From contig CAVYSE010000017.1 in NCBI GenBank assembly GCA_963771075.1, positions 96,001-160,000 of the forward strand: 64,000 nt of DNA, read 5' to 3'. A program made the position numbers and the translations under genes. The stretch's first letter is position 1; every line of letters starts with the position of its first letter. Under the pieces are notes generated by a model. That model saw only the letters and a list, made by a program, of their open reading frames with translations, searched no databases and was not told the origin of the DNA. The stretch comes from a candidate division FCPU426 bacterium. GTDB taxonomy: Bacteria > Oederibacteriota > Muellerivitia > Muellerivitales > Muellerivitaceae. This document shows, piece by piece, positions 1-64,000 of this stretch.

Positions 1-641
1 CAAAGTGGCATCAAAATGCGCCAATAAACCCCCATGTTTGAGCAACCATCGATCTTAGCCGCTTCGTCCATTTCATAGGGAATGCTCATGAAGAATTGAC
101 GCATCAAAAAGATGTTATAGGCACCACCGCCAAGGAAGGCGGGTACGATAAGGGGGTAAAAGGTATCCCTCCAGCCCAGGGTATTGAAGAGAATGAAACT
201 GGGGACCATTGTAACCTGGGCCGGAACCATCAAGGTGGCCAGGCAAAGCAGGAACAGGGGACCCCGGCCGGGAAAACGAAGCCGGGCGAAAGCGAATGCG
301 ACGACCGAGGAAGAAATTGTTGTCCCGAAACAGCTCAAGCCCGCGATGATCAGGGTATTGATCAAATAATTGGTGAATGTAACATCCGGAAACATCCCAT
401 TGATATCCCAAGCTTTGGGATAGTTCTCGAAATGCAAGGGAGAGGGTATCCAGACTGGCGGAATCGCGAAAACGTCCGTCGGCGCTTTCAGGGAGGTGGA
501 AAGCATCCAAAGAATGGGCCCGATCATGGTTATGGAACCGATCACCAAAACCACGAACACCGTGATGTTCGAGATCTTCTCGTTGCGCTTCTTACTCGCC
601 CAATGCCCGGTGCCGGGGCTGGCCAAATTCTTTTCGGTCAT
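1..641 (-). CDS. Carbohydrate ABC transporter permease (MalG-like), 3' end beyond window
   Basis: Not in the ORF track because it lacks a stop. Manual translation from ATG at 641 gives MTEKNLAS...PILWMLSTSLK...AFAFARLRFPGR...FLMRQFFMSIPYEMDEAAKIDG, which includes the EAA motif. It follows the other permease. Confidence 0.9.
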   Translation of the reverse strand, partial: MTEKNLASPGTGHWASKKRNEKISNITVFVVLVIGSITMIGPILWMLSTSLKAPTDVFAIPPVWIPSPLHFENYPKAWDINGMFPDVTFTNYLINTLIIAGLSCFGTTISSSVVAFAFARLRFPGRGPLFLLCLATLMVPAQVTMVPSFILFNTLGWRDTFYPLIVPAFLGGGAYNIFLMRQFFMSIPYEMDEAAKIDGCSNMGVYWRILMPL

Positions 642-653
642 TTTCTCACCTTG

Positions 654-1568
654 TTATTTGCGTAGTTCGCCTTCGTAGTAAACCCACTTGGAATACTTGA
701 ATTGGATCCAGGTGGCCAGCATGATCACGATGAACAAAATCCAGGCCAAGGCCGAGGCATAGCCCATCTGGAAGTATTTGAATTTCTGATAGATATAAAG
801 CACCATCACCAAAGTGGAGTCCGCCGGACCGCCCAAGCCGTCCGTCATCACGTAAACCTGGTTGAAAATCTGGAAAGAAGAGACGATGGAAATGATGAGC
901 TGGAAAAAAATCACCGGGGAAAGGCCCGGCAGGGTTACGGTCCAAAATTGTTGCCATTTATTCGCGCCGTCAATTTCCGCGGCCTCATATAGGGTCGTGG
1001 GTATTCCCTGCAACCCCGCTAAGTAAATGATCATCCCAGAACCCACACTCCAAAAGCTCATGATTACCAATGCCGGTTTGCTCCAAGCTTCGCTAGCAAG
1101 CCATTTGGGACACTCCGACATGGGCAAACCCGTCAAAACAGAAATCAAGTAATTCAGCAGACCCGAATCCGCGTTGAAGATCCATTTCCAAAGAACCGCC
1201 ACGGCCACGCCGGAGGCCATGACGGAAGGAAGGTAAAAAACGGTCCTGAAGACGCCGATTCCTTTCACCTTTTGGTTCATCAGGATGGCAACGACGATGG
1301 AAAGAACCATCCCAATGGGAACGGAGAGGAGGGTGAAATAGGCGGTGTTAAACATCGACCGCCAGAAGCGCGGGTCATCGAATAGCATCGTCTTGTAGTT
1401 ATCAAAGCCAACGAACTGGATGGGGTTCAAAATATCCCATTTACAAAATGACAAGAAGAAGGCGGCCAAAATCGGCCCGCCCATAAGGAACACCATCCAG
1501 ATGAGAAAGGGTGCCAGAAAAATATAAGCGCTAATGGCTTCCTTGCGTTCGGCCGAAGTCATGTTCAT
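654..1568 (-). CDS. Carbohydrate ABC transporter permease (MalF/UgpA-like)
   Basis: YLAGLQGIPTTLYEAAEIDGA EAA loop, FRTVFYLPSV and MGYASALAW motifs; about 6 TM segments. Confidence 0.93.
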   Translation of the reverse strand: MNMTSAERKEAISAYIFLAPFLIWMVFLMGGPILAAFFLSFCKWDILNPIQFVGFDNYKTMLFDDPRFWRSMFNTAYFTLLSVPIGMVLSIVVAILMNQKVKGIGVFRTVFYLPSVMASGVAVAVLWKWIFNADSGLLNYLISVLTGLPMSECPKWLASEAWSKPALVIMSFWSVGSGMIIYLAGLQGIPTTLYEAAEIDGANKWQQFWTVTLPGLSPVIFFQLIISIVSSFQIFNQVYVMTDGLGGPADSTLVMVLYIYQKFKYFQMGYASALAWILFIVIMLATWIQFKYSKWVYYEGELRK

Positions 1569-1587
1569 TCGCTCCTAAACGGCTGGA

Positions 1588-2880
1588 TTAATTTGCCTCA
1601 GGTGGATTTTTGTCCAACTGGGGTTTTAATTTTTGCATGGCTTCCTCGGGCGTTTCGCTCCCGTTCCATACCCGGTCCAACTCGGGCCCAATGATACTGT
1701 CCACGGTCTCATGCCAATTCTTACACATGGGGCTGTATTTCACGTACTTGACAGCTTCCAAAAGCATCTTCTTATTATGGGGATCTTGGTTGTCCAAAAA
1801 GAGTGACGAATTGGCCTCGGCCATTAGAGAGGGTTGGGCCAAACCAGTGGCAGCCAGCTTCTTAGCGCCTGCATCTCCCGAAATATATTTCACTAACTCC
1901 CAAGCGTTTTTCTTTTGGGTTGAGTTTTTCAGGATTCCATAGCCCGACCCACCGGTCCCGAACGCCCGATAGCCGTTGGGTCCCTTGGGAAACATTACGA
2001 TATCCCATCCAAAATTTTTGATATCCCGGAAACTTGGCGTTTTCCAAAGTCCCGAAAGAAACATGGCAGTGGAACCATTGATGAACATGTCAGAAGTTCC
2101 CATGCCCCCCATTGCCGCCAAACCCGATGGAGGCAACATGACCTTGTATTTATAAATAAGGTCGGCCCTAAATTGAACACCAGCCAGCGTGTGAGGATCC
2201 GTAGCGAAAGTCCATTGGGTGGGATGCTTCACATCGTTCGCATAGCTTCCACCAAAATCATAGACCCAAGGTTGGGGCATGACCCAGTCATCCACGAAAC
2301 CCCACCGGGTGACCTTTCCAGACGCATCAGTTTTCATGACTTTTTTGGCGATTGCCACAAAGTCATCATAAGTCCAATCATCAGTGGGATAGGGGACTTT
2401 CGCCTCGTCGAACGCTTTCTTGTTGTAATAAATGCAAGCGATAGGTGCCGTATCCCGAGGGATCACATAGATTTGGTTGTCCACCGTGAAGCGATCCACG
2501 ACCGAAGGATAATAAACACTCATGTCAATCTTATCGGATTGGATGTAGGGGTTGAGAGGTTCAAGTGCGCCGCGAAGGTAGAGGTCGGCGAAATTCTCAA
2601 CCTCCGTGAAGATCACATCCGGACCCACGTTACCGGCTATTTGGGTCAAGAGCTTGGTCACATATTCATTGTAGGGAATTCGTTGCAACTCGACTTGAAT
2701 GTCTGGATGGAGTTTTTGGAAATCGGCGATCAAATCGACTAGAATTTGATTTTCCTGGAGGTCGCCCCAGGAGGAAATTTTTAATTTTCCGGAAGATTTG
2801 GAACCGCAACCCATCATAGTCATGGTGGAAATTAGAATCAGGCCAACTAACAGCGCAAACACCAACCGAAGATTTTTCAT
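1588..2880 (-). CDS. Sugar ABC transporter substrate-binding lipoprotein
   Basis: Signal peptide with lipobox-like MMGC; family-1 SBP-like motifs (PDVIF, YYNKKAFDEAKVPYP, WT.DDF); first gene of the permease operon. Confidence 0.92.
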   Translation of the reverse strand: MKNLRLVFALLVGLILISTMTMMGCGSKSSGKLKISSWGDLQENQILVDLIADFQKLHPDIQVELQRIPYNEYVTKLLTQIAGNVGPDVIFTEVENFADLYLRGALEPLNPYIQSDKIDMSVYYPSVVDRFTVDNQIYVIPRDTAPIACIYYNKKAFDEAKVPYPTDDWTYDDFVAIAKKVMKTDASGKVTRWGFVDDWVMPQPWVYDFGGSYANDVKHPTQWTFATDPHTLAGVQFRADLIYKYKVMLPPSGLAAMGGMGTSDMFINGSTAMFLSGLWKTPSFRDIKNFGWDIVMFPKGPNGYRAFGTGGSGYGILKNSTQKKNAWELVKYISGDAGAKKLAATGLAQPSLMAEANSSLFLDNQDPHNKKMLLEAVKYVKYSPMCKNWHETVDSIIGPELDRVWNGSETPEEAMQKLKPQLDKNPPEAN

Positions 2881-2949
2881 GGAACCTCCCGGGTGATAAA
2901 AGCTAAATTAAAAGGATGGAATAAGCGGTGAAAAATTAAAGCGTTCGTT

Positions 2950-2979
2950 AGTATGGCATAGGCCCCGAAGGGGCGTCAA
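2950..2979 (-). promoter_or_regulatory. Candidate sigma70 promoter for the ABC operon
   Basis: Minus strand TTGACG-N18-CATACT with an extended -10 TG, about 70 nt upstream of the SBP start. Confidence 0.45.
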
Positions 2980-3657
2980 CGCAAAAACCCCTGTGTTTCT
3001 CGTAATCCCGAAATTTCGTCGTGCCTTTTTACGTCTTTTGGGAAAGTTAAAAAAAATGGAAAAGCAAATATCATTCCCTACAACAGATCAACCGCTTTAC
3101 GGCGTGCAGCTCCTTCCGGATGCGCGCCTTTCTATCCCTAAACCAGCCCTTTTGATAAACTTTGCAAGCACTCAGGTCGACTCTATCGCCTTTCAGCAAA
3201 ATCAACGCGTCGGTTTAATTACGAGAAAACACTTTCCCTTCGCATCAATTTAAGCAGGGGCAGTGAGCATTGAATAGGAAATTATCGGACAGACCCTGAA
3301 CACAATGTTCAAGGTTAAAAAAACCAACATTTCCTTTACCCCATTTAAGGCCAGAGATACCCCACATGTTAGTGAACCCTCAACAGATGGTGTCGGGCTA
3401 TAAATTATGGGTGGTTTGTAGCAGCTTAGGTCATAACGCAACACGAATCCCTTGCCTAATAAAAACCTCTTGGGACCAAACCCAATAGAACACCCGAGCA
3501 AATCCTAAAACCAGTTTTCCATAAGGTCTTTTCATTGCATCAGGTTTTAAAAAAAGAAATATGTGGATGTTTTTGCGGTGTTTTTCCCAAGTTGCGATAA
3601 AATTCCTATCCCTCCACTTTCCGAATTTGAGGACCGAATACAACATGCGAAGGAGAC

Positions 3658-5976
3658 TTGAAGGTGCTAAAAATAAATCCAAAGGTTATCTTGCCCAAGA
3701 TCCTTTATCTTTTTGCCTTTTTTTCTTTCATTGTCAGCTTGTTCTATCGATCCAGGGGGTTCCAAACCGAGAGTTTAATATGGCTAATAGGGGGAGTAGT
3801 TCTCGTCGTCCTTAATTTCATCGACCTTTTTAGCATCTTTAATCGAAATTTATGGCAAACCCCCACCCCCCCTAAAGTTCCATCGAATGAACCGGGAAAT
3901 ATCGCGGCCGCCGCACTTTTTATCATCTATATCATATCCATATTTTGGAAACCTCTTCTGCATCCCAAACAATTGTTGGGTGGATATGACATGCAGTTTT
4001 TTTACGCCTACAAATGTTATTGGGCCCAAAGCCTGAAAGATGGCGATCCGGCCCTATGGAACCCCTATTACCATCTGGGCATTCCTTATTGGGGTTGGCC
4101 GATTGTGGGCGCTTGTTCCCCTTTCACACCCCTTTACCTTGTCTTCCCGCCCTCGTTCGCGATCACATTGGAATATGTCATCCATTTATTCCTCTCCGCA
4201 TTTGGTATGTATCTTTTGTTGAGAACGCTAGGAAGCAAATGGACCGGGGGCATCATGGCGGGAATGGCCTATACCTTCGGTTGTTATTTCATGTCCAAGG
4301 TTTACCAAGGCCAGGCTTGGACCCTCTTTGCCGCGGCTTGGATACCCTGGATCATCTGGAGCACGGAAAAATCCATTCAAAACGAAGAGAAAAGACTGTC
4401 TTGGCTGACACTGACCGCTTATTTAACCGCTCTGACCTATTTCGAAGGGCATCCCCAATTAACCGAATACGCCCTGTTAGCCATGGGTTTCTATTGGTTA
4501 GGCGCTTGGATTTTCCGGAGCACTTCTTTCAAAATATTTTTATTCTCAAACTTGGGTTTGGCGGCCGCCTTCCTGGCCCTGACCGCCTTAGCCCTATTTC
4601 CACAGACCGAATATGCCATGTTAACGAATCGTTGGGGATGGCATTACGGAGATATCATGGATAATTGGGTGGCGCCCGACTCCTTGCCCACATTCTTGCT
4701 TCCCTTCCGGGGCTCTCCTTTCGATCCTACGGGTTTCAAAACCGTCAAGTCATACCACGAAACCTGCAATTACATGGGCTATATACCCTTGGCCCTTTTC
4801 TTGTCTGGTCTCATTTATTTTCGCAAAGTCCCTAAAGTTTTGTGGTTTTCCATAACTGCCCTATTTTTCACTCTCTTAGCGATGGGTATCTCCAACCCTG
4901 TTTCCAAGGCTCTTTTTGATTTCTTTTATAACTTCGTCCCGGGGTTCAATCATCACCGCACCATTGGTCGGCTTATGGTGGTGACGACTTTTTTCATGGC
5001 ATGCTCTTCGGGCCTGATGATGGATTACTTCAGGGATTTCTTCAAAAAAAAGCATGGCATTAAAACTCGGTGGATCTTTTATGGGTTATTAGCCCTAACC
5101 CTGGTTGACCTATGGCATTACGGTTACCGGTTCGTGGGTCTGGAAGACCCTGACAAATATTATTCACCATCAATGGTCTTTTCATCAGACAAAGTTTTGA
5201 AAACCGTCCTTGCTGACCCAACCTATCCACGGGTTCAGGGAGAACACGATTTTGCGGTAAACCTTTCTTGTAAATTGACCCAACCTTTATATTGGGAAGA
5301 TACTTACCCCGATAATGAAGGGCGTTACGTGATTGATATGCATGATGATTGGGATACCCCCCTTTCAGACGTCATCAGCCTGAAATACCTCGCTTCCCGG
5401 CCATTGTTCAACAAGCCTACCACCCGGTGGCAACCCTTGGCCGACAATGTGGTTTACAACACGATGGCTTTACCCAGGGCTTTCGTGGTCAGCGGCTACC
5501 GGGTGATGGCTTCCAATATGAAAGAGGACGTGGAACAAATTCGTTTGGGAGAGGTGGATTGCAAAAATGAAGTTCTGCTTTATTCCCAGCCTTCCCAGAT
5601 GCCCCCATCCCAGCCCGGGTATCTTGGTGAGGCTAAAATCACCCACTTCAGCAATAACGAAGTTGATATGGAATGCGCCATCAGCCAACCTGGCATCCTG
5701 TTTTTGTCCGATCCCTTTTTCCCGGGATGGAATGCTTGGGTAAACGGACAAAAAGCTGAAATTCTACGGGCTAATCGGGCTTTTCGGGCCATCGTTTTGC
5801 CCCAAGCCGGTTCCTTCAAGATCAAAATGGCCTATCAACCCGGAAGCCTGAAGGCTGGTATCACGGTTAGCTCCTTAGCATGGCTCGCCGGTGCTTTTAT
5901 ACTTATTCGCGGCAGAAAACGTAAAAAGATAAAACCCGGAAAACGGGAGAATAAAACAAAACGCGGTAGAAAATAG
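3658..5976 (+). CDS. YfhO-family polytopic membrane protein (GT-C-like glycosyltransferase)
   Basis: AGGAG RBS before TTG; LWNPY..LG.P, GHPQ, YMGYIPL and ALPRAF motifs; C-terminal LSDPFFPGWNAWVNG...RANRAFRAI typical of YfhO. Confidence 0.8.
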   Translation: MKVLKINPKVILPKILYLFAFFSFIVSLFYRSRGFQTESLIWLIGGVVLVVLNFIDLFSIFNRNLWQTPTPPKVPSNEPGNIAAAALFIIYIISIFWKPLLHPKQLLGGYDMQFFYAYKCYWAQSLKDGDPALWNPYYHLGIPYWGWPIVGACSPFTPLYLVFPPSFAITLEYVIHLFLSAFGMYLLLRTLGSKWTGGIMAGMAYTFGCYFMSKVYQGQAWTLFAAAWIPWIIWSTEKSIQNEEKRLSWLTLTAYLTALTYFEGHPQLTEYALLAMGFYWLGAWIFRSTSFKIFLFSNLGLAAAFLALTALALFPQTEYAMLTNRWGWHYGDIMDNWVAPDSLPTFLLPFRGSPFDPTGFKTVKSYHETCNYMGYIPLALFLSGLIYFRKVPKVLWFSITALFFTLLAMGISNPVSKALFDFFYNFVPGFNHHRTIGRLMVVTTFFMACSSGLMMDYFRDFFKKKHGIKTRWIFYGLLALTLVDLWHYGYRFVGLEDPDKYYSPSMVFSSDKVLKTVLADPTYPRVQGEHDFAVNLSCKLTQPLYWEDTYPDNEGRYVIDMHDDWDTPLSDVISLKYLASRPLFNKPTTRWQPLADNVVYNTMALPRAFVVSGYRVMASNMKEDVEQIRLGEVDCKNEVLLYSQPSQMPPSQPGYLGEAKITHFSNNEVDMECAISQPGILFLSDPFFPGWNAWVNGQKAEILRANRAFRAIVLPQAGSFKIKMAYQPGSLKAGITVSSLAWLAGAFILIRGRKRKKIKPGKRENKTKRGRK

Positions 5977-6118
5977 GGGAATTTTTTATCGGATATCCGC
6001 CGCCATTCAGTCCATACCCACCGCCCTGGGTCTCTATGTATAATAAGTCGCCTTTCACACGAGTAGGTTTAAGCCTGTGTTTGTCTTCTTTAAATAAATT
6101 ACCCTCATAGGAGTTTTT

Positions 6119-9091
6119 ATGCCCTTGGCAAGGTACCGAAAATATCTTCCGCCTTTTATTTATTATTTTCTTAATTCTTTATCCCGTTTGAACCTACTAC
6201 TGAAATCGGCTTCCCCCACAAAGGTCTCAAAAAAGAAAGCATCCTCCCGTACCAAGTCCAGGCCAATGCGTAAAATCAAACCTAAAACCATGGAATTTTT
6301 CGATTCCAAAAGATCTTTAATGGTTCTTTTTGCCCTGCTTTTGGCAGCCAAGGGCCAATGGGATTGGGTAGCCGTCGGCCAAAGCAATAGTCTATGGACA
6401 GGTTTGGCCTACTACGCCATTGCGGTTGGGCTGTTCCTTTATACATTTAACTCCTGGAAACAGGAAAATCTTCAAAAAGCCGAAATCAATCCCATCCTGG
6501 AATGTGGACTTTTCGGATTGATCATGCTCATTGCCGCCTTTTTCCGCGTTTACAAGCTGGATGAGATTCCCAACGGAATATTCATGGATCAAGGTTTTGA
6601 GGGCCTGGGCGGTTTGATGATTGGTCATAATGACTTTCACCAACCCGTATATTCCCTCGGGGACCAACCCGTTTTCGAAGTAGGGAAGCCCTTTTGGCAG
6701 CAGCCCTTTTTCATCGGAAAACCGTTGGAAGCTCCCGCCTTCCTGCTTTATCTTCTCGCCGCTTGGTTTAAGTTTTTCCAGCCGAATCAATTCACCTTAT
6801 ATCTTTTCTTCGCTTCCTTGGCCCTGGCTGCCTTTCCCCTTATTTATTGGACCTTCCGTCAAATCGCCGGACCCCGGATGGCCCTTTTGACGCTTTATTT
6901 TTTAGCGGTCATGCGCTGGCATGTGAACTTCAGTCGCAACGGGTTTCCTACCATCGAAGTTCCTTTTTATATGTTTGGAACCCTTGCTTTTCTTCTTTAC
7001 GGCTTTCGAAAGGGGAAAACCTGGGCTTTCTGCGTTTCAGCCGTGTTTTTATCATTGGGGCTTTATACTTACCAGGCCTTCAAGATATTTCCACTCTTGC
7101 TCGTTTCTTACTCTCTGTATGAATTCCTGGGTGATAACCCAAAAGTCCAAAAATTGTTTGAAACCCTTTCAAAAACCAGTCGTAAAACCAAGATGCCGGG
7201 GTGGGTGATTCCCTCCGTTCTTGCCTTGGTTTGCCTGATCATTATTGGTTGCGCGCTTTATTGGCTACCAACCTGGTACCTTTATGTCACCAACCATGCC
7301 CTTCTTTACACTATTGCAAAAGGAACCGTTTTAGTAATAGGCGTAAGCCTAATGGCCTTTACCCTTTACTTGTTTACAGGAAGCAAAAAATTCAAGCTGC
7401 ATTTGCGCCAATTGGGTCTTTTCTTTGGGATTCTCCTGGTTCTCACTTCCCCGATCCTCTTCAACATGTTGAAAACGGGAAGTTTGGGCTCCCGTGAGGG
7501 CTCGGATAATATTCTCGGCACAATCCTTCAGGAACATAGTTTTTACGGACCCGTCTCCAAAATGCTGGGTAAAACCCTTCTGATGGGCAACCGGATGGGA
7601 GACGATAATGAACGCCACAATATGCCCAACCATCGGATGTTGGATGACATTTCCGGAGTCCTTCTCATAATGGGATTTTTTTACTCCCTCCATCGCATCA
7701 ACCGACGAAAATATTTTTACGCACTCGCTGGATTGGGAGTCATGAGTTTGGCCTGTCTTCTCTCGGTTGTTCCGGCCCACGCTAACCGCCTATTGGCAAC
7801 CACTCCCTTCCTATGCCTCTTAATCTCCGCGCCCCTATCGGCGATTTGGGGACGGGCCAGGAATAAATGGGGTGGGTTCGGCGAAATGGTCTTTCTCTTT
7901 TTACTGCTCCCTCCCCTGTTGCTTGTGGGTTTTTTGAATTATCGCGTTTATTTCATCGAGGAACCCAAAGATGGGGCCTATTGGAATTCAAGCTATTGGG
8001 GCGGTTATTCCTTTGACGCCAGCCAAGCGGGAAAAATAATCGCGCAGAACGGGGACGCTTACGACTATTGCCTGACCAAACGGTACTTTTACCACAATAC
8101 CGTCAAATTCCTAAGTTATGGGTTGAAAGATCACGTCAAGCTTTTTACCCTGCCCGAAGGACTGGCACCCCTGCAAGCCAACGCCAATAGGGGCCTGCTC
8201 TTCATCCTCATGAATGAGCAAAAAGGGCTCGCCCAAAACATTCAATCCCTCTACCCTCACAGCCAGTTTGAGCCGGTCCCGAACCCCAATGGCAACCCCC
8301 TGGTTTATTGTGTCCGGGTGCCTGCCAGTGACGTGGCCCAAGCCAAGGGACTTTTCATGCAAACTTCGACTGGCATCACCACTCAATTGCCTGCATTTCC
8401 GGAGGGCCTGCCTTCCGGGCCATTCAAGGCTTCCTTACGTGGGACGGTCTATCTGGATCGCACCGCGGTTTACTCCTTTGAAGCGAAGTCCAATGCCTCC
8501 GTTTCCTGGTCCATCGGAACCCATAAGATCCGGTCGGGGCAAACCTTGAGTTTTGCGAAAGGGTTTTACCGGGTCGAGATCAATTTGAACGCGTCCAATG
8601 CGGGACCCGTTTCCCTCCAATTGCTTTCGAAAGCGGGGATTGAATCTCCCGTCGGGCTTGGCAACGACCGTTTCACCACGCTGGACATGGCGAGAGGTTT
8701 GAAAGGCTCCTACTTCGACCAAGATAGCGTCGTGGGTGTTCCCCTAGTACAACAATGGGATCCTTTCCTTAACTTTTACGACAGCTCCGACTTCCCCTAC
8801 CTGAACACGAGGGAATCCATCCTGTGGGAGGGCCAATTGAACGCTCCCACCACCGGACTCTACAAGTTCCTCGCCCGAACTGATGAATACACGAAAGTTC
8901 TCATCGACGGGAAAATCGTTGTCCCTTGGAGTCGTGGCCCCTCCGGGTCTTCTTTCTTAAAGGCTGGCCCCCATCATTTTCAGGTCGTTTTCCAGAAAAT
9001 TTTGGGTCCCAGTTTGACCTTATGTTGGACGCCGCCCGGTTCCAAGGATATGGAAGTCATCCCTAACCGTTATTTTGGGTACACCGACTGA
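6119..9091 (+). CDS. ArnT/PMT-like (GT-C, family 39/83-like) glycosyltransferase with C-terminal PA14-like domain(s); true start may be downstream
   Basis: FFRVYKLDEIPNGIFMDQ first loop, WHVNFSR, GLYTYQAFKIFP; many TM segments; PA14-like tail GLKGSYF...WEGQLNAPTTGLYKF..TDE...LKAGPH...L.WTPPG..MEVIP. Confidence 0.8.
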   Translation: MPLARYRKYLPPFIYYFLNSLSRLNLLLKSASPTKVSKKKASSRTKSRPMRKIKPKTMEFFDSKRSLMVLFALLLAAKGQWDWVAVGQSNSLWTGLAYYAIAVGLFLYTFNSWKQENLQKAEINPILECGLFGLIMLIAAFFRVYKLDEIPNGIFMDQGFEGLGGLMIGHNDFHQPVYSLGDQPVFEVGKPFWQQPFFIGKPLEAPAFLLYLLAAWFKFFQPNQFTLYLFFASLALAAFPLIYWTFRQIAGPRMALLTLYFLAVMRWHVNFSRNGFPTIEVPFYMFGTLAFLLYGFRKGKTWAFCVSAVFLSLGLYTYQAFKIFPLLLVSYSLYEFLGDNPKVQKLFETLSKTSRKTKMPGWVIPSVLALVCLIIIGCALYWLPTWYLYVTNHALLYTIAKGTVLVIGVSLMAFTLYLFTGSKKFKLHLRQLGLFFGILLVLTSPILFNMLKTGSLGSREGSDNILGTILQEHSFYGPVSKMLGKTLLMGNRMGDDNERHNMPNHRMLDDISGVLLIMGFFYSLHRINRRKYFYALAGLGVMSLACLLSVVPAHANRLLATTPFLCLLISAPLSAIWGRARNKWGGFGEMVFLFLLLPPLLLVGFLNYRVYFIEEPKDGAYWNSSYWGGYSFDASQAGKIIAQNGDAYDYCLTKRYFYHNTVKFLSYGLKDHVKLFTLPEGLAPLQANANRGLLFILMNEQKGLAQNIQSLYPHSQFEPVPNPNGNPLVYCVRVPASDVAQAKGLFMQTSTGITTQLPAFPEGLPSGPFKASLRGTVYLDRTAVYSFEAKSNASVSWSIGTHKIRSGQTLSFAKGFYRVEINLNASNAGPVSLQLLSKAGIESPVGLGNDRFTTLDMARGLKGSYFDQDSVVGVPLVQQWDPFLNFYDSSDFPYLNTRESILWEGQLNAPTTGLYKFLARTDEYTKVLIDGKIVVPWSRGPSGSSFLKAGPHHFQVVFQKILGPSLTLCWTPPGSKDMEVIPNRYFGYTD

Positions 9092-9143
9092 TTCAAGCAA
9101 ATCGCCGGAACCTATGCCGTAATTCTTATCAAGGAGACACTGA

Positions 9144-11783
9144 ATGTTTTCAAAAATCTTGAGCCAAATTCTTCCACCCGCCCTTTTCGAGGCGTGGATG
9201 AAAAAAAGAGCCCCCAAAAAGGCCCCCCCCAGAACGGCCCGGGCTCAAAAGAAAAATACCATTCTCTCCCAGGCTAAAAAAACGACCTTGCCCCCCCCGC
9301 CTCCCTTCGGCATTATTCGATTGATCCTTGCCGTCCTTTCTTTTGGTTTTGCCGCCCTGGGCCAGATGCAATGGATTCAAATATCCGATTATTCCACCAT
9401 TGGACACGGGTGGCTTTGCTTTCTGGCATCCCTCGCGCTTATGACCGGAGCCTTGTGGCCATGGAACCGCGAGACACCAAAAATGGAGCTCTTTTCCGCC
9501 CCTTTGGAAATAATCCTTCTACTGGGTGTTTTAGCGGTTGCCGCCTTTTTCCGCCTCCATCGTTTGAGTGAAATGCCCCCGGGGATCTACGTGGATCAAG
9601 GCTTCGCGGGTTTGGCGGGTCTTCGCATTCTTCACGAGGGCTGGAGACCCTTCTGGGTCGAGGAACCCATGCATTGCAGCGCCTATCTTTTTTATCTGTT
9701 GGCGGCCTGGTTTGCGGTGATCAAAGCCTCCAAAGTCACGCTTCTTCTTTTTTTCGTTATGATTTCCCTCGGCACCCTGCCCCTCATTTATTGGACCTTC
9801 CGCCAGTTGGCCGGACCGCGGGCTGCCCTTTTGGGCTTGTACATCCTCGCAGTCATGCGATGGAACGTGAATTTCAGCCGTAACGGCTTTCCGACCATTC
9901 AAGTCCCCTTCTATATGTTTGGCACGTCGGCTTTTCTCCTCTATGGGCTTCGAACGAAAAAAAGGTGGCCCTTCATTGTTTCAGCCGTATTTATGGGGTT
10001 GGGTTTTTACACATACCAAGCCTTCAAGATTTTCCCTGTGCTTTTGGTCGTTTGGGGACTTTATATTTGGTTCACGAACCGGGAAATAATCCGACAAAAT
10101 CTACGCCATCTGGTCTTCTTCCTGGCAGTTTTTGCCGGGTTACTTTTGCCGTTTCTTTGGGTTTCTTACCAAAACAAGAATCTCGGACTGCGGGAAACCT
10201 ACTTGAATATTTTTTCCACCGTCCAGTCAGCCCATAGTTTGGAGCCGGTCATCAATATGGTTTGCCGTACCGCGCGGATGTTCAACCGCGAGGGAGATTG
10301 GATTGAGCGCCATAATCTCCCCAACTACCGAATGTTGGATGACGTAACGGGCGCCCTTTTCGTTCTCGGATTTTTATTCGCTCTTTTTCATATCCGCAAG
10401 AGAAATTATTACTTCGCTATTTCGGGTTTCCTTGTGATGTGCTTGCCCTGCCTGTTATCCCAGGATGCGGCACACGCCAACCGCATGCTGGGAACCACGC
10501 CTTTCTTGGCCTTGCTCGCCGCCATCCCCTTGTTGGAAGTTTGGTCTCGGGTGAGGAACCGATGGGGTGCCCTTGGGGAAACTTTATTCATCATCATTCT
10601 TTTGGAGCCCCTTTTTCTAATGGGATACCAAAATTTCCAGGTCTTTTTCGGCCCCCAGCTCAACAATAACGGGATGTGGACCACCTCCGTTTGGGCAGGA
10701 TTTTCCGTGTCCGAAACCAAGGTCGGAGAGAAGGTCGCCAAGGAAGGCGCCCATAACGATTGCTACCTGCCAGGGAGATTTTACGGATTTTCCAGCACTA
10801 GCTTCTTGGGTTATGACTACCAGTCCAAGGTTCGTCAAACGAAATGGCCCCGCGATCTCGCTCCCTTCCAAACCACCGAAGCAGGGCGTGGAATTTGTTA
10901 TGTTCTGACCAAGGAGCAAGAGGGTGTTTTAGGGGTATTAAAATCCCTTTATCCCCTGGGCAGGGAGGAAAAAGAAAGAGATTTGGAGGGGAATCCGATC
11001 GCGATTTATTTAACCATCTCGGAAAAGGAAATTCGGGAAGCTCACGGTCTCGACGGGGTGGTGAATGGCGTGCCCGGCCATTATGCCGACTTTCCCTTAG
11101 GCCTTCCCGCCGGGCCCTTCCACGGGATTTTCAAAGGCACCTTATTTGTGGATGGTTTTGGAAAATTTCAAGGTTCGTCCGAAACCAAGGGAAAAATTTC
11201 GTGGAAAATCGGAGGCCACACCCTATTGCCCAATAAGCCGGTGGAATTGGCGCAGGGTTTTTATACCGTGGAAATCCATTGGGACGCTCCGGCGGGGCCG
11301 CCCGATTTGAAACTTTACCTTACCAATGAGCTGGGAAAAAACCTGCCTCTCAACCCGAGTTGCCTGACCACCTTGCCGTTGAACCGGGGCCTGAAAGGTT
11401 ATTGGTACGGAGCCGGAAACGGCCCCACCCATCCCGCATTGATCCAATGGACCCCCATCCTCAATTATCCCGTCGGGGAAGATTTCCCCTATACCACCTC
11501 GGACCTATCCATCCAATGGGATGGAGTTCTCCTTGCGCCCGACACGGGAGATTATGCCTTCCGCGTAATCACGGATGAGTTTGGGAAGGTTGTGGTAGAT
11601 GGCAAACCCCTATTCGAGCTGGGTAAAAACCAAACGGGGCTTATCCATCTGCTCAAAGGGCGGCATACCTTCCAAGTGCAGTTCCGGAAGAACCTGGGGC
11701 CCTCCTTCACCTTGGTATGGAAGAAGCCCAAGAGCGAGGTGTTTGAGCCAATACCCCTGGAAGATTTCGGGGAAACACATTAA
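9144..11783 (+). CDS. ArnT/PMT-like GT-C glycosyltransferase with PA14-like domain; tandem paralog of 6119-9091 (likely start MKKRAPKK ~9198)
   Basis: Shares NFSRNGFPTIxVPFYMFGT, YTYQAFKIFP, ERHNxPNxRMLDD and AHANR with the upstream gene; PA14-like tail WDGVLLAPDTGDYAF..TDE. Confidence 0.8.
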   Translation: MFSKILSQILPPALFEAWMKKRAPKKAPPRTARAQKKNTILSQAKKTTLPPPPPFGIIRLILAVLSFGFAALGQMQWIQISDYSTIGHGWLCFLASLALMTGALWPWNRETPKMELFSAPLEIILLLGVLAVAAFFRLHRLSEMPPGIYVDQGFAGLAGLRILHEGWRPFWVEEPMHCSAYLFYLLAAWFAVIKASKVTLLLFFVMISLGTLPLIYWTFRQLAGPRAALLGLYILAVMRWNVNFSRNGFPTIQVPFYMFGTSAFLLYGLRTKKRWPFIVSAVFMGLGFYTYQAFKIFPVLLVVWGLYIWFTNREIIRQNLRHLVFFLAVFAGLLLPFLWVSYQNKNLGLRETYLNIFSTVQSAHSLEPVINMVCRTARMFNREGDWIERHNLPNYRMLDDVTGALFVLGFLFALFHIRKRNYYFAISGFLVMCLPCLLSQDAAHANRMLGTTPFLALLAAIPLLEVWSRVRNRWGALGETLFIIILLEPLFLMGYQNFQVFFGPQLNNNGMWTTSVWAGFSVSETKVGEKVAKEGAHNDCYLPGRFYGFSSTSFLGYDYQSKVRQTKWPRDLAPFQTTEAGRGICYVLTKEQEGVLGVLKSLYPLGREEKERDLEGNPIAIYLTISEKEIREAHGLDGVVNGVPGHYADFPLGLPAGPFHGIFKGTLFVDGFGKFQGSSETKGKISWKIGGHTLLPNKPVELAQGFYTVEIHWDAPAGPPDLKLYLTNELGKNLPLNPSCLTTLPLNRGLKGYWYGAGNGPTHPALIQWTPILNYPVGEDFPYTTSDLSIQWDGVLLAPDTGDYAFRVITDEFGKVVVDGKPLFELGKNQTGLIHLLKGRHTFQVQFRKNLGPSFTLVWKKPKSEVFEPIPLEDFGETH

Positions 11784-11802
11784 TTCGTTAAACAATAATT
11801 AT

Positions 11803-11839
11803 AAAAAAAGGGGGGGAGCCTGAGCTCCCCCCTTTTTTT
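11803..11839. terminator. Bidirectional intrinsic terminator
   Basis: A-run, GGGGGGAGC stem, short loop, GCTCCCCCC, T-run, lying between convergent genes. Confidence 0.85.
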
Positions 11840-11883
11840 ATTAAACCAACCTTTCGGGACTATTCTAAGTCCCTTGCTACCAT

Positions 11884-12888
11884 TTATTTAGTTTGGGGCA
11901 TGATCACCTTGATCATGTAAACCGAATCCGCTTCCGCCACAAGAAGTGTTCCATCGGAAGCGAAATTAATTCCACGGGGAGCATTAAATATGACCGCCCC
12001 TTTCGCATCCTTCAGGTCGCCTTGGTATTTGCCTTCCGAATTATAAACCTTAATGAACCCTCCACCCTCACCCGAAGCTACATAGAGGTTCCCTTGGCCG
12101 TCCACGGCCACATTGTTCGGACGGGCATCAAACTTGATGATTCGTTGGACCTTTCCTGCCCCGTTGAGGAACTTTACCCGTAGATTGTCGTAATCAGGCG
12201 CGTAAAAGTTTCCCTTGCCATCCGGAACCACTTCATAGACGTTATTGAAACAATCCTTACAATTTCCAGGCATGCCCCACTTTTCAAGCATCTCCCCCGT
12301 GGAGGATACCTTAATGATTTTCTGACCGCCGGTGTCGGCGACATAAAAATTGGTTCCGTCCCAATAGGCCCCCCGGGGCACGTAACAATTCATGGGAGCC
12401 AAGCTGATATTTTGGATATTCTTTCCCGTCACGTCGTAAACCCGGATGCTATTACTTCCGTTGTCCACCACGGTGATTTCGCCCTTGTCATTGGCGGATA
12501 TATCGGCGAAGCCCACCTTGTCTTGCGGAGTATTTCCCTGGGCCTCCCCGATGCTCTTAAGGAAATCACCCGTCCGGTTGAAAAGCAGGATCCGGCGTAC
12601 CTTTCGGTCGGTGACCACAAACTTGTCCGATCCTATCGCTGCTACATCCTCAGGCTCGAATTCACCACAGGTTTTCCCCAGGCCGGTAACCTGGCCCACC
12701 ACCTGGGCCTCGATGTCCTTTTTGACGTCGGTTCTGAAGAAGAAATAGTTAAAGGCGATAAATAACACGGCGTAGACAATGACTCCAAAAAGAATGAGTC
12801 CTTTGTGCCGGGAAATCTTTGCGGCCCAACCTTCTTTCTTACCCTTGGCCTTGGCGGTTTTCACCGGTACTTTCTTCTTGGCAACCAT
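11884..12888 (-). CDS. Membrane-anchored NHL-repeat beta-propeller protein
   Basis: AGGGAGGA RBS before ATG 12888; Lys-rich N-terminus, one TM helix, NHL-like repeats (FVVTD, YVADTGGQKI, PNNVAVDGQGNLYV, FNAPRGI). Confidence 0.8.
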   Translation of the reverse strand: MVAKKKVPVKTAKAKGKKEGWAAKISRHKGLILFGVIVYAVLFIAFNYFFFRTDVKKDIEAQVVGQVTGLGKTCGEFEPEDVAAIGSDKFVVTDRKVRRILLFNRTGDFLKSIGEAQGNTPQDKVGFADISANDKGEITVVDNGSNSIRVYDVTGKNIQNISLAPMNCYVPRGAYWDGTNFYVADTGGQKIIKVSSTGEMLEKWGMPGNCKDCFNNVYEVVPDGKGNFYAPDYDNLRVKFLNGAGKVQRIIKFDARPNNVAVDGQGNLYVASGEGGGFIKVYNSEGKYQGDLKDAKGAVIFNAPRGINFASDGTLLVAEADSVYMIKVIMPQTK

Positions 12889-12969
12889 ATCTTCCTCCCT
12901 AACCCTGGCTTGATAATCCCTCATAAACAGAAAGTCATCTTAAACCAACCCTTTAAAAACACGCAAGAA

Positions 12970-13722
12970 TTAAACCCGTTCCCGGCCGGAAACCCGCTTA
13001 GAACCTGAGGAAGGAAATGGCTCCAACCGAAGCCAAAGGGCTCGGCCTAGGTATTTGAGCAGCGTGGCCAATCCGAGTTTAGACTGGCCTTGGGTCCGGT
13101 CGATGAACTCGATTGGGAACTCCTTTACTCTTAGGCCCGCGCGGTAACAACGGTAAAGGATTTCGGAAACGGTAAAGGGGTCTCGGGCCTTCAAGGTTTC
13201 GACCCTTATGGCCCTCAGGGCCTCCCGGGTGAAGGCCCGGTAACCCGATGTTGGATCCTTCGCCCGAAGCCCGAGAACGGACTTGAGATAATATCGTGCG
13301 AAATTGCTAGTGAGCTGGCGGTAAAGGGGACGCTCCACATCTCGCCCTCCCTGAATGTAACGGCTACCCAAAACCACATCCGCCTCGCCCTTTTCCAGGG
13401 CCTTGGCCAGTTGGGGTATATATTTGGGTTGATGGGATAGGTCCCCGTCCATTTCCACAACAATTTCTGCTCCCATGGCCAGCGCCTTCACAAAGCCATC
13501 TCGGCCTGCCCAACCGCGCCCCTTGACCGACCGGTCCCGAAGCAACAAGTGCAGTTTTTTGTCTCTTTTTCCAAGTTTTAGGACCTCGTCATAGGTCCCG
13601 TCGGGTGAAGTGTCATCCACAATGAGGATTCGAGCCTGGGGCACGAATTTGTGAAGTAGTTGGATTAACTGTTTGATATTGGCTCGTTCGTTATAGGTGG
13701 GAACCATCACAACCGTTTTCAA
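12970..13722 (-). CDS. Polyprenol-phosphate mannose synthase-like GT2 (Dpm1/Ppm1 family)
   Basis: VPTYNERANI, IVDDTSPDGT, EMDGDLSHQP, DVVLGSRY, DPTSGYRAF, EFPIEFIDRTQGQSKL. Confidence 0.88.
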   Translation of the reverse strand: MKTVVMVPTYNERANIKQLIQLLHKFVPQARILIVDDTSPDGTYDEVLKLGKRDKKLHLLLRDRSVKGRGWAGRDGFVKALAMGAEIVVEMDGDLSHQPKYIPQLAKALEKGEADVVLGSRYIQGGRDVERPLYRQLTSNFARYYLKSVLGLRAKDPTSGYRAFTREALRAIRVETLKARDPFTVSEILYRCYRAGLRVKEFPIEFIDRTQGQSKLGLATLLKYLGRALWLRLEPFPSSGSKRVSGRERV

Positions 13723-13883
13723 ACGATCAAATCTCCCGAATAAATGTTGATCTCCCCGGACAAGTCCAGGGCTCTTAAATCAAAAATCAAGCTTCGATTT
13801 CATGCCTTTTGAATGGACACCCTTCATCCTCGACCAATGCCGGAGATTACAGATCAAGTGACCAAGAAATTTGGATTCAAAGT

Positions 13884-15011
13884 TTAGCGAGCGAGTAGAA
13901 CCTGTCTTTCGACTGCGGCCAGCATATCCTTTTCCTTCAAGTTGTCCATACAGGAAATCTTCGCGGTACATTGGTTCTGGTAATAGCATTGGCAGGGGCT
14001 CTTGGGAAGGACCTTTTCCCCCATTCCGTAAAGATCGATTTCCGAGTCGGAAGTGGGTCCAAAATAGGAAACCAGCCTCTTGCCCAAGGCCACTGCCACA
14101 TGAAGGGCCATCGTATCTCCCGTCACCATGACCTGGCAGAGATCCACGAGGGAAGCGAATTGGCGTAGGTTGTTTTCTGTACCCGTGGGAATTACCAAAC
14201 CCTTGAGACTCCTGGCGAGGGATGGCATCAAGTCCCTTTCCTCCGGCCCCCCGTAAAGCAGAACCCCGGTATGAGGTTGTTTTTTTCTCAGTTGGCGGGC
14301 CAGCCAGGCAAACCCATCCAAACGCCAGCGTTTCATGGGCCATCGGCCTCCTGACCCGATGTTGAATCCGACTATCTTTTTAAACTTGGAAAGTTTGTTT
14401 TTGGAAGAAAAGCCTTTGGCCCATTCCTTTTCCATAGCGGTCAATATCAACTGGGGTTTCTCCCCCCCATACTTAAGGCCCGCCAGTTGGAATAGGTGGG
14501 ATTGGTAAGTCCGTTGGTTCGCCCGCTTGACCGTGTCAAAAATGCCCATTTCAAACCACTGTTGCGTTTCTTTTCCCAAGGGAATGACGACTCCCTCCCG
14601 GGAGAGGCCGAACCCCTTTTTCGCCGAACTATTCGCCAAGCAAAGGATTCCCGCCGCCTTTCGGCCCATATCAAAGTTGAAGGCCTGGTCAAAAAAAGTG
14701 GAAGCCAGGATTCCTGTCAGGCCGGCATCCACTCCAAGAAGAACATCGATATAGGGGTTCTTTTCTAAAAGGGGTTTGGAGGAAGGTTCGGTGACCCACC
14801 ATATGACCGTATTTTTTTTCTTGGCCTTCAGGGCGGGCAGCAGGGATGTTGAGCGGAGAACATCGCCAGCCGCATCCAGCTTGATGATCAAAACGCGGTA
14901 CTGCACCGCCTCAAAGCGGGGGCAATCTCTGCAAACCACCCCTTCTTTCTTATGGGGTAGGCAAGGTTTTTCCCCGGTGAAATGCCGGCAGTTGGATCGG
15001 AAAAAAAGCAT
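13884..15011 (-). CDS. Glycosyltransferase family 9 (heptosyltransferase-like)
   Basis: LIIKLDAAGDVLRSTSLL, NIGSGGRWPMKRW, GGPEE, VTGDTMALHVAVALG, FGPT. Confidence 0.85.
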   Translation of the reverse strand: MLFFRSNCRHFTGEKPCLPHKKEGVVCRDCPRFEAVQYRVLIIKLDAAGDVLRSTSLLPALKAKKKNTVIWWVTEPSSKPLLEKNPYIDVLLGVDAGLTGILASTFFDQAFNFDMGRKAAGILCLANSSAKKGFGLSREGVVIPLGKETQQWFEMGIFDTVKRANQRTYQSHLFQLAGLKYGGEKPQLILTAMEKEWAKGFSSKNKLSKFKKIVGFNIGSGGRWPMKRWRLDGFAWLARQLRKKQPHTGVLLYGGPEERDLMPSLARSLKGLVIPTGTENNLRQFASLVDLCQVMVTGDTMALHVAVALGKRLVSYFGPTSDSEIDLYGMGEKVLPKSPCQCYYQNQCTAKISCMDNLKEKDMLAAVERQVLLAR

Positions 15012-15077
15012 GGTTTTATCGGTTCCTTAGGTTTGAGACAGACAAGGCAGGATTATACCTTGGCCCTTCCATACCCT

Positions 15078-16151
15078 CTAGTGATTTACCTTTTGGGCGG
15101 CCGCGTAAAGCAAAAGGCCGTTGACAACCCCTATGCTTTTCAATTCAAAGCCCGCTTTTTGAAGAGCCTCACCCAGCCGACGCCGGGTAAAATGGTGGAT
15201 ATGACCGCAGCGGTAGCGGTGGTATCGGCTTCCCCGCAAATATCCCATATAGAGACAGTTCAAATTAAACAGGATAAAAAAGGGGCCTAAGAAATAATCA
15301 TAAGGAACCGTGATCAGAAAGGTCCCCTCCTTCTTGAGAACCCTGTTAACTTCCGCCAGGACCGCCTCCAAGTTAAACAGGTGCTCCAACACTTCACTCA
15401 TCAATACCAGATCTAGGCTTTGGGGTTTTAAACCGGTCATGGAAAGGTCGGCGCATACCTTATAATCCTCTAGCCTTCCCTGCCGTTTGGCGAATTGGAG
15501 CATTTTGGAATTGATATCCACCCCAAAAACCGGCAGGTGCTGGGTGTTCCAAAAGCAATTGCCACAGCCCAAGTCGGCCATCTTCATGCCTTTTTTGTAA
15601 TAGGCACCGACATGGGAATTGAGCCGCTCGTACCGGGAACGATGGTACCAGGCCCGGAAACGGCTGACCCTGGCCTCGTCGGTCATCCCATCATAGTAAT
15701 CCTCATCCATTTCTCGGTATTCCACCTGCGCCATTCGGGCCGAACTGAAAGTGGAGATGCGATTCAAAAGGGCGTTGGATAAGGCCAAAAGGAAAAGGCA
15801 GGAGATAAGGGAGACGAGAAAGGGCCATTGGAGAGTTCTCATCAAAAACCATAGGAGCATGGAGCTTCCCGCCGAGACACAGAGGCTCATGGCGAGATGG
15901 ACTGGAAGGGAGGTACGCATCCTGATCTCTTGATTCACGTAAACAACACGGTAATAAACGAAATGGAAAGCCTGATTGAGGAATGTTCCCAGGAAAAAGG
16001 AGATGAAAGGGGACCAGGCATTGGAGGTGAAAATGAAAAGGCCGATCCAAACGGTTCCCAGATTGACCCCTAGGCCTAAAAAACCGCCCAGCAGGAATAT
16101 TAGGACAGCGGGATAGCGCCAACGGTGAACAACCTTGTGCTCCGGCATCAT
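15078..16151 (-). CDS. GtrA-like 4-TM domain fused to class I SAM-dependent methyltransferase
   Basis: About 130 hydrophobic N-terminal residues with a GtrA-like pattern, then ADLGCGN, SEVLEHL, RVLK.EG.FLITVP. Confidence 0.7.
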   Translation of the reverse strand: MMPEHKVVHRWRYPAVLIFLLGGFLGLGVNLGTVWIGLFIFTSNAWSPFISFFLGTFLNQAFHFVYYRVVYVNQEIRMRTSLPVHLAMSLCVSAGSSMLLWFLMRTLQWPFLVSLISCLFLLALSNALLNRISTFSSARMAQVEYREMDEDYYDGMTDEARVSRFRAWYHRSRYERLNSHVGAYYKKGMKMADLGCGNCFWNTQHLPVFGVDINSKMLQFAKRQGRLEDYKVCADLSMTGLKPQSLDLVLMSEVLEHLFNLEAVLAEVNRVLKKEGTFLITVPYDYFLGPFFILFNLNCLYMGYLRGSRYHRYRCGHIHHFTRRRLGEALQKAGFELKSIGVVNGLLLYAAAQKVNH

Positions 16152-16936
16152 TTAGCTTTTTTCGCTATTAGGAAATAGGCCACTCCCTTCTCGGTATGGG
16201 AAAAGAGGGCCCGGCGAACCAGTCCAGGGGCCAAGATCCGGGTGAAAATCCTGGGTGTGATAACCCATCGGCCGAGGAAAATCTTGAAAAATTTCGAGAG
16301 AAGGGCCGGAATCAACCAACGCTCATAGGCATGAAAAGCGTCGATGGAGACAAAATACTCGGACTCCACCATTTTCAACCCCGCCTTCCTGAACCGAATT
16401 TCCCAGGTTTTCGCGTCATTCACATGGTAGTGCTTGAAAATTTTATTTAACCCGTCGATGTAACGCTTTTCCATTCCTCCCATTCCCAAAACTCGGGCAA
16501 TTCCTCCGAAAAAGGAATGGGTGTTGTAACATTCGCTTGGGACCGTAATCATCAAACGCCCACCCGGCTTCATGACTCGGGCGATTTCCTTAAGGGCACC
16601 ATCAATATCCGGAACATGCTCCAAAACGCAATTGCTGATGACGGTCTTGAAGCTCTTCGAAGGAAAGGGCATGCGGTTGACACTTCCGCAAATCGTCTTT
16701 TGGTAAGCCTGGCGCCTTTGGGCAAGCGCGACTTCCTTTTGATCCAAGTCGATCCCAGCCTCAAGGGGTTCACCAAACACAGTCTGGGCGAAAAACCCAT
16801 CCCCGCACCCCACGTCTAACACTGGACCTAGTAGAGGTCTTCGGGCGAACTGCTCGCATTCGAGGGATCTCCAAAAAGAAAGGGCCACGGGGCAGGAAGA
16901 AAGATAAGCCTTAAAAAATTCATCGCGGGTTTTCAA
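16148..16936 (-). CDS. Class I SAM-dependent methyltransferase
   Basis: VLDVGCGDG, ISNCVLEHVPD, RVMKPGG.LMITVP. Confidence 0.88.
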   Translation of the reverse strand: MKTRDEFFKAYLSSCPVALSFWRSLECEQFARRPLLGPVLDVGCGDGFFAQTVFGEPLEAGIDLDQKEVALAQRRQAYQKTICGSVNRMPFPSKSFKTVISNCVLEHVPDIDGALKEIARVMKPGGRLMITVPSECYNTHSFFGGIARVLGMGGMEKRYIDGLNKIFKHYHVNDAKTWEIRFRKAGLKMVESEYFVSIDAFHAYERWLIPALLSKFFKIFLGRWVITPRIFTRILAPGLVRRALFSHTEKGVAYFLIAKKAK

Positions 16937-17164
16937 TCAAACCTTCTTTCAGGATTCCAGGAAAACGAACGGGAAGAATTAGCTTCAAAAGAATATCCTT
17001 TGAAAATATTGAAATCCAGTTGAATTTAGGCATTTTACACGCTCCCCTCCGTTTACCCCCTATTCGATCCAAGGTCCTGATCGGGTCTAAACCACAGTAA
17101 AGGGGATCAACAATTCTTTGAATGAAAATCCTCCCCTTTTTTCCCGAAAAATGGATTTCGGGGT

Positions 17165-19192
17165 ATGATGAATCGGCCGAGATTTTTCGGATGGATAGTT
17201 GAATACCTTTATGCCTTGGGGAAATCTTTGACCCACCTCGCCGAAAAAATCAAACTCCTACCCGGGCCCATCCTCATCTTGGGCGCCAGCGGTTTTGTGG
17301 GTGCCAATTTATTGCGCCAACTACTCACGCAAAGGCCCGATGTTTTCGGGACCTATTTTCATTTTCCCGCTTGGCGCTTGGAGGGGATTCCCGCCGACGT
17401 CTTGGTTCAAGTGGACCTTCTTCACGAGTCGAAATTGGATGAAGTACTCCAGAAGGTCAACCCCAAGGTTCTGTTTAATTGTTTGTCCTATGGCGCCTAT
17501 TCATTCGAAACCCAACATGACCGGATCTACCAGACCAATTTCATCCTCACCGAAAAAATCCTCCGAAAACTGGACCCTCTTCATTTGACCGCCTACGTGC
17601 ACTCCGGTAGTTCCTCGGAATATGGGGACCACGGAGCGGGTCCCGTCGAGGAAGAATGGGCCCTCCCTAACAGCGAATACGCCGTCTCGAAACTATCCTG
17701 CGCCCATCTCTTGAATTATTACGGAAAAAAGAAAGGCCTACCCTGCGCCAATTTGCGTCTTTACTCTGTTTACGGCCCCCTGGAAGATTCTTCCCGGCTC
17801 ATTCCCGCCCTCATCCAGGAGGGATGTCATGGGAAATATCCCCCGCTGGTCGAACCCAAAGTTTCCCGTGATTTCGTTTATGTGGAAGATGTTTGCGAGG
17901 CCTTTTTGGATGCCGCATTGGGGCTGAAGCGTGAAAATTACGGTGATTCATTCAACATCGGAACTGGAACCAAGACCACGATTGCCGACGCGGCCTACAC
18001 CGCGAAAAAGATCCTCCAAATCCAGGCCGAACCTTCCTTTCAAAAGATGGAAAATCGCGCTTGGGATCTTCGAGATTGGTACGCCAACCCCGAAAAGGCC
18101 AAAAGAAGTTTAGGTTGGAAAGCCCGCACTTCCTTCGAGGAGGGGCTTCGCCTGACCATCCAATGGTATCTAGGCCTTCCGGACAAGGATGCCTATCGGC
18201 AAGCGTCCAAAATCTCCGCTCCCAGAGAGGCCCGAAGCGTATCAGCCATCGTGGCTTGCTACAAGGATGGACAAGCCATCTCGCTGATGCATGAACGGCT
18301 GACGGCGGTTTTCCGCAAACTCGGAATCGATTACGAAATCATCTTCGTTAATGACAACAGCCCGGATAACTGCGAGGAGGTTATCACACAACTGAGCGCC
18401 TCGGACCCCCATACCCTCGGTATCTCCCACTCCCGAAATTTCGGTTCCCAATCAGCGTTCCGAAGCGGCTTAGAAATCGCCACCAAGGGCGCTTGTGTTC
18501 TTTTGGACGGGGATCTACAGGATCCCCCCGAGGTCATCGAGACATTCGTGGCGAAATGGCGAGAAGGTTACGAGGTCATTTACGGCCGCCGGGTGAAACG
18601 GGAGGCTACCCTTTTCATGCAGCTGGCCTATAAAACTTTTTACAGGATTTTCGAGTATTTTTCCTATTTGCCCATTCCCCGGGACGCGGGTGATTTTTCC
18701 CTTATCGACCGCCGTGTAGTCCAAGCGATCTTAAAATTTCCGGAGCGGGACCTTTTCTTGAGGGGAATTCGGGCCTTTGTGGGTTTTAAGCAAACGGGAG
18801 TGGACTATGTCCGACCCGAGCGAGTTTTCGGGAAAAGCACGAACAACCTTTTTAAAAACTTGAATTGGGCGAAAAAGGGAATCCTTTCCTACAGTTACAC
18901 TCCTTTGAGTATGCTGACCTTCCTTGGCACCCTATTGTTTCTTCTCGGTCTTTGCCTGGGCGTTTATCAGCTTTTTTTTCGCCTTTTATACCCGGACCAA
19001 ACCCCCAAGGGAATGACAACCCTTCTTCTTTGCATTTTGGTTTTTGGCTCCATCAATTTATTCGGTCTGGCCATCTTGGGCGAGTACATCGCAAAAATAT
19101 TCGAGGAAGTTAAACAGCGCCCCCATTTTGTCCGCCGGGCCATTATCCAAAACGGTTTGGTTCGGCCGGTCGTCGAAACACCCAAGCTTTGA
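17165..19192 (+). CDS. Bifunctional NAD-dependent epimerase/dehydratase (extended SDR) + GT2 (ArnC/GtrB-like)
   Basis: N-terminal half: ILGASGFVG, GSSSEYG, YAVSK, RDFVYVED. C-terminal half: FVNDNSPD, SRNFGSQ, LLDGDLQDPPE, GDFSLIDR, two TM helices, LGEYIAKIFEEVKQRP. Confidence 0.88.
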   Translation: MMNRPRFFGWIVEYLYALGKSLTHLAEKIKLLPGPILILGASGFVGANLLRQLLTQRPDVFGTYFHFPAWRLEGIPADVLVQVDLLHESKLDEVLQKVNPKVLFNCLSYGAYSFETQHDRIYQTNFILTEKILRKLDPLHLTAYVHSGSSSEYGDHGAGPVEEEWALPNSEYAVSKLSCAHLLNYYGKKKGLPCANLRLYSVYGPLEDSSRLIPALIQEGCHGKYPPLVEPKVSRDFVYVEDVCEAFLDAALGLKRENYGDSFNIGTGTKTTIADAAYTAKKILQIQAEPSFQKMENRAWDLRDWYANPEKAKRSLGWKARTSFEEGLRLTIQWYLGLPDKDAYRQASKISAPREARSVSAIVACYKDGQAISLMHERLTAVFRKLGIDYEIIFVNDNSPDNCEEVITQLSASDPHTLGISHSRNFGSQSAFRSGLEIATKGACVLLDGDLQDPPEVIETFVAKWREGYEVIYGRRVKREATLFMQLAYKTFYRIFEYFSYLPIPRDAGDFSLIDRRVVQAILKFPERDLFLRGIRAFVGFKQTGVDYVRPERVFGKSTNNLFKNLNWAKKGILSYSYTPLSMLTFLGTLLFLLGLCLGVYQLFFRLLYPDQTPKGMTTLLLCILVFGSINLFGLAILGEYIAKIFEEVKQRPHFVRRAIIQNGLVRPVVETPKL

Positions 19193-20115
19193 TAGGTCGT
19201 CCGATGAAAAAAATAAAATGGGTCTCCCGATCCTGCCCGGTTTGCGGCTCTCGGGACTCATCCCGCATCTTTGCCGAACCCCGCTACAAACTGGAAAAGT
19301 TGGGAGCTTTTGCCTTCTCCTCTCGCAAAATCCCTGAATATATGCATTATCGGCTGGTGGAATGCCCCTCTTGCGATCTTCTGTACGCCACCCCCCTGCC
19401 CTCCCAGAAAGACCTGACCCGGGCCTATCACGAGGCGGCTTTTGACAGCTCCGAGGAAGCTCATTCCGCAGCCCGCACCTACGGCCGAATTTTGGAGAGA
19501 TTCTTGGAGGACTTACCGAAAAAAAGACGGACGCTGGATATTGGGACGGGGGACGGGGCTTTCTTGGAGGAACTTTTATCGAGAGGATTTAAGGAGGTTC
19601 GAGGCGTGGAACCTTCCCCGGCTTCCATCCAAGCCTGCCTTCCCCAGGTAGGGCCCTTGATCCAGCAGGGGCTTTTCGACCAGAAACGATATAAAAGGGA
19701 AAGTTTGAGCCTGGTGTCCTGTTTCCAAACCATAGAACACCTTTTTGATCCCCTTGCCATGGCCAAAGATGCCCAACGGATCTTAACCAAGGGAGGCGCA
19801 CTTTTTCTGGTCGGGCATAACCGCCGAGCCTTCTCGGCAAGAATTTTGGGGCGCAGGTCTCCCATCTTCGACATCGAGCATCTTCAGCTTTTTTCACCCC
19901 GAAGCCTGAGGGTGATGCTGGAACAAGCCGGCTATGAGAGGGTTCGGGTTTTCCCGATCACAAACGCCTATCCCATCCATTACTGGGTGAAACTACTTCC
20001 CTTCCCCGGTTCCATGAAACCTGCCCTCATCGGCTTCCTGAAGGCAATGGGAATCGGCCGTCTCGTGGTTCCCCTGCCGGCCGGCAACATGGCGGCGGTG
20101 GGATTTAAAAAATAA
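19189..20115 (+). CDS. SAM-dependent methyltransferase with N-terminal Cys (Zn-binding) motifs
   Basis: CPVCG...ECPSCDL, TLDIGTGDG, GVEPS, FQTIEHL.DP, HLQLFS; overlaps the stop of the upstream gene. Confidence 0.85.
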   Translation: MIGRPMKKIKWVSRSCPVCGSRDSSRIFAEPRYKLEKLGAFAFSSRKIPEYMHYRLVECPSCDLLYATPLPSQKDLTRAYHEAAFDSSEEAHSAARTYGRILERFLEDLPKKRRTLDIGTGDGAFLEELLSRGFKEVRGVEPSPASIQACLPQVGPLIQQGLFDQKRYKRESLSLVSCFQTIEHLFDPLAMAKDAQRILTKGGALFLVGHNRRAFSARILGRRSPIFDIEHLQLFSPRSLRVMLEQAGYERVRVFPITNAYPIHYWVKLLPFPGSMKPALIGFLKAMGIGRLVVPLPAGNMAAVGFKK

Positions 20116-20126
20116 CCGATCATTTC

Positions 20127-20957
20127 CTAATAGGATACGATGAGCCCGGTTTCCAGGGGAAACAGATTGACCGGGGAATCCGTATAAGCCACGTTCGCGA
20201 ACCGGGGAGATGTCATGGCCCATAGTCCCCTGCCCTGGACAAAAATCTCCATTCCGTTAAGAGCCTTAAAACTAAGACCCAGGCCTCCTTCCAAAAGGAA
20301 ATCCACCTCGCTACCGTTGATGGGCACCGTCACCGTTTGATAGGTAGTGTCCACCAAGGGGATCGTGCTTCGATCTTCGTTGTAGGTTAAACCCGGACCC
20401 AAAAGGACAAAAGGCGATAGGGGGCCGGTAAGAATCCGGTAACGCACAATTCCGGCTAAGCCGATCAACATATAATTATTATTGTTCGTCAAACCCGCAT
20501 TTTTATTGTTGAACTGGTCTAAGTTGAAATCAATCCAAAGGGATAAGGGGTCGGAAACCTTAAGACCCATTCCCAAGCCCAAATGGAACGCTGTGGAATA
20601 GGCTTCTTGCAAATGAGAGCTTAAAGGAATTCCCGCCCCTACGCTAATGAGGGAAAGCCAAACCCCCTGTTTGTACCGTAAATCCTCCGGCCGCACCGGT
20701 GTGGGGCTCGCGACCACCACCCAATCCTGAAGTTTGACCTTTTCACCGATGGTGGGGGTAAATGCTTTTTCCGGTTCATTCCGAACCTCGGAAAGTGATT
20801 CCCCTACACTTGCAGACCCCTGGGTTGGCAAAGAAGCGGATGGGGTCGCACCCAGGGGTTTGGGGGTAGGAGTGGGGCTGGATAATGTTTGGCCCCAAAC
20901 ACACCCCCAGGCCAATAGGCAGAAAAGGGAAACTGAAGCTACCAGTCGGGAGCTCAA
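20127..20957 (-). CDS. Exported protein, probable outer-membrane beta-barrel
   Basis: Signal peptide, Pro/Thr linker, alternating amphipathic strands (FHLGLGMGLKV, PFVLLGPGLTY, LEGGLGLSF), C-terminal aromatic residue (GLIVSY). Confidence 0.65.
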   Translation of the reverse strand: MSSRLVASVSLFCLLAWGCVWGQTLSSPTPTPKPLGATPSASLPTQGSASVGESLSEVRNEPEKAFTPTIGEKVKLQDWVVVASPTPVRPEDLRYKQGVWLSLISVGAGIPLSSHLQEAYSTAFHLGLGMGLKVSDPLSLWIDFNLDQFNNKNAGLTNNNNYMLIGLAGIVRYRILTGPLSPFVLLGPGLTYNEDRSTIPLVDTTYQTVTVPINGSEVDFLLEGGLGLSFKALNGMEIFVQGRGLWAMTSPRFANVAYTDSPVNLFPLETGLIVSY

Positions 20958-21271
20958 GTCTTTTCCACTCGGGAAACCAACCGAATTTGGCTTAATACGG
21001 CATCGACTGATTCACATTTCTCGAGGGCCCCAAAGTAGATTGACGCTTTTCCCTTTTCATGAACCCGCATGGTTAATTCGGCTGCCATTTGCAAGGGGTA
21101 TCCGGTCGCCTTTTGGATTTGAAGGATGACTTCATCAAAACCGTGAACATCATCGTTAAAAAGCACCACCTGCCAAGGATTATTCAATTTCGTTTCTTCG
21201 ATCGTTCTATTTGTTGTCTTTTCGATGGGCTTGTTTTTCATGTTCCGGGATTGATCCTTAACCCCTTTCAA
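20954..21271 (-). CDS. clpS: ATP-dependent Clp protease adaptor ClpS-like
   Basis: WQVVLFNDDVHGFDEVI..IQKA...A.ELTMRVHEKGKA. Confidence 0.8.
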   Translation of the reverse strand: MKGVKDQSRNMKNKPIEKTTNRTIEETKLNNPWQVVLFNDDVHGFDEVILQIQKATGYPLQMAAELTMRVHEKGKASIYFGALEKCESVDAVLSQIRLVSRVEKT

Positions 21272-22169
21272 TAAAAGCTTTGATTTTTCTTTTCAACGAT
21301 GCCTGGTCTAAGCCCACCCGTTGAAGCATATAATTCCTAGACCCGGTGATTCCCTCCGGCATCTCACAAACCCCCATGGCCTTGAAGTTGACCGCCTTTC
21401 CCAAGGAAGCGATTGTTTCAGCCACAAGGGAACTCAACCCGCCAGGAAGGTAATGCTCCTCGATGGAAATAACATTTTTGAATCCATGGATTAGCTTTTC
21501 CAGTGCCAGTGTGGGAGGTGGATTGATCGTCGCAACGATCCCGACGGTGGCGTTTCCCAATGTATTGGCCACTTCCGCCACATCGCACGCCATGCCGCCG
21601 GTGGAAAGCAATAGCACCTCCCGTCCGGACCCCACGATCTCCACGGAACCCATTGAAAAGCGACCGTTTAAACCCTCCACTTTCCTGTCCCCTCCCTTTC
21701 CAATCCGGAAATACAAGGGGCCGGGATGGTCGTAAGTGGCATAGAGGGCGTTTCGGGTTTGATCCGGGTCGGCTGGCGCGATCACCCCCAAACCCGGTTG
21801 AACGCGCATGATGGAAAAATCTTCCAGCGAATAGTGGGAGGTGCCCGAATGCCCGTAGGAAAAACCGCCGCCGATTCCAATGATCCGCACCGGCAATTTA
21901 TGCAACACGGGACCGTTTCGGATTTGTTCATAACCTCTCATGGAGGCAAAAGTTGCGATGGAATAAACATAAGGGATCCAACCATCCAGGGCCAATCCCG
22001 TTGCCAAATTCACCATGTTCGCCTCGGCAATCCCCACATTAAAGAATCGGTCCGGATAGGCGGCCGCGTATTTTTCCAACACCATGAAACCCAGGTCCCC
22101 CGTAAGGAGACATATGCGTTTGTCTTGCGCGGATATCCTTAACAAAGTTTCGACAAAGGCGGTTCTCAA
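21258..22169 (-). CDS. Transketolase, C-terminal (pyrimidine-binding) subunit
   Basis: LTGDLG, RFFNVGIAEANM, YSIATF, RGYEQIR, G.SHYSLED, IEEH. Confidence 0.9.
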   Translation of the reverse strand: MRTAFVETLLRISAQDKRICLLTGDLGFMVLEKYAAAYPDRFFNVGIAEANMVNLATGLALDGWIPYVYSIATFASMRGYEQIRNGPVLHKLPVRIIGIGGGFSYGHSGTSHYSLEDFSIMRVQPGLGVIAPADPDQTRNALYATYDHPGPLYFRIGKGGDRKVEGLNGRFSMGSVEIVGSGREVLLLSTGGMACDVAEVANTLGNATVGIVATINPPPTLALEKLIHGFKNVISIEEHYLPGGLSSLVAETIASLGKAVNFKAMGVCEMPEGITGSRNYMLQRVGLDQASLKRKIKAFIERG

Positions 22170-22942
22170 GGCTGATCCTCCAGCTCCCGGATCGCCTGAA
22201 GGGATTGCTCTTCATTAAGGGGATAATAATGCCATTCGAATTTGCCCTCCATGAAGGAAACACCTTTTCCCCCCACAGTCCGGGCTATCAAAACACGTGG
22301 CCGATCCCCGACTGGTGCGGAAAAGGCTTTTTCCAAGGCGCTTTGATCGTGGCCGTCCACCCTCTGGGTTTGCCATCCGAACGAACCCCATCGTTCCTCC
22401 AAGGGTTCTAGGTCCAGCACATCCCGGGTTTTCCCAAAGGCTTGAAGCCCATTGGCGTCTACGATCGCGGTTAGATTGGATAACCGATGATGGGCGGCGA
22501 ACATGACGGCTTCCCAAACCGACCCCTCATCGCACTCCCCGTCGCTCAAAAGGATAAAAACCCTTTTTTGTTGATTTCGCAATTTCGCCGAGAGCGCCAA
22601 TCCAGCTCCCACTGACAACCCATTTCCTAAGGAACCGGTGGTCAATTCAACACCCGGGATTCCGCGTTCGGGATGCACGCCAAGCCGGGAACCGTCCTGG
22701 CAATAGGTTTCAAGCTCCTCTCGCGTAATCAGGCCTTTCAAGTAAAGGGCCGCGTAAAGGGCCAAGCCCGCGTGGCCTTTGGAAAGGATGAATCGGTCGC
22801 GGAATGGTTCGGGCCCTTCCCGTAGGATCTTTTCGTACAAAACCGCCACCAAATCGCATACACAAAGGGCCGATGCGATATGGCCTACTTTCGCGATACG
22901 CGAAATTTCGATCACGATCTTGCGCAATTCCAACCCCGTCAT
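22166..22942 (-). CDS. Transketolase, N-terminal ThDP-binding subunit
   Basis: GHIASAL, DRFILSKGHA, TGSLGNG, LSDGECDEGSVWEA, VDGHD, GKGVSFME. Confidence 0.92.
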   Translation of the reverse strand: MTGLELRKIVIEISRIAKVGHIASALCVCDLVAVLYEKILREGPEPFRDRFILSKGHAGLALYAALYLKGLITREELETYCQDGSRLGVHPERGIPGVELTTGSLGNGLSVGAGLALSAKLRNQQKRVFILLSDGECDEGSVWEAVMFAAHHRLSNLTAIVDANGLQAFGKTRDVLDLEPLEERWGSFGWQTQRVDGHDQSALEKAFSAPVGDRPRVLIARTVGGKGVSFMEGKFEWHYYPLNEEQSLQAIRELEDQP

Positions 22943-22964
22943 GGGAACTCCTCTTTCCAGCGGA

Positions 22965-23804
22965 TCAGTCCAGTTTCATAGAATCGGTATAGGACAAAGA
23001 ATTGATGTTTTTGCCTAATTTATATATTTGATAGGTCGGCCCACCCTTGCATCCCATCACCAAAACGAGATAACGGAAACCTAACACGCGGATCACTTGC
23101 CTGGCAATCACGGGGCAGTCATCCTTGGGCTTGGGGTTTTTCAGTTTGGCCAGGAAAGACGAGTGGATTTTATCGACCGTGAAATCCATTCCGGACGGAT
23201 CCTCTTCGCTAGCCTGGGGTTGATCCTTGGCCGCCGTATTCGGCGGCACGGAAACAAACAACACCCATTCCAACACTTCAGCCGCAGTATCCCTGGAAAA
23301 CTTGGAGGTCACCTTTCTGAGCGGTTTGGTGTCAATTTTAAAATCGATCCCATATTCGCCATCAGCCCCGTCGTAATAGGCCTGATAGCCGGTCGGTTTC
23401 GTGACACCCAAAAACTTGATTTCATCCAAGGCCGGAGCGTAGCCGAAAGCCCATAATTTCTGACCAGGAGGAGGGAGCAGGTTTTGCCGGGCTGTGTTGT
23501 TTTTTAATTTCGGCGGGTGCTCCCGCATTAATTTGCTCAAGTCCTTTTCCTTTGGATGAAGATTGGGGATCAAGCCGATCTTTAAAAGGAATTTTTTGAT
23601 GTCGAGTTGGATAGCCGGGTCATACAAACCCTTTAATCGCTGAACGGGGGCTGTTTGAATCAATTGGCAATGACGAAACGCAAAAAAGGCAGGTTGGCTC
23701 AAAGTGTTTCCGGCAATTAAGGATCCGGCGGCGGACAAAATCCAAAACACCCCCAGTACCTGGAAGAACCAAAGGCGAATATAACGTTGGCTGGAGTGGG
23801 TCAA
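22965..23804 (-). CDS. Hypothetical protein, possibly exported
   Basis: 279-aa ORF filling the gap, co-oriented and 22 nt upstream of the transketolase; N-terminal hydrophobic stretch; no family recognised. Confidence 0.55.
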   Translation of the reverse strand: MTHSSQRYIRLWFFQVLGVFWILSAAGSLIAGNTLSQPAFFAFRHCQLIQTAPVQRLKGLYDPAIQLDIKKFLLKIGLIPNLHPKEKDLSKLMREHPPKLKNNTARQNLLPPPGQKLWAFGYAPALDEIKFLGVTKPTGYQAYYDGADGEYGIDFKIDTKPLRKVTSKFSRDTAAEVLEWVLFVSVPPNTAAKDQPQASEEDPSGMDFTVDKIHSSFLAKLKNPKPKDDCPVIARQVIRVLGFRYLVLVMGCKGGPTYQIYKLGKNINSLSYTDSMKLD

Positions 23805-24113
23805 TCTAACCTCTACGGGATCATTCTAACCTTATTTGGACGCGCTAAGGTTCCCAAGACTGTTCATAATTTTAAACAAAAGAGGCAAAGTAGGAAAACG
23901 ATGTTTTTCTGGAAGAAATTGCTCCGGGAGGCTTTATGGATTCCGTGATAAGGATGAATAACGTAAAACTTTTGCCTTCCGGACGAACCACTTTTCATCT
24001 TTATTAAAATGACGATTCACCAAATCAACCCAACGGATCAAGTCGCCTCGTTATAACTTGGTGGTTAAAAGCGTTTCAAAGCAAAGAATACAAAGTGTTT
24101 CCAATTACGATTT

Positions 24114-24854
24114 TTATATCTTCTTGGGATCGTTTTCTATTCGAGAGCAAACATAATACTGCGCCCCCAGGGGGAGCCAGCTCAACCAGCGATCCAAAGC
24201 GGAAAACACAGGACTCCTATACGGCGTGAAAATAAGATAACCCGTTTCCGTGAGACGGCAGACCGCTTTTCGGAAAAGCCGTCGGACTTTTCCCATTCCT
24301 AAGAGGACCGCGTCATCATCCAACTCGCAACGGTGAACCGCCACCTGGGTCAATGGATTGAGGGGGTTATGCTCGAACACGATCACTAACCCGCCTTTTT
24401 TGGTGACTCGGATCATCTCCTCCGCGAACCTGTCCCAACCTTCCGGAACCACATGGTGCATGACGCATATGGCGAAGGTCACATCCATGGAATGATCTTT
24501 GTAGGGGAGGGTTTTTCCAGCGTAATACCGGTAGGCGGCCTTGGGGTTCAGGGCCTCTGCCTTTTCCACCACGCCCCGGTCCACGTCAATCCCGTGGACC
24601 TTTTTGAAATGGCCCGTGAGATAGTAATCGGTAAGACCAACCCCGCAACCCACGTCTAGGATATTCAACTTGGAAGGATCCCCCAGGGAACGGCGGACCA
24701 ATTCCAAAAGTTTTTTCACCTTTGCCTCGGTGAAAAAGGCCAGGTCCTGTCCAATGAAGGCTATGGATTTTTGGATTTCCTGGCGGTAAGTCTCTTTGTA
24801 GTACCCGAAATTGACCCTTAAATCATAAGGCCTTTTTGATTTTTTCGATGGCAT
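24114..24854 (-). CDS. Class I SAM-dependent methyltransferase
   Basis: ILDVGCGVG, GIDV, CVMHHV, RVTKKGG.VIVFEHNPLNPLT, PLGAQY. Confidence 0.88.
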   Translation of the reverse strand: MPSKKSKRPYDLRVNFGYYKETYRQEIQKSIAFIGQDLAFFTEAKVKKLLELVRRSLGDPSKLNILDVGCGVGLTDYYLTGHFKKVHGIDVDRGVVEKAEALNPKAAYRYYAGKTLPYKDHSMDVTFAICVMHHVVPEGWDRFAEEMIRVTKKGGLVIVFEHNPLNPLTQVAVHRCELDDDAVLLGMGKVRRLFRKAVCRLTETGYLIFTPYRSPVFSALDRWLSWLPLGAQYYVCSRIENDPKKI

Positions 24855-24984
24855 TCATTTTTCTCATACTTTCAAAAGATGAACCGCCGGGTCCAAACGA
24901 CTATCCATGACAGTTTACTAGCCTGATATAAACGAAACACCGAATTAAAGGTGGAAATGAGCCCGGCTTACCCCCGAACGTTTC

Positions 24985-26031
24985 CTAATTCGACTGCTGG
25001 ACCGGAAGGTCATAGACGGAGATGGCGTTCTTTTCGGCAGCAATCAGTTTGCCATCGGTCGTCACGCATAATCCCACAACCGTGCGGTAGGCCAAGTCGG
25101 AATCGGGATTTTGCACCGCCAAATCGCCCAAATATTTCCCGTCGATCGCGGAATAGACCTGGATAAATTGGTCGTTATTGAAGCAAACGTAAAGACGACC
25201 TATGCCGTCCAATGCAAGCGCCACGGGCGCGGATCGGAGGTTGATACGCTGGATCACTTGACCCGAGGGGTCCATGATCTTCACCCGGTTGTTCCCCGAA
25301 TCGGCGATGTACAGGAAATTACGGGCGTCCGATATCCCCGCCATGGGATTGCTCCACTGGTTCTTGCCCTTGCCCGCCCCCGAGTAGATCTTGTCCGAGG
25401 ACCCATCCGGCCTCATGATGACTACCCGGTTGCTTCCGGTGTCGGAAATAATGAAATTATCACCCACGCATCCCAATCCGACCGGGTTGTAAAAATAGCC
25501 TGTGGGGGAAGCGTCCACTGTCGGGAGGGGCTTCCCTTCCGGGGTGAACCCATGAATTAGGATCTTACTCGAATTATCCAAAACATGAATGTTGCCCTTG
25601 GTATCGGAAGCGATCCCGCTCAAGCCATTGCGGGGGTCTTTGGGACCGACCTGGGGGCTGAAGGACCTCACGAGCTTTCCCTCTTCCGTGAATTCCAGGA
25701 TACGGTAGTTGGGGTTATCCGAAAGGGCGACTCGGTTCTGGGTAGTGGCGCAAATTCCCCAAGATTTGAAAGGCCCGCAAGAGAGCTTGTCACCCGAGAA
25801 ACGGTTCACCAGGTGGATATACAATTCTTTTTTTGCCGGATAAAAGTTAATTTTATCCTTTACCAAAAAGCCGATGACGGCCACTACCGCCAAAACACCC
25901 AGGATCAGCAGGCCGGAACTCGAAGAAGAGGACCCTTGAGTTGTGGAAGATACCGTCGAAGGGGTTTCCACCGGCATGACCGCGATGGGGGTTGCGGTTT
26001 TCGATTTTTTGACATTCTTTTTTGGAGCCAT
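24985..26031 (-). CDS. Membrane-anchored NHL-repeat protein
   Basis: Lys-rich N-terminus plus TM helix; ISDTGSNRV, LYIADSGNNRVKI, PVALALDG; paralog of 11884-12888. Confidence 0.82.
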   Translation of the reverse strand: MAPKKNVKKSKTATPIAVMPVETPSTVSSTTQGSSSSSSGLLILGVLAVVAVIGFLVKDKINFYPAKKELYIHLVNRFSGDKLSCGPFKSWGICATTQNRVALSDNPNYRILEFTEEGKLVRSFSPQVGPKDPRNGLSGIASDTKGNIHVLDNSSKILIHGFTPEGKPLPTVDASPTGYFYNPVGLGCVGDNFIISDTGSNRVVIMRPDGSSDKIYSGAGKGKNQWSNPMAGISDARNFLYIADSGNNRVKIMDPSGQVIQRINLRSAPVALALDGIGRLYVCFNNDQFIQVYSAIDGKYLGDLAVQNPDSDLAYRTVVGLCVTTDGKLIAAEKNAISVYDLPVQQSN

Positions 26032-26300
26032 AATTCACCTCGTGGACTTAATAAAAACGTTTTTTAAGAAGGATACGTTATAAAAGTTTTTCTGCTCTCT
26101 TTCAATGCTTAATCCGCGTAAGGGGGTCAAAAAAAGACGGATTAACCCGGTTTCTTGGGGTCTGATGGGGGTGAATGGCCTTTTCAGCTGGATTTTTTCA
26201 CCGGGCGCCGATCTCGAACAACCTTCCCGCGGGTCCAGTCGTTGCGAAGCCATGTCCCCCTTTATCCAACCGCCCGAGGAGATTTGCGACGAGGGAAAAT

Positions 26301-29126
26301 TTAGAGATTAAACGAATTCCAAATGGATTTTTCCGTTCCCTTGGGGGCGCTTTCCTGTCGAATGAGAATATCAGGAAGCTTCTGGGACTTTTGATAGCAA
26401 GTCACCACCTTCAACCGGTGGTCTCCGGCCTCCAGAGGGATTACTTTTCGGAGTTCCAGCGGGGAGGCAAGAACGTAGCCATCGGGGTATCGGTTAAACC
26501 GTGCAAAAAAAGCGTCCATCCATTCATGCCCATCGATCCAAATTTTGGTTCTCCCATCGGCCTTCAGGTTCACCTCATATTTTCCGCCCTTCTCCATATG
26601 GAACTTTCCCTCCACTTGGACCGCCTCGGTATCCATGTTGATGGGTGGAGCGGTGGCATCGGTCACGCTGACGGCTCGGTCCTGAATGTCCAGGATTCCA
26701 AATCCCAAGCCGGACTTGCCGGAAGCATAGCGGCGCTCCCAAAATGGCGCGGTGATGGGTTTGACCTCAAAGAGCGGCTCCTGCGGAACCGGGGGAAGGG
26801 GTTTGCCGGGTTGCGCCGCTCGTCCACTCGTGATCCGGGCGTATCTCTTTTGTGCTTTCGAGTAAAGTTCCGTCGCGTTGGAAATGTCCGTTACCGGAAT
26901 CTGGCACCGTAGGGCCAGGGCGATTTCTCCCGCGACCGGATCAGTCCCTTTTACGGGATTAAACTGGGCTGCGGGGGTTTCTTTTTGGATTCGATCCTTG
27001 GTCGCGGAATCCGCGGCCTCAAAATAAACCACCACATCGTGGCCTTTGGTTTCTTTCGGGTCTTGATACAAGAAATTGGTGGGATGAAGAACACAAGCCG
27101 GATGGCCTTCATAGAGGGCCCCCGCGACCGATCCTCCGACGCCATCGGTCAAAAAGACAAGATTTCCGTGGTCGATGTCCTGGCGGGCTTGCCGTTCCAC
27201 CGCGATATAGCGGTCCTGATATTTCAAAAACCATTGGCCATAAATATGTTGTATATCCACTCGGACCGTCCAGACCGCAAACCCCGCAAGGAAGAGGCAG
27301 AAGAGTTTTGTTTCCCATCGGTTCGGGGAATTTTGTGGCAAACGCGACCATAGCTCTTCCAATCCCATCGCCCCCAGAACCAGGAATGGGACCACACAAC
27401 CGATCAATCTTCCTGTGTGGGCCTGCTGGGTGAGGAAGTAGGGGGTGATCCCCGCCAGCGCCGTCAAAAGCAGGCCGATTCTTTCCCAGCTCAGCCTGGC
27501 TAAGATCACGGCCAAACCCAGGGCAATGAGGACTATTTCCGAATATCCAAAAAAGGAGTCTTTCGGGGCCAGCATGTCCAACCGGTCGGTTCCGTTAAAA
27601 AAGAGGGTTTGGAGGGCCAGCACGGCTTCCGAGTAGATCCGCGAGAAGTAACCCATCCATCCAATTCCCCCCGGAGTCACGATATAGGCCTGCACATTCT
27701 TCACGAGGGACTCATGGGTCATGACCGGAAAGGTGAGGATCACAGACATCCAGGACCCCGCGAGCCAGCCGGTCCAGGTTCCACTTTGCGACCAGTCGCG
27801 TGGTTTTCGAAGGATGTAAACGGCAAAAACCAGGTAGAGGGCGAGGAGAACCGCCGGGGGCCCACAGTAAACCCAATCGCAGAGATAAGTAAACAAATTG
27901 TTCGCCGGGAAAACGCCGATGGTATAAAGAAAGTAAAGTGTGAAGTAGGCGAGGGTGGTTAAGAGCAGGATTTTGGCGGAAAAATCGAGCCGCCGTTCCT
28001 TGCTATCTCGGGCCCAAACCCAGACCCATGACACGAACAGGAAAAATGGAATGAAAATCCTGTAGGGAGTGTAGGTGTAGGCGCCAAATGAAAGGGCCAA
28101 GCCCCATTGAACAAAACGAGCGGGAGTGGGTTTGCGCAGGAGGCGCACAAAAAACAACAGGGCGAGGGCCACCCCCAAGGACAGGCTTTGGAGGCTCAGT
28201 CCCTGAAGGGTTCTCATGATTAGGGGTTTGCTGACAGCTCCCAAAGCTGCGGCCCAGAGGCCCAACCGGCGATTCAGTAGTTCCTTACCGATGAGGTATA
28301 GGGCACAAATGGTCGCCAGGTCCACGGCGACCCCGGCTATCCTCTGGGTAACGAGTGAAGTCATCGAGGGAAAAAGTTTCCATAGAAAAACGCAAAGATA
28401 AGCGAAAAAGGGTTCCCGGTAGCCCAGGGGGAAAACAAAGGCATCCCCAAAATCGTTGAGGTCCGCAACCCTTCGCACATCCAGGATTTCGGTCGCTTGG
28501 ACTGACCCATAGGCCCCCATCGGTGAAAACCCTTGATAGAGGCAAAGATAAGCCCCCAATCCCAAAAAGAGGGTGAGCAAACCATAAGCCACAGGCGCCG
28601 AAAGATCGGTGCCAGACGATCTTTCCGGCAAGATCCTGAAACCAATGATCAATCCAACCCATAAAAACAACAAGACGGGGTAAGATTCCTTAAAGGGAAG
28701 CCGCAAGGCCAAGGGCATCATCCAGCTAAAACTGGGGAAACTGATCAGGAGGATTGAAAAACAGGCTATCAGCAAAAGAAAGAGGATGGCAGCTCCCCCG
28801 GTTAAACGGGACGTGTCGATGAAAATCTTTTGGAAACCGGGGATTCGGCGGATGGGAATGCGCCCCTGGCGATACAGCTGGATCATGAGGATCACGAGGG
28901 CGGTGGTCAGAAGAATCTTGGTGGAGGCATTGAGATCATGGCGGGTCAGGAGAAAGACCGCTCCCGCCAGGAGCGCCACGGGAAGCCCCAGTTCCCGAAA
29001 ATCGAAAGAGGGCTTTTTCGCGCCGGGCTGACCCGATGGGGAAAGAGGCCGGGAATCCGGAGGAAGACGATCCGGTCTTTCCCCTTTTGATGTTTTTTTC
29101 TTTTTAGGCGAAGGCATAGGGCTCAT
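26301..29126 (-). CDS. ArnT/PMT-like GT-C membrane protein with C-terminal PA14-like domain
   Basis: Many TM segments; LYLIGKELLNRRLGLWAA, GAYTYTPYR, HTGR; tail GGKYEV..ADGRTKIWIDG...LEAGDH; ends SIWNSFNL. Confidence 0.75.
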   Translation of the reverse strand: MSPMPSPKKKKTSKGERPDRLPPDSRPLSPSGQPGAKKPSFDFRELGLPVALLAGAVFLLTRHDLNASTKILLTTALVILMIQLYRQGRIPIRRIPGFQKIFIDTSRLTGGAAILFLLLIACFSILLISFPSFSWMMPLALRLPFKESYPVLLFLWVGLIIGFRILPERSSGTDLSAPVAYGLLTLFLGLGAYLCLYQGFSPMGAYGSVQATEILDVRRVADLNDFGDAFVFPLGYREPFFAYLCVFLWKLFPSMTSLVTQRIAGVAVDLATICALYLIGKELLNRRLGLWAAALGAVSKPLIMRTLQGLSLQSLSLGVALALLFFVRLLRKPTPARFVQWGLALSFGAYTYTPYRIFIPFFLFVSWVWVWARDSKERRLDFSAKILLLTTLAYFTLYFLYTIGVFPANNLFTYLCDWVYCGPPAVLLALYLVFAVYILRKPRDWSQSGTWTGWLAGSWMSVILTFPVMTHESLVKNVQAYIVTPGGIGWMGYFSRIYSEAVLALQTLFFNGTDRLDMLAPKDSFFGYSEIVLIALGLAVILARLSWERIGLLLTALAGITPYFLTQQAHTGRLIGCVVPFLVLGAMGLEELWSRLPQNSPNRWETKLFCLFLAGFAVWTVRVDIQHIYGQWFLKYQDRYIAVERQARQDIDHGNLVFLTDGVGGSVAGALYEGHPACVLHPTNFLYQDPKETKGHDVVVYFEAADSATKDRIQKETPAAQFNPVKGTDPVAGEIALALRCQIPVTDISNATELYSKAQKRYARITSGRAAQPGKPLPPVPQEPLFEVKPITAPFWERRYASGKSGLGFGILDIQDRAVSVTDATAPPINMDTEAVQVEGKFHMEKGGKYEVNLKADGRTKIWIDGHEWMDAFFARFNRYPDGYVLASPLELRKVIPLEAGDHRLKVVTCYQKSQKLPDILIRQESAPKGTEKSIWNSFNL

Positions 29127-29183
29127 AACCTCTTAAAAGTCTATGCTGAGTTCTCATCTCCCGGCATGTTAAAGTCAGGCCTT

Positions 29184-29945
29184 TCAGGCCGGGGGCAACC
29201 GGTAAACCCAAACGTTATAGCTTCCCGCGACGACCAAATAACCCTCCGGCGTCACGCAAAGATATTTCGCGTCCAAATAAGTCCGGTTCACGTCCGGTTT
29301 CTCGACCGTCAGGTCTCCCAGAAATTGGCCAGTGGCCCCCGAAAAGACCTGGATGAAATTATAGTTCCCATACCCCACATAAACGCGATCCTGCTTGTCC
29401 AAGGCGATGGTCCAGGGTTTTTCCTTGAGTTGGAGGCGGTACATAAACACGCCCTTGGAATCGATGACCTTGAGCCTCAAGTAATCGGACTCCACCTGGT
29501 AAGTACGCCCATTCACGGGCTCCGTTATGGAGTTTTCTGGATTGAAGGTGCCGAACTTATCGATCATTTCGGAATTCAGGAACTGCCCCTTTTGATCGAA
29601 TAGAAAAACGGTTTTCCCATCGGCGCTCAACACGGCAATCTTGCCCTCCCCGGGACAACAAATCCCCCGTATGGTGAGCGGCCCGGATTTTTGACCCGTT
29701 CCGTCGAAATGGCACATGAGATAAACCATGATCTTCGGGTGGGGCCAGCAACTAACCCCTCCCTGGTTAAAACGGTCCCAACCAAAACTGCAAGCCAATA
29801 AAAGGGGGATGCCGATCACCCAGGGCATCAGTCGGCTCCACAAAGACAAGGAAGCAGGAGGGGATAGGTTTTCCACGGGAAGGATTGGGGATTCCGGTAC
29901 GGTGGAAGCGGCGTTGGTTTTAGAGGTGTTTTTTTGTTTATTCAT
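29184..29945 (-). CDS. Short membrane-anchored NHL-like propeller protein
   Basis: C-terminal half aligns by eye to 24985-26031 (PWTIALDKQDRVYV..FIQVFS..GQFLGDL). Confidence 0.7.
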   Translation of the reverse strand: MNKQKNTSKTNAASTVPESPILPVENLSPPASLSLWSRLMPWVIGIPLLLACSFGWDRFNQGGVSCWPHPKIMVYLMCHFDGTGQKSGPLTIRGICCPGEGKIAVLSADGKTVFLFDQKGQFLNSEMIDKFGTFNPENSITEPVNGRTYQVESDYLRLKVIDSKGVFMYRLQLKEKPWTIALDKQDRVYVGYGNYNFIQVFSGATGQFLGDLTVEKPDVNRTYLDAKYLCVTPEGYLVVAGSYNVWVYRLPPA

Positions 29946-30215
29946 TCTTTTTTAATCAGGACGGCCGAATAGGAGAAAAAGCCAAGTTATTATCCTTAAT
30001 CCTTAAAAAGATTGCCAGCTTGAAATGGCCGAGCGGCCTTGGTTCATTACAAGGAGGAATTGCCGGACCTGCGCTTTACACTGTCCGCTTCAACGCTTTA
30101 CAATGTGACTACCGATAGGCTTTCGCGATCCTGATTAAGACGCGGATTCTTTTTCAACTTTATCAAAATTGAGAGGGCAGACTCTCTCGAATCGAACACT
30201 TCGCCCCGGGATCCT

Positions 30216-32891
30216 ATGCCGCGTCCATTAAAAAAATATCAACCCGACTCGAACCGAAGTTCAACCACTGGACAACCGGCGGGAGAAAATCTGAACCAGG
30301 CCCCGTCCCCCCACCCCAAATCCCCCTGGGATATTCCGATTTACGTCCTGATGGGCTTGTCCTTCCTCTTGTTGTTCCTCCGAAAGACCGGGTGGGGAGA
30401 AGATCTCTTGGCCCTTTCCATCCTTTTATTCTTTACGAAAAACAGCTTGGTTCGATGGCTGGCCAAGCCCTTGCGCTGGCTCTTCTTCCTCACCCCCTTC
30501 AAGCTCTTTATCTTGCTTCTGTTATGCTGGACGGGGTTTTCGCTAGTTTTGTTGACCTTCCCCTCCCACCGCTGGATGATCCCCCAGGCCACCGCCCTCC
30601 CCTTTCAATACTCACTGGAGGCGATGTTCGCCTGTTGGGCGGGAATCGTTGTGATCATGAAGCTCTTCCCCTCCAGTTCCACAGTCCCCAAGGATCTTTC
30701 TCCCTGGACAGCCGGGTTCTGGCTCCTTCTCATCCTGGGCGTGGATGCCTATTTGATCTTCTACAACGTGGACAAGCCCATTGGGGCGGCCTCGGAGGAC
30801 ACCGTGGTTTTTTCGGCCTTTGCCCGGCTGGTGTTCGACCTGAAAGATTACCGTTTCTTTTTCAACGGCGGCGCAGGCAACAGCTGGCAGCCTTTCTACC
30901 AATGGCTAATGAATTTGCTTTGGTACGTGAACCCGGATACCCCGGGAGTCCTCCTGGAAAGGATCACTTCCGCGTGCGTGAACCTTGCCATCGTGATCTT
31001 TCTATACCTGGCCGGCAAGGAAGCCGCCGGAAGACGGGTCGGGGTCTTCGCGGCAGGACTCGCCACGATCTGCCTGCCCCTTCTGACCAAAACCCTCGCC
31101 TGCCAGCACGGCAACACCCACACCCTCTTTGTCGCCCTGTCCCTTTGGCTATTCTTCCGGACTCTCCGCTCCCCCAAACTCATTAATTTTTTGCTTTGGG
31201 GAACGTCGGTGGCCCTGGGTATATACGCCTATATCATGTTCAGGCCCCTAGTCCCGCTCTTTGTTTTCAGCTCCCTTCTCTGGATCTATTTGAAACGAAA
31301 GGAAGAACGCGTCATTGATAAATCCGTCCACTTGGCTGTTTTCCTGACCCTCTTGATCTTCTTCTTTTACATCTTCTTTACCAACCACCTTTACGCGACC
31401 GACAACGACCTGGCCCGCATGGTCAACGTCTTCGGGCCATGGCTGCCCTGCATGGTTGTGGGTCTCTTTGTGGGGATCGTCCTTGCCTCCGCCCCACGCC
31501 TGATGTCCGTCGCCGACCGGTATCCGGGTCTGCTGGGTTGGGTGGCCGGTACCTGGATCTGCATGATCATTTCCTTCCCTCAGATGGCGAATCCCCACGA
31601 GCTATGGAACATGGTCTCGGCGGGAGCCTCCGGCAGGCCCATGACCTTCAAATCCGTCCAGGTTTACACCTACTTCTTTGATGTTCATTCCTGCGATTGG
31701 ATCAACCTGCATTTCCCCAACGATTCCTTTTTCGGTTTCACCGAATTGATATTCGGTGCGCTCGGTCTGGCCCTTGCGCTGGTTCGGCCCAACCTGAACC
31801 GGGTTTACCTCCTCCTGGCATTTCTATCGACTTTCGGGGTCTGGCTTTTGTCCGAATCCACCCACTCGGAGCGAATGATGGTTTGCGTTCCCCCCTTCCT
31901 GTTGCTTGGCGCCATGGGTGCGGGGCAGGTTTGGGACTGGATCACCCTGGCCACCCGAAGCGTCTTGGCCCGGGTCATCGCCGCAGTTTTCCTGGTGGGC
32001 CTGTTCGAATGGACGGCCCAGGGCGACTTTGACCGCGTACACAACCAATGGGCCGGATGCGTTTATGACGTGGATAACGCGGTTTGCCAGAGGGCCGCGA
32101 ACGACCAAAAAGAGGGAAAAAGGGTCTACATCGGTCCCGACCTGACCTGGACCCGCATTTCCTACATGCTTTATGAGAACCACCCGGTGCAGGTCCTGAA
32201 ACACGTCAACCCGATCTATGTGGCCCCCAATGACAAACCCCAGGACCTGGTAATCTATTTCCGGGGTAAGGACGACCATCAACTGGACGACCAGATGGCC
32301 AAGGATATTCAGGCCGCATTCCCGAAGGTTACTTTCGAGACCATCCGAAATCCGTTTGACGAAAACGGCTGGCCCCTAGGTTCCCGTTGCCAGATCGCTT
32401 TCGCGGACATCCTGCGCAACCGAAAACAGACCATCTTTCAGGTCAAGAAGATCAAACCGCCCGTCTGGACAAGGGAATACTTCGCCGCCGACACGGGCAT
32501 GCGTCCTGCCGTGCTGGATTGGGTGGATTGCGTTCCCCATATCTCGGATCCCTTCCCCACCGACATCAAAATGGATTACGAGGGATACCGCTACCAGGGG
32601 GTTATCCACGTGAAAAAAGGGGGGAAATACAAGATCAATTGCGCCAATGATTCCCGGACCATCCTGAAGATCGACGGGAGGGATGTATTAGACATGGTTT
32701 TCCCGCGAACTGAGCATTTCACCACACCCGCCCGCACGGACACCAATACCCTCAACCTAGAAGCGGGCAACCACACAATCCAGGTCACCGGCCTGATCCC
32801 CCAGACACACCAGCCCCCAGTAATCACCTTGAGTTCCTTAGGCACCCCGGACCTAAAGGACCTATCCCTTTGGTCCTCTTTCGACTTTTAA
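30216..32891 (+). CDS. ArnT/PMT-like GT-C membrane protein with C-terminal PA14-like domain; paralog of 26301-29126
   Basis: LYLAGKEAAGRRVG, GIYAYIMFR, PNDSFFG, HSER, KKGGKY...DSRTILKIDG...LEAGNH; ends SLWSSFDF. Confidence 0.75.
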   Translation: MPRPLKKYQPDSNRSSTTGQPAGENLNQAPSPHPKSPWDIPIYVLMGLSFLLLFLRKTGWGEDLLALSILLFFTKNSLVRWLAKPLRWLFFLTPFKLFILLLLCWTGFSLVLLTFPSHRWMIPQATALPFQYSLEAMFACWAGIVVIMKLFPSSSTVPKDLSPWTAGFWLLLILGVDAYLIFYNVDKPIGAASEDTVVFSAFARLVFDLKDYRFFFNGGAGNSWQPFYQWLMNLLWYVNPDTPGVLLERITSACVNLAIVIFLYLAGKEAAGRRVGVFAAGLATICLPLLTKTLACQHGNTHTLFVALSLWLFFRTLRSPKLINFLLWGTSVALGIYAYIMFRPLVPLFVFSSLLWIYLKRKEERVIDKSVHLAVFLTLLIFFFYIFFTNHLYATDNDLARMVNVFGPWLPCMVVGLFVGIVLASAPRLMSVADRYPGLLGWVAGTWICMIISFPQMANPHELWNMVSAGASGRPMTFKSVQVYTYFFDVHSCDWINLHFPNDSFFGFTELIFGALGLALALVRPNLNRVYLLLAFLSTFGVWLLSESTHSERMMVCVPPFLLLGAMGAGQVWDWITLATRSVLARVIAAVFLVGLFEWTAQGDFDRVHNQWAGCVYDVDNAVCQRAANDQKEGKRVYIGPDLTWTRISYMLYENHPVQVLKHVNPIYVAPNDKPQDLVIYFRGKDDHQLDDQMAKDIQAAFPKVTFETIRNPFDENGWPLGSRCQIAFADILRNRKQTIFQVKKIKPPVWTREYFAADTGMRPAVLDWVDCVPHISDPFPTDIKMDYEGYRYQGVIHVKKGGKYKINCANDSRTILKIDGRDVLDMVFPRTEHFTTPARTDTNTLNLEAGNHTIQVTGLIPQTHQPPVITLSSLGTPDLKDLSLWSSFDF

Positions 32892-33031
32892 GGGTATCTC
32901 CTAGCTCCTCAGCTGAAACCCCTCGTACAATTCAACTCTTCGCTCATGTTTTTAAAAGGGGGAAACTCATCCGGTCTGCAATTCGATCGGCTTATTAAAT
33001 TAGGGATTATCCTGTCCACAGTTCGAAATCA

Positions 33032-35110
33032 CTATTGGGCATGGAACCAGCCTTGCTGTTTGACGAACTCCAATCCCCTCTTGGCTTCCGCGTGGTTGGG
33101 ATCCAGATCCAGTACCTTCTGGAACATCTCACCCGCCTTTTGCCCCTGCCCCAGGTTCAGGGCCGCCACCGCGGCGTTGAAATAAGCATCCTTGTATTTC
33201 GGATCTAATAGCAAAGCTTTGGCGTAATAATCCAATGCTTCCGAGTTCCTGCCCAGATGCACCAGGGCATTTCCCACGTTGAAGGCATAAATCGGATCAG
33301 TTGGGTTAAAGTTCTGGCACCAGGCATATTGTTGGAAAGACTTAAGATAATCCTGAAGAATTTGTAACTGATCCTGGGGGTTGGGTGGCTTGGAAAGTCT
33401 CGCCGTCGCGTCATCCGCCCGGTTCTCGAAATAAACTCCCAACCCATTGCGGTCCACGGCGTAATCTTCTAGGATCCATTGGCGGGTGCGCATGTCTATC
33501 GGGATGCTGGAGTCCGACAGATGGCGCATTCGAAGGGCATCCCATAAATATCGGGCCTTGAGCTCATCCAACGGAGGCAGGGTTTGGTTGATGAAACATT
33601 GGTAAACCAACCCGTAGGGCAAGAGGTTCTGGACGGGCTGGGTCTTGGAATCGATCTGGTTATAGCTTAAGAACTGAGGTATCGAGTTGTTCTTGAGGAT
33701 GAGCCAGGACATGAGGTTGGAAATCGATTCGTTGCCCATGGGCTGCCGGGAAAAGGGCACGGAAAGTTTCGGGTGCTGAAAATTCAAGTCACGCCTTATC
33801 CAGTCCATGGGTAGGCCATCCACCCCCACCACCGCCAAGTCGGGCCGGAACCTTTCCACCCATTGGAAATACCAGGAAGGAAAGACCAGCCCGTCTCCCC
33901 GGCAAAAGAAAAGCGAGTTCTCCGGAAGACACTTGAAGCTGTTCAGGGTGAAATCATAAACGTAACTATAGTTCGTCTGCCGGTCTTTGAGGGTTCGGAA
34001 AGTCCCCAACCCAAGGGCCCATAAAGCAAGCAGGACCGCAACGCCCGCCAAAAATCTTTTCTTAAGTGCCGGTTCCAATTGGTCTTGAAACTGTCCTATT
34101 CCCCATCCCAAAAAGATCAAAACCATCAAATGGGTCGGGAGGATATAGGAACTGATCAGGTAAAACCGGTCCACTGAAAGATGCAGGTAAAGGCTGACGG
34201 TCAATAGAAGGCAGGCCCACCCCGTGATTAAACCTATCGCCAGGGGTACTTTCTTCTTTAATAGAGGCAGTGCGAAAACCAAGGCCGCAAGCGAAAGACC
34301 CGCGAATTCCACCCACTGTCCCGTGAAAGCGTACTGGGCCTGTGAGAACCAATCCGACAGGGACCCATTGGCCTCGGCTCCCTGGTATTCCCGACGGGCC
34401 AGGACAAAAAGGAAATTCTTCAAATTCCAGGGGCTTCCCCAGTTCAGGAGGGGCCCCCGGGTGGAAAGAATAGGCAAGGCCAGCCAAAGGGACGAGCCCA
34501 GGGTGAAACAAGCCGCCATCGGGAACAGGCCCCCTTCTTTCACCGAACGTTTTTCCCTTTCCAAGTAGGCCATCGCGACCAAACCCGGCGCAGAAACGAC
34601 TAGGGTCATCCAATGGTGGGTGAAAAAGATTCCAGCCAGGAAAGCCGCCAACCAGGTTTTCCCTTCCCGCAGTGACCAAAAGAGGCCTAAGAGAAATAGG
34701 GCGTTCAATTCGTAAACCTCGCCCTTCGCGCTCAAGGCTGCGGGATAAAGGCTGGCACCCGTAACCCACATCAGGGCGATAGGCACGGCGAACCTGGGGT
34801 TAACACGCAACGCTTTTACAAGGAAAAGGAAAAGCAAAACACAAACAATAGCGGCAAGAAAGGCCGATAAAAGGTTCACCCGAAAGGGAATCCCTCCCAA
34901 CGAAAACAATGTGGCGATGTGACCCAGCAGGGTCAGGAAGGGATAACCGGGAGGGTGCGGCACGCCCAAGGTCGCGGCGGCGGTAATGGTTTCCGGGCTG
35001 TCGTCCCCGTAAAAGGATGGGTTCAGGGCAGACAACAGAAAATGGAAAGCGGCTAAGAAAAGTAAAAAAGGAACCAGGAAACGGATGAACCCGGAGGATA
35101 ATTTCATCAA
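33032..35110 (-). CDS. DUF2723 / TMEM260-like membrane glycosyltransferase with C-terminal TPRs
   Basis: YGDDSPETITAAATLGVPHPPGYP signature, GEVYELN, THHWMT, LNWG.P; TPRs YAFNVGNAL...ALLLDPKYKDAYFN...VLDLDPNHAEA. Confidence 0.85.
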   Translation of the reverse strand: MMKLSSGFIRFLVPFLLFLAAFHFLLSALNPSFYGDDSPETITAAATLGVPHPPGYPFLTLLGHIATLFSLGGIPFRVNLLSAFLAAIVCVLLFLFLVKALRVNPRFAVPIALMWVTGASLYPAALSAKGEVYELNALFLLGLFWSLREGKTWLAAFLAGIFFTHHWMTLVVSAPGLVAMAYLEREKRSVKEGGLFPMAACFTLGSSLWLALPILSTRGPLLNWGSPWNLKNFLFVLARREYQGAEANGSLSDWFSQAQYAFTGQWVEFAGLSLAALVFALPLLKKKVPLAIGLITGWACLLLTVSLYLHLSVDRFYLISSYILPTHLMVLIFLGWGIGQFQDQLEPALKKRFLAGVAVLLALWALGLGTFRTLKDRQTNYSYVYDFTLNSFKCLPENSLFFCRGDGLVFPSWYFQWVERFRPDLAVVGVDGLPMDWIRRDLNFQHPKLSVPFSRQPMGNESISNLMSWLILKNNSIPQFLSYNQIDSKTQPVQNLLPYGLVYQCFINQTLPPLDELKARYLWDALRMRHLSDSSIPIDMRTRQWILEDYAVDRNGLGVYFENRADDATARLSKPPNPQDQLQILQDYLKSFQQYAWCQNFNPTDPIYAFNVGNALVHLGRNSEALDYYAKALLLDPKYKDAYFNAAVAALNLGQGQKAGEMFQKVLDLDPNHAEAKRGLEFVKQQGWFHAQ

Positions 35111-35132
35111 GGAACTCCGTTACTTGAATATC

Positions 35133-36881
35133 TTAAAACAGGATGGCCTTGAGTTCTGGAGGGACACCCTCGCGGATCAGGTTCAACACCTCGTCTGGCG
35201 TACGAAGTTTCAGGGCCTCCCGGGCGATATTTTGGGCAATGTCAAAGGGCATCAAGCGAATGACCTTCTTGATCTCTGGGATCACGGACATCGAAACGGA
35301 AAACTCATCCAAACCCATCCCGAGCAACAGGGGTACGCACTGGGGATCTCCCGCCATTTCCCCGCACATCCCCGCCCACTTGCCATGACGGTGACAGGCC
35401 TCAATGGTCATTTGGATCAACCGCAAGATGGCAGGATTGAGGGGCTCGTAAAGGTAGGCCACCGCCTCATTCACGCGGTCCACCGCCAGTGTGTATTGGA
35501 TTAAGTCGTTGGTGCCGATGGATAAAAAATCCAGTTCCTGGATCAAAAGGTCCGACATGAGCGCCGCCGATGGAATCTCGATCATGGCGCCGATTTCGAT
35601 GCGATCCCTCAAGATCTTCCCTTCCAGCTTGAGTTCCTTGGTGCACTCGGCCAGCACCTGCTTGGCCTGACGCACCTCGTCCAGGTTGGAAATCATCGGA
35701 AACATCACCTTGATCGGGCCGGACGCAGCCGCCCGCAGGATGGCCCGTAGCTGGGGCTTGAATATGTCTGGACGTTTGAGGCAAAAACGAATCGCGCGCA
35801 AGCCCAAAAAGGGGTTTGATTCCTGGGGTGCGTTCAGGTGGCTAAGGACCTTGTCCCCGCCCAAGTCCAGGGTGCGCAAGATGGCGGGGCTAACCCCGGC
35901 CTTTTCGGCCAGGTTGCGGTATGCCTCGTACTGTTCCTCCTCGCCGGGTACCTCGGCGCGGTCCAGGAAAAGGAACTCGGTGCGGAACAGGCCCACACCC
36001 TCCGCACCGTGCCGGAAAATCTCGTCCAGTTCCTGCGGAATCTCGATGTTTGCGGCTAAGGTCACTTGATGCCCGTCGGGCGTGATCGCAGGAAGGGACC
36101 GAAGCTCCTCCAGGCTACGCTGAAAAGCCTCGTAGCTTTCCTTCAGTCGCTGGTATTGTTTGAGGGTTTGGGGGTTGGGGTTGACGACCACCAGCCCCTT
36201 GTTGCCGTCCACGATGAGGATATCCCCGTCCTCCACCTCCCCCACCAGGGTTTGCATACCAACCACCGCTGGAAGGCCCAGAGAACGGGCCACGATCGCC
36301 ACATGGGAGGTTCTCCCACCCACGTCCGTGCAGAATCCCTTCACCCGGTCCGTGGGCATGGTCACGGTATCGGAGGGGGCCAAATCTCGGGCCACCACCA
36401 CCACCTCCCGGTCCAATTTCTTGAGCTGGTCCCTTTCCGTTCCCATGAGGTTCTTCAACAGCCGTTCGCCCACATCCTGGATGTCCACCCCCCGCTCACG
36501 GAAATAAGGGTCTTCCAGGGTGGCAATGAGGGTCTTGAACTTTTCCAAGCCCTCGGCGACCAGATGTTCGGCGTTCAGCCTTCTTTTCGAGATGGCCTCG
36601 GGAATCTCCTCCAGGAAGAGCGGATCCTCCAAGACGACCTGGTGGGCCTGGAAAATGGCGACGTGCTCGTCCCCTAATTTTTCCTGCATCCGGGTCTCTA
36701 ACTCGAGGATCTGTTCCTTGGTCTTGCGTAAGGCATCCCGGTAACGGTTCGATTCGAATTCCACCTCCTCGGGGCGCAAGGCGCGCCGCGGGACGGAAAA
36801 ACCCTGGGGATAATAAAGATATACGGGGCCGATCCCGATACCGCCGGAAGCGGCGACTCCCTGGAAGATCTTTTCAGGCAA
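35133..36881 (-). CDS. ptsI: PEP-protein phosphotransferase, PTS enzyme I
   Basis: GGRTSHVAIVARS phospho-His motif, GVGLFRTEFLF, RTLDLGGDK, NPFLGLRAIR, DFLSIGTNDLIQY, CGEMAGDP. Confidence 0.97.
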   Translation of the reverse strand: MPEKIFQGVAASGGIGIGPVYLYYPQGFSVPRRALRPEEVEFESNRYRDALRKTKEQILELETRMQEKLGDEHVAIFQAHQVVLEDPLFLEEIPEAISKRRLNAEHLVAEGLEKFKTLIATLEDPYFRERGVDIQDVGERLLKNLMGTERDQLKKLDREVVVVARDLAPSDTVTMPTDRVKGFCTDVGGRTSHVAIVARSLGLPAVVGMQTLVGEVEDGDILIVDGNKGLVVVNPNPQTLKQYQRLKESYEAFQRSLEELRSLPAITPDGHQVTLAANIEIPQELDEIFRHGAEGVGLFRTEFLFLDRAEVPGEEEQYEAYRNLAEKAGVSPAILRTLDLGGDKVLSHLNAPQESNPFLGLRAIRFCLKRPDIFKPQLRAILRAAASGPIKVMFPMISNLDEVRQAKQVLAECTKELKLEGKILRDRIEIGAMIEIPSAALMSDLLIQELDFLSIGTNDLIQYTLAVDRVNEAVAYLYEPLNPAILRLIQMTIEACHRHGKWAGMCGEMAGDPQCVPLLLGMGLDEFSVSMSVIPEIKKVIRLMPFDIAQNIAREALKLRTPDEVLNLIREGVPPELKAILF

Positions 36882-36884
36882 GGT

Positions 36885-37157
36885 CTACTCCTTTTCCCCG
36901 AACTTTTGCGCGAGAAGCTGTTTGAGCGCCGACAGGGCGTCCTTGGCGTCGTCCCCCTCAGCCACAAATTCCAGTTCCGTTCCCTTCGCCGCGGCCAAGG
37001 TCATAAGCCCCATGAGGCTCTTGGCATTCACGTTTTGGACCCCGTGGTGGATGGTGATCTGGCTTTTGAACTTGTTCGCCACTTTCACCAGTTCCGCGGC
37101 GGCCCTCAAGTGAAGGCCCAGCTTGTTGGAAATGGTCAAATTCTCGGTTGCTTTCAT
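36885..37157 (-). CDS. ptsH: Phosphocarrier protein HPr
   Basis: GLHLRAAA (His15) and VNAKSLMGLMTL (Ser46 site). Confidence 0.96.
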   Translation of the reverse strand: MKATENLTISNKLGLHLRAAAELVKVANKFKSQITIHHGVQNVNAKSLMGLMTLAAAKGTELEFVAEGDDAKDALSALKQLLAQKFGEKE

Positions 37158-37167
37158 GACGGCCCTT

Positions 37168-38109
37168 TCAATTGACGATGGATCCTGGATTCAGGGTGTG
37201 CCCCCGGTCCAGGGTGGCGCCCTGGACCGGGGGACACCCGGCAGCCGATGAGACGACCGGCATGGTAGCCCCTGGCAAGCCTGGGGTCGTGCTCAACTCG
37301 GGCCAATAAGCCAGCATCAGTGCGAACAAGATCACCGCATAAAACAATTGGCCCGGGCTTATCTTTCGATGGAGCGCGAAAGTGAATAGAACCAGGATGG
37401 CGCCGAAGAACCCCAGCTTCATCAGAAACAAGCCTGGCTGGGCCTCCAAATCAGTCCGATTCACGAAGACAATCAGCACCGCGACCAACAAAACCGAGGC
37501 GATGCGGATTCCACGGATGGCTTCCTGAAATCCAAAACGCCTCAGGGAAAGGACCACCTGGTCGCTTTTTTTGTAACCCAACCGGAAGCCCAAAAACCTC
37601 ATCCCCAGATGGACTATATTGAAGGAAACCAGGAACAAAAGGGGAACCACCCAACATTCCACCTGAGGCCCCAGGGCCTGGGTCATGACTAACGTCACCG
37701 CCAGAAGACCGCAATAGGGGCGGATCGTCGCCCAGAAGAAATTGTCCCCCATGGCCGCAAGGGGGCCCATCATTCCCACCTTTAAAGCGTTTATTTCCTC
37801 TTCCTTCTGTTTTTGAAGTTCATGGGAGGCTTGGACCCTTTCCTCTTCCATTTTTATGACCGCCCCTAATATGAAAGAAGCCATATAGGGATGGGTGTTA
37901 AAGTAATCCAAATGGCGGGATAAAACCTCGCCCCTCTCCCCCTTGGGGTAGAGGCGCCGAATCACAGGGCAAAGCACGTAGGCTACTCCGTAATTCAAAT
38001 AACGCTCGAAATTCCAGGCTGCCTGGAGGAAAAGGCTCCTAACAAAGGCCGATGAGAGCGAGGGGAGGCCCGCCCGGATTGCGGCCCCAGGTTTTGTTTC
38101 CGGGCTCAC
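37168..38109 (-). CDS. PTS mannose/fructose/sorbose family IID component
   Basis: LQAAWNFER, RHLDYFNTHPY, KVGMMGPLAAMGDNFFW. Confidence 0.92.
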   Translation of the reverse strand: MSPETKPGAAIRAGLPSLSSAFVRSLFLQAAWNFERYLNYGVAYVLCPVIRRLYPKGERGEVLSRHLDYFNTHPYMASFILGAVIKMEEERVQASHELQKQKEEEINALKVGMMGPLAAMGDNFFWATIRPYCGLLAVTLVMTQALGPQVECWVVPLLFLVSFNIVHLGMRFLGFRLGYKKSDQVVLSLRRFGFQEAIRGIRIASVLLVAVLIVFVNRTDLEAQPGLFLMKLGFFGAILVLFTFALHRKISPGQLFYAVILFALMLAYWPELSTTPGLPGATMPVVSSAAGCPPVQGATLDRGHTLNPGSIVN

Positions 38110-38873
38110 GAGACTTCTCCTTTTCCAACCATCATCAAGATGGCTCCAAAACCGGCCAAAACTGCCAATCCCACCAGGCCCACCCCGTGCAGGTGGCCAA
38201 AAAGAGCTAGCGCGAGAATGACTGCCAGGGACAAAATCAGGGTCAAGGCCATGCGTTTTTCTAATACCAGGTCAATCACCGCAGCCGCCCCCAATGCCAA
38301 TAAAAGCCAATGGGCATAGCGCAGGCCCTCCACCACCTTATCGGGAAGGATGAAAAAAAAGTTGGCGCTTAAGTGAACGACAGTCAACCCCAAAAGAGCC
38401 ATCAAAAACCCTTTTAAGAAAAGTTCCGTGATCACCGCCCAGTTGACCCATTCGAATGTTTTCAAGTGGCTTCCTAATGCCATGCGTTGCGCGAAATGGA
38501 CCCAGCGAACATGGAATTTCCTCAACTCGATTTCCGCTTGGGTAGAAAAGAGGGCCAGCGGTATGACAATGCCCAAAGCATAGGTGATCGCGGCCTCGGC
38601 GTTCCCACCCCGGCCCACCAACTCGCAAGCGAAGGCCACGGAAATACCCGAAAGCATGCAAAGGTCCAGGGGTAGGTGCGCGCCCACGGGTACGTCCGCG
38701 ATCCAAAGAAGCTCGATCAATGCTCCCATCGTCAAACCCAGCTCCACGTGTCCCGTCACCAGGCCCACCAGCGGCCCCACCACGATGGGCCGGGATAGCA
38801 TAAATTGACCGACAGCGGACACGTCCAAACTCAGGAGGCCCAATAGCAGGGATAAGGGAAGCAAGGAAGGCAT
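38106..38873 (-). CDS. PTS mannose/fructose/sorbose family IIC component
   Basis: GQFMLSRPIVVGPLVGL..G....GL.MGALIELLW...PVGA; ATG at 38873 overlaps the GH57 stop (TGATG). Confidence 0.9.
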   Translation of the reverse strand: MPSLLPLSLLLGLLSLDVSAVGQFMLSRPIVVGPLVGLVTGHVELGLTMGALIELLWIADVPVGAHLPLDLCMLSGISVAFACELVGRGGNAEAAITYALGIVIPLALFSTQAEIELRKFHVRWVHFAQRMALGSHLKTFEWVNWAVITELFLKGFLMALLGLTVVHLSANFFFILPDKVVEGLRYAHWLLLALGAAAVIDLVLEKRMALTLILSLAVILALALFGHLHGVGLVGLAVLAGFGAILMMVGKGEVS

Positions 38874-41047
38874 CACGGTTTCGCAAGCTCCTTCCACTGG
38901 TGATTTAAACCGGCCTTGAAGGTCTCGCCTGGATCTAAGGCTACTTCCCATCCGAACATTAGGCAGGAACCTTGGTATACCCTCTCAAAGCCGCCTTCGG
39001 ATTGGGATATAGTCTCGACAGGGTAACGGAAAAAGATCGCTTCTTTTTCCAGTTTAAACAGGAGATCCAGATTCAGCCAACCGTCCGTCATTCCCGCCAC
39101 CTTCACGTTGAGTTCAATGCCGGTACTGTTGAGCCGGGAATGGTCGAGTACTTTTCCCTTGACGTAATAATTGCGGTCCGGTGCGTTCCCCGCAAGCAAG
39201 GTCAAGTTCCATTCGTTGAAATACAGGAACCTCAGTTCCCGATCTCCGAGGTTTTTCAACCCGATTTGAACTTCCAGCTCAAAATCTCCCGGCTGGAACG
39301 AAAGGTCTTTTTTCAACCCAAAGGTCTGGCCCTCGACCCTACCCATCCTAGAAAGCGAAACCCTCAGGGGTTGGCCTTTTTTCTTGGGTTCCATGATCGC
39401 GGGCTCAAATACTCCTCGGCGAAAATCGGACAATTCCACAGCCCGGGAGGTATAAAAATCATCCACGGTCGTTCCCAAAGGGGCGAAACGGTCTACCAAG
39501 CTTACCCGGCGGTCGGCGTCATAAAAGAGTTTCTTTTCCAAACCCGGTTCCCTGGTTCGAACCAAGTCATGAATACTGGACACCCCCCCTTCCTGACCTC
39601 CCCCTTGGGCGTGATGCAATAATTTGGCGTGGTAGGCTTCCCGCCGCCGGGTGAGGGTGTCGGAAAGGTTGATGGGATGTTTGAGGTAATCCAGCTCAGA
39701 TAGGGTTCCTCCTTGCGCGGGTTCAATCAGGCTATGAAAACCGGAGGATTCCACTACAATTTCCTCATATCCATCCTTATTAAAGTCGGTACGTTGGGCT
39801 TGAATCCCATGCCGGTAAGGGGGCAGGATAGCGTCAGCCGCCTTCTCCGCCGTGATCAAATTTTGGTAAAGGGCAAACCTCAGGTGGTTCAGGTACAATC
39901 CGCCGAACACCCCATGCCAGAAGGCGCAATTACATTCACCCCGATAAAGGGCGGTTTCCGCTTCCGCCAGGAGCGCCTTTTGTTTGGCGATGGTTTTGGA
40001 GGGTTTATGCTCCCGCGCCCTCTGCACCTTGTCCGAAACCCACAATAGTTTCTTGTGCAATTGGTTACTTTCATCGTATTTAGACAGGAAGTGGCGCCAA
40101 AACCCTCCCTTGAGGTAACGTTCGTAACGAGGCATCTCGCCCCGGTTCTCCACTTCTCGGCACAGGCCCTCGAAATCGGCGGAGGCGTCTGGGGGGAGGG
40201 CCCATTCACCCATCTCGCTGTAGCTTCCCGTGGGCAGGCTCAAACGGCCCAGGGGAGGGTACGCCTGGACGTAATCGGCGAAAGAGATGCTTTTCAGCCA
40301 ATCGGAGTTCGCCTCCAGGGCGCTGAAAAACCTTTCCAGGTAGCCGCCCCTTTCCTCGTAAACCCATTTGTATGTGTCCGGCCAACCCCCGAATTTCTCA
40401 CCGTCATCCATCAGGACGACGCATCGGTTCCCCGCCTCGGTGGCCACGGAACGGAAATAATTTATGCTCTCATCCACGTCATGAAAGGGCATGATCTTGC
40501 GCATTCTTTGGGATATTGGGAAAACCCCGCAGGTAAAGCCCTGCTCCTCCATGAGGTAATAACCAAAAGTCTGATCCTCCCGGAGCCCTGCCGACTTGAA
40601 ATGGGCATCATCCAAAACCAAGTATTTAACGCCCGCCTGGGCCAGGGTCTTGGTTAGGTGAGGTTCCCATACCCGCTCCGCTGTCCACATTCCCTGAGGG
40701 ATCACGCCGAAATGCCTCATGATGAAGGAATTCATGCGTTCAATCTGGCCTAGCTTGTCCCGGTCGGGCAGGATTGACAGGATGGGCTCGTACATTCCCC
40801 CGGTGAATAGTTCCACCTGGCCCCGCTTCACCAGTGTTTTCAACCGGTCCAGAGTTTCCGGGCGGTTGGCCTCGAACCATTCCAATAGGGGTCCAGTCAC
40901 GTGGAAGGCGCATTTGACCTTGGGGTGCCGTTCCAACACCTGCAGGAAAGGATAGTAAGAGCATTTGTCCAGGGCCTCGAAGACCTCCCCGAAATTGCCG
41001 ACGGGCTGGTGGTTGTGAACCCCGAATATGAAATGAACTTGATTCAT
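38873..41047 (-). CDS. GH57 alpha-amylase / 4-alpha-glucanotransferase (DUF1925/DUF1926 type)
   Basis: HNHQPVGNF, YEPIL, GMWTAERVWEP (nucleophile), MDDGEKFGGWP (acid/base), SYSEMGEWAL, WHGVFGGLYL.HLR, SQSEGGFERVYQG. Confidence 0.93.
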   Translation of the reverse strand: MNQVHFIFGVHNHQPVGNFGEVFEALDKCSYYPFLQVLERHPKVKCAFHVTGPLLEWFEANRPETLDRLKTLVKRGQVELFTGGMYEPILSILPDRDKLGQIERMNSFIMRHFGVIPQGMWTAERVWEPHLTKTLAQAGVKYLVLDDAHFKSAGLREDQTFGYYLMEEQGFTCGVFPISQRMRKIMPFHDVDESINYFRSVATEAGNRCVVLMDDGEKFGGWPDTYKWVYEERGGYLERFFSALEANSDWLKSISFADYVQAYPPLGRLSLPTGSYSEMGEWALPPDASADFEGLCREVENRGEMPRYERYLKGGFWRHFLSKYDESNQLHKKLLWVSDKVQRAREHKPSKTIAKQKALLAEAETALYRGECNCAFWHGVFGGLYLNHLRFALYQNLITAEKAADAILPPYRHGIQAQRTDFNKDGYEEIVVESSGFHSLIEPAQGGTLSELDYLKHPINLSDTLTRRREAYHAKLLHHAQGGGQEGGVSSIHDLVRTREPGLEKKLFYDADRRVSLVDRFAPLGTTVDDFYTSRAVELSDFRRGVFEPAIMEPKKKGQPLRVSLSRMGRVEGQTFGLKKDLSFQPGDFELEVQIGLKNLGDRELRFLYFNEWNLTLLAGNAPDRNYYVKGKVLDHSRLNSTGIELNVKVAGMTDGWLNLDLLFKLEKEAIFFRYPVETISQSEGGFERVYQGSCLMFGWEVALDPGETFKAGLNHQWKELAKP

Positions 41048-41571
41048 AGATTCTCGTTTTTATCCTCAGGGTTCGCCGGGGGCAGCGAGTTCCCCTTTAA
41101 TTCGGGAAGGTATTTTTCAAGCGGTTCGCGGGTGTCGCCCGGAACGGCCCGCACTTCCAATTCCAATCCCAGGGCCTTAAGCTCTTTAAACGCATGGATA
41201 TCCCTCTCGTCCACGCAAACGATGGAACAAATTTGGCGTTTCCCTTCGCAATAGTGCATCCCCCCCACATTGATGGAACTCACCTTGCCGCCCGTTCGGA
41301 TGAAGGCCAGAACGTCCTGTGGATTGCTGAACAAAAGAAGGGCTTTTTCGGTCCCACCCCCGCGAGTCGCCTCAGAGGCGTCGGATAAGGTCAACAAACT
41401 TACCTTAAGGTTCGATGGAACGGCCATTTCCATCAGGGTTCGTTGCATCGCGTTCGCCGCAATGGAATTATTGGCCACGATGATCCGTTCAATGCTGAGG
41501 GCCCGGGCCCATCCCACTACCACCTGACCATGGATAAGCCGATCGTCTATGCGTATCAGAAGCAGGTCCAT
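41044..41571 (-). CDS. PTS mannose/sorbose family IIB component
   Basis: RIDDRLIHGQVVVGW, INVGGMH, RAVPGD. Confidence 0.95.
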   Translation of the reverse strand: MDLLLIRIDDRLIHGQVVVGWARALSIERIIVANNSIAANAMQRTLMEMAVPSNLKVSLLTLSDASEATRGGGTEKALLLFSNPQDVLAFIRTGGKVSSINVGGMHYCEGKRQICSIVCVDERDIHAFKELKALGLELEVRAVPGDTREPLEKYLPELKGNSLPPANPEDKNENL

Positions 41572-41581
41572 ATTTTTCCGT

Positions 41582-41995
41582 TCAACCCTGTTGTTTTCCC
41601 TGGATCAGGTCCTGGGCCCAAAGGACCCCGTCTTTTCCTGCTTTGGCCACTTCAGGCGCCAGTGATTTGATATTCGAGTCTCCCTGATGAGATACAGCTT
41701 TCAAAAGCATGGGCAGATTAACCCCGGTAATCAGTTGAATGGGCCTTTCTTGGGAGAGCCGGAAGGTGACGTTGAATGGGGTCCCCCCCAGCATGTCCAC
41801 CAGTACAAAGGACCCTTCTCCCTGGGGATCTACTTCTTCCAGGGCCTTTTCAAGCTTTTGTTGAAAAGTTTCAAGCGAATCGGAACCTTCCAAGGCCACA
41901 GCGGCAAGGCCCTGGTTTTCCCCAAGAATCAAGCGCAAAGTTCCCACCAGGGACCTTCCCAGCTCCCCATGGGTCGCGACGACGATACCAATCAT
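41582..41995 (-). CDS. PTS mannose/fructose family IIA component
   Basis: IGIVVATHG, LVDMLGGTPFN, ITGVNLPML. Confidence 0.95.
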   Translation of the reverse strand: MIGIVVATHGELGRSLVGTLRLILGENQGLAAVALEGSDSLETFQQKLEKALEEVDPQGEGSFVLVDMLGGTPFNVTFRLSQERPIQLITGVNLPMLLKAVSHQGDSNIKSLAPEVAKAGKDGVLWAQDLIQGKQQG

Positions 41996-42270
41996 GACTT
42001 TCCTTTCCTAGACAATGGGCAGGGGTACAACCCGCCACATGATAAACGGGCTTGGTGTTGGGAACAATCGGCTCCCTGATTAGTTTGGAATTTGCGCAGG
42101 ATAAAATCCGCGAATTCCATGATTCCCAATAACAACGGCAATTTATGCCGATTTCAACTGATCTTGCCGTCTAAAAAACGGTTTGTTTATCTACTTTTAG
42201 TACGATTCCCGATCAAGACAAACCTCGGGGAAACCAATGGATGACCGCAATTTCTAAATCTCGGGAAGGA

Positions 42271-43536
42271 TTAAATGACCAACCTTCGGATAATTGCCCG
42301 GCCCAGCTTGAAGGGACTATGACGAACAAAATCTTCTTTGTGCAATAGGTTAGCCATGACCAATTTCACGCCAAGTTCCTCAACCTTTTCTTCATCCACC
42401 TCCACGGGTTGTTGTCCCGAATCTGCGTACTTTTTCAATAGGGAAACGGGCGGCGTTTCCTGGTTGGCGATTACGTAATGGACAAAACTCGGCCCGGTGT
42501 GGCGGAAAATGGCTTTAAGATGGTCTGAAACGGTGTACTGGTCCGTTTCTCCCGGCTGGGTCATGACGTTGCAAACGTAGATTTTCACGGCGCGGGAGAG
42601 GGCAATCCGCTCGGCCACTTCCGGGATTAATAGGTTAGGAATCACGCTGGTGAAAAGACTTCCCGGTCCCAGTACGATCGCATCCGCTTCCAGAATGGCT
42701 TTCATCACCTCTTTGTTGGGCTTGACTCTCTGTTTGAGCATCACCTTTTCAATGGGCGATTTGCTGGTGGGGATCAAGGACTCACCGGTGAGTACGCGGC
42801 CGTCCTTGAACTTGGCCTGCAGAACCATAGGGTCAAAGGTCACGGGCATGACCGTTCCCCGGGTGGCGAAAAGCCGACTGGACTCCTCCACGGCCCGGCC
42901 AAAGTCCCCCGTGATTTCCCTCATGACCGTGATGAACAAATTGCCGAAACTGTGCCCCTTCAGATCGCCATGGCTCTTAAATCTGTATTGAAACAGGTCA
43001 TTTAAGAGGGTTTCCTGATCGGAAAGGGCCACGATGCAATTGCGGATATCACCGGGAGGCGGTGTTCCGAAATCCTGTCTTAAGCGGCCCGAGCTTCCCC
43101 CATCATCGGCCACCGTTACCACTGCCGTCAGGTTGCTCGTGTAATGCTTGAGGCTATAAAGCACATTAGGCAGTCCCGTACCCCCACCGACCGCCACTAT
43201 TCGGGGGCCCCTTTTCAAGCGAAGCCGGTTATAGGCGATATTAACGAAATCTTTCTCCCGAGCCGGTATCAAGATGGTCAGGACGAAGTAAAGGGATCGC
43301 CTCACACCCAAAACCAATCCAAAAATGGCCAATACAATGAGCAGGAAATCAGCGAACTTCAGATGCTGAATGTGATCGCTGAATTGCTGGATAACAGGCG
43401 GATTGTAATGAATCCCGGCGGTGTGCTGACTCATGAGCCCGGAAAAGCCGACCCCTAAGACGATCAAGGAGAGGGTCATCAGGAGCAGCCAGCGTTTCAA
43501 ACGGATCCCAGGATAGAGCCAACGTAGCCAGTTCAT
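42271..43536 (-). CDS. yvcK: YvcK/GlmR (UPF0052) family protein with N-terminal membrane extension
   Basis: VAVGGGTGL, VTVADDGGSSGRLR, PPGDIRNC, GHSFGNL, LGPGSLFTSVIPNLL, CNVMTQPGET. Confidence 0.9.
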   Translation of the reverse strand: MNWLRWLYPGIRLKRWLLLMTLSLIVLGVGFSGLMSQHTAGIHYNPPVIQQFSDHIQHLKFADFLLIVLAIFGLVLGVRRSLYFVLTILIPAREKDFVNIAYNRLRLKRGPRIVAVGGGTGLPNVLYSLKHYTSNLTAVVTVADDGGSSGRLRQDFGTPPPGDIRNCIVALSDQETLLNDLFQYRFKSHGDLKGHSFGNLFITVMREITGDFGRAVEESSRLFATRGTVMPVTFDPMVLQAKFKDGRVLTGESLIPTSKSPIEKVMLKQRVKPNKEVMKAILEADAIVLGPGSLFTSVIPNLLIPEVAERIALSRAVKIYVCNVMTQPGETDQYTVSDHLKAIFRHTGPSFVHYVIANQETPPVSLLKKYADSGQQPVEVDEEKVEELGVKLVMANLLHKEDFVRHSPFKLGRAIIRRLVI

Positions 43537-44504
43537 CCCGGGGTCTCTTTATCCTGTTTTTTCTGCCGTTCCGATTCCTCGGCCATGATTCGGGTGACCC
43601 GATCCGCGAATTCCTGGGCCGTGAAATAACCCAGCTTCATGAGACGGTGGTTCATGGCCGCCACCTCAATGATAACCGCCAAATTCCGGCCGGGCCTCAC
43701 GGGTATCACAAAAGTGGGTATCTCCACGTCAAAGATCTTCAAGGTGGAAGGGGTCAACCCCAGCCGGTCATATTCTTTCTTGGCATCCCATTCCTCCAGC
43801 CGTACCACCAACTCGATGCGTTTCTTGTCCCGTATGGCGCCCACACCAAAAAGACTTTCTATATTAATGATACCCAGGCCGCGAATTTCCATGTGATGCT
43901 TGATAATTTCCGACCTGGAGCCCATCAGAATGCGGTTGGCTAAACGCTTGATGTAAACCAGGTCGTCCGCCACAAGCCGGTGTCCCCGTTCGACCAGGTC
44001 TAAGGCGCATTCGCTTTTTCCGATGCCCGAGGTTCCCAAAACAAGAATACCCACCCCATATACATCCAGCAGCGTGCCGTGAATCGTGGTTTCAGGGGCA
44101 AATTCCTCCTCCAGGAAAACCGATATTTCGGAAACAAACTTGGTGGTGGGGGTGGGAGTGGTGAAAACGGGGATCTTTTGGCGGCGGGCCTCCAGGATAA
44201 GTTCCTGGGGCGGTTTGACCTTGTGGGTGACAACGATGGCGGGAATGCGGTAAGCCAGTAGGGTCTGGAAAATTTTTTTGCGATGGGCGGGCTTAAGCGT
44301 GGCCAGGTAATGAATCTCGGTTTTTCCCAGAATCTGCAAACGCTCGTAAGCGAACCACTTCAAATAACCGGTCAGGGCCATTCCCATTCGGTTGATGTCC
44401 ACGCTGACGATGTAGCGTTCCGCCATTCCCTCTTCGGCCAGCGGGGTCAAGCGCAACCGTTCTTTGGCCTGCTGGAAAAGGGCATCCACCGAAATTTTTT
44501 TCAT
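43533..44504 (-). CDS. hprK: HPr(Ser) kinase/phosphatase
   Basis: HGTLLDVYGVG, GTSGIGKSECALDLVERGHRLVADD, MEIRGLGIIN, PVRPGRNLAVIIEVAAMN. Confidence 0.97.
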   Translation of the reverse strand: MKKISVDALFQQAKERLRLTPLAEEGMAERYIVSVDINRMGMALTGYLKWFAYERLQILGKTEIHYLATLKPAHRKKIFQTLLAYRIPAIVVTHKVKPPQELILEARRQKIPVFTTPTPTTKFVSEISVFLEEEFAPETTIHGTLLDVYGVGILVLGTSGIGKSECALDLVERGHRLVADDLVYIKRLANRILMGSRSEIIKHHMEIRGLGIINIESLFGVGAIRDKKRIELVVRLEEWDAKKEYDRLGLTPSTLKIFDVEIPTFVIPVRPGRNLAVIIEVAAMNHRLMKLGYFTAQEFADRVTRIMAEESERQKKQDKETPG

Positions 44505-44582
44505 TTTGTTTTTCCCGGCGGCATGAATGTAAGACCGGTTTGGTTTACGAATGACCCCCGAAAGGGGAGGTCCGAATGGGCT

Positions 44583-45047
44583 TCAATGCTTAAGTTTTTC
44601 TTCCTCTTGAATGATCTTGATTACATCTTCTGGCGTTTTGGCCGATAGCAATGATTTACGAAAGTATTTGTCCTTCAAGAGGCTGGATATCCGGGCAAGG
44701 GCCTTCAAATGGGCGCCTGCGGCACCCTCGGGAGCCACTAAAAGGAAAAAAATGTTCACCGGCTCCCCATCCAGGGAATCAAAACTAATTCCCTCGGGAG
44801 ATAGGCCGAAGGCCGCCGCCAGGTCAGTGACGGTATCCGACTTCCCGTGGGGAATAGCAATCCCCTGGCCGATACCGGTCGAACCCAACTCTTCCCTCTC
44901 CAGCAAGGTCTGGATCATCTTTTTCTTATCCTTGACCTTGCCTGAATTGACCAATAGTTCCACCAATTCCTTGATGGCGTCCTTTTTGTTTTTGGACTCC
45001 AGGTTCAATTTGATAGCGTCAGAAGTTAAAAAATCCAGGATTTGCAT
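44583..45047 (-). CDS. ptsN: PTS IIA-like nitrogen regulatory protein
   Basis: Start MQILDF at 45047 after GGAGG; REELGSTGIGQGIAIPHGK, FDSLDGEPV, HLKALARIS; rpoN-hpf context. Confidence 0.88.
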   Translation of the reverse strand: MQILDFLTSDAIKLNLESKNKKDAIKELVELLVNSGKVKDKKKMIQTLLEREELGSTGIGQGIAIPHGKSDTVTDLAAAFGLSPEGISFDSLDGEPVNIFFLLVAPEGAAGAHLKALARISSLLKDKYFRKSLLSAKTPEDVIKIIQEEEKLKH

Positions 45048-45090
45048 CAGGGTCCTCCCCAAGAAATGGTGCTTCTTTTGAATCCCCGGC

Positions 45091-45651
45091 TCAGTATTCC
45101 GGTTCAATAAGGCCGATGTGGTGATCCTTGCGTTTGTAAACGACACAAGTTTTATCCGTGTCCGCGTCTAAAAAAACCAGGAATTCATGTTTTGAAACGG
45201 AAAGCTGCATTGCCGCCTCTTCCGCAGTCATGGGCTTGATCTCATGCTTCTTGGATCGAATAACCTCGAATTCTTCCCCCTCCGCTCCGGGGGGAATGAG
45301 CCCATGAATGACAGAGGAGGCCTTTGCGCCCGGGGCATGGCGGTGTTCCACGCGTTTCTCTTTGTTTTTCTTTGCCTGTTTCTCTAGACGGTCCAAGGCG
45401 GAATCGATGGAATTATACATGTCCCGGGAAGTGGCTTTGGCCGAAAGCTTCAAATGTTTGGCCGACAAGATAACTTCGCAAAGATGCAGGTTTCGCTCAT
45501 AGGTCAGGATCACGTGGGCTTCGGTAATCTGTCCTAGATAGCGTTCCACTCGATGAATTTTTTCTTCCACCTGATTCGTCAGGGCATCGCTCAATTTTTC
45601 GTGGCGGCTGGTAATGTTTAACTTGAATTTCGTATGGGCTTTTCGGAACAA
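45091..45651 (-). CDS. hpf: Ribosome hibernation promoting factor (long HPF)
   Basis: LNITSRH, DMYNSIDSALDRLEKQ.KK.KEK, KPMTAEEAAMQL, VVYKRKD..IGLIEP. Confidence 0.93.
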   Translation of the reverse strand: MFRKAHTKFKLNITSRHEKLSDALTNQVEEKIHRVERYLGQITEAHVILTYERNLHLCEVILSAKHLKLSAKATSRDMYNSIDSALDRLEKQAKKNKEKRVEHRHAPGAKASSVIHGLIPPGAEGEEFEVIRSKKHEIKPMTAEEAAMQLSVSKHEFLVFLDADTDKTCVVYKRKDHHIGLIEPEY

Positions 45652-45704
45652 GGGAAACCCCCAATGGTGGTGAAGAGGCGACTTAAGCGCCTAAAAGAGG
45701 GGTT

Positions 45705-45732
45705 ATTCTAACATTCGATAGTGGGAAGTCAA
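45705..45732 (-). promoter_or_regulatory. Candidate sigma70 promoter upstream of hpf
   Basis: Minus strand TTGACT-N16-TAGAAT with an extended -10 TG. Confidence 0.5.
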
Positions 45733-45762
45733 TCGAAGGAGGGAAGGAGAAATCCCCAATTG

Positions 45763-47301
45763 TCAGAGTTTTCGTCTCTGGGACGCCGAAGGAATCCTCA
45801 ATTCCTCCCGATACTTGGCGATGGTGCGGCGTGCAATAGAAAGACCGTCTTGAGTGAGAATTTGCATGATCTTCTGATCCGAGTATGGTTTGCGGGCGGG
45901 TTCCTGGGACACTAATTCCTTTATCCTTTCTTTGACCGTTAACGATGAAATATCCATGCCGTCGGAGGATTCCAAACCGCTGGTGAAGAAATACTTCAAT
46001 TCGAACAAACCCCTGGGGGTCTGGACATACTTGTGGGTGGTTACCCGGGATACGGTGGATTCATGCATGCCAATCATGTCGGCGACCTGTTTCAAGGTCA
46101 GAGGTTTCAATCCAACTAGTCCTGACTCCAGAAAATCCCGTTGAATGCGGAAAATAGCCTCCGTGACACGATAGATTGTCTTGCGCCTCTGCTCAATGTT
46201 TTTAATGAGCCAAAGAGCGGACTGGATCTTCGACTCAAGAAATTTCTTTGTTTCCTTGCCTCCCAAGGTCGATTTATCGCGCAAAAGCTTGCGATAATAA
46301 CCTGAGATTCGCAGCTTGGGCACCGGCTCGTCATTCAAAACCACCACGTAATCGCCCTCGATCTTACGCACACTCACATCCGGGGTGATGTACTTGGTAT
46401 CTTCGGATTGGAAAGCCCGACCCGGTTTGGGGTCCAACGTGGCGATAAAATCCAATATGGGCCTTAGCTCTTCTTCCGCGCACTCCAAACCCTTGGCAAG
46501 GGTTGAATAACGGCGTTTTTCTAAATCATCGAAGAAATCATGAACTACCCGGTAGGCTTTCCGAGCTATCTCCCCAACCTTGCTTTCCAATTGAAGAAGC
46601 AAACATTCCCTTAGATTCCTGGCTCCCACGCCAGTCGGCTCAAAGGATTGGATCGTTTCCAGGGATTTCTCAAGTTTATCCAGGGGAATTCCTTGAGTGA
46701 TAGAGATGTTTTCGAGGGTATCGGTCAAATAACCGTTTTCATCCAGATTGCCAATGAGCAACTTACCTAGGGACAGTTCCTCGTCCCCCTGGGTTACTAG
46801 CAACAGCTGCCATTCCAAACTTTCGGCGAGTGTTTGGATTCGGGTGATGGATGCCTCGACATAATCCCTTTTTTCTTGCTCCGCCCCCGAGTCTTCCGAA
46901 CCCCCATAATTTCCGGGACCACCCTCATAATCGTCGCCCTGCCCCATGAGGGCCCAGGCCTCGATGTCGAAATGATCCCCTTCTTTCAAGTGCTCCACCA
47001 CATCATTCGTGGATCGTTGTTGAAGTCTTTCGAGCAATTCGGCTTCGGCGGTGTTGGTTTCCTGGGAGGCGTCGGCGGGAGGGGCGGGAGAAACGGTCTT
47101 ATCGTCGGCCGTTTCAGCAGGGGCTTCCTCTTGTTCCTCCTCCAGAACCGGATTTTCCATCATTTCCTTCTCGACCCACTCCTTCAGTTCCAGGGTGGAC
47201 AGCTGAAGGATCTTCATGGCCTGCTGCAACATGGGCGTCATGATCATGCGCTGTTGCATGCGCTGATGCATTCCGAAATTTTGGCGCATATTCCATGCCA
47301 C
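45763..47301 (-). CDS. rpoN: RNA polymerase sigma-54 factor
   Basis: MTPMLQQAMKILQL, GNLDENGYL, PTGVGARNLRECL, HESTVSRV, RpoN box ARRTIAKYRE. Confidence 0.97.
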   Translation of the reverse strand: MAWNMRQNFGMHQRMQQRMIMTPMLQQAMKILQLSTLELKEWVEKEMMENPVLEEEQEEAPAETADDKTVSPAPPADASQETNTAEAELLERLQQRSTNDVVEHLKEGDHFDIEAWALMGQGDDYEGGPGNYGGSEDSGAEQEKRDYVEASITRIQTLAESLEWQLLLVTQGDEELSLGKLLIGNLDENGYLTDTLENISITQGIPLDKLEKSLETIQSFEPTGVGARNLRECLLLQLESKVGEIARKAYRVVHDFFDDLEKRRYSTLAKGLECAEEELRPILDFIATLDPKPGRAFQSEDTKYITPDVSVRKIEGDYVVVLNDEPVPKLRISGYYRKLLRDKSTLGGKETKKFLESKIQSALWLIKNIEQRRKTIYRVTEAIFRIQRDFLESGLVGLKPLTLKQVADMIGMHESTVSRVTTHKYVQTPRGLFELKYFFTSGLESSDGMDISSLTVKERIKELVSQEPARKPYSDQKIMQILTQDGLSIARRTIAKYREELRIPSASQRRKL

Positions 47302-47396
47302 CCGGTAGGAGGTAACTGCGCAAGAATTATACCTTTTTTAGCAGAATTAGAGGAATTTCATTAACTTGCTCTTTTATTAACATTTATAAAGTTCTT

Positions 47397-48620
47397 TCAA
47401 TCAGACCAGCCCTTTTGGAACCTTGTCTTTTCCCATTGGCCAATCCAAAAGTCAAGATCAAAGGGTTTTGGATATTCTAAATGTCCTTTCCTAATTCCCC
47501 GTCCGCCCTTGAAGATCGACTTTAAGGTGCGAAAATTTTCCGGATTGACCAAGGGATCAAACTGGTAAAGTGCAAAGTCAGCCCACTTCCCCTTCTCTAA
47601 TGATCCAATGGAATCTTCATTCAATACCTTCGCCGCTTCCGAAGTGGCCATTCTCAAGCATTGGGCAGGCGTCATCCCGGTCTCTTGAAGATCCTTCCAC
47701 TCCTGTGTGGAAACTCCATAAGGCATATGGGGATTACCTGCGTCGGTTCCGTAGGCCACCCTCCCGCCTAGTGAAAGGTATCGTTCTAGGTTCTGCATGC
47801 TGTGGTAATGCCCTTCCCGAAAACCATGCCGGCAAAACTGGCCGAAGGGATGATCCAAACGTCTTTTCCATTCTTGCGCCCATCCTTCGTGCGCGTGCAA
47901 TGTCGGTAGGATTATAATTTTCTTTTTCACCGCTTCTTTCCAAAGGTCGTCTGAAACAGGCCGGGCGGGCATATGGGCCAATTCATCCACCCCATGAGCC
48001 ACACAAAGCTCAAAGTCCATTTCATTGGTGATATGGGCCGTAACACGCATCCCAAGTGCATGAGCGGCCGAAACTATCCCATCCATTTCGGCCTTGGAAA
48101 GACAAGGGCCTAGTTCATGTTCTAAACCGATTTTAATGACGTCCATTCCGAGTCCGGACAGCTTTTGGACCCGGTCCTGAGCTTGATAACGACCTTTAAT
48201 CGTAAAGGCAACACTCGGGCCCCACACGTTCTCGGGATAGCCTCCCGGACAAGTCAGGACCGGTCCCGAAGTGAACAACCGGGGAGATACAACACGTCCG
48301 GATCGTTCCTTCGCCTTCCATTCCAAGGCCGTATTCGCATCGCTGGCCAAATCACGGGCCGTGGTAACTCCATTCCGTAAAAAGCTGGCGAGAACTTTCT
48401 CATTGACCAAGGCATGAACATGTAGATCAATTAACCCAGGCAATAGAAATTGACCCTTTCCCGGAATTTCTTCTAATGCCTCGAACAACGGAGCTTTTGA
48501 CGAAGGCCCGGCGTAGATTATTTTCCCACGGAAAACCAACAGGACCGATTCCAAAATCGGTTGATCATGGACCCCGTCGTAAAGAGTGGCTTTTAAAATG
48601 GCAAGGTCGACTTTCAACAT
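47397..48620 (-). CDS. Metal-dependent amidohydrolase family protein
   Basis: LLPGLIDLHVH, GVTTARDL, VTAH, AYGTDAG, IGSLEKGKWAD. Confidence 0.88.
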   Translation of the reverse strand: MLKVDLAILKATLYDGVHDQPILESVLLVFRGKIIYAGPSSKAPLFEALEEIPGKGQFLLPGLIDLHVHALVNEKVLASFLRNGVTTARDLASDANTALEWKAKERSGRVVSPRLFTSGPVLTCPGGYPENVWGPSVAFTIKGRYQAQDRVQKLSGLGMDVIKIGLEHELGPCLSKAEMDGIVSAAHALGMRVTAHITNEMDFELCVAHGVDELAHMPARPVSDDLWKEAVKKKIIILPTLHAHEGWAQEWKRRLDHPFGQFCRHGFREGHYHSMQNLERYLSLGGRVAYGTDAGNPHMPYGVSTQEWKDLQETGMTPAQCLRMATSEAAKVLNEDSIGSLEKGKWADFALYQFDPLVNPENFRTLKSIFKGGRGIRKGHLEYPKPFDLDFWIGQWEKTRFQKGWSD

Positions 48621-48719
48621 AATTCTCCGTAACCCATCGGACCTTCGACTTATTTATGGAGGCCAATACAGCTTCGCTCAAACGCCGGACAAACTAGTCC
48701 CTTTCGCCAAAACCACTTT

Positions 48720-49627
48720 TTACTGGCCCAAAACGTCATTCAAAAGATAGGCCAGCCTTACTCCCGCCTTTTCCAACTGATGTTCCATGATAAATCTCAT
48801 TTTGCCGTTTTCATAATCCTCGGGCAAATCCCGACCCCAGCGGTTCTTCGGCAGGGGTCCCCTCGGCAACTCGTCATAGATGTTTTTCTGAGCGATTAAA
48901 AAAGACTCGTAAGCCCATTGCTCGGGAGTTCCCCCAACCCAATTGGATTCGTCGTTCGGATCCATCCCGGACTCCAGCCGGGTGGCCATTTCTCGAGGGG
49001 ATTGGGTATTGGTTGTTTCAAACCCATCATCATACGCCGAGCCAGCATGCGGGGGATGGATAATGGGTTGTGTTTCAAAAAGATCATCCCAGTACTTGTG
49101 GAGACATATCCAAATTTTCTTATTCCCTTTTTTAGACGGGATCGTAAACCATTTCTCGTTCCCCCCCGGTCGTTATCATCGGCGCAATGCAGGGGCTGGT
49201 GCAGATCGCCCACAAAATGCACCAAAAACTTCAAGGCCTCCCTTTTAACACCTTTTTTACCGAAAGGTTCCCGTAAGATTTGAACATCTTTATTAATCTG
49301 CTCCACCACGCAGTCCTCATATCGGCAAGCGGTTTCAAGGTCGAATTGCCCCTGGCCCTCCCGAACGTCGAGATTCAAGTAATGCCAGGGAGCCGTCTCC
49401 GGCCTTACATGGACAATGGCGTCGGCCCAAGTGGAAATCGAGGGCATATCTCGGTCTTGGCCTAACAATTCCCGGACAGACCTCCGGGCCTTGGGATTTA
49501 AACGGTCCTGGGCGATCCAGGCTATCGTTTTGTGGCCCACCGCCCCCCAAGCTTTTAGCGAACCGGGATAGGAAAAAATAAAGGTCAAGAAGGCGGCGAT
49601 CAAAATATTACGCTTAGGGAAAGTCAT
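48720..49627 (-). pseudogene. Secreted S1/P1 nuclease, split by a frameshift at a G7 tract (49161-49167)
   Basis: Signal peptide then WGAVGH, WAD, WHY, LKFLVHFVGDLHQPLH. Adding one G gives DRGGN...LHKYWD and joins the 48720-48989 ORF (WAYES...QLEKAGVRLAYLLN). Confidence 0.85.
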
Positions 49628-49773
49628 GGGTTTATCCAAAAAAGTCTGAAGAATATCGGCCTCGGATTATAACCCATCCAATTTAAAAAGTTTCAAAGCA
49701 GCGAAAGAAAGATAATCTTCAACCAAGATTTGGGCCCATCAATGGCCGCCGACAAGATAATCCCCAATTAAAT

Positions 49774-49803
49774 AAAAAAGGCCAGCCTTGTTTGGCTGGC
49801 CTT
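49774..49803 (-). terminator. Intrinsic terminator after the GH5 gene (left copy)
   Basis: AAGGCCAGCC-AAACAA-GGCTGGCCTT followed by a T-run on the minus strand. Confidence 0.85.
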
Positions 49804-49824
49804 CGGTTGCTTGATTTTACTTGT

Positions 49825-52800
49825 TTATCGAAGGACTAACATTTTCCCAACCGAATGGCCGCTGTTGGTGGTCACCACGACGTAATAAAGACCGCTCGCC
49901 AGCGGATTGTTCCAATTATCAACAAGGGAAATTTTCGGGTCATCCCCATACATCTTACTATACGTGTGTTTAAACACTTTTCGGTAAGCTACTGTGTAGA
50001 TTTCCACGGTTACGGAATTGCCCGTGTAGACCGGGGGACGAACAGCTACCTGGGCTGTACCATCCGCCGGGTTGGGGTATATCACAGGAACGCTTAAAGC
50101 AACCGGGGTATTGGTAATGGTGGCGGTAATTGTACCGGTGGTGGTTACCGTAAAGGTTAAGGTGGGGGTAATCGTGGCTGTGACCGTTAAGGATGGAGTC
50201 GGTGTGATCGTTTGAGTATTGGTAGACGTTAAGGTAGAGGTATTCGTTGGGGTTGAAGTGGCTTGCTGGCAATTCACGGTATTGCCCAAAACGGGCAGAC
50301 CCGATATTGACACCGGTTGGCCGCCGTTATTGGAGCTTATCCCCGTTAAACCACTGATTGAGAACTGATAGGTTCCGATGGCCGAATTATTGAAATTCAC
50401 CTGGAATTGCAGACTCACAGGCGAAGAGGTGACCGGGAAGTTATTCAAAGGTAACGTCGCAGTATTGCCCGTAAATCCTGTTATGGATCCCTCGAAAATT
50501 CCATTGGCATAAACGCTAACACTTGTAATGTTGGCTGCGTTCCCTCCAATGTCATCAAGAGTCACGTTCGTCAAGTTCACGGATAAGCTGGTCGTGTTGG
50601 TAAGGGTGGCCGACACCACCGTGACGCCAGAGCTTCCCGAGAGGGTATTTACCGTTGATGTAGTGGAACTCAAGTTCAAAACATTCGATGTAGGTGTAGA
50701 TGTTGCAGTTTGTGTTGATGTCGCCGTCTGAGTGGAGGTTGTGGTCGATGTGTCGGTAGGAGTATTCGTTGAAGTATAGGTATGAGTATAGGTGAAGACT
50801 GGAGTGTCGGTATTCGTTGGGGTTACTGTAATCGTACTAGTGGCTGTAGACGTGTTGGTCGCTGTTGAAGTGGCTGTTGACGTCGGTGTAAACGTAACCG
50901 TTGAGGTAAAGGTAAACGAAGCGGTCGAGGAAGGCGTACCCGTCGCTGTAGATGTATCGGTCGATGTTGGAGATTGGGTATTGGTGGGTGTGTTGGTAAC
51001 TGTTGTGGTATGGGTTTCCGTAAACGTATTGGTCATAGTTGGAGTATTCGTTACGGTGAAGGTATGGGTCTCTGTAAAGGTCGGTGTCAAAGTGGACGTA
51101 AAAGTGGGGGTTCTCGTAATAGTAGAAGTCGCCGTGGATGTGAGTGTATTAGTTACAGTGGGTGACAAGGTCAGTGTCGGGGATAAGGTAATTGTCGGAC
51201 TAAAGGGGAAAGTAGCAGTAGACGTTTCCGTGATGGTATACGTTGAAGTGATCGTGGGAGTCATCGTACGGGTCGCTGTCGAAGTCGATGTTGAGGTCGA
51301 GGTAAAAGAAGAAGTCGGCGTGTTAGTCACCGTCGATGTGTAGGTAGCGGTCGAAGTAGAGGTCGCCGTTGAGGTATGGGTGGGGGTATGGGTCGATGTA
51401 AACGTAACCGTACTGGTTAATGTATTTGTCGGCGTAAATGAGGCGGTGATGGTCGGTGTAAGGGTCACCGTCGGGGACAAAGTGATCGTTGGGCTTAACG
51501 GAAATGTGGCCGTTGGGGTGCCTGTTTGGGTCGGGGTTCCCGTAACGGAATTGGTCGGGGTGTTCGTGGGAGTCAAAGTGCGCGTAGCGGTTGAGGTAGA
51601 AGTCGAGGTGCCCGTGAAAGATGCGGTCGAAGTATGGGTCGACGTAAATGTCGCCGTGGCAGTCGCTGTAAAGGTGGAAGTTCCTGTTGAAGTGCGGGTG
51701 GCAGTCGCAGTGGTCGTAAAGGTGGAGGTCGGGGTCGAAGTTAGCGTTGGGGATAAGGTAATGGTTAAGGTAAATGGAGATGTTGCGGTGGGTGTTCCCG
51801 TGATTGTGGAAGTCATGGTACGGGTAGCTGTCGTTGTACTAGTTGAAGTAGAGGTAATAGTTGACGTGAAAGTGCCGGTTGACGTGGCAGTATAGGTACT
51901 GGTCAAAGTCTTAGTCGTTGTTTGGGTTGGAGTCGCGGTAGGAGATAAAGTATTAGTCGCTGAAAATTGAGTGGTCGCAGTGGGAGTCCCGGATAGGGTT
52001 GAGGTAGAGGTAGCAGTCGAGGTGTAGGTTGAAGTTGATGTGCGGCTTGAAGTCGATGAAGCTGTGGGAGTCACCGTTCCCGTACTCGAGAGTGTCGCGG
52101 TCGGTGTCATCGTCCTTGTATATGTCGGAGTAGGCGTAATTGTATTCGTGGGACTACTTGTAAAAGTCAAAGTATTGCCCACAGTCGCTGTTAAAGTGGC
52201 AGTCACGGATGGGGTTGAGGATTTTGTGGGCGTGTTGGAGGATGTTGAAGTTTGGGAAGGCGATGGAGACGCGGTGTTGGTGCGTGTAGTAGTAACTGTA
52301 TTGGTATTGGTTAAAGCCACCGTAGGTGTGCGAGTGGGAGTAAAGGTTGAGGTTTTTGCTACAGCGGAAGGGGTGGGCGTAATAGGCAGAGTCGAACCCG
52401 ATAAGCAGACGTCGTTGATATACATGCCAAAGGTCGTAGGTCCACCTTGGGTTTCCCATTGAAGGGCCAGCACTTGGGTGATGGCCTGGGATAGCCACAT
52501 CGTGACCCCCGCGCTGTTATGGGGCGGTGAATCGCCATCGCCACCATTCCAGTCCTGAAACTCCATTGCATTAATAGGAAAGCTCTCAAGAATCCAAGTA
52601 TTAGCCTGGTTCACAACAAAATTTTGACCGTATTGGTTCCCGTTACCCCCGCACGCAAAATACTGGCCTTGCCAAGTAATTGGCTCCTGGTTGATCGAGG
52701 GGTTGTTGAGCTGGAACCGGAGAGTTACGGGAGCCACCGTGGTTCGGACATAAAACGCGAAATTCGTCACCCAATTCAGGTTGGTATAACCCACCTGGAG

Positions 52801-54246
52801 ATCGGTTTGCAGGCCGAAACCGCAATAAGTTGCGGGTGAGCTTGTGCCGTTCTCGCTATATCCGCCACTTACGAAAGCCGAATAAGTTTCACTATTTGGG
52901 CCCGCAACGGCGCTGCTTAGGCAAGCCGTGCAATACAAATTAGTAGCGGGACAACTGGCGTAAGACAACATGGGGCTCGATGTTTCGGGTGCGCCGCTTC
53001 CAAGACTTTCCCAATTATAGGCCGACCAAGAACCGTTTAAGTTGTTGGTGGCGTAGGGCGCGCTCGTGTAGGGGCTCTGTGAAAAATTGGAGAGCATGAA
53101 GCAATTTCCTTCGGTGGGAACGGGAGTGGGGGTATAGGTCGCCCCGCCTATGGCGGAATCGCAGGATGGATTCGCCGTACCCGTCAAAGAATTATAGACA
53201 TACTGTCCGTGATAAGACGTGGGACTGTAGCCCGTCCAACTCGAGAGCAAGGGAGGGGAATTGGTCACTGACATGTTCCAAGCTGTCCAGCTTAAATTTC
53301 CTGGATCAAGAACACTTGAAATAAAATTTTGTGTGAACGCAGCGGTCCCGCAAGTAGCGCAGGGCCCAAACTCGCCAACCATCACGGGATAAGTGGTTGT
53401 AGATACGTTGACCGTTTGATTCGCATTATTAGAATAAATATGGCAGTCGTACAAAACCCCATTTCCACTCGTGGTCGAAAGTTCGTAGTTGGGCAAAATG
53501 CTTGCCAAATCGTTGCACCAGTTGAGACCCCCGGCAATACAAATATTGTTGGCACCTGTATTACGCACTGCGGTTAGCAAAGCGTTCATACCAGGAGTAT
53601 TGAACGAACCCGCCGACCCGCCGCTGTACCAGGCACTAGCGCCTAGGGTGTAGGGCTCGTTGTATAAATCAAAGAAAACCGCTGGATTGTTCATAGACCT
53701 GGCCGCCACGGAACTCCAAAAGGTGACAGCATTATAGTCCGCCATCTCCTGCTGGCCTGTGGCTGTTCCCCAACCCGCTCCCGTTGGGGGAGTAGTCGCT
53801 GAACTGGAGGTGCCTGAAAAGTGAAGATCGAGAATAATGTAACAATTTTGTGAGGAGCAAAGACTGACCAATTGATCCACCATGGCTGGATAACTATCGG
53901 GATAAAAAAACCACCGATCCTGGTTCAAGGGCAAACGAATAAAATTACTTTTCCAAGTATCGATAGCCTCGGTTGCAGTTGCGAGAATCCCAGATGGGTT
54001 AGCGTCATTGACTCCAAACTCGAGACCGTCGATGTCCACACCCCTCAAACGGACCGTGCACCCGCTACTCGCGTTGACGATTGCGCTACCATTAATTTTC
54101 AGTTGGGGGGGGGCTGCTTGGGCCGGTTGTGATAAAAGCAAAAGGCCAAAGCTTACAAGTAGAGCTATTAAATGGCGTTTAAATCGATTTAACGAAAACC
54201 GGATGAAGGGATTCATTAGGGAATAAAGCGCAGAAGAAAATCTCAA
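49825..54246 (-). CDS. Secreted GH5-family glycoside hydrolase with CBM/CIA30-like domain, long Thr/Ser-rich stalk and T9SS/FlgD-like C-terminal domain (copy 1)
   Basis: Likely TTG start after GGAGG; signal peptide ending AQA; LRGV, NFIRLPL, ILDLH, FDLYNEP (acid/base), PVMVGEFG (nucleophile); tail YPNP...IYT...LASGLYYVVV...KMLVLR. Confidence 0.85.
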   Translation of the reverse strand: MRFSSALYSLMNPFIRFSLNRFKRHLIALLVSFGLLLLSQPAQAAPPQLKINGSAIVNASSGCTVRLRGVDIDGLEFGVNDANPSGILATATEAIDTWKSNFIRLPLNQDRWFFYPDSYPAMVDQLVSLCSSQNCYIILDLHFSGTSSSATTPPTGAGWGTATGQQEMADYNAVTFWSSVAARSMNNPAVFFDLYNEPYTLGASAWYSGGSAGSFNTPGMNALLTAVRNTGANNICIAGGLNWCNDLASILPNYELSTTSGNGVLYDCHIYSNNANQTVNVSTTTYPVMVGEFGPCATCGTAAFTQNFISSVLDPGNLSWTAWNMSVTNSPPLLSSWTGYSPTSYHGQYVYNSLTGTANPSCDSAIGGATYTPTPVPTEGNCFMLSNFSQSPYTSAPYATNNLNGSWSAYNWESLGSGAPETSSPMLSYASCPATNLYCTACLSSAVAGPNSETYSAFVSGGYSENGTSSPATYCGFGLQTDLQVGYTNLNWVTNFAFYVRTTVAPVTLRFQLNNPSINQEPITWQGQYFACGGNGNQYGQNFVVNQANTWILESFPINAMEFQDWNGGDGDSPPHNSAGVTMWLSQAITQVLALQWETQGGPTTFGMYINDVCLSGSTLPITPTPSAVAKTSTFTPTRTPTVALTNTNTVTTTRTNTASPSPSQTSTSSNTPTKSSTPSVTATLTATVGNTLTFTSSPTNTITPTPTYTRTMTPTATLSSTGTVTPTASSTSSRTSTSTYTSTATSTSTLSGTPTATTQFSATNTLSPTATPTQTTTKTLTSTYTATSTGTFTSTITSTSTSTTTATRTMTSTITGTPTATSPFTLTITLSPTLTSTPTSTFTTTATATRTSTGTSTFTATATATFTSTHTSTASFTGTSTSTSTATRTLTPTNTPTNSVTGTPTQTGTPTATFPLSPTITLSPTVTLTPTITASFTPTNTLTSTVTFTSTHTPTHTSTATSTSTATYTSTVTNTPTSSFTSTSTSTSTATRTMTPTITSTYTITETSTATFPFSPTITLSPTLTLSPTVTNTLTSTATSTITRTPTFTSTLTPTFTETHTFTVTNTPTMTNTFTETHTTTVTNTPTNTQSPTSTDTSTATGTPSSTASFTFTSTVTFTPTSTATSTATNTSTATSTITVTPTNTDTPVFTYTHTYTSTNTPTDTSTTTSTQTATSTQTATSTPTSNVLNLSSTTSTVNTLSGSSGVTVVSATLTNTTSLSVNLTNVTLDDIGGNAANITSVSVYANGIFEGSITGFTGNTATLPLNNFPVTSSPVSLQFQVNFNNSAIGTYQFSISGLTGISSNNGGQPVSISGLPVLGNTVNCQQATSTPTNTSTLTSTNTQTITPTPSLTVTATITPTLTFTVTTTGTITATITNTPVALSVPVIYPNPADGTAQVAVRPPVYTGNSVTVEIYTVAYRKVFKHTYSKMYGDDPKISLVDNWNNPLASGLYYVVVTTNSGHSVGKMLVLR
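50687..52385 (-). repeat. Low-complexity Thr/Ser/Pro-rich coding region (degenerate xT repeats)
   Basis: About 560 codons of TxTxTPT-like sequence with recurring SPTITLSPT units. Confidence 0.9.
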
Positions 54247-54643
54247 AATATCCTCCAAAACTTTACAGGTCTGAAATCCGGGGCAACGGCGAGACAAAGT
54301 AATTCTATCTCAGTTATTTGATTTGGTGGGACAGGACAACATTTTTTATTGAACGATTTTAACGAGCAACCCGGCCTTTTTGAAAAATATTTAAGATGCT
54401 AATTTTATACTCATGAAATAATTGGACAGCTTCTTTAATTAAACGATTCCAAGTGTGTGTTTTTTTAAAAAGAACAACCTCTTTACCCCCCCACAAATCG
54501 TTTTTGGTCCCTTAAAAAGTAGGTTTTTCAACCTTTTTAATAAAACAAATTGAACGTATGAAGGAAAATGCTAGCTGAATCATCTTAAAAGAATTCTATA
54601 ATGCTTTCCGTTGTGGTTGTAGAGTCCTAGAACGGAGACCTGA

Positions 54644-55273
54644 ATGAAGTTCAAAACCTTTTTAAGATATATCCCAATTTTTTTAGTCTCACTGATTTCT
54701 TTGTTCGTCGCCTGCACTCGCATCAACACAACCCCCGTTCCCAATCCGACATTCCCCCCTCAAACGATCTGGAGTAATGGCACCGTCGGTACTTGGTTTG
54801 GAAATGTTTTAAACGGAAACAGTGGTGGATGTTGCCCCTCAACTAGTTCTATTTCTTCGGCATCGGATAATATTTCCGGTGATACAAACACCCTTCTTCT
54901 GTCCACAACCTATACTCATGGCTTTTATTTTTATTCTGCTTCAACCCCTTCGAATCCCTCTTCCTATTATTCCAAGGGCCATTTGCAATTTGATATTCGG
55001 TTGGAACAACCGCCCTCTCTTTTCACCTTGTTGTATGTGGAGTATCTTCTTCAGGCAAACAACGATAATGGGGCGGTCACTTTTAGCCCAAACTTCATAA
55101 ATTCTTTGAGTACAACTTCATTCACACATGTTTCTTTGCCCTTTACGACCTTCACCCCAGATTACGAAGCACAAAGCATTGATACGCCTTTTGAGATTTC
55201 CTGGCAAACCACTTCAGCCCCTTCAAACGGCAATATCGTAACCCTCGACGACATCGTCTGGACAGCCAATTAA
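54644..55273 (+). CDS. Hypothetical lipoprotein, possible carbohydrate-binding beta-sandwich (copy 1)
   Basis: GGAG RBS; signal peptide with FVAC lipobox; HLQFDIR...FTHVSLPF...VTLDDIVW pattern; TATAAT at 54597-54602. Confidence 0.7.
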   Translation: MKFKTFLRYIPIFLVSLISLFVACTRINTTPVPNPTFPPQTIWSNGTVGTWFGNVLNGNSGGCCPSTSSISSASDNISGDTNTLLLSTTYTHGFYFYSASTPSNPSSYYSKGHLQFDIRLEQPPSLFTLLYVEYLLQANNDNGAVTFSPNFINSLSTTSFTHVSLPFTTFTPDYEAQSIDTPFEISWQTTSAPSNGNIVTLDDIVWTAN

Positions 55274-55309
55274 AATTCAGGATCTCCAACCCTAAAGGTA
55301 ACTTTTTAT

Positions 55310-56409
55310 TTATCCCACTTTCGCCGGGTGTCCTTTTTTCTCATATTGTAAAATAAAGTTTTCCACCAGTTCATGGGCCTCTGAATCGGAATACTGAACT
55401 GGCGGTGTTTTGAAAAAATAGGCGGAAGGCCCCTCTATTGGCCCTGAAAGTTTATGGTCCAAGGCCAATTTGCAACAGCGAATAGCATCGATGCCCACCC
55501 CGGCGCTGTTGGGTGAATCCCAAACTTCCAATTTCAGTTCAATCGTCACGGGTACATCACCAAATTCCCTGCCTTCCAAGCGTATATGGGCCCATTTGCG
55601 GTCCTGCAGCCAGGGAACATAATCGGAAGGGCCAATATATATATTTTCGGGTTCGATCGGATGGGACAACTGGCTGACGACCGCTCCGGTCTTAGATATC
55701 TTTTTTGATTCCAACCTCTCCCGTTCCAACATGTTCTTAAAATCCATGTTTCCGCCGAAATTCAGCTGACTGGTACGGTCAAGGATCACTCCCCGGTCGG
55801 AAAACATTTTGGCCAGGACACGATGGGTGATGGTGGCTCCTACCTGGGCCTTAATGTCGTCCCCGAGAACGGGGACCCCGGCGTCGGCGAATTTTTTCGC
55901 CCAAGCGCTGTTGGAAGCGATGAAAACCGGCATGCAATTGACCACGCCCACCCCGGCCTTCAGCGCCTCGTTCATATAAAAATGGGTGGCTTTCTCGCTG
56001 CCCACGGGCAGGTAATTGACCAGCACGTCCGTGCGGGTTTCTTTCAGTATTTTCGCCACGTCCACGGGCTTTTCTTTGGATTCGATCACTATTTCCCGGT
56101 AATACTTTCCCAATCCATCCAAGGTATGGCCACGCTCCACCTTCACCCCAGCGCGGGCACATCGCTAAATTTGATCGTGTTGTTAATGGGCGCAAAAATA
56201 GCCTCGGAAAGGTCCTTCCCCACTTTGTTGGAATCCACATCAAAGGCGCAGGAAAATTCAATGTCGCCCACATGATATGAGCCTAAACGCACATGCATCA
56301 GACCCGGAACGAAACTCTCTTCCTCGGCGTCCCGGTAAAAACGCACACCTTGAACCAAGGAAGAGGCACAGCAACCCACTCCCACCAAGGCCACCCGAAT
56401 CTTAGGCAT
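55310..56409 (-). pseudogene. ino1: Myo-inositol-1-phosphate synthase, copy 1, with native start but 1-nt frameshift at 56146-56149
   Basis: AGGAG RBS + [30 protein letters not shown] causes a premature stop where copy 2 reads CTTGGGGTG. The remainder has [37 protein letters not shown]. Confidence 0.85.
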
Positions 56410-56464
56410 AGTCGTCAAGCTCCTGAAAAAATGAATCCTTTTATCGGCCCCGAGGGGCCTTTTG

Positions 56465-57580
56465 ATGAACCCAAAAGACACGCTGTATAACCGTGTGGCT
56501 GTGGTAGGAGTGGGTTGCTGTGCCTCTTCCTTGGTTCAAGGTGTGCGTTTTTACCGGAATGCCGATGAAGAGAGTTTCGTTCCGGGTCTGATGCATGTGC
56601 GCTTAGGCTCATATCATGTGGGCGACATCGAATTTTCCTGCGCTTTTGATGTGGATTCCAACAAGGTGGGGAAGGACCTTTCCGAGGCTATCTTTGAGCC
56701 CATTAACAACACGTTCAAATTCAGCGATGTGCCCGCGCTTGGGGTGAAGGTGGAGCGTGGCCATACCTTGGATGGATTGGGAAAGTATTACCGGGAAATA
56801 GTGGTCGAATCCAAAGAAAAGCCCGTGGACGTAGCCAAAATATTGAAAGAAACCCGCACGGACGTGCTGGTCAATTACCTGCCCGTGGGCAGCGAGAAAG
56901 CCACCCATTTTTATATGAACGAGGCGCTGAAGGCCGGGGTAGGCGTGGTCAATTGCATGCCGGTTTTCATCGCTTCCAACAGCGCTTGGGCCAAAAAATT
57001 CGCCGACGCCGGGGTCCCCGTTCTCGGGGATGACATTAAGGCCCAGGTAGGCGCGACCATTACCCATCGTGTCCTGGCCAAAATGTTCTCCGACCGGGGA
57101 GTGATCCTCGACCGTACCAGTCAGCTGAATTTCGGCGGAAACATGGATTTTAAGAACATGTTGGAACGGGAGAGGTTGGAATCAAAAAAGATATCTAAAA
57201 CCGGAGCGGTCGTCAGCCAGTTGTCCCACCCGATAGAACCCGAAAATATATATATTGGTCCTTCCGATTATGTTCCCTGGCTGCAGGACCGTAAGTGGGC
57301 CCATATACGCTTGGAAGGCAGGGAATTTGGTGATGTACCCGTGACGATTGAACTGAAACTGGAAGTTTGGGATTCACCCAACAGCGCCGGGGTGGGCATC
57401 GATGCTATTCGCTGTTGCAAATTGGCTTTGGACCATAAACTTTCAGGGCCAATAGAGGGGCCTTCCGCCTATTTTTTCAAAACACCGCCAGTTCAGTATT
57501 CCGATTCAGAGGCCCATGAACTGGTGGAAAACTTTATTTTACAATATGAGAAAAAAGGACACCCGGCGAAAGTGGGATAA
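56465..57580 (+). CDS. ino1: Myo-inositol-1-phosphate synthase, copy 2: uninterrupted frame but non-native N-terminus
   Basis: All MIPS motifs are in one frame; homology to copy 1 starts at 56492 (RVAVVGVG); the preceding residues derive from the spacer. Confidence 0.8.
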
Positions 57581-57616
57581 ATAAAAAGTTACCTTTAGGG
57601 TTGGAGATCCTGAATT

Positions 57617-58246
57617 TTAATTGGCTGTCCAGACGATGTCGTCGAGGGTTACGACATTGCCGTTTGAAGGGGCTGAAGTGGTTTGCCAGGAAATCTCAAA
57701 AGGCGTATCAATGCTTTGCGCTTCGTAATCAGGGGTGAAGGTCGAAAAGGGCAAGGAAACGTGTGTGAATGAAGTTGTACTCAAAGAATTTATGAAGTTT
57801 GGGTTAAACGTAACCGCACCATTATCGCTGTTTGCCTGAAGAAGATACTCCACATACAACAAGGTGAAAAGAGAGGGCGGTTGTTCCAACCGAATATCGA
57901 ATTGCAAATGGCCCTTGGCATAATAGGAAGAGGGATTCGAAGGGGTTGAAGCGGAATAAAAATAAAAGCCATGAGTATAGGTCGTGGAAAGAAGAAGGGT
58001 ATTTGTATCGCCGGAAATATTATCCGTTGCCGATGAAATAGAACTGGTTGAGGGGCAACATCCACCACTGTTTCCGGTTAAAACATTTCCAAACCAAAAA
58101 CCGATGGTGCCATTACTCCAGATTGTTTGAGGGGGCCAAGTCGGGTTTGGAACGGGGGTTGTGTTGATGCGGGTACAGCCGACGAATAAAGAAATCAGTG
58201 AGACTAAAAAAATTGGGATATAGCTTAAAAAGGTTTTGAACTTCAT
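57617..58246 (-). CDS. Hypothetical lipoprotein (copy 2)
   Basis: Same length (209 aa) as 54644-55273 with about a dozen substitutions; lipobox FVGC. Confidence 0.7.
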   Translation of the reverse strand: MKFKTFLSYIPIFLVSLISLFVGCTRINTTPVPNPTWPPQTIWSNGTIGFWFGNVLTGNSGGCCPSTSSISSATDNISGDTNTLLLSTTYTHGFYFYSASTPSNPSSYYAKGHLQFDIRLEQPPSLFTLLYVEYLLQANSDNGAVTFNPNFINSLSTTSFTHVSLPFSTFTPDYEAQSIDTPFEISWQTTSAPSNGNVVTLDDIVWTAN

Positions 58247-58653
58247 TCAGGTCTCCGTTCGAGGACTCTACAACCACAACGGAAAGCATTATAGAATTCT
58301 TTTAAGATGATTCAGCTAGCATTTTCCTTCAAACGCTCAATTTGTTTATTAAAAAGGTTGAAAAAACCGACTTTAATAAGGGACCTAAAATGATTTGTGG
58401 GGGAAAAGAGGTTGTTATTTAAAAAAACACACACAAGAAATCGTTTAATTAAAGAAGCTGAACAACTATTTCATGAATATAAAATTGGCTTATAAAATTA
58501 GCATCTTAAATATTTTTCAAAAAGGCCGGGTTGCTCGTTAAAATCGATTGATAAAAAATGTTGTCCTGTCCCACCAAATCAAATAACTGAGATAGAATTA
58601 CTTTGTCTCGCCGTTGCCATGGATTTCAGACCTGTAAAGTTTTGGAGGATATT

Positions 58654-61600
58654 TTGAGATTTTCATCTGAGCTTTGTTCCCTAATAAATCCATTCATTAG
58701 GCTTTCGTTAAATCGATTTAATAGCCGTTTAATCGCTCTTCTTGTGAGCTTCGGTCTATTGGTTTTATCCCAACCAACCCAAGCAGCCCCCCCCCAACTG
58801 AAAATTAATGGTAGCGCAATCGTCAACGCGAGTAGCGGGTGCACAGTCCGTTTGAGGGGTGTGGACATCGATGGTCTCGAGTTTGGAGTCAATGACGCTA
58901 ACCCATCTGGGATTCTCGCAACCGCAACCGAGGCCATCGATACTTGGAAAAGTAATTTTATACGTTTGCCCTTGAACCAGGATCGATGGTTTTTTTATCC
59001 CGATAGTTATCCAGCCATGGTGGATCAATTGGTCAGTCTTTGCTCCTCACAAAATTGTTACATTATTCTCGATCTTCACTTTTCAGGCACCTCCAGTTCG
59101 GCGACTATTCCCCCAACGGGAGCGGGTTGGGGAACCGCAACAGGTCAGCAGGAGATGGCGGACTATAATGCTGTCACCTTTTGGAGTTCCGTGGCGGCCA
59201 GGTATGAGAACAATCCAGCGGTTTTCTTTGACCTTTACAACGAGCCCTACACCCTAGGAGCTAGTGCCTGGTACAGCGGCGGGTCGGCGGGTTCGTTCAA
59301 TACTCCTGGTATGAACGCTTTACTAACCGCAGTGCGTAATACAGGTGCCAACAATATTTGTATTGCCGGGGGTCTCAATTGGTGCAACGATTTAGCAAGC
59401 ATTTTGCCCAACTACGAACTTTCGACCACGAGTGGAAATGGGGTTTTGTACGACTGCCATATTTATTCTAATAATGCGAATCAAACGGTTAACGTATCTA
59501 CAACCACTTATCCCGTGATGGTTGGCGAGTTCGGGCCCTGCGCTACTTGCGGGACCGCTGCGTTCACACAAAATTTTATTTCAAGTGTTCTTGATCCAGG
59601 AAATTTAAGCTGGACAGCTTGGAACATGTCAGTGACCAATTCCCCTCCCTTGCTCTCGAGTTGGACGGGCTACAGTCCCACGTCTTATCACGGACAGTAT
59701 GTCTATAATTCTTTGACGGGTACGGCGAATCCATCCTGCGATTCCGCCATAGGCGGGGCGACCTATACCCCCACTCCCGTTCCCACCGAAGGAAATTGCT
59801 TCATGCTCTCCAATTTTTCACAGAGCCCCTACACGAGCGCGCCCTACGCCACCAACAACTTAAACGGTTCTTGGTCGGCCTATAATTGGGAAAGTCTTGG
59901 AAGCGGCGCACCCGAAACATCGAGCCCCATGTTGTCTTACGCCAGTTGTCCCGCTACTAATTTGTATTGCACGGCTTGCCTAAGCAGCGCCGTTGCGGGC
60001 CCAAATAGTGAAACTTATTCGGCTTTCGTAAGTGGCGGATATAGCGAGAACGGCACAAGCTCACCCGCAACTTATTGCGGTTTCGGCCTGCAAACCGATC
60101 TCCAGGTGGGTTATACCAACCTGAATTGGGTGACGAATTTCGCGTTTTATGTCCGAACCACGGTGGCTCCCGTAACTCTCCGGTTCCAGCTCAACAACCC
60201 CTCGATCAACCAGGAGCCAATTACTTGGCAAGGCCAGTATTTTGCGTGCGGGGGTAACGGGAACCAATACGGTCAAAATTTTGTTGTGAACCAGGCTAAT
60301 ACTTGGATTCTTGAGAGCTTTCCTATTAATGCAATGGAGTTTCAGGACTGGAATGGTGGCGATGGCGATTCACCGCCCCATAACAGCGCGGGGGTCACGA
60401 TGTGGCTATCCCAGGCCATCACCCAAGTGCTGGCCCTTCAATGGGAAACCCAAGGTGGACCTACGACCTTTGGCATGTATATCAACGACGTCTGCTTATC
60501 GGGTTCGACTCTGCCTATTACGCCCACCCCTTCCGCTGTAGCAAAAACCTCAACCTTTACTCCCACTCGCACACCTACGGTGGCTTTAACCAATACCAAT
60601 ACAGTTACTACTACACGCACCAACACCGCGTCTCCATCGCCTTCCCAAACTTCAACATCCTCCAACACGCCCACAAAATCCTCAACCCCATCCGTGACTG
60701 CCACTTTAACAGCGACTGTGGGCAATACTTTGACTTTTACAAGTAGTCCCACGAATACAATTACGCCTACTCCGACATATACAAGGACGATGACACCGAC
60801 CGCGACACTCTCGAGTACGGGAACGGTGACTCCCACAGCTTCATCGACTTCAAGCCGCACATCAACTTCAACCTACACCTCGACTGCTACCTCTACCTCA
60901 ACCCTATCCGGGACTCCCACTGCGACCACTCAATTTTCAGCGACTAATACTTTATCTCCTACCGCGACTCCAACCCAAACAACGACTAAGACTTTGACCA
61001 GTACCTATACTGCCACGTCAACCGGCACTTTCACGTCAACTATTACCTCTACTTCAACTAGTACAACGACAGCTACCCGTACCATGACTTCCACAATCAC
61101 GGGAACACCCACCGCAACATCTCCATTTACCTTAACCATTACCTTATCCCCAACGCTAACTTCGACCCCGACCTCCACCTTTACGACCACTGCGACTGCC
61201 ACCCGCACTTCAACAGGAACTTCCACCTTTACAGCGACTGCCACGGCGACATTTACGTCGACCCATACTTCGACCGCATCTTTCACGGGCACCTCGACTT
61301 CTACCTCAACCGCTACGCGCACTTTGACTCCCACGAACACCCCGACCAATTCCGTTACGGGAACCCCGACCCAAACAGGCACCCCAACGGCCACATTTCC
61401 GTTAAGCCCAACGATCACTTTGTCCCCGACGGTGACCCTTACACCGACCATCACCGCCTCATTTACGCCGACAAATACATTAACCAGTACGGTTACGTTT
61501 ACATCGACCCATACCCCCACCCATACCTCAACGGCGACCTCTACTTCGACCGCTACCTACACATCGACGGTGACTAACACGCCGACTTCTTCTTTTACCT

Positions 61601-63075
61601 CGACCTCAACATCGACTTCGACAGCGACCCGTACGATGACTCCCACGATCACTTCAACGTATACCATCACGGAAACGTCTACTGCTACTTTCCCCTTTAG
61701 TCCGACAATTACCTTATCCCCGACACTGACCTTGTCACCCACTGTAACTAATACACTCACATCCACGGCGACTTCTACTATTACGAGAACCCCCACTTTT
61801 ACGTCCACTTTGACACCGACCTTTACAGAGACCCATACCTTCACCGTAACGAATACTCCAACTATGACCAATACGTTTACGGAAACCCATACCACAACAG
61901 TTACCAACACACCCACCAATACCCAATCTCCAACATCGACCGATACATCTACAGCGACGGGTACGCCTTCCTCGACCGCTTCGTTTACCTTTACCTCAAC
62001 GGTTACGTTTACACCGACGTCAACAGCCACTTCAACAGCGACCAACACGTCTACAGCCACTAGTACGATTACAGTAACCCCAACGAATACCGACACTCCA
62101 GTCTTCACCTATACTCATACCTATACTTCAACGAATACTCCTACCGACACATCGACCACAACCTCCACTCAGACGGCGACATCAACACAAACTGCAACAT
62201 CTACACCTACATCAGATGTTTTGAACTTGAGTTCCACTACATCAACGGTAAATACCCTCTCGGGAAGCTCTGGCGTCACGGTGGTGTCGGCCACCCTTAC
62301 CAACACGACCAGCTTATCCGTGAACTTGACGAACGTGACTCTTGATGACATTGGAGGGAACGCAGCCAACATTACAAGTGTTAGCGTTTATGCCAATGGA
62401 ATTTTCGAGGGATCCATAACAGGATTTACGGGCAATACTGCGACGTTACCTTTGAATAACTTCCCGGTCACCTCTTCGCCTGTGAGTCTGCAATTCCAGG
62501 TGAATTTCAATAATTCGGCCATCGGAACCTATCAGTTCTCAATCAGTGGTTTAACGGGGATAAGCTCCAATAACGGCGGCCAACCGGTGTCAATATCGGG
62601 TCTGCCCGTTTTGGGCAATACCGTGAATTGCCAGCAAGCCACTTCAACCCCAACGAATACCTCTACCTTAACGTCTACCAATACTCAAACGATCACACCG
62701 ACTCCATCCTTAACGGTCACAGCCACGATTACCCCCACCTTAACCTTTACGGTAACCACCACCGGTACAATTACCGCCACCATTACCAATACCCCGGTTG
62801 CTTTAAGCGTTCCTGTGATATACCCCAACCCGGCGGATGGTACAGCCCAGGTAGCTGTTCGTCCCCCGGTCTACACGGGCAATTCCGTAACCGTGGAAAT
62901 CTACACAGTAGCTTACCGAAAAGTGTTTAAACACACGTATAGTAAGATGTATGGGGATGACCCGAAAATTTCCCTTGTTGATAATTGGAACAATCCGCTG
63001 GCGAGCGGTCTTTATTACGTCGTGGTGACCACCAACAGCGGCCATTCGGTTGGGAAAATGTTAGTCCTTCGATAA
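58654..63075 (+). CDS. Secreted GH5 / CBM-like / Thr-rich / T9SS-tail-like protein (copy 2)
   Basis: Inverted copy of 49825-54246; GGAGG at 58644-58648 before TTG. Confidence 0.85.
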   Translation: MRFSSELCSLINPFIRLSLNRFNSRLIALLVSFGLLVLSQPTQAAPPQLKINGSAIVNASSGCTVRLRGVDIDGLEFGVNDANPSGILATATEAIDTWKSNFIRLPLNQDRWFFYPDSYPAMVDQLVSLCSSQNCYIILDLHFSGTSSSATIPPTGAGWGTATGQQEMADYNAVTFWSSVAARYENNPAVFFDLYNEPYTLGASAWYSGGSAGSFNTPGMNALLTAVRNTGANNICIAGGLNWCNDLASILPNYELSTTSGNGVLYDCHIYSNNANQTVNVSTTTYPVMVGEFGPCATCGTAAFTQNFISSVLDPGNLSWTAWNMSVTNSPPLLSSWTGYSPTSYHGQYVYNSLTGTANPSCDSAIGGATYTPTPVPTEGNCFMLSNFSQSPYTSAPYATNNLNGSWSAYNWESLGSGAPETSSPMLSYASCPATNLYCTACLSSAVAGPNSETYSAFVSGGYSENGTSSPATYCGFGLQTDLQVGYTNLNWVTNFAFYVRTTVAPVTLRFQLNNPSINQEPITWQGQYFACGGNGNQYGQNFVVNQANTWILESFPINAMEFQDWNGGDGDSPPHNSAGVTMWLSQAITQVLALQWETQGGPTTFGMYINDVCLSGSTLPITPTPSAVAKTSTFTPTRTPTVALTNTNTVTTTRTNTASPSPSQTSTSSNTPTKSSTPSVTATLTATVGNTLTFTSSPTNTITPTPTYTRTMTPTATLSSTGTVTPTASSTSSRTSTSTYTSTATSTSTLSGTPTATTQFSATNTLSPTATPTQTTTKTLTSTYTATSTGTFTSTITSTSTSTTTATRTMTSTITGTPTATSPFTLTITLSPTLTSTPTSTFTTTATATRTSTGTSTFTATATATFTSTHTSTASFTGTSTSTSTATRTLTPTNTPTNSVTGTPTQTGTPTATFPLSPTITLSPTVTLTPTITASFTPTNTLTSTVTFTSTHTPTHTSTATSTSTATYTSTVTNTPTSSFTSTSTSTSTATRTMTPTITSTYTITETSTATFPFSPTITLSPTLTLSPTVTNTLTSTATSTITRTPTFTSTLTPTFTETHTFTVTNTPTMTNTFTETHTTTVTNTPTNTQSPTSTDTSTATGTPSSTASFTFTSTVTFTPTSTATSTATNTSTATSTITVTPTNTDTPVFTYTHTYTSTNTPTDTSTTTSTQTATSTQTATSTPTSDVLNLSSTTSTVNTLSGSSGVTVVSATLTNTTSLSVNLTNVTLDDIGGNAANITSVSVYANGIFEGSITGFTGNTATLPLNNFPVTSSPVSLQFQVNFNNSAIGTYQFSISGLTGISSNNGGQPVSISGLPVLGNTVNCQQATSTPTNTSTLTSTNTQTITPTPSLTVTATITPTLTFTVTTTGTITATITNTPVALSVPVIYPNPADGTAQVAVRPPVYTGNSVTVEIYTVAYRKVFKHTYSKMYGDDPKISLVDNWNNPLASGLYYVVVTTNSGHSVGKMLVLR

Positions 63076-63096
63076 ACAAGTAAAATCAAGCAACCG

Positions 63097-63126
63097 AAGG
63101 CCAGCCAAACAAGGCTGGCCTTTTTT
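63097..63126 (+). terminator. Intrinsic terminator after the GH5 gene (right copy)
   Basis: AAGGCCAGCC-AAACAA-GGCTGGCCTTTTTT. Confidence 0.85.
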
Positions 63127-63272
63127 ATTTAATTGGGGATTATCTTGTCGGCGGCCATTGATGGGCCCAAATCTTGGTTGAAGATTATCTTTCTTTCGCT
63201 GCTTTGAAACTTTTTAAATTGGATGGGTTATAATCCGAGGCCGATATTCTTCAGACTTTTTTGGATAAACCC

Positions 63273-64000
63273 ATGACTTTCCCTAAGCGTAATATTTTGA
63301 TCGCCGCCTTCTTGACCTTTATTTTTTCCTATCCCGGTTCGCTAAAAGCTTGGGGGGCGGTGGGCCACAAAACGATAGCCTGGATCGCCCAGGACCGTTT
63401 AAATCCCAAGGCCCGGAGGTCTGTCCGGGAATTGTTAGGCCAAGACCGAGATATGCCCTCGATTTCCACTTGGGCCGACGCCATTGTCCATGTAAGGCCG
63501 GAGACGGCTCCCTGGCATTACTTGAATCTCGACGTTCGGGAGGGCCAGGGGCAATTCGACCTTGAAACCGCTTGCCGATATGAGGACTGCGTGGTGGAGC
63601 AGATTAATAAAGATGTTCAAATCTTACGGGAACCTTTCGGTAAAAAAGGTGTTAAAAGGGAGGCCTTGAAGTTTTTGGTGCATTTTGTGGGCGATCTGCA
63701 CCAGCCCCTGCATTGCGCCGATGATAACGACCGGGGGGGAACGAGAAATGGTTTACGATCCCGTCTAAAAAAGGGAATAAGAAAATTTGGATATGTCTCC
63801 ACAAGTACTGGGATGATCTTTTTGAAACACAACCCATTATCCATCCCCCGCATGCTGGCTCGGCGTATGATGATGGGTTTGAAACAACCAATACCCAATC
63901 CCCTCGAGAAATGGCCACCCGGCTGGAGTCCGGGATGGATCCGAACGACGAATCCAATTGGGTTGGGGGAACTCCCGAGCAATGGGCTTACGAGTCTTTT
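63273..64000 (+). pseudogene. S1/P1 nuclease copy 2, same G7 frameshift (63733-63739), truncated by window end
   Basis: Reverse complement of 48900-49627. Confidence 0.8.

Follow-up and report, generated by a model that had tools for sequence, protein, structure and literature searches.

Foldback artefacts of long reads have been described as strand switches that land within 200 bp of the same place and leave two near-equal halves (PMC12870357, BMC Genomics 2026). Long-read metagenome assemblers are known to concatenate haplotypes and to produce false duplications (10.1101/2025.04.22.649783), and palindromic reads have been described from MDA (PMC13265396). Genuine long inverted repeats are also known in bacteria: Lactobacillus crispatus M247_Siena carries 69.9-kb long inverted repeats that are delimited by insertion sequences and were checked by ultra-long reads and PCR (PMC12199158).

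The locus described here lies in a window of 64,000 nucleotides from a bacterium of candidate division FCPU426, which corresponds to positions 96001–160000 of a contig of 168,020 bases (G000:C17, hereafter C17). Like the reported foldbacks, it has a short turn (94 nt), halves of 15.5 kb each and a second half that ends the contig; the spacer falls within the published foldback definition, and 15.5 kb on either side fits a turn in the middle of a read. Unlike those foldbacks, which come from human, mouse and AAV reads, this one has become part of an assembled bacterial contig, and its halves differ by real-looking alleles in blocks (PMC12870357). With the false duplications of metagenome assemblers it shares a duplicate without independent flank, a mixture of subpopulation sequence and a metagenome-type assembly. 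The false duplications in the accessible part of that report, however, are direct repeats, and that part makes no mention of a spare copy capturing the reads of a congener (10.1101/2025.04.22.649783). The L. crispatus repeats resemble it as long inverted duplications of ordinary genes in a bacterial chromosome, but here there is no repeat element at the turn, the spacer is only 94 nt and one arm is flankless (PMC12199158). We conclude that the palindrome is very probably a fold-back assembly artefact, in which a read that had probably folded was built into the end of C17, the true continuation was displaced and polishing then probably shared the reads unevenly between the two copies.

The palindrome reaches the end of its contig

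A BLAST search of the window against itself gave a single minus-strand alignment, of 48900–64000 onto itself (97.5% identity, 15,130 columns, E = 0). On the whole contig, the left arm covers 40902–56397, and the right arm starts at 56492 and ends at 72020, the last base of C17 (window positions, counted on beyond its end). The two align over 15,553 columns at 94.0% identity; each is ~15.5 kb long, ~31 kb in total, and the spacer between them is exactly 94 nt. The earlier note's giant near-palindrome with a spacer of ~94 nt is therefore present in the assembled sequence and is larger than described there, and self-BLAST and gene calls agree with its four mirrored genes. The note had also asked whether the contig ends at its mirror point: C17 does stop inside mirrored sequence, leaving the right arm without the unique flank that both copies of a real long inverted duplication would have. 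The left arm and the genes mirrored within the window are as follows.

Left arm, 40902–56397, minus strand: ino1 to a GH57-like gene, collinear with positions 5008–21036 of the congener contig G003:C17 and continuous with upstream C17 sequence
ino1, mirrored within the window: assigned by Pfam (PF01658)
Left ino1, 55310–56409, minus strand: frame shifted by a gap of one base within a short run at 56149
Lipoprotein-like ORF, mirrored within the window: 209 aa, without Pfam family
GH5 protein, mirrored within the window: 1490 aa, assigned by Pfam (PF00150)
S1/P1 nuclease, mirrored within the window: assigned by Pfam (PF02265)

The gene order of the left arm is ino1, the lipoprotein-like ORF (on the plus strand), GH5, S1/P1 nuclease, amidohydrolase, rpoN, hpf, ptsN, hprK, yvcK, PTS genes and the GH57-like gene. 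Past the window, the right arm repeats amidohydrolase, rpoN, hpf, ptsN, hprK, yvcK, two PTS genes and the first 146 nt of the GH57-like gene (the labels ptsN, PTS and GH57 were assigned from translations and protein look-up). The left arm keeps all seven frames between manY/EIIB and rpoN open; in the right arm, the copies of five genes (rpoN, hpf, hprK, yvcK and EIIA) are frameshifted. Judged by its sequence, the left arm is a real chromosomal stretch.

The turning point severs pgsA

The centre of the palindrome falls between the end of pgsA and the start of ino1.

Spacer, 56398–56491, minus strand: the 3' tail of pgsA, 31 nt of intergenic sequence with a ribosome-binding site, and the first four codons of ino1 (ATG at 56409)
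Severed pgsA tail, 56441–56494, minus strand: codons 173–189 and the stop of a 189-aa CDP-alcohol phosphatidyltransferase (PF01066, E 4.6e-15)
Fold-back junction, 56492–56494, no strand: pgsA antisense turns into ino1 sense at codon 5

This centre had been taken for unique DNA, which it is not: 56398–56491 is also found at the end of contig C15, its only other match in the genome. C15:52890–53238 aligns to window positions 56494–56146 at 94.8% over 349 nt, with 2 differences inside the spacer, and C15 is identical to the right ino1 at 252 of 253 nt. In a three-way alignment with C15, at most 2 nt (CG) are shared at the junction before a mismatch; no insertion sequence or other repeat was found at the breakpoint. 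The only whole copy of pgsA sits on C15, together with a whole lptB. Overlaps of contig ends as short as these 349 nt link other contigs of the assembly as well (C11/C15 by 528 nt, C25/C28 by 290 nt).

In all 14 loci of relatives, pgsA immediately precedes ino1 and has the same orientation, and a search of both strands found a mirrored ino1 in none of these. ino1 matched in 29 of 40 other genomes, exactly once in each of the 29. G003:C17 is collinear through the left arm and then on through C15, for more than 30 kb. The sequence across the turning point thus exists unfolded at the end of C15, in the collinearity with G003 and in all 14 loci of the relatives. The earlier note had allowed for a stable inverted duplication as well as an artefact and had leaned towards the artefact on the ground that ino1 had no upstream room, and had pointed to related genomes for what precedes the gene; the lptB–pgsA pair found there (14 of 14 loci) and on C15 supports that leaning.

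C17 is not the only such contig. Five of 56 contig ends in the assembly fold back, with spacers of 22–244 nt, and the other four, on C18, C22, C24 and C26, are rich in indels. The turning point has a normal continuation elsewhere in four of the five: for C22 it is the start of C23, and for C18 and C26 it lies in further copies of multi-copy repeats. Taken together, the unbroken pgsA–ino1 region of relatives, a mirror that reaches the contig end, the continuation on C15 and the four further folded ends make an artefact most likely.

Divergence between the arms comes in blocks

The differences between the arms are unevenly distributed and divide the right arm into four parts.

Proximal block, 56492–59532, plus strand: ino1 without its first four codons, the lipoprotein-like ORF (on the minus strand) and the GH5 N-terminus; 157 of 3046 columns differ (5.2%)
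Near-identical core, 59533–64000 and on to 66101, plus strand: 5 of 6569 columns differ
Diverged block beyond the window, 66102–70950: 769 of 4868 columns differ (15.8%)
Identical tail, 70960–72020, up to the end of the contig: 0 of 1061 columns differ

Third codon positions account for most of the differences in ino1 (28 of 35), the lipoprotein-like ORF (24 of 36), ptsN (59 of 69) and hprK (112 of 146), and on the strength of this bias we rejected plain read noise as their source. The differences therefore look like real alleles, unlike the noise in the other four fold-backs, and call for a further step, which we infer to be the capture of foreign reads from co-occurring relatives during consensus polishing; the arm divergence fits such capture.

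The side on which these alleles fall changes along the arms. The left ino1 is nearer to congeners than the right one: at the sites that differ there, G003 sides with the left arm at 30, with the right at 3 and with neither at 2. Over five distal genes, it sides with the right arm at 414 sites, with the left at 138 and with neither at 85. The GC content at third codon positions is 0.83 in the right hprK and 0.81 in the right ptsN, compared to 0.66 and 0.60 in the left copies and a genome median of 0.67. Along rpoN–hprK, the share of G003-like letters climbs gradually, from 0.08 to ~0.6, without a step. Among 30 other family genomes, no donor of the right distal block was nearer than G003, at 86%. 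The earlier note had held the patterned divergence against a simple copy. This stands in so far as the right arm is no plain copy; as public-contig alleles switch arms, and as the diverged stretches lean towards a congener and are frameshifted, the pattern lends no support to a real duplication.

We also compared the junction and the right arm with Logan contigs of four runs, a set that excludes X4–X11 and X13, which share few or no words. The joint at the junction occurs in none of the 32 pieces listed out of 183, contigs of this kind being ones that drop rare variants. The fit of record 24 of run X3 breaks off precisely at 56494 and leaves 17 of its letters unmatched. Run X1 equals the right arm over 56609–56971, where the arms differ at 13 columns, and X1 and X2 carry left alleles at 58619–58755 and 70750–70947. 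The public-contig allele thus switches arms, right at ino1 and left elsewhere, within 2 kb. Contig depth in X1–X3 is 0–1.9 over the right distal block versus mostly 2–10 in the shared core, which reflects missing cover and not copy number. The exact right-arm PtsN was found on 3 contigs, from sources that include Logan, and the left-arm form on only 1, counts that do not fix the species' own distal allele. A 21-nt word ending at the junction had 0 matches in JGI metagenome contigs, a result uninformative for either join.

Discussion

How might such a structure have formed? A long read probably doubled back at the boundary between pgsA and ino1 and was built into the end of C17. The molecule would have been ~31 kb long (15.5 kb out, 15.5 kb back, ~94 nt unmirrored) and would have slipped past the assembler's chimera filter, while the true continuation, pgsA–lptB–lptA, would have been displaced to what is now the end of C15. 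In polishing, the accessory GH5, nuclease and amidohydrolase genes would draw reads of this species only, leaving both copies near-identical. The conserved core genes would also draw reads of relatives, and one copy would be overwritten by these foreign reads: the left at ino1, the right from rpoN to yvcK. The outcome would be real-looking synonymous changes on an error-rich backbone. Neither the sequencing platform nor the polishing procedure is on record for this assembly; both are inferred here.

A genuine inverted duplication formed by fold-back in a minor lineage of the population, in which snap-back into ino1 repaired a break within pgsA, gene conversion kept the middle and the ends diverged or took congener tracts, would also give synonymous-biased differences in blocks, and it has precedents in the long inverted repeats of bacteria (PMC12199158). 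The instability of long palindromes under SbcCD had been raised against it; we dropped that argument, as a search of this genome, which is 96.7% complete, gave no match to sbcC or sbcD. The usual palindrome-destroying route may therefore be missing, and a palindrome could persist. We nevertheless consider such a duplication very unlikely. The right arm has no unique flank, four other contig ends share the geometry, and no relative's locus has a mirrored ino1. The lineage would lose pgsA codons 1–172 here along with the link to lptB, whereas C15 has the intact join. A divergence of 16% would make the duplication very old, which clashes with a 6.5-kb core with 5 differences and a tail with none, and equal ageing predicts that an outgroup sides evenly, not 30:3 with the left arm at ino1 and 414:138 with the right over the distal genes. 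That a lineage apparently without SbcCD should truly harbour a palindrome of 31 kb round a 94-nt loop, with its middle kept identical by gene conversion and its ino1 and rpoN–yvcK tracts swapped in from congeners, is hardly to be expected. In such a lineage, the spare arm would be a landing pad for cross-species alleles.

Hairpin telomeres yield contigs that turn round and finish in mirrored sequence, as C17 does, but a covalently closed hairpin end of a linear replicon, read through, is extremely improbable here. The conserved gene broken at the turn carries on both on C15 and in all 14 loci of relatives, the 94-nt unpaired centre lies inside pgsA with no perfect palindrome at the turn, and there are five such ends at unrelated places. 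An artefact of a different kind, from the assembler or from whole-genome amplification, would have an inverted chimera or graph path join two strain haplotypes head to head, the right arm being largely one real second strain, recombinant with a 4.8-kb congener tract. The occurrence of the right-arm PtsN on other contigs is in keeping with this, as are the known haplotype concatenation and false duplications (10.1101/2025.04.22.649783) and palindromic MDA reads (PMC13265396). A real second strain, however, accords poorly with five frameshifted right-arm genes, rpoN included, with a foreign share that forms a gradient and with a public-contig allele that changes arm within 2 kb; a sharing of at most 2 nt at the junction also counts against the head-to-head join, and we consider this possibility very unlikely. 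A fold-back artefact followed by uneven polishing remains our preferred explanation.

These results carry a warning: once a fold-back is fixed in a public assembly of high completeness, it can acquire block-wise divergence with a synonymous bias and so resemble an old duplication under gene conversion. Through the artefact, copies of core genes that are frameshifted and congener-like also enter protein databases, where we found such copies on record. A quick screen would pick out contig ends that are mirrored in the interior of the same contig and whose turning point continues on another contig. In this genome, the second gene copies and the divergence pattern on these arms should be read as artefact-affected. 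The real locus is most likely single-copy, an ordinary lpt-pgsA-ino1 ... rpoN-hpf-ptsN-hprK region, and the palindrome, most likely without biological function, is very probably irrelevant to the biology of the organism.

Extent and geometry of the mirrored stretch

The giant near-palindrome that the earlier note had described at 48900-64000 was borne out by self-alignment of the window, in which this segment matches its own reverse complement at 97.5%. Aligned on the whole contig, C17, of which the window is 96001-160000, with coordinates continued as window positions, the two arms span 15,553 columns at 94.0% identity around a 94-nt spacer:

56397 down to 40902: left arm
56492-72020: right arm; 72020 is the last base of contig C17

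To the question of whether the contig ends within its mirror, the answer is thus yes. Because the right arm reaches the contig's last base, the structure totals 31 kb and has no unique sequence past the right arm. The arms differ at 157 of 3,046 columns in the block nearest the centre, 5 of 6,569 in the core, 769 of 4,868 in the distal block and 0 of 1,061 in the tail.

Two of the mirrored genes have features of their own. One (49825-54297, mirror 58603-63075) encodes a protein of 1490 aa whose residues 90-343 form a GH5 domain (PF00150); the protein also carries a C-terminal domain and a long linker rich in Thr, and stretches like the linker and C-terminal part occur on contigs C8, C11, C14 and C28. 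Compared with the 284-aa protein of a congener genome, G003, the S1/P1 nuclease gene (48896-49639, mirror 63261-64004) changes frame around residue 157 in the left and the right arm alike; this is either a consensus error common to both or a true polymorphism. At 63732, a contig from public run X1 has one extra base, absent from run X2, which has depth there.

The junction lies inside pgsA

The spacer is composed of the following elements:

56494-56441, minus strand: 3' tail of pgsA, codons 173-189 and stop
between the pgsA tail and ino1, minus strand: 31-nt gap with a ribosome-binding site
ATG at 56409, minus strand: ino1 codons 1-4

At 56492-56494 the contig exits pgsA and re-enters ino1 at codon 5 on the opposite strand, with at most two letters compatible with both sides. 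A 372-aa ORF at 56462 has its first codons supplied by pgsA antisense. The final 350 bases of another contig, C15, match 56146-56494 at 94.8%, and its end is the same as the right ino1 copy at 252 of 253 nt. C15 carries an lptA-like gene (PF03968), an lptB-like gene (ABC transporter), pgsA (PF01066) and then the start of ino1.

Part of the centre is present in 11 public runs from four studies. We compared assembled contigs from four runs, including X1, the possible source sample, with the right arm and centre. No joint at the junction was seen among the 32 of 183 contig pieces listed. A 345-nt contig from X3, a different study, fits 56168-56494 and ends its fit at the junction with 17 letters left over. 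On this scope, the contigs lend support, but not proof, to an artefactual junction.

Fold-backs at other contig ends

Screening of 56 contig ends revealed five fold-backs, all at the 3' end, with spacers of 94 (C17), 244 (C18), 81 (C22), 22 (C24) and 47 nt (C26). Those other than C17 are:

C18:280122-284542: fold-back 3' end
C22:27821-33652: fold-back 3' end
C24:172310-179859: fold-back 3' end
C26:137354-144686: fold-back 3' end

The arms of these four are 80-94% alike with many small gaps, a richness that resembles raw long-read tails and suggests such a platform; features called on them are probably artefacts too. C23 begins with the continuation of the C22 turning point (948 nt at 99.5%). 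The C18 and C26 turning points lie within multi-copy repeats, whose other copies match to the spacer end and then continue. For C24, no second copy of the turning point was found.

Other repeats were also seen. C10 contains an internal inverted repeat (42046-51119; 4.5 kb, 97%, 152-nt spacer) whose arms each carry, at the outer end, a multi-copy repeat of 1,053 nt. C28:10022-14901 matches part of this structure, which may be either a sixth fold-back or a product of IS activity. C7 (~217650-222300) and C14 (~78900-82340) carry long tandem low-complexity repeats, 77-80% alike between contigs. In the window, two diverged direct repeats at 6836-7810 and 9780-10505 (74% alike across 275 nt and 66% across 229 nt) are probably paralogous genes, and a 46-nt hairpin lies at 37194-37239.

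Patterned divergence between the arms

The arm differences are real alleles, dominated by third codon positions: 28/35 in ino1, 24/36 in the lipoprotein-like ORF, 64/85 in rpoN, 74/100 in hpf, 59/69 in ptsN, 112/146 in hprK and 170/240 in yvcK. At the differing sites of ino1, G003 sides with the left arm at 30, the right at 3 and neither at 2 (23, 8 and 4 for a further comparison genome, G001). Across the 3' part of rpoN, hpf, ptsN, hprK and yvcK, G003 sides with the right at 414, the left at 138 and neither at 85; the GH5 N-terminus and lipoprotein show no lean (4:6 and 2:3). The share of G003-like letters rises from 0.08 to ~0.6 across 2 kb. In two genes GC3 is higher on the right than on the left (hprK 0.83 vs 0.66, ptsN 0.81 vs 0.60), the right values being close to the genome's 95th percentile (0.81). 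Right rpoN, hpf, hprK, yvcK and EIIA carry frameshifts, whereas the left copies are open.

A search of 30 further genomes of the family yielded no donor of the right distal block, the best reaching 86%. Exact matches to right-arm PtsN occur on three contigs and to left-arm PtsN on one, to left HprK on two, and to the right and left lipoprotein on two and one; these counts cut against a tidy picture. The right alleles exist in some organism, foreign or not, and either distal allele may be the species' own. Over 56609-56971, a stretch with 13 columns of difference between the arms, among them a one-base gap that shifts the left ino1 frame, an X1 contig is the same as the right arm. Another, at 55137-55530, is one letter off the left arm where the arms differ at five, and X1 and X2 contigs have left letters at 58619-58755 and 70750-70947. 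The public contigs side with different arms in different places, and therefore neither arm is one consistent haplotype.

In the simplest reading, a spare copy would have split the read pile during consensus. Accessory genes would be covered by reads of the FCPU426 species alone, so that the arms agree there; in conserved genes, reads from co-occurring relatives would have overwritten one of the two copies. We liken the mirrored arms to the strain-mixing errors of metagenome assemblers described in 10.1101/2025.04.22.649783.

Artefact or inverted duplication

The 31-kb mirrored stretch is very probably not a real feature. It behaves as a long-read foldback artefact fixed in the assembly and holds up on the points that can be tested. 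Its 94-nt spacer is within the 200-bp foldback criterion given in PMC12870357, whose authors hold that foldback molecules most likely originate in library preparation. The hairpin-telomere feature tested, a perfect short palindrome at a true replicon end, is absent.

Long inverted duplications do occur, as in Lactobacillus crispatus, for which PMC12199158 describes real IS-delimited inverted repeats of 69.9 kb. Nor can the earlier note's argument from SbcCD-based instability be used against one here, since neither sbcC (TIGR00618) nor sbcD (TIGR00619) has a match in this 96.7% complete genome (search controls positive in 14/14 and 13/14 genomes), an absence that would let a real duplication persist. 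Such a duplication, however, would require a break inside pgsA, a 16%-diverged block sandwiched by an identical core and tail, a right arm without a flank, and four look-alike contig ends by coincidence. Flanks of its own and a repeat at the breakpoint, two marks of a real inverted duplication, were looked for here, and the stretch has neither.

The order of the locus in relatives

An ino1 DNA search of 40 other genomes matched 29, with one match apiece. As to what precedes ino1 in related genomes, a point raised in the earlier note, pgsA lies immediately upstream on the same strand in all 14 relatives' loci fetched, and in none is ino1 on both strands; these loci extend only ~1.5 kb past ino1 and, coming from kin, are not independent. 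Similar short end overlaps join other contigs of the assembly under study. In G003, a single contig is collinear with the left arm and then directly on through C15, over more than 30 kb. From this collinearity and the pgsA-ino1 order of the relatives, we therefore conclude that the real chromosome runs from the left arm through the spacer into C15 reversed.

Follow-up and report, generated by a model that had tools for sequence, protein, structure and literature searches.

We asked whether the large palindrome at the end of contig C17 (CAVYSE010000017.1), whose arms differ in a manner that looks shaped by selection, is an old duplication carried by a bacterium or a product of assembly. The window, i.e., the whole stretch of DNA analysed, comprises 64,000 nt of this contig. 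The evidence below indicates that the palindrome is very probably an assembly artefact, a fold-back of the C17 end whose arms likely owe their assembly or polishing to reads from different lineages in the sample, and that the selection signal belongs to the history of these lineages, not to the palindrome.

Layout of the palindrome and identity between its arms

The inverted repeat, with arms of about 15.5 kb, reaches the last base of C17, beyond the window. Its parts are as follows.

40902 to 56394: left arm, with PTS IIB, IIA, yvcK, hprK, ptsN, hpf, rpoN, an amidohydrolase, an S1/P1 nuclease, GH5, a lipoprotein-like ORF and ino1
41965 to 46694: left partner of a distal divergent tract, from the 3' part of rpoN to yvcK; the right partner lies beyond the window
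46695 to 53364: near-identical tract (99.91%), with a frameshift common to both arms
53365 to 56394: central divergent tract, left side (partner 56495 to 59532; 95.5% identity; natural dimorphic alleles)
56395 to 56494, minus strand: loop of 100 nt, the normal upstream sequence of ino1
56494 to 56495: fold-back junction, inside the pgsA reading frame, joining ino1 codon 5-6 on the opposite strand
56495 to 64000: right (returning) arm, extending past the window to the C17 end (window-equivalent 72020)

The PTS, yvcK, hprK, ptsN, hpf and rpoN names are presumptive and were assigned from the translations. The left arm is collinear with two congeneric genomes.

The initial annotation held that the divergence is confined to the centre, with the last change near 59532/53368 and essentially identical arms beyond about 3.1 kb. 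Within the central 3,030 nt, 135 substitutions and 21 gap columns separate the two arms (95.5% identity), and the last change falls at exactly 59532/53368. The next 6,670 nt are indeed nearly identical, with only 6 substitutions (99.91%), and a C7-run frameshift in the S1/P1 nuclease gene (about 49160) is present in both arms; true strain identity and a shared consensus probably both contribute to this tract. Farther out, however, confinement to the centre does not hold. The 4.7-kb distal tract (41965 to 46694) is only 85% identical to its right-arm partner (708 substitutions and 60 gap columns in 4,730 nt), and it had been missed because this partner sits outside the window. In the outermost 1,063 nt no substitution was found, and identity is back to 100%.

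Allelic differences in the central tract

The genes and the insertion that bear on the central differences are listed below.

55310 to 56409, minus strand: ino1 (myo-inositol-1-phosphate synthase) with left-arm alleles; 1-nt frameshift near 56149
56495 to 57580, plus strand: headless ino1 (PF01658) with right-arm alleles, as at the end of contig C15
54644 to 55273, plus strand: left copy of a 209-aa lipoprotein-like ORF, labelled from its N-terminus by eye
57617 to 58246, minus strand: right copy of this ORF
58477 to 58490, plus strand: 13-nt insertion between genes of the right arm, placed by BLAST within a short repeated word
49825 to 54297, minus strand: left copy of GH5 with Thr-rich stalk (PF00150)
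58603 to 63075, plus strand: right copy of GH5 with Thr-rich stalk, which differs over codons 1-310 and is near-identical after

For ino1, the estimate of about 25-30 synonymous against about 6 amino-acid changes agrees with the codon count, which gave 28 synonymous and 6 nonsynonymous differences. Because only 22.8% of ino1 sites are synonymous, this excess lies beyond random error (binomial p = 3e-13). The two copies of the lipoprotein-like ORF, which has no Pfam match, differ by 22 synonymous and 14 nonsynonymous changes. About 9 changes in the GH5 signal peptide against about 3 in the catalytic domain had been reported; the long ORF has 10 in codons 1-70 and 3 in codons 71-380. The 13-nt insertion, first located near 58487-58499, has about the same placement by BLAST, and it is present ungapped in public contigs X1 record 5 and X4 record 25.

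The public data were Logan short-read contigs (depth about 3-7) of runs X1-X4 and X12; X5-X11 and X13, with small shares, were left out. Run X12, from the same sample as X1, yielded only 7 aligned contigs, nearly all partial. The right-arm alleles, whose absence from short reads would have indicated a base-calling artefact, were found with 0 differences in contigs of four runs: X1 record 1 (12 diagnostic sites), X2 record 9 (17), X3 records 15 (14) and 20 (19), and X4 record 25 (11). Where the public contigs carried another letter, it was exactly the left-arm allele in 39/40 of the rows listed. Taken together, X1-X4 show the right-arm set throughout the central tract, and for the lipoprotein gene and the 5' region of GH5 they also show the left-arm set. 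X1 and X2 combine right-arm alleles in ino1 with left-arm alleles in the lipoprotein gene and the 5' part of GH5, X4 is largely of the right-arm type, and within the single contig X1 record 5 the allele set changes. No left-arm ino1 alleles occur among the public contigs listed; here it is the synonymous bias that suggests that they are real. Near 56149, the site of the left-arm frameshift, the X1 and X2 contigs hold one base more.

The arm differences are thus mostly natural variants, which public samples hold in ordinary gene order without the mirror image. The proposal that differences with a synonymous bias are real evolved alleles is upheld by the codon counts, dN/dS and the public contigs. 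The region from ino1 through the lipoprotein gene to the 5' part of GH5 is dimorphic and apparently recombines across samples, as in ordinary population variation.

The palindrome centre lies within pgsA

The loop opens with the end of pgsA, 17 codons and the stop (56494-56441); a short spacer follows, in which AGGAG resembles a ribosome site, and then ino1 begins (ATG at 56409). Beyond the loop, the sequence returns to its own locus on the other strand after a turn of 100 nt, inside the limit of 200 bp that is one mark of fold-back artefacts. Junction microhomology, judged by eye, is imperfect and at most about 3 nt. The palindrome centre cuts pgsA mid-gene, leaving the right-arm ino1 headless, without its first four codons and its ribosome site, and the left-arm ino1 frameshifted; the initial annotation had overlooked both defects. 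A small hairpin at 56447-56460 was considered as the folding point and rejected, because the turn is 35 nt off at 56494/56495 and the hairpin belongs to the pgsA tail, which is also found on C15.

The unfolded order is found elsewhere. In the last 350 nt of C15, another contig of this genome, the complete pgsA and, in normal orientation, the loop sequence lead into an ino1 of the right-arm allele set; 252/253 nt of this ino1 equal the right arm, with the lone mismatch at the junction, versus 94.9% identity to the left arm. C15, with the gene order lptB-pgsA-ino1 and the single pgsA copy of the genome, is the true neighbour of C17. X3 contig 15 (345 nt) matches 228 nt of right-arm ino1 with 0 differences and then enters the loop in unfolded order, and its final 17 letters past the loop agree by eye with C15 pgsA. 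Among 30 relatives searched, 29 had an ino1 match and none had two full-length matches; in 19/19 loci fetched from these 29, pgsA lies directly upstream of one ino1 on the same strand. Genomes G006 and G005 are collinear with the C15 end, ino1 and the left arm. The unfolded breakpoint is accordingly seen in the C15 end, X3 contig 15 and all 19 relative loci. An allele set that runs into a normal flank, as expected of a strain chimera, was found for the right-arm alleles only (C15 and X3 contig 15). The folded form across 56494/56495 was absent from the public contig pieces listed, but this is weak evidence, since Logan contigs at a depth of about 3-7 drop rare variants.

The distal tract and its putative donor lineage

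The distal right-arm genes show dN/dS of 0.015-0.07 against their left copies, and GC3 is 0.82-0.84 on the right versus 0.60-0.66 on the left. The right-arm copies of rpoN, hpf and yvcK are frameshifted. With G006 the distal right tract shares 86% identity, slightly more than the 84% it shares with the left arm. In the hprK tree, the left copy groups with G005 (94/92), and a clade of the left and right copies was rejected (p-AU 0.031; one gene, moderately significant). No donor above 86% was found among 31 family genomes searched. To judge from these comparisons, the distal right-arm tract probably derives from another congeneric lineage.

Fold-backs at other contig ends

Of the 28 contigs, five (C17, C18, C22, C24 and C26) terminate in a fold-back, and a further fold-back lies close to the end of C10. 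In C18, C22 and C24 the fold-back is rich in indels along its whole length, and the true continuation of C22 is the end of another contig (C23 5-951). The assembly also shows homopolymer-type errors, and from the homopolymer and indel patterns we infer the sequencing platform. On C17, 447/827 mismatch spacings are divisible by 3; C24 shows this codon periodicity partly (242/555), and it is not elevated in the fold-backs of C10, C18, C22 and C26. Lineage mixing is therefore shown for C17 only.

A probable assembly artefact and its alternatives

Collectively, the palindrome appears ordinary, because its centre cuts a gene that is whole on C15 and the arm differences are mostly real strain variants that public samples carry without mirroring. 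The arms were likely assembled or polished from different lineages, and the differences between them are therefore ordinary between-strain variation. As for the exact route, the returning arm would have been seeded by a read or molecule that folded back some 100 nt beyond the start of ino1. The locus would then have stood in the assembly twice, and reads of each haplotype would have been sorted to the best-matching copy. In the 95.5% tract, where the strains differ, each arm would thereby have acquired an allele set of its own, whereas agreement between strains or a common consensus would have kept the arms alike elsewhere. At greater distance from the centre, the returning arm may have been supplied by reads of a congeneric species (85%) present at low coverage, which would account for codon bias that looks intact yet comes with several frameshifts. 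Of the options raised in the initial annotation, the head-to-head joining of strain haplotypes is the one that stands, as the right-arm alleles run into a normal pgsA flank on C15 and in a public short-read contig.

There is a slim chance that some cells of this soil bacterium carry a real inverted duplication whose spare arm is a landing pad for sister-strain and congeneric (85%) alleles; such an arm would maintain the ino1-GH5 region and the rpoN-hprK region each in two versions on a single chromosome. It is very unlikely that part of the population carries a real tandem-inversion duplication of recent origin, one arm of which was later overwritten by homologous recombination from a sister strain and a congeneric species. 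The asymmetric loop of about 100 nt fits, and the public contigs suggest that the tract recombines (the mixed X1 and X2, the mostly right-arm X4, the switch in X1 record 5). However, two imports into one arm would be required, one of them at 85% identity, and ino1 would be split from its likely operon promoter. The five contig-end fold-backs, three with read-like indel noise, and the ending of C15 on the same sequence would be left unexplained. The right arm ends at the contig end, and any second junction returning to unique chromosomal DNA would lie beyond it.

Less probable again is an artefactual join by another route, either an inverted chimera from whole-genome amplification or an assembler path error without a fold-back read; this is a variant of the artefact reading that leaves the biology unchanged, and its probability is only the share beyond the best explanation. 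The library method is without record, and an inverted junction with a short skipped loop is typical of amplification chimeras. A single such chimera would give identical arms, however, so lineage sorting of reads would be needed anyway, and the indel-rich returning arms on other contigs resemble single noisy long reads.

A real old inverted duplication, with distal arms homogenised by gene conversion and central mismatches limiting cruciform extrusion, is highly improbable and largely refuted. The strong synonymous bias at the centre and the 6.7-kb tract at 99.9% identity speak for it, but the farthest tract is the most diverged (85%), and the centre decapitates pgsA, with one ino1 headless and the other frameshifted. 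Moreover, the right-arm alleles stand in normal order on C15 and in X3, 19/19 relative loci have a single ino1 behind pgsA, the copies are not closest relatives (hprK, p-AU 0.031; distal tract, 86% to G006 versus 84% to the left arm), and the arm stops exactly at the contig end, as do four other fold-backs. Least probable of all is prior-driven base-calling of a low-quality fold-back read, which the noisy, indel-rich ends of C18, C22 and C24 and the homopolymer-type errors might suggest, but which is ruled out in the central tract by the synonymous bias and by right-arm alleles that recur unchanged in independent contigs from four runs and on C15.

The palindrome thus most likely exists in no cell; it is biologically without importance but a useful caution. 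When two copies in a metagenome-assembled contig show low dN/dS, both sequences are real, but they need not lie on the same chromosome. A fold-back at a contig end can contain DNA from other strains or species and so be mistaken for an old duplication under selection, and in reference genomes it raises the apparent copy number of genes. For C17, a cut at 56494 and a join to C15 are probably warranted.

Comparison with known systems

In bacterial tandem inversion duplications and gene-converting palindromes, head-to-head arms surround a short asymmetric loop, and C17 shares this architecture. Whereas in real recent examples the arms do not differ and a second junction leads back to the chromosome, the arms of C17 match different natural haplotypes and its returning arm stops at the contig end. 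A non-exhaustive search found no paper on a terminal fold-back with arms from different lineages.

The C17 palindrome belongs to a known class of long-read assembly error. Foldback artefact reads are described as making up about 0.55-0.6% of ONT gDNA reads and as able to tangle assembly graphs (Heinz, Meyerson, Li 2026, PMC12870357). As in those reads, two segments of C17 share one mapping position on opposite strands, and its 100-nt loop keeps the turn under the 200 bp given there; the foldbacks described there are near-perfect palindromic reads from human and mouse, whereas C17 is an assembled metagenomic contig whose arms carry alleles of different lineages. Long-read metagenome assemblers are also described as concatenating subpopulation-specific variants of one locus in a contig, reporting minor-subpopulation sequence, and creating duplications without read support (bioRxiv 10.1101/2025.04.22.649783). 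C17 resembles these false duplications in that subpopulation variants of one locus are concatenated; the false repeats of that report, whose main text does not contain the word 'inverted', are direct and from PacBio HiFi, whereas the repeat of C17 is inverted, terminal and mixed from at least three lineages.

Geometry and divergence of the inverted repeat

Self-comparison of the window revealed one large inverted repeat (48900-56394 versus 56495-64000, 97.9% identity). The window corresponds to C17:96001-160000. At the contig scale, in an assembly of 28 contigs and 4.39 Mb, the repeat measures 15.5 kb per arm and reaches the final base of contig C17. Ordered by distance from the centre, it falls into four zones.

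Divergence between the arms of the C17 repeat
Zone 1 (innermost): 3,030 nt; 135 substitutions and 21 gap columns; 95.5%
Zone 2: 6,670 nt; 6 substitutions; 99.91%
Zone 3: 4,730 nt; 708 substitutions and 60 gap columns; 85.0%
Zone 4 (outermost): 1,063 nt; 0 substitutions

The initial annotation had described the divergence as confined to the centre and shaped by selection. Its counts for zones 1 and 2 hold, and the 13-nt intergenic insertion and the outermost central change at 59532/53368 were confirmed; centre-only divergence fails because the most diverged zone, zone 3, is distal. In ino1, 28 synonymous and 6 nonsynonymous codon differences were counted (p = 3e-13 against random error), in agreement with the reported synonymous bias. 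The lipoprotein-like ORF (209 aa, no Pfam match) had a higher dN/dS than ino1 (0.18 versus 0.014). The contrast claimed within GH5 was likewise recovered: codons 1-70 of the long ORF account for 10 amino-acid changes, against 3 for codons 71-380. Codon 28 of this ORF is ATG on the left arm (54217-54297) and ATA on the right arm (58603-58686), so the true GH5 start codon is uncertain, and part of the 'signal peptide' divergence may precede the actual start.

The Thr-rich and C-terminal part of GH5 (510 nt) is 90% identical to C28 91594-92106, and shorter matches occur on C8, C11 and C14; judged by sequence, these would form a family of similar secreted proteins. A 257-nt direct repeat (75% identity) was also observed at window 6836-7092 and 9780-10035.

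Copies of the 510-nt GH5 part
C17 157026-157532 (window 61026-61532)
C17 147362-147874 (window 51362-51874)

The centre of the repeat

Contig C15 ends with a gene that we take to be lptB (PF00005), a whole pgsA-type CDP-alcohol phosphatidyltransferase gene (PF01066), which is the one pgsA copy in the genome, and the first 88 codons of ino1. Its final 350 nt overlap C17 at the fold point. The 100-nt loop is no designed spacer: read on the minus strand, it consists of the last 18 codons of this C15 pgsA, then a short spacer, then the start of ino1. The junction 56494/56495 thus cuts pgsA and joins it to ino1 codon 5-6 on the opposite strand. On the right arm, ino1 lacks both a start codon and a ribosome site of its own. 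On the left arm the gene is frameshifted by 1 nt near 56149, a place at which contigs from the public sequencing runs X1 and X2 contain an extra base. The ino1 piece of C15 agrees with the right arm in 252 of 253 nt, compared with 94.9% identity to the left arm.

Nineteen relative loci were fetched, and every one has pgsA immediately upstream of a single ino1 on the same strand. The congeneric genomes G005 and G006 contain sequence collinear with the end of C15, with ino1 and with the left arm. The likely true order is C15 and then, in reverse, the part of C17 that extends up to the loop. A junction of C15 with C17 (from window 56494 leftwards) is probable and would give lptB-pgsA-ino1-lipoprotein-GH5, as in both relatives. 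Among 30 other family genomes searched, ino1 is present in 29 and two full-length ino1 matches were found in none.

Alleles of both arms in public runs

Part of the stretch was found in 11 of the 13 listed public runs. Five were compared, all as contigs at a depth of about 3-7: X1, X2, X3 and X12 with the left arm, and X1-X4 with the first 3.3 kb of the right arm. Contig 15 of X3 carries 228 nt of right-arm ino1 with 0 differences and continues into the loop in unfolded order, and its terminal 17 letters match C15 pgsA in a comparison by eye. The right-arm alleles thus run into a normal non-palindromic flank, an outcome that the initial annotation had set against its own reading. Right-arm alleles occurred with 0 differences in run pieces carrying 12, 17, 14, 19 and 11 diagnostic sites. 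Against the right arm, left-arm letters were found in 39 of the 40 rows listed of 83, and several pieces differ from it exactly as often as the arms differ (14/14, 12/12, 11/11, 7/7 and 10/10; agreement by count, with letters partly compared). The variants that distinguish the two arms are real sequence. Within ino1, every listed piece is of the right-arm type, which leaves the left-arm ino1 alleles backed by their synonymous bias and by nothing outside this assembly; this counts against our reading.

In X1 and X2, ino1 has right-arm alleles and the lipoprotein and GH5 have left-arm alleles; the alleles of X4 are mostly of the right-arm set, and X3 contains both sets. These mixtures, which come from separate short contigs with phase visible only in X1 record 5, where the sets switch inside a single contig, suggest a recombining population. 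The ino1-lipoprotein-GH5 5' tract (56495-59532) occurs in two forms in the independent soil and bog samples (X1-X4), with apparent mosaics of both sets. X2 has further divergent tracts on a 99% backbone (e.g. 44 differences in L002 8750-9760), and an identical backbone interrupted by a 4-5% tract is therefore nothing unusual in these strains.

The distal 85% tract

Right-arm rpoN (3' part), hpf, ptsN, hprK and yvcK show dN/dS of 0.015-0.072 against their left copies, and GC3 of ptsN and hprK is 0.82-0.84 on the right arm versus 0.60-0.66 on the left. The right-arm tract shows 86% identity with G006 and 84% with the left arm, and has far more letters in common with G006 than the left arm has. 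In a 14-row hprK tree the left copy clusters with G005 (94/92); a clade of left and right hprK was rejected (p-AU 0.031). Frameshifts split rpoN, hpf and yvcK on the right arm; all three are intact in G006 and on the left arm. The right-arm tract resembles a thin consensus drawn from a third, congeneric lineage; a real import into one strain is a possible alternative.

Other fold-backs and probable consensus errors

Five of the 28 contigs end in fold-backs (C17, C18, C22, C24 and C26); on C10 a fold-back lies close to the end.

Fold-backs on other contigs
C18 280122-284542, at or near contig end
C22 27821-33652, at or near contig end
C24 172310-179859, at or near contig end
C26 137354-144686, at or near contig end
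C10 42046-51119, near contig end

The arms on C18, C22 and C24 differ by dense indels, as from a noisy read. The start of C23 overlaps C22 up to the fold point and then continues, paralleling C15 for C17, and looks like the true continuation of C22. The tail of C10 duplicates C28 10022-14901, and C26 has a mismatch-rich, gap-poor patch resembling that of C17, without clear codon periodicity. Genes at the fold-back ends of C18, C22, C24, C26 and C10 are unreliable for copy number.

The S1/P1 nuclease ORF (48896-49639; 63261-64004) matches Pfam positions 1-138 of 258 only. Its gene is frameshifted at a C7 run near 49160 in both C17 arms, and the X1 and X2 contigs each contain an extra base at this position, which makes a consensus error the probable cause of the frame break; its presence in both arms fits a shared or systematic error.

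Origin of the palindrome

The palindrome is very likely an assembly artefact, namely a fold-back that terminates C17, with arms from different lineages. The interruption of pgsA, its normal flank, the natural occurrence of the alleles and the recurrence of fold-backs are observations; the mechanism is proposed. A fold-back molecule would have served as the seed of the returning arm; reads from different haplotypes would then have been sorted between the two copies of the locus, and a low-coverage relative would have supplied the distal tract. A real duplication, old or recent, is very improbable, an artefact arisen by another route is hardly to be expected, and base-calling noise can practically be dismissed.

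Foldback reads make up about 0.55-0.6% of ONT gDNA reads and turn within 200 bp, according to PMC12870357, and concatenated subpopulation variants and false duplications by long-read metagenome assemblers are described in 10.1101/2025.04.22.649783. In the literature searched, as far as the texts were accessible, no paper was found on the exact combination of a fold-back with arms from different lineages; the C17 case is a mix of two known error classes.
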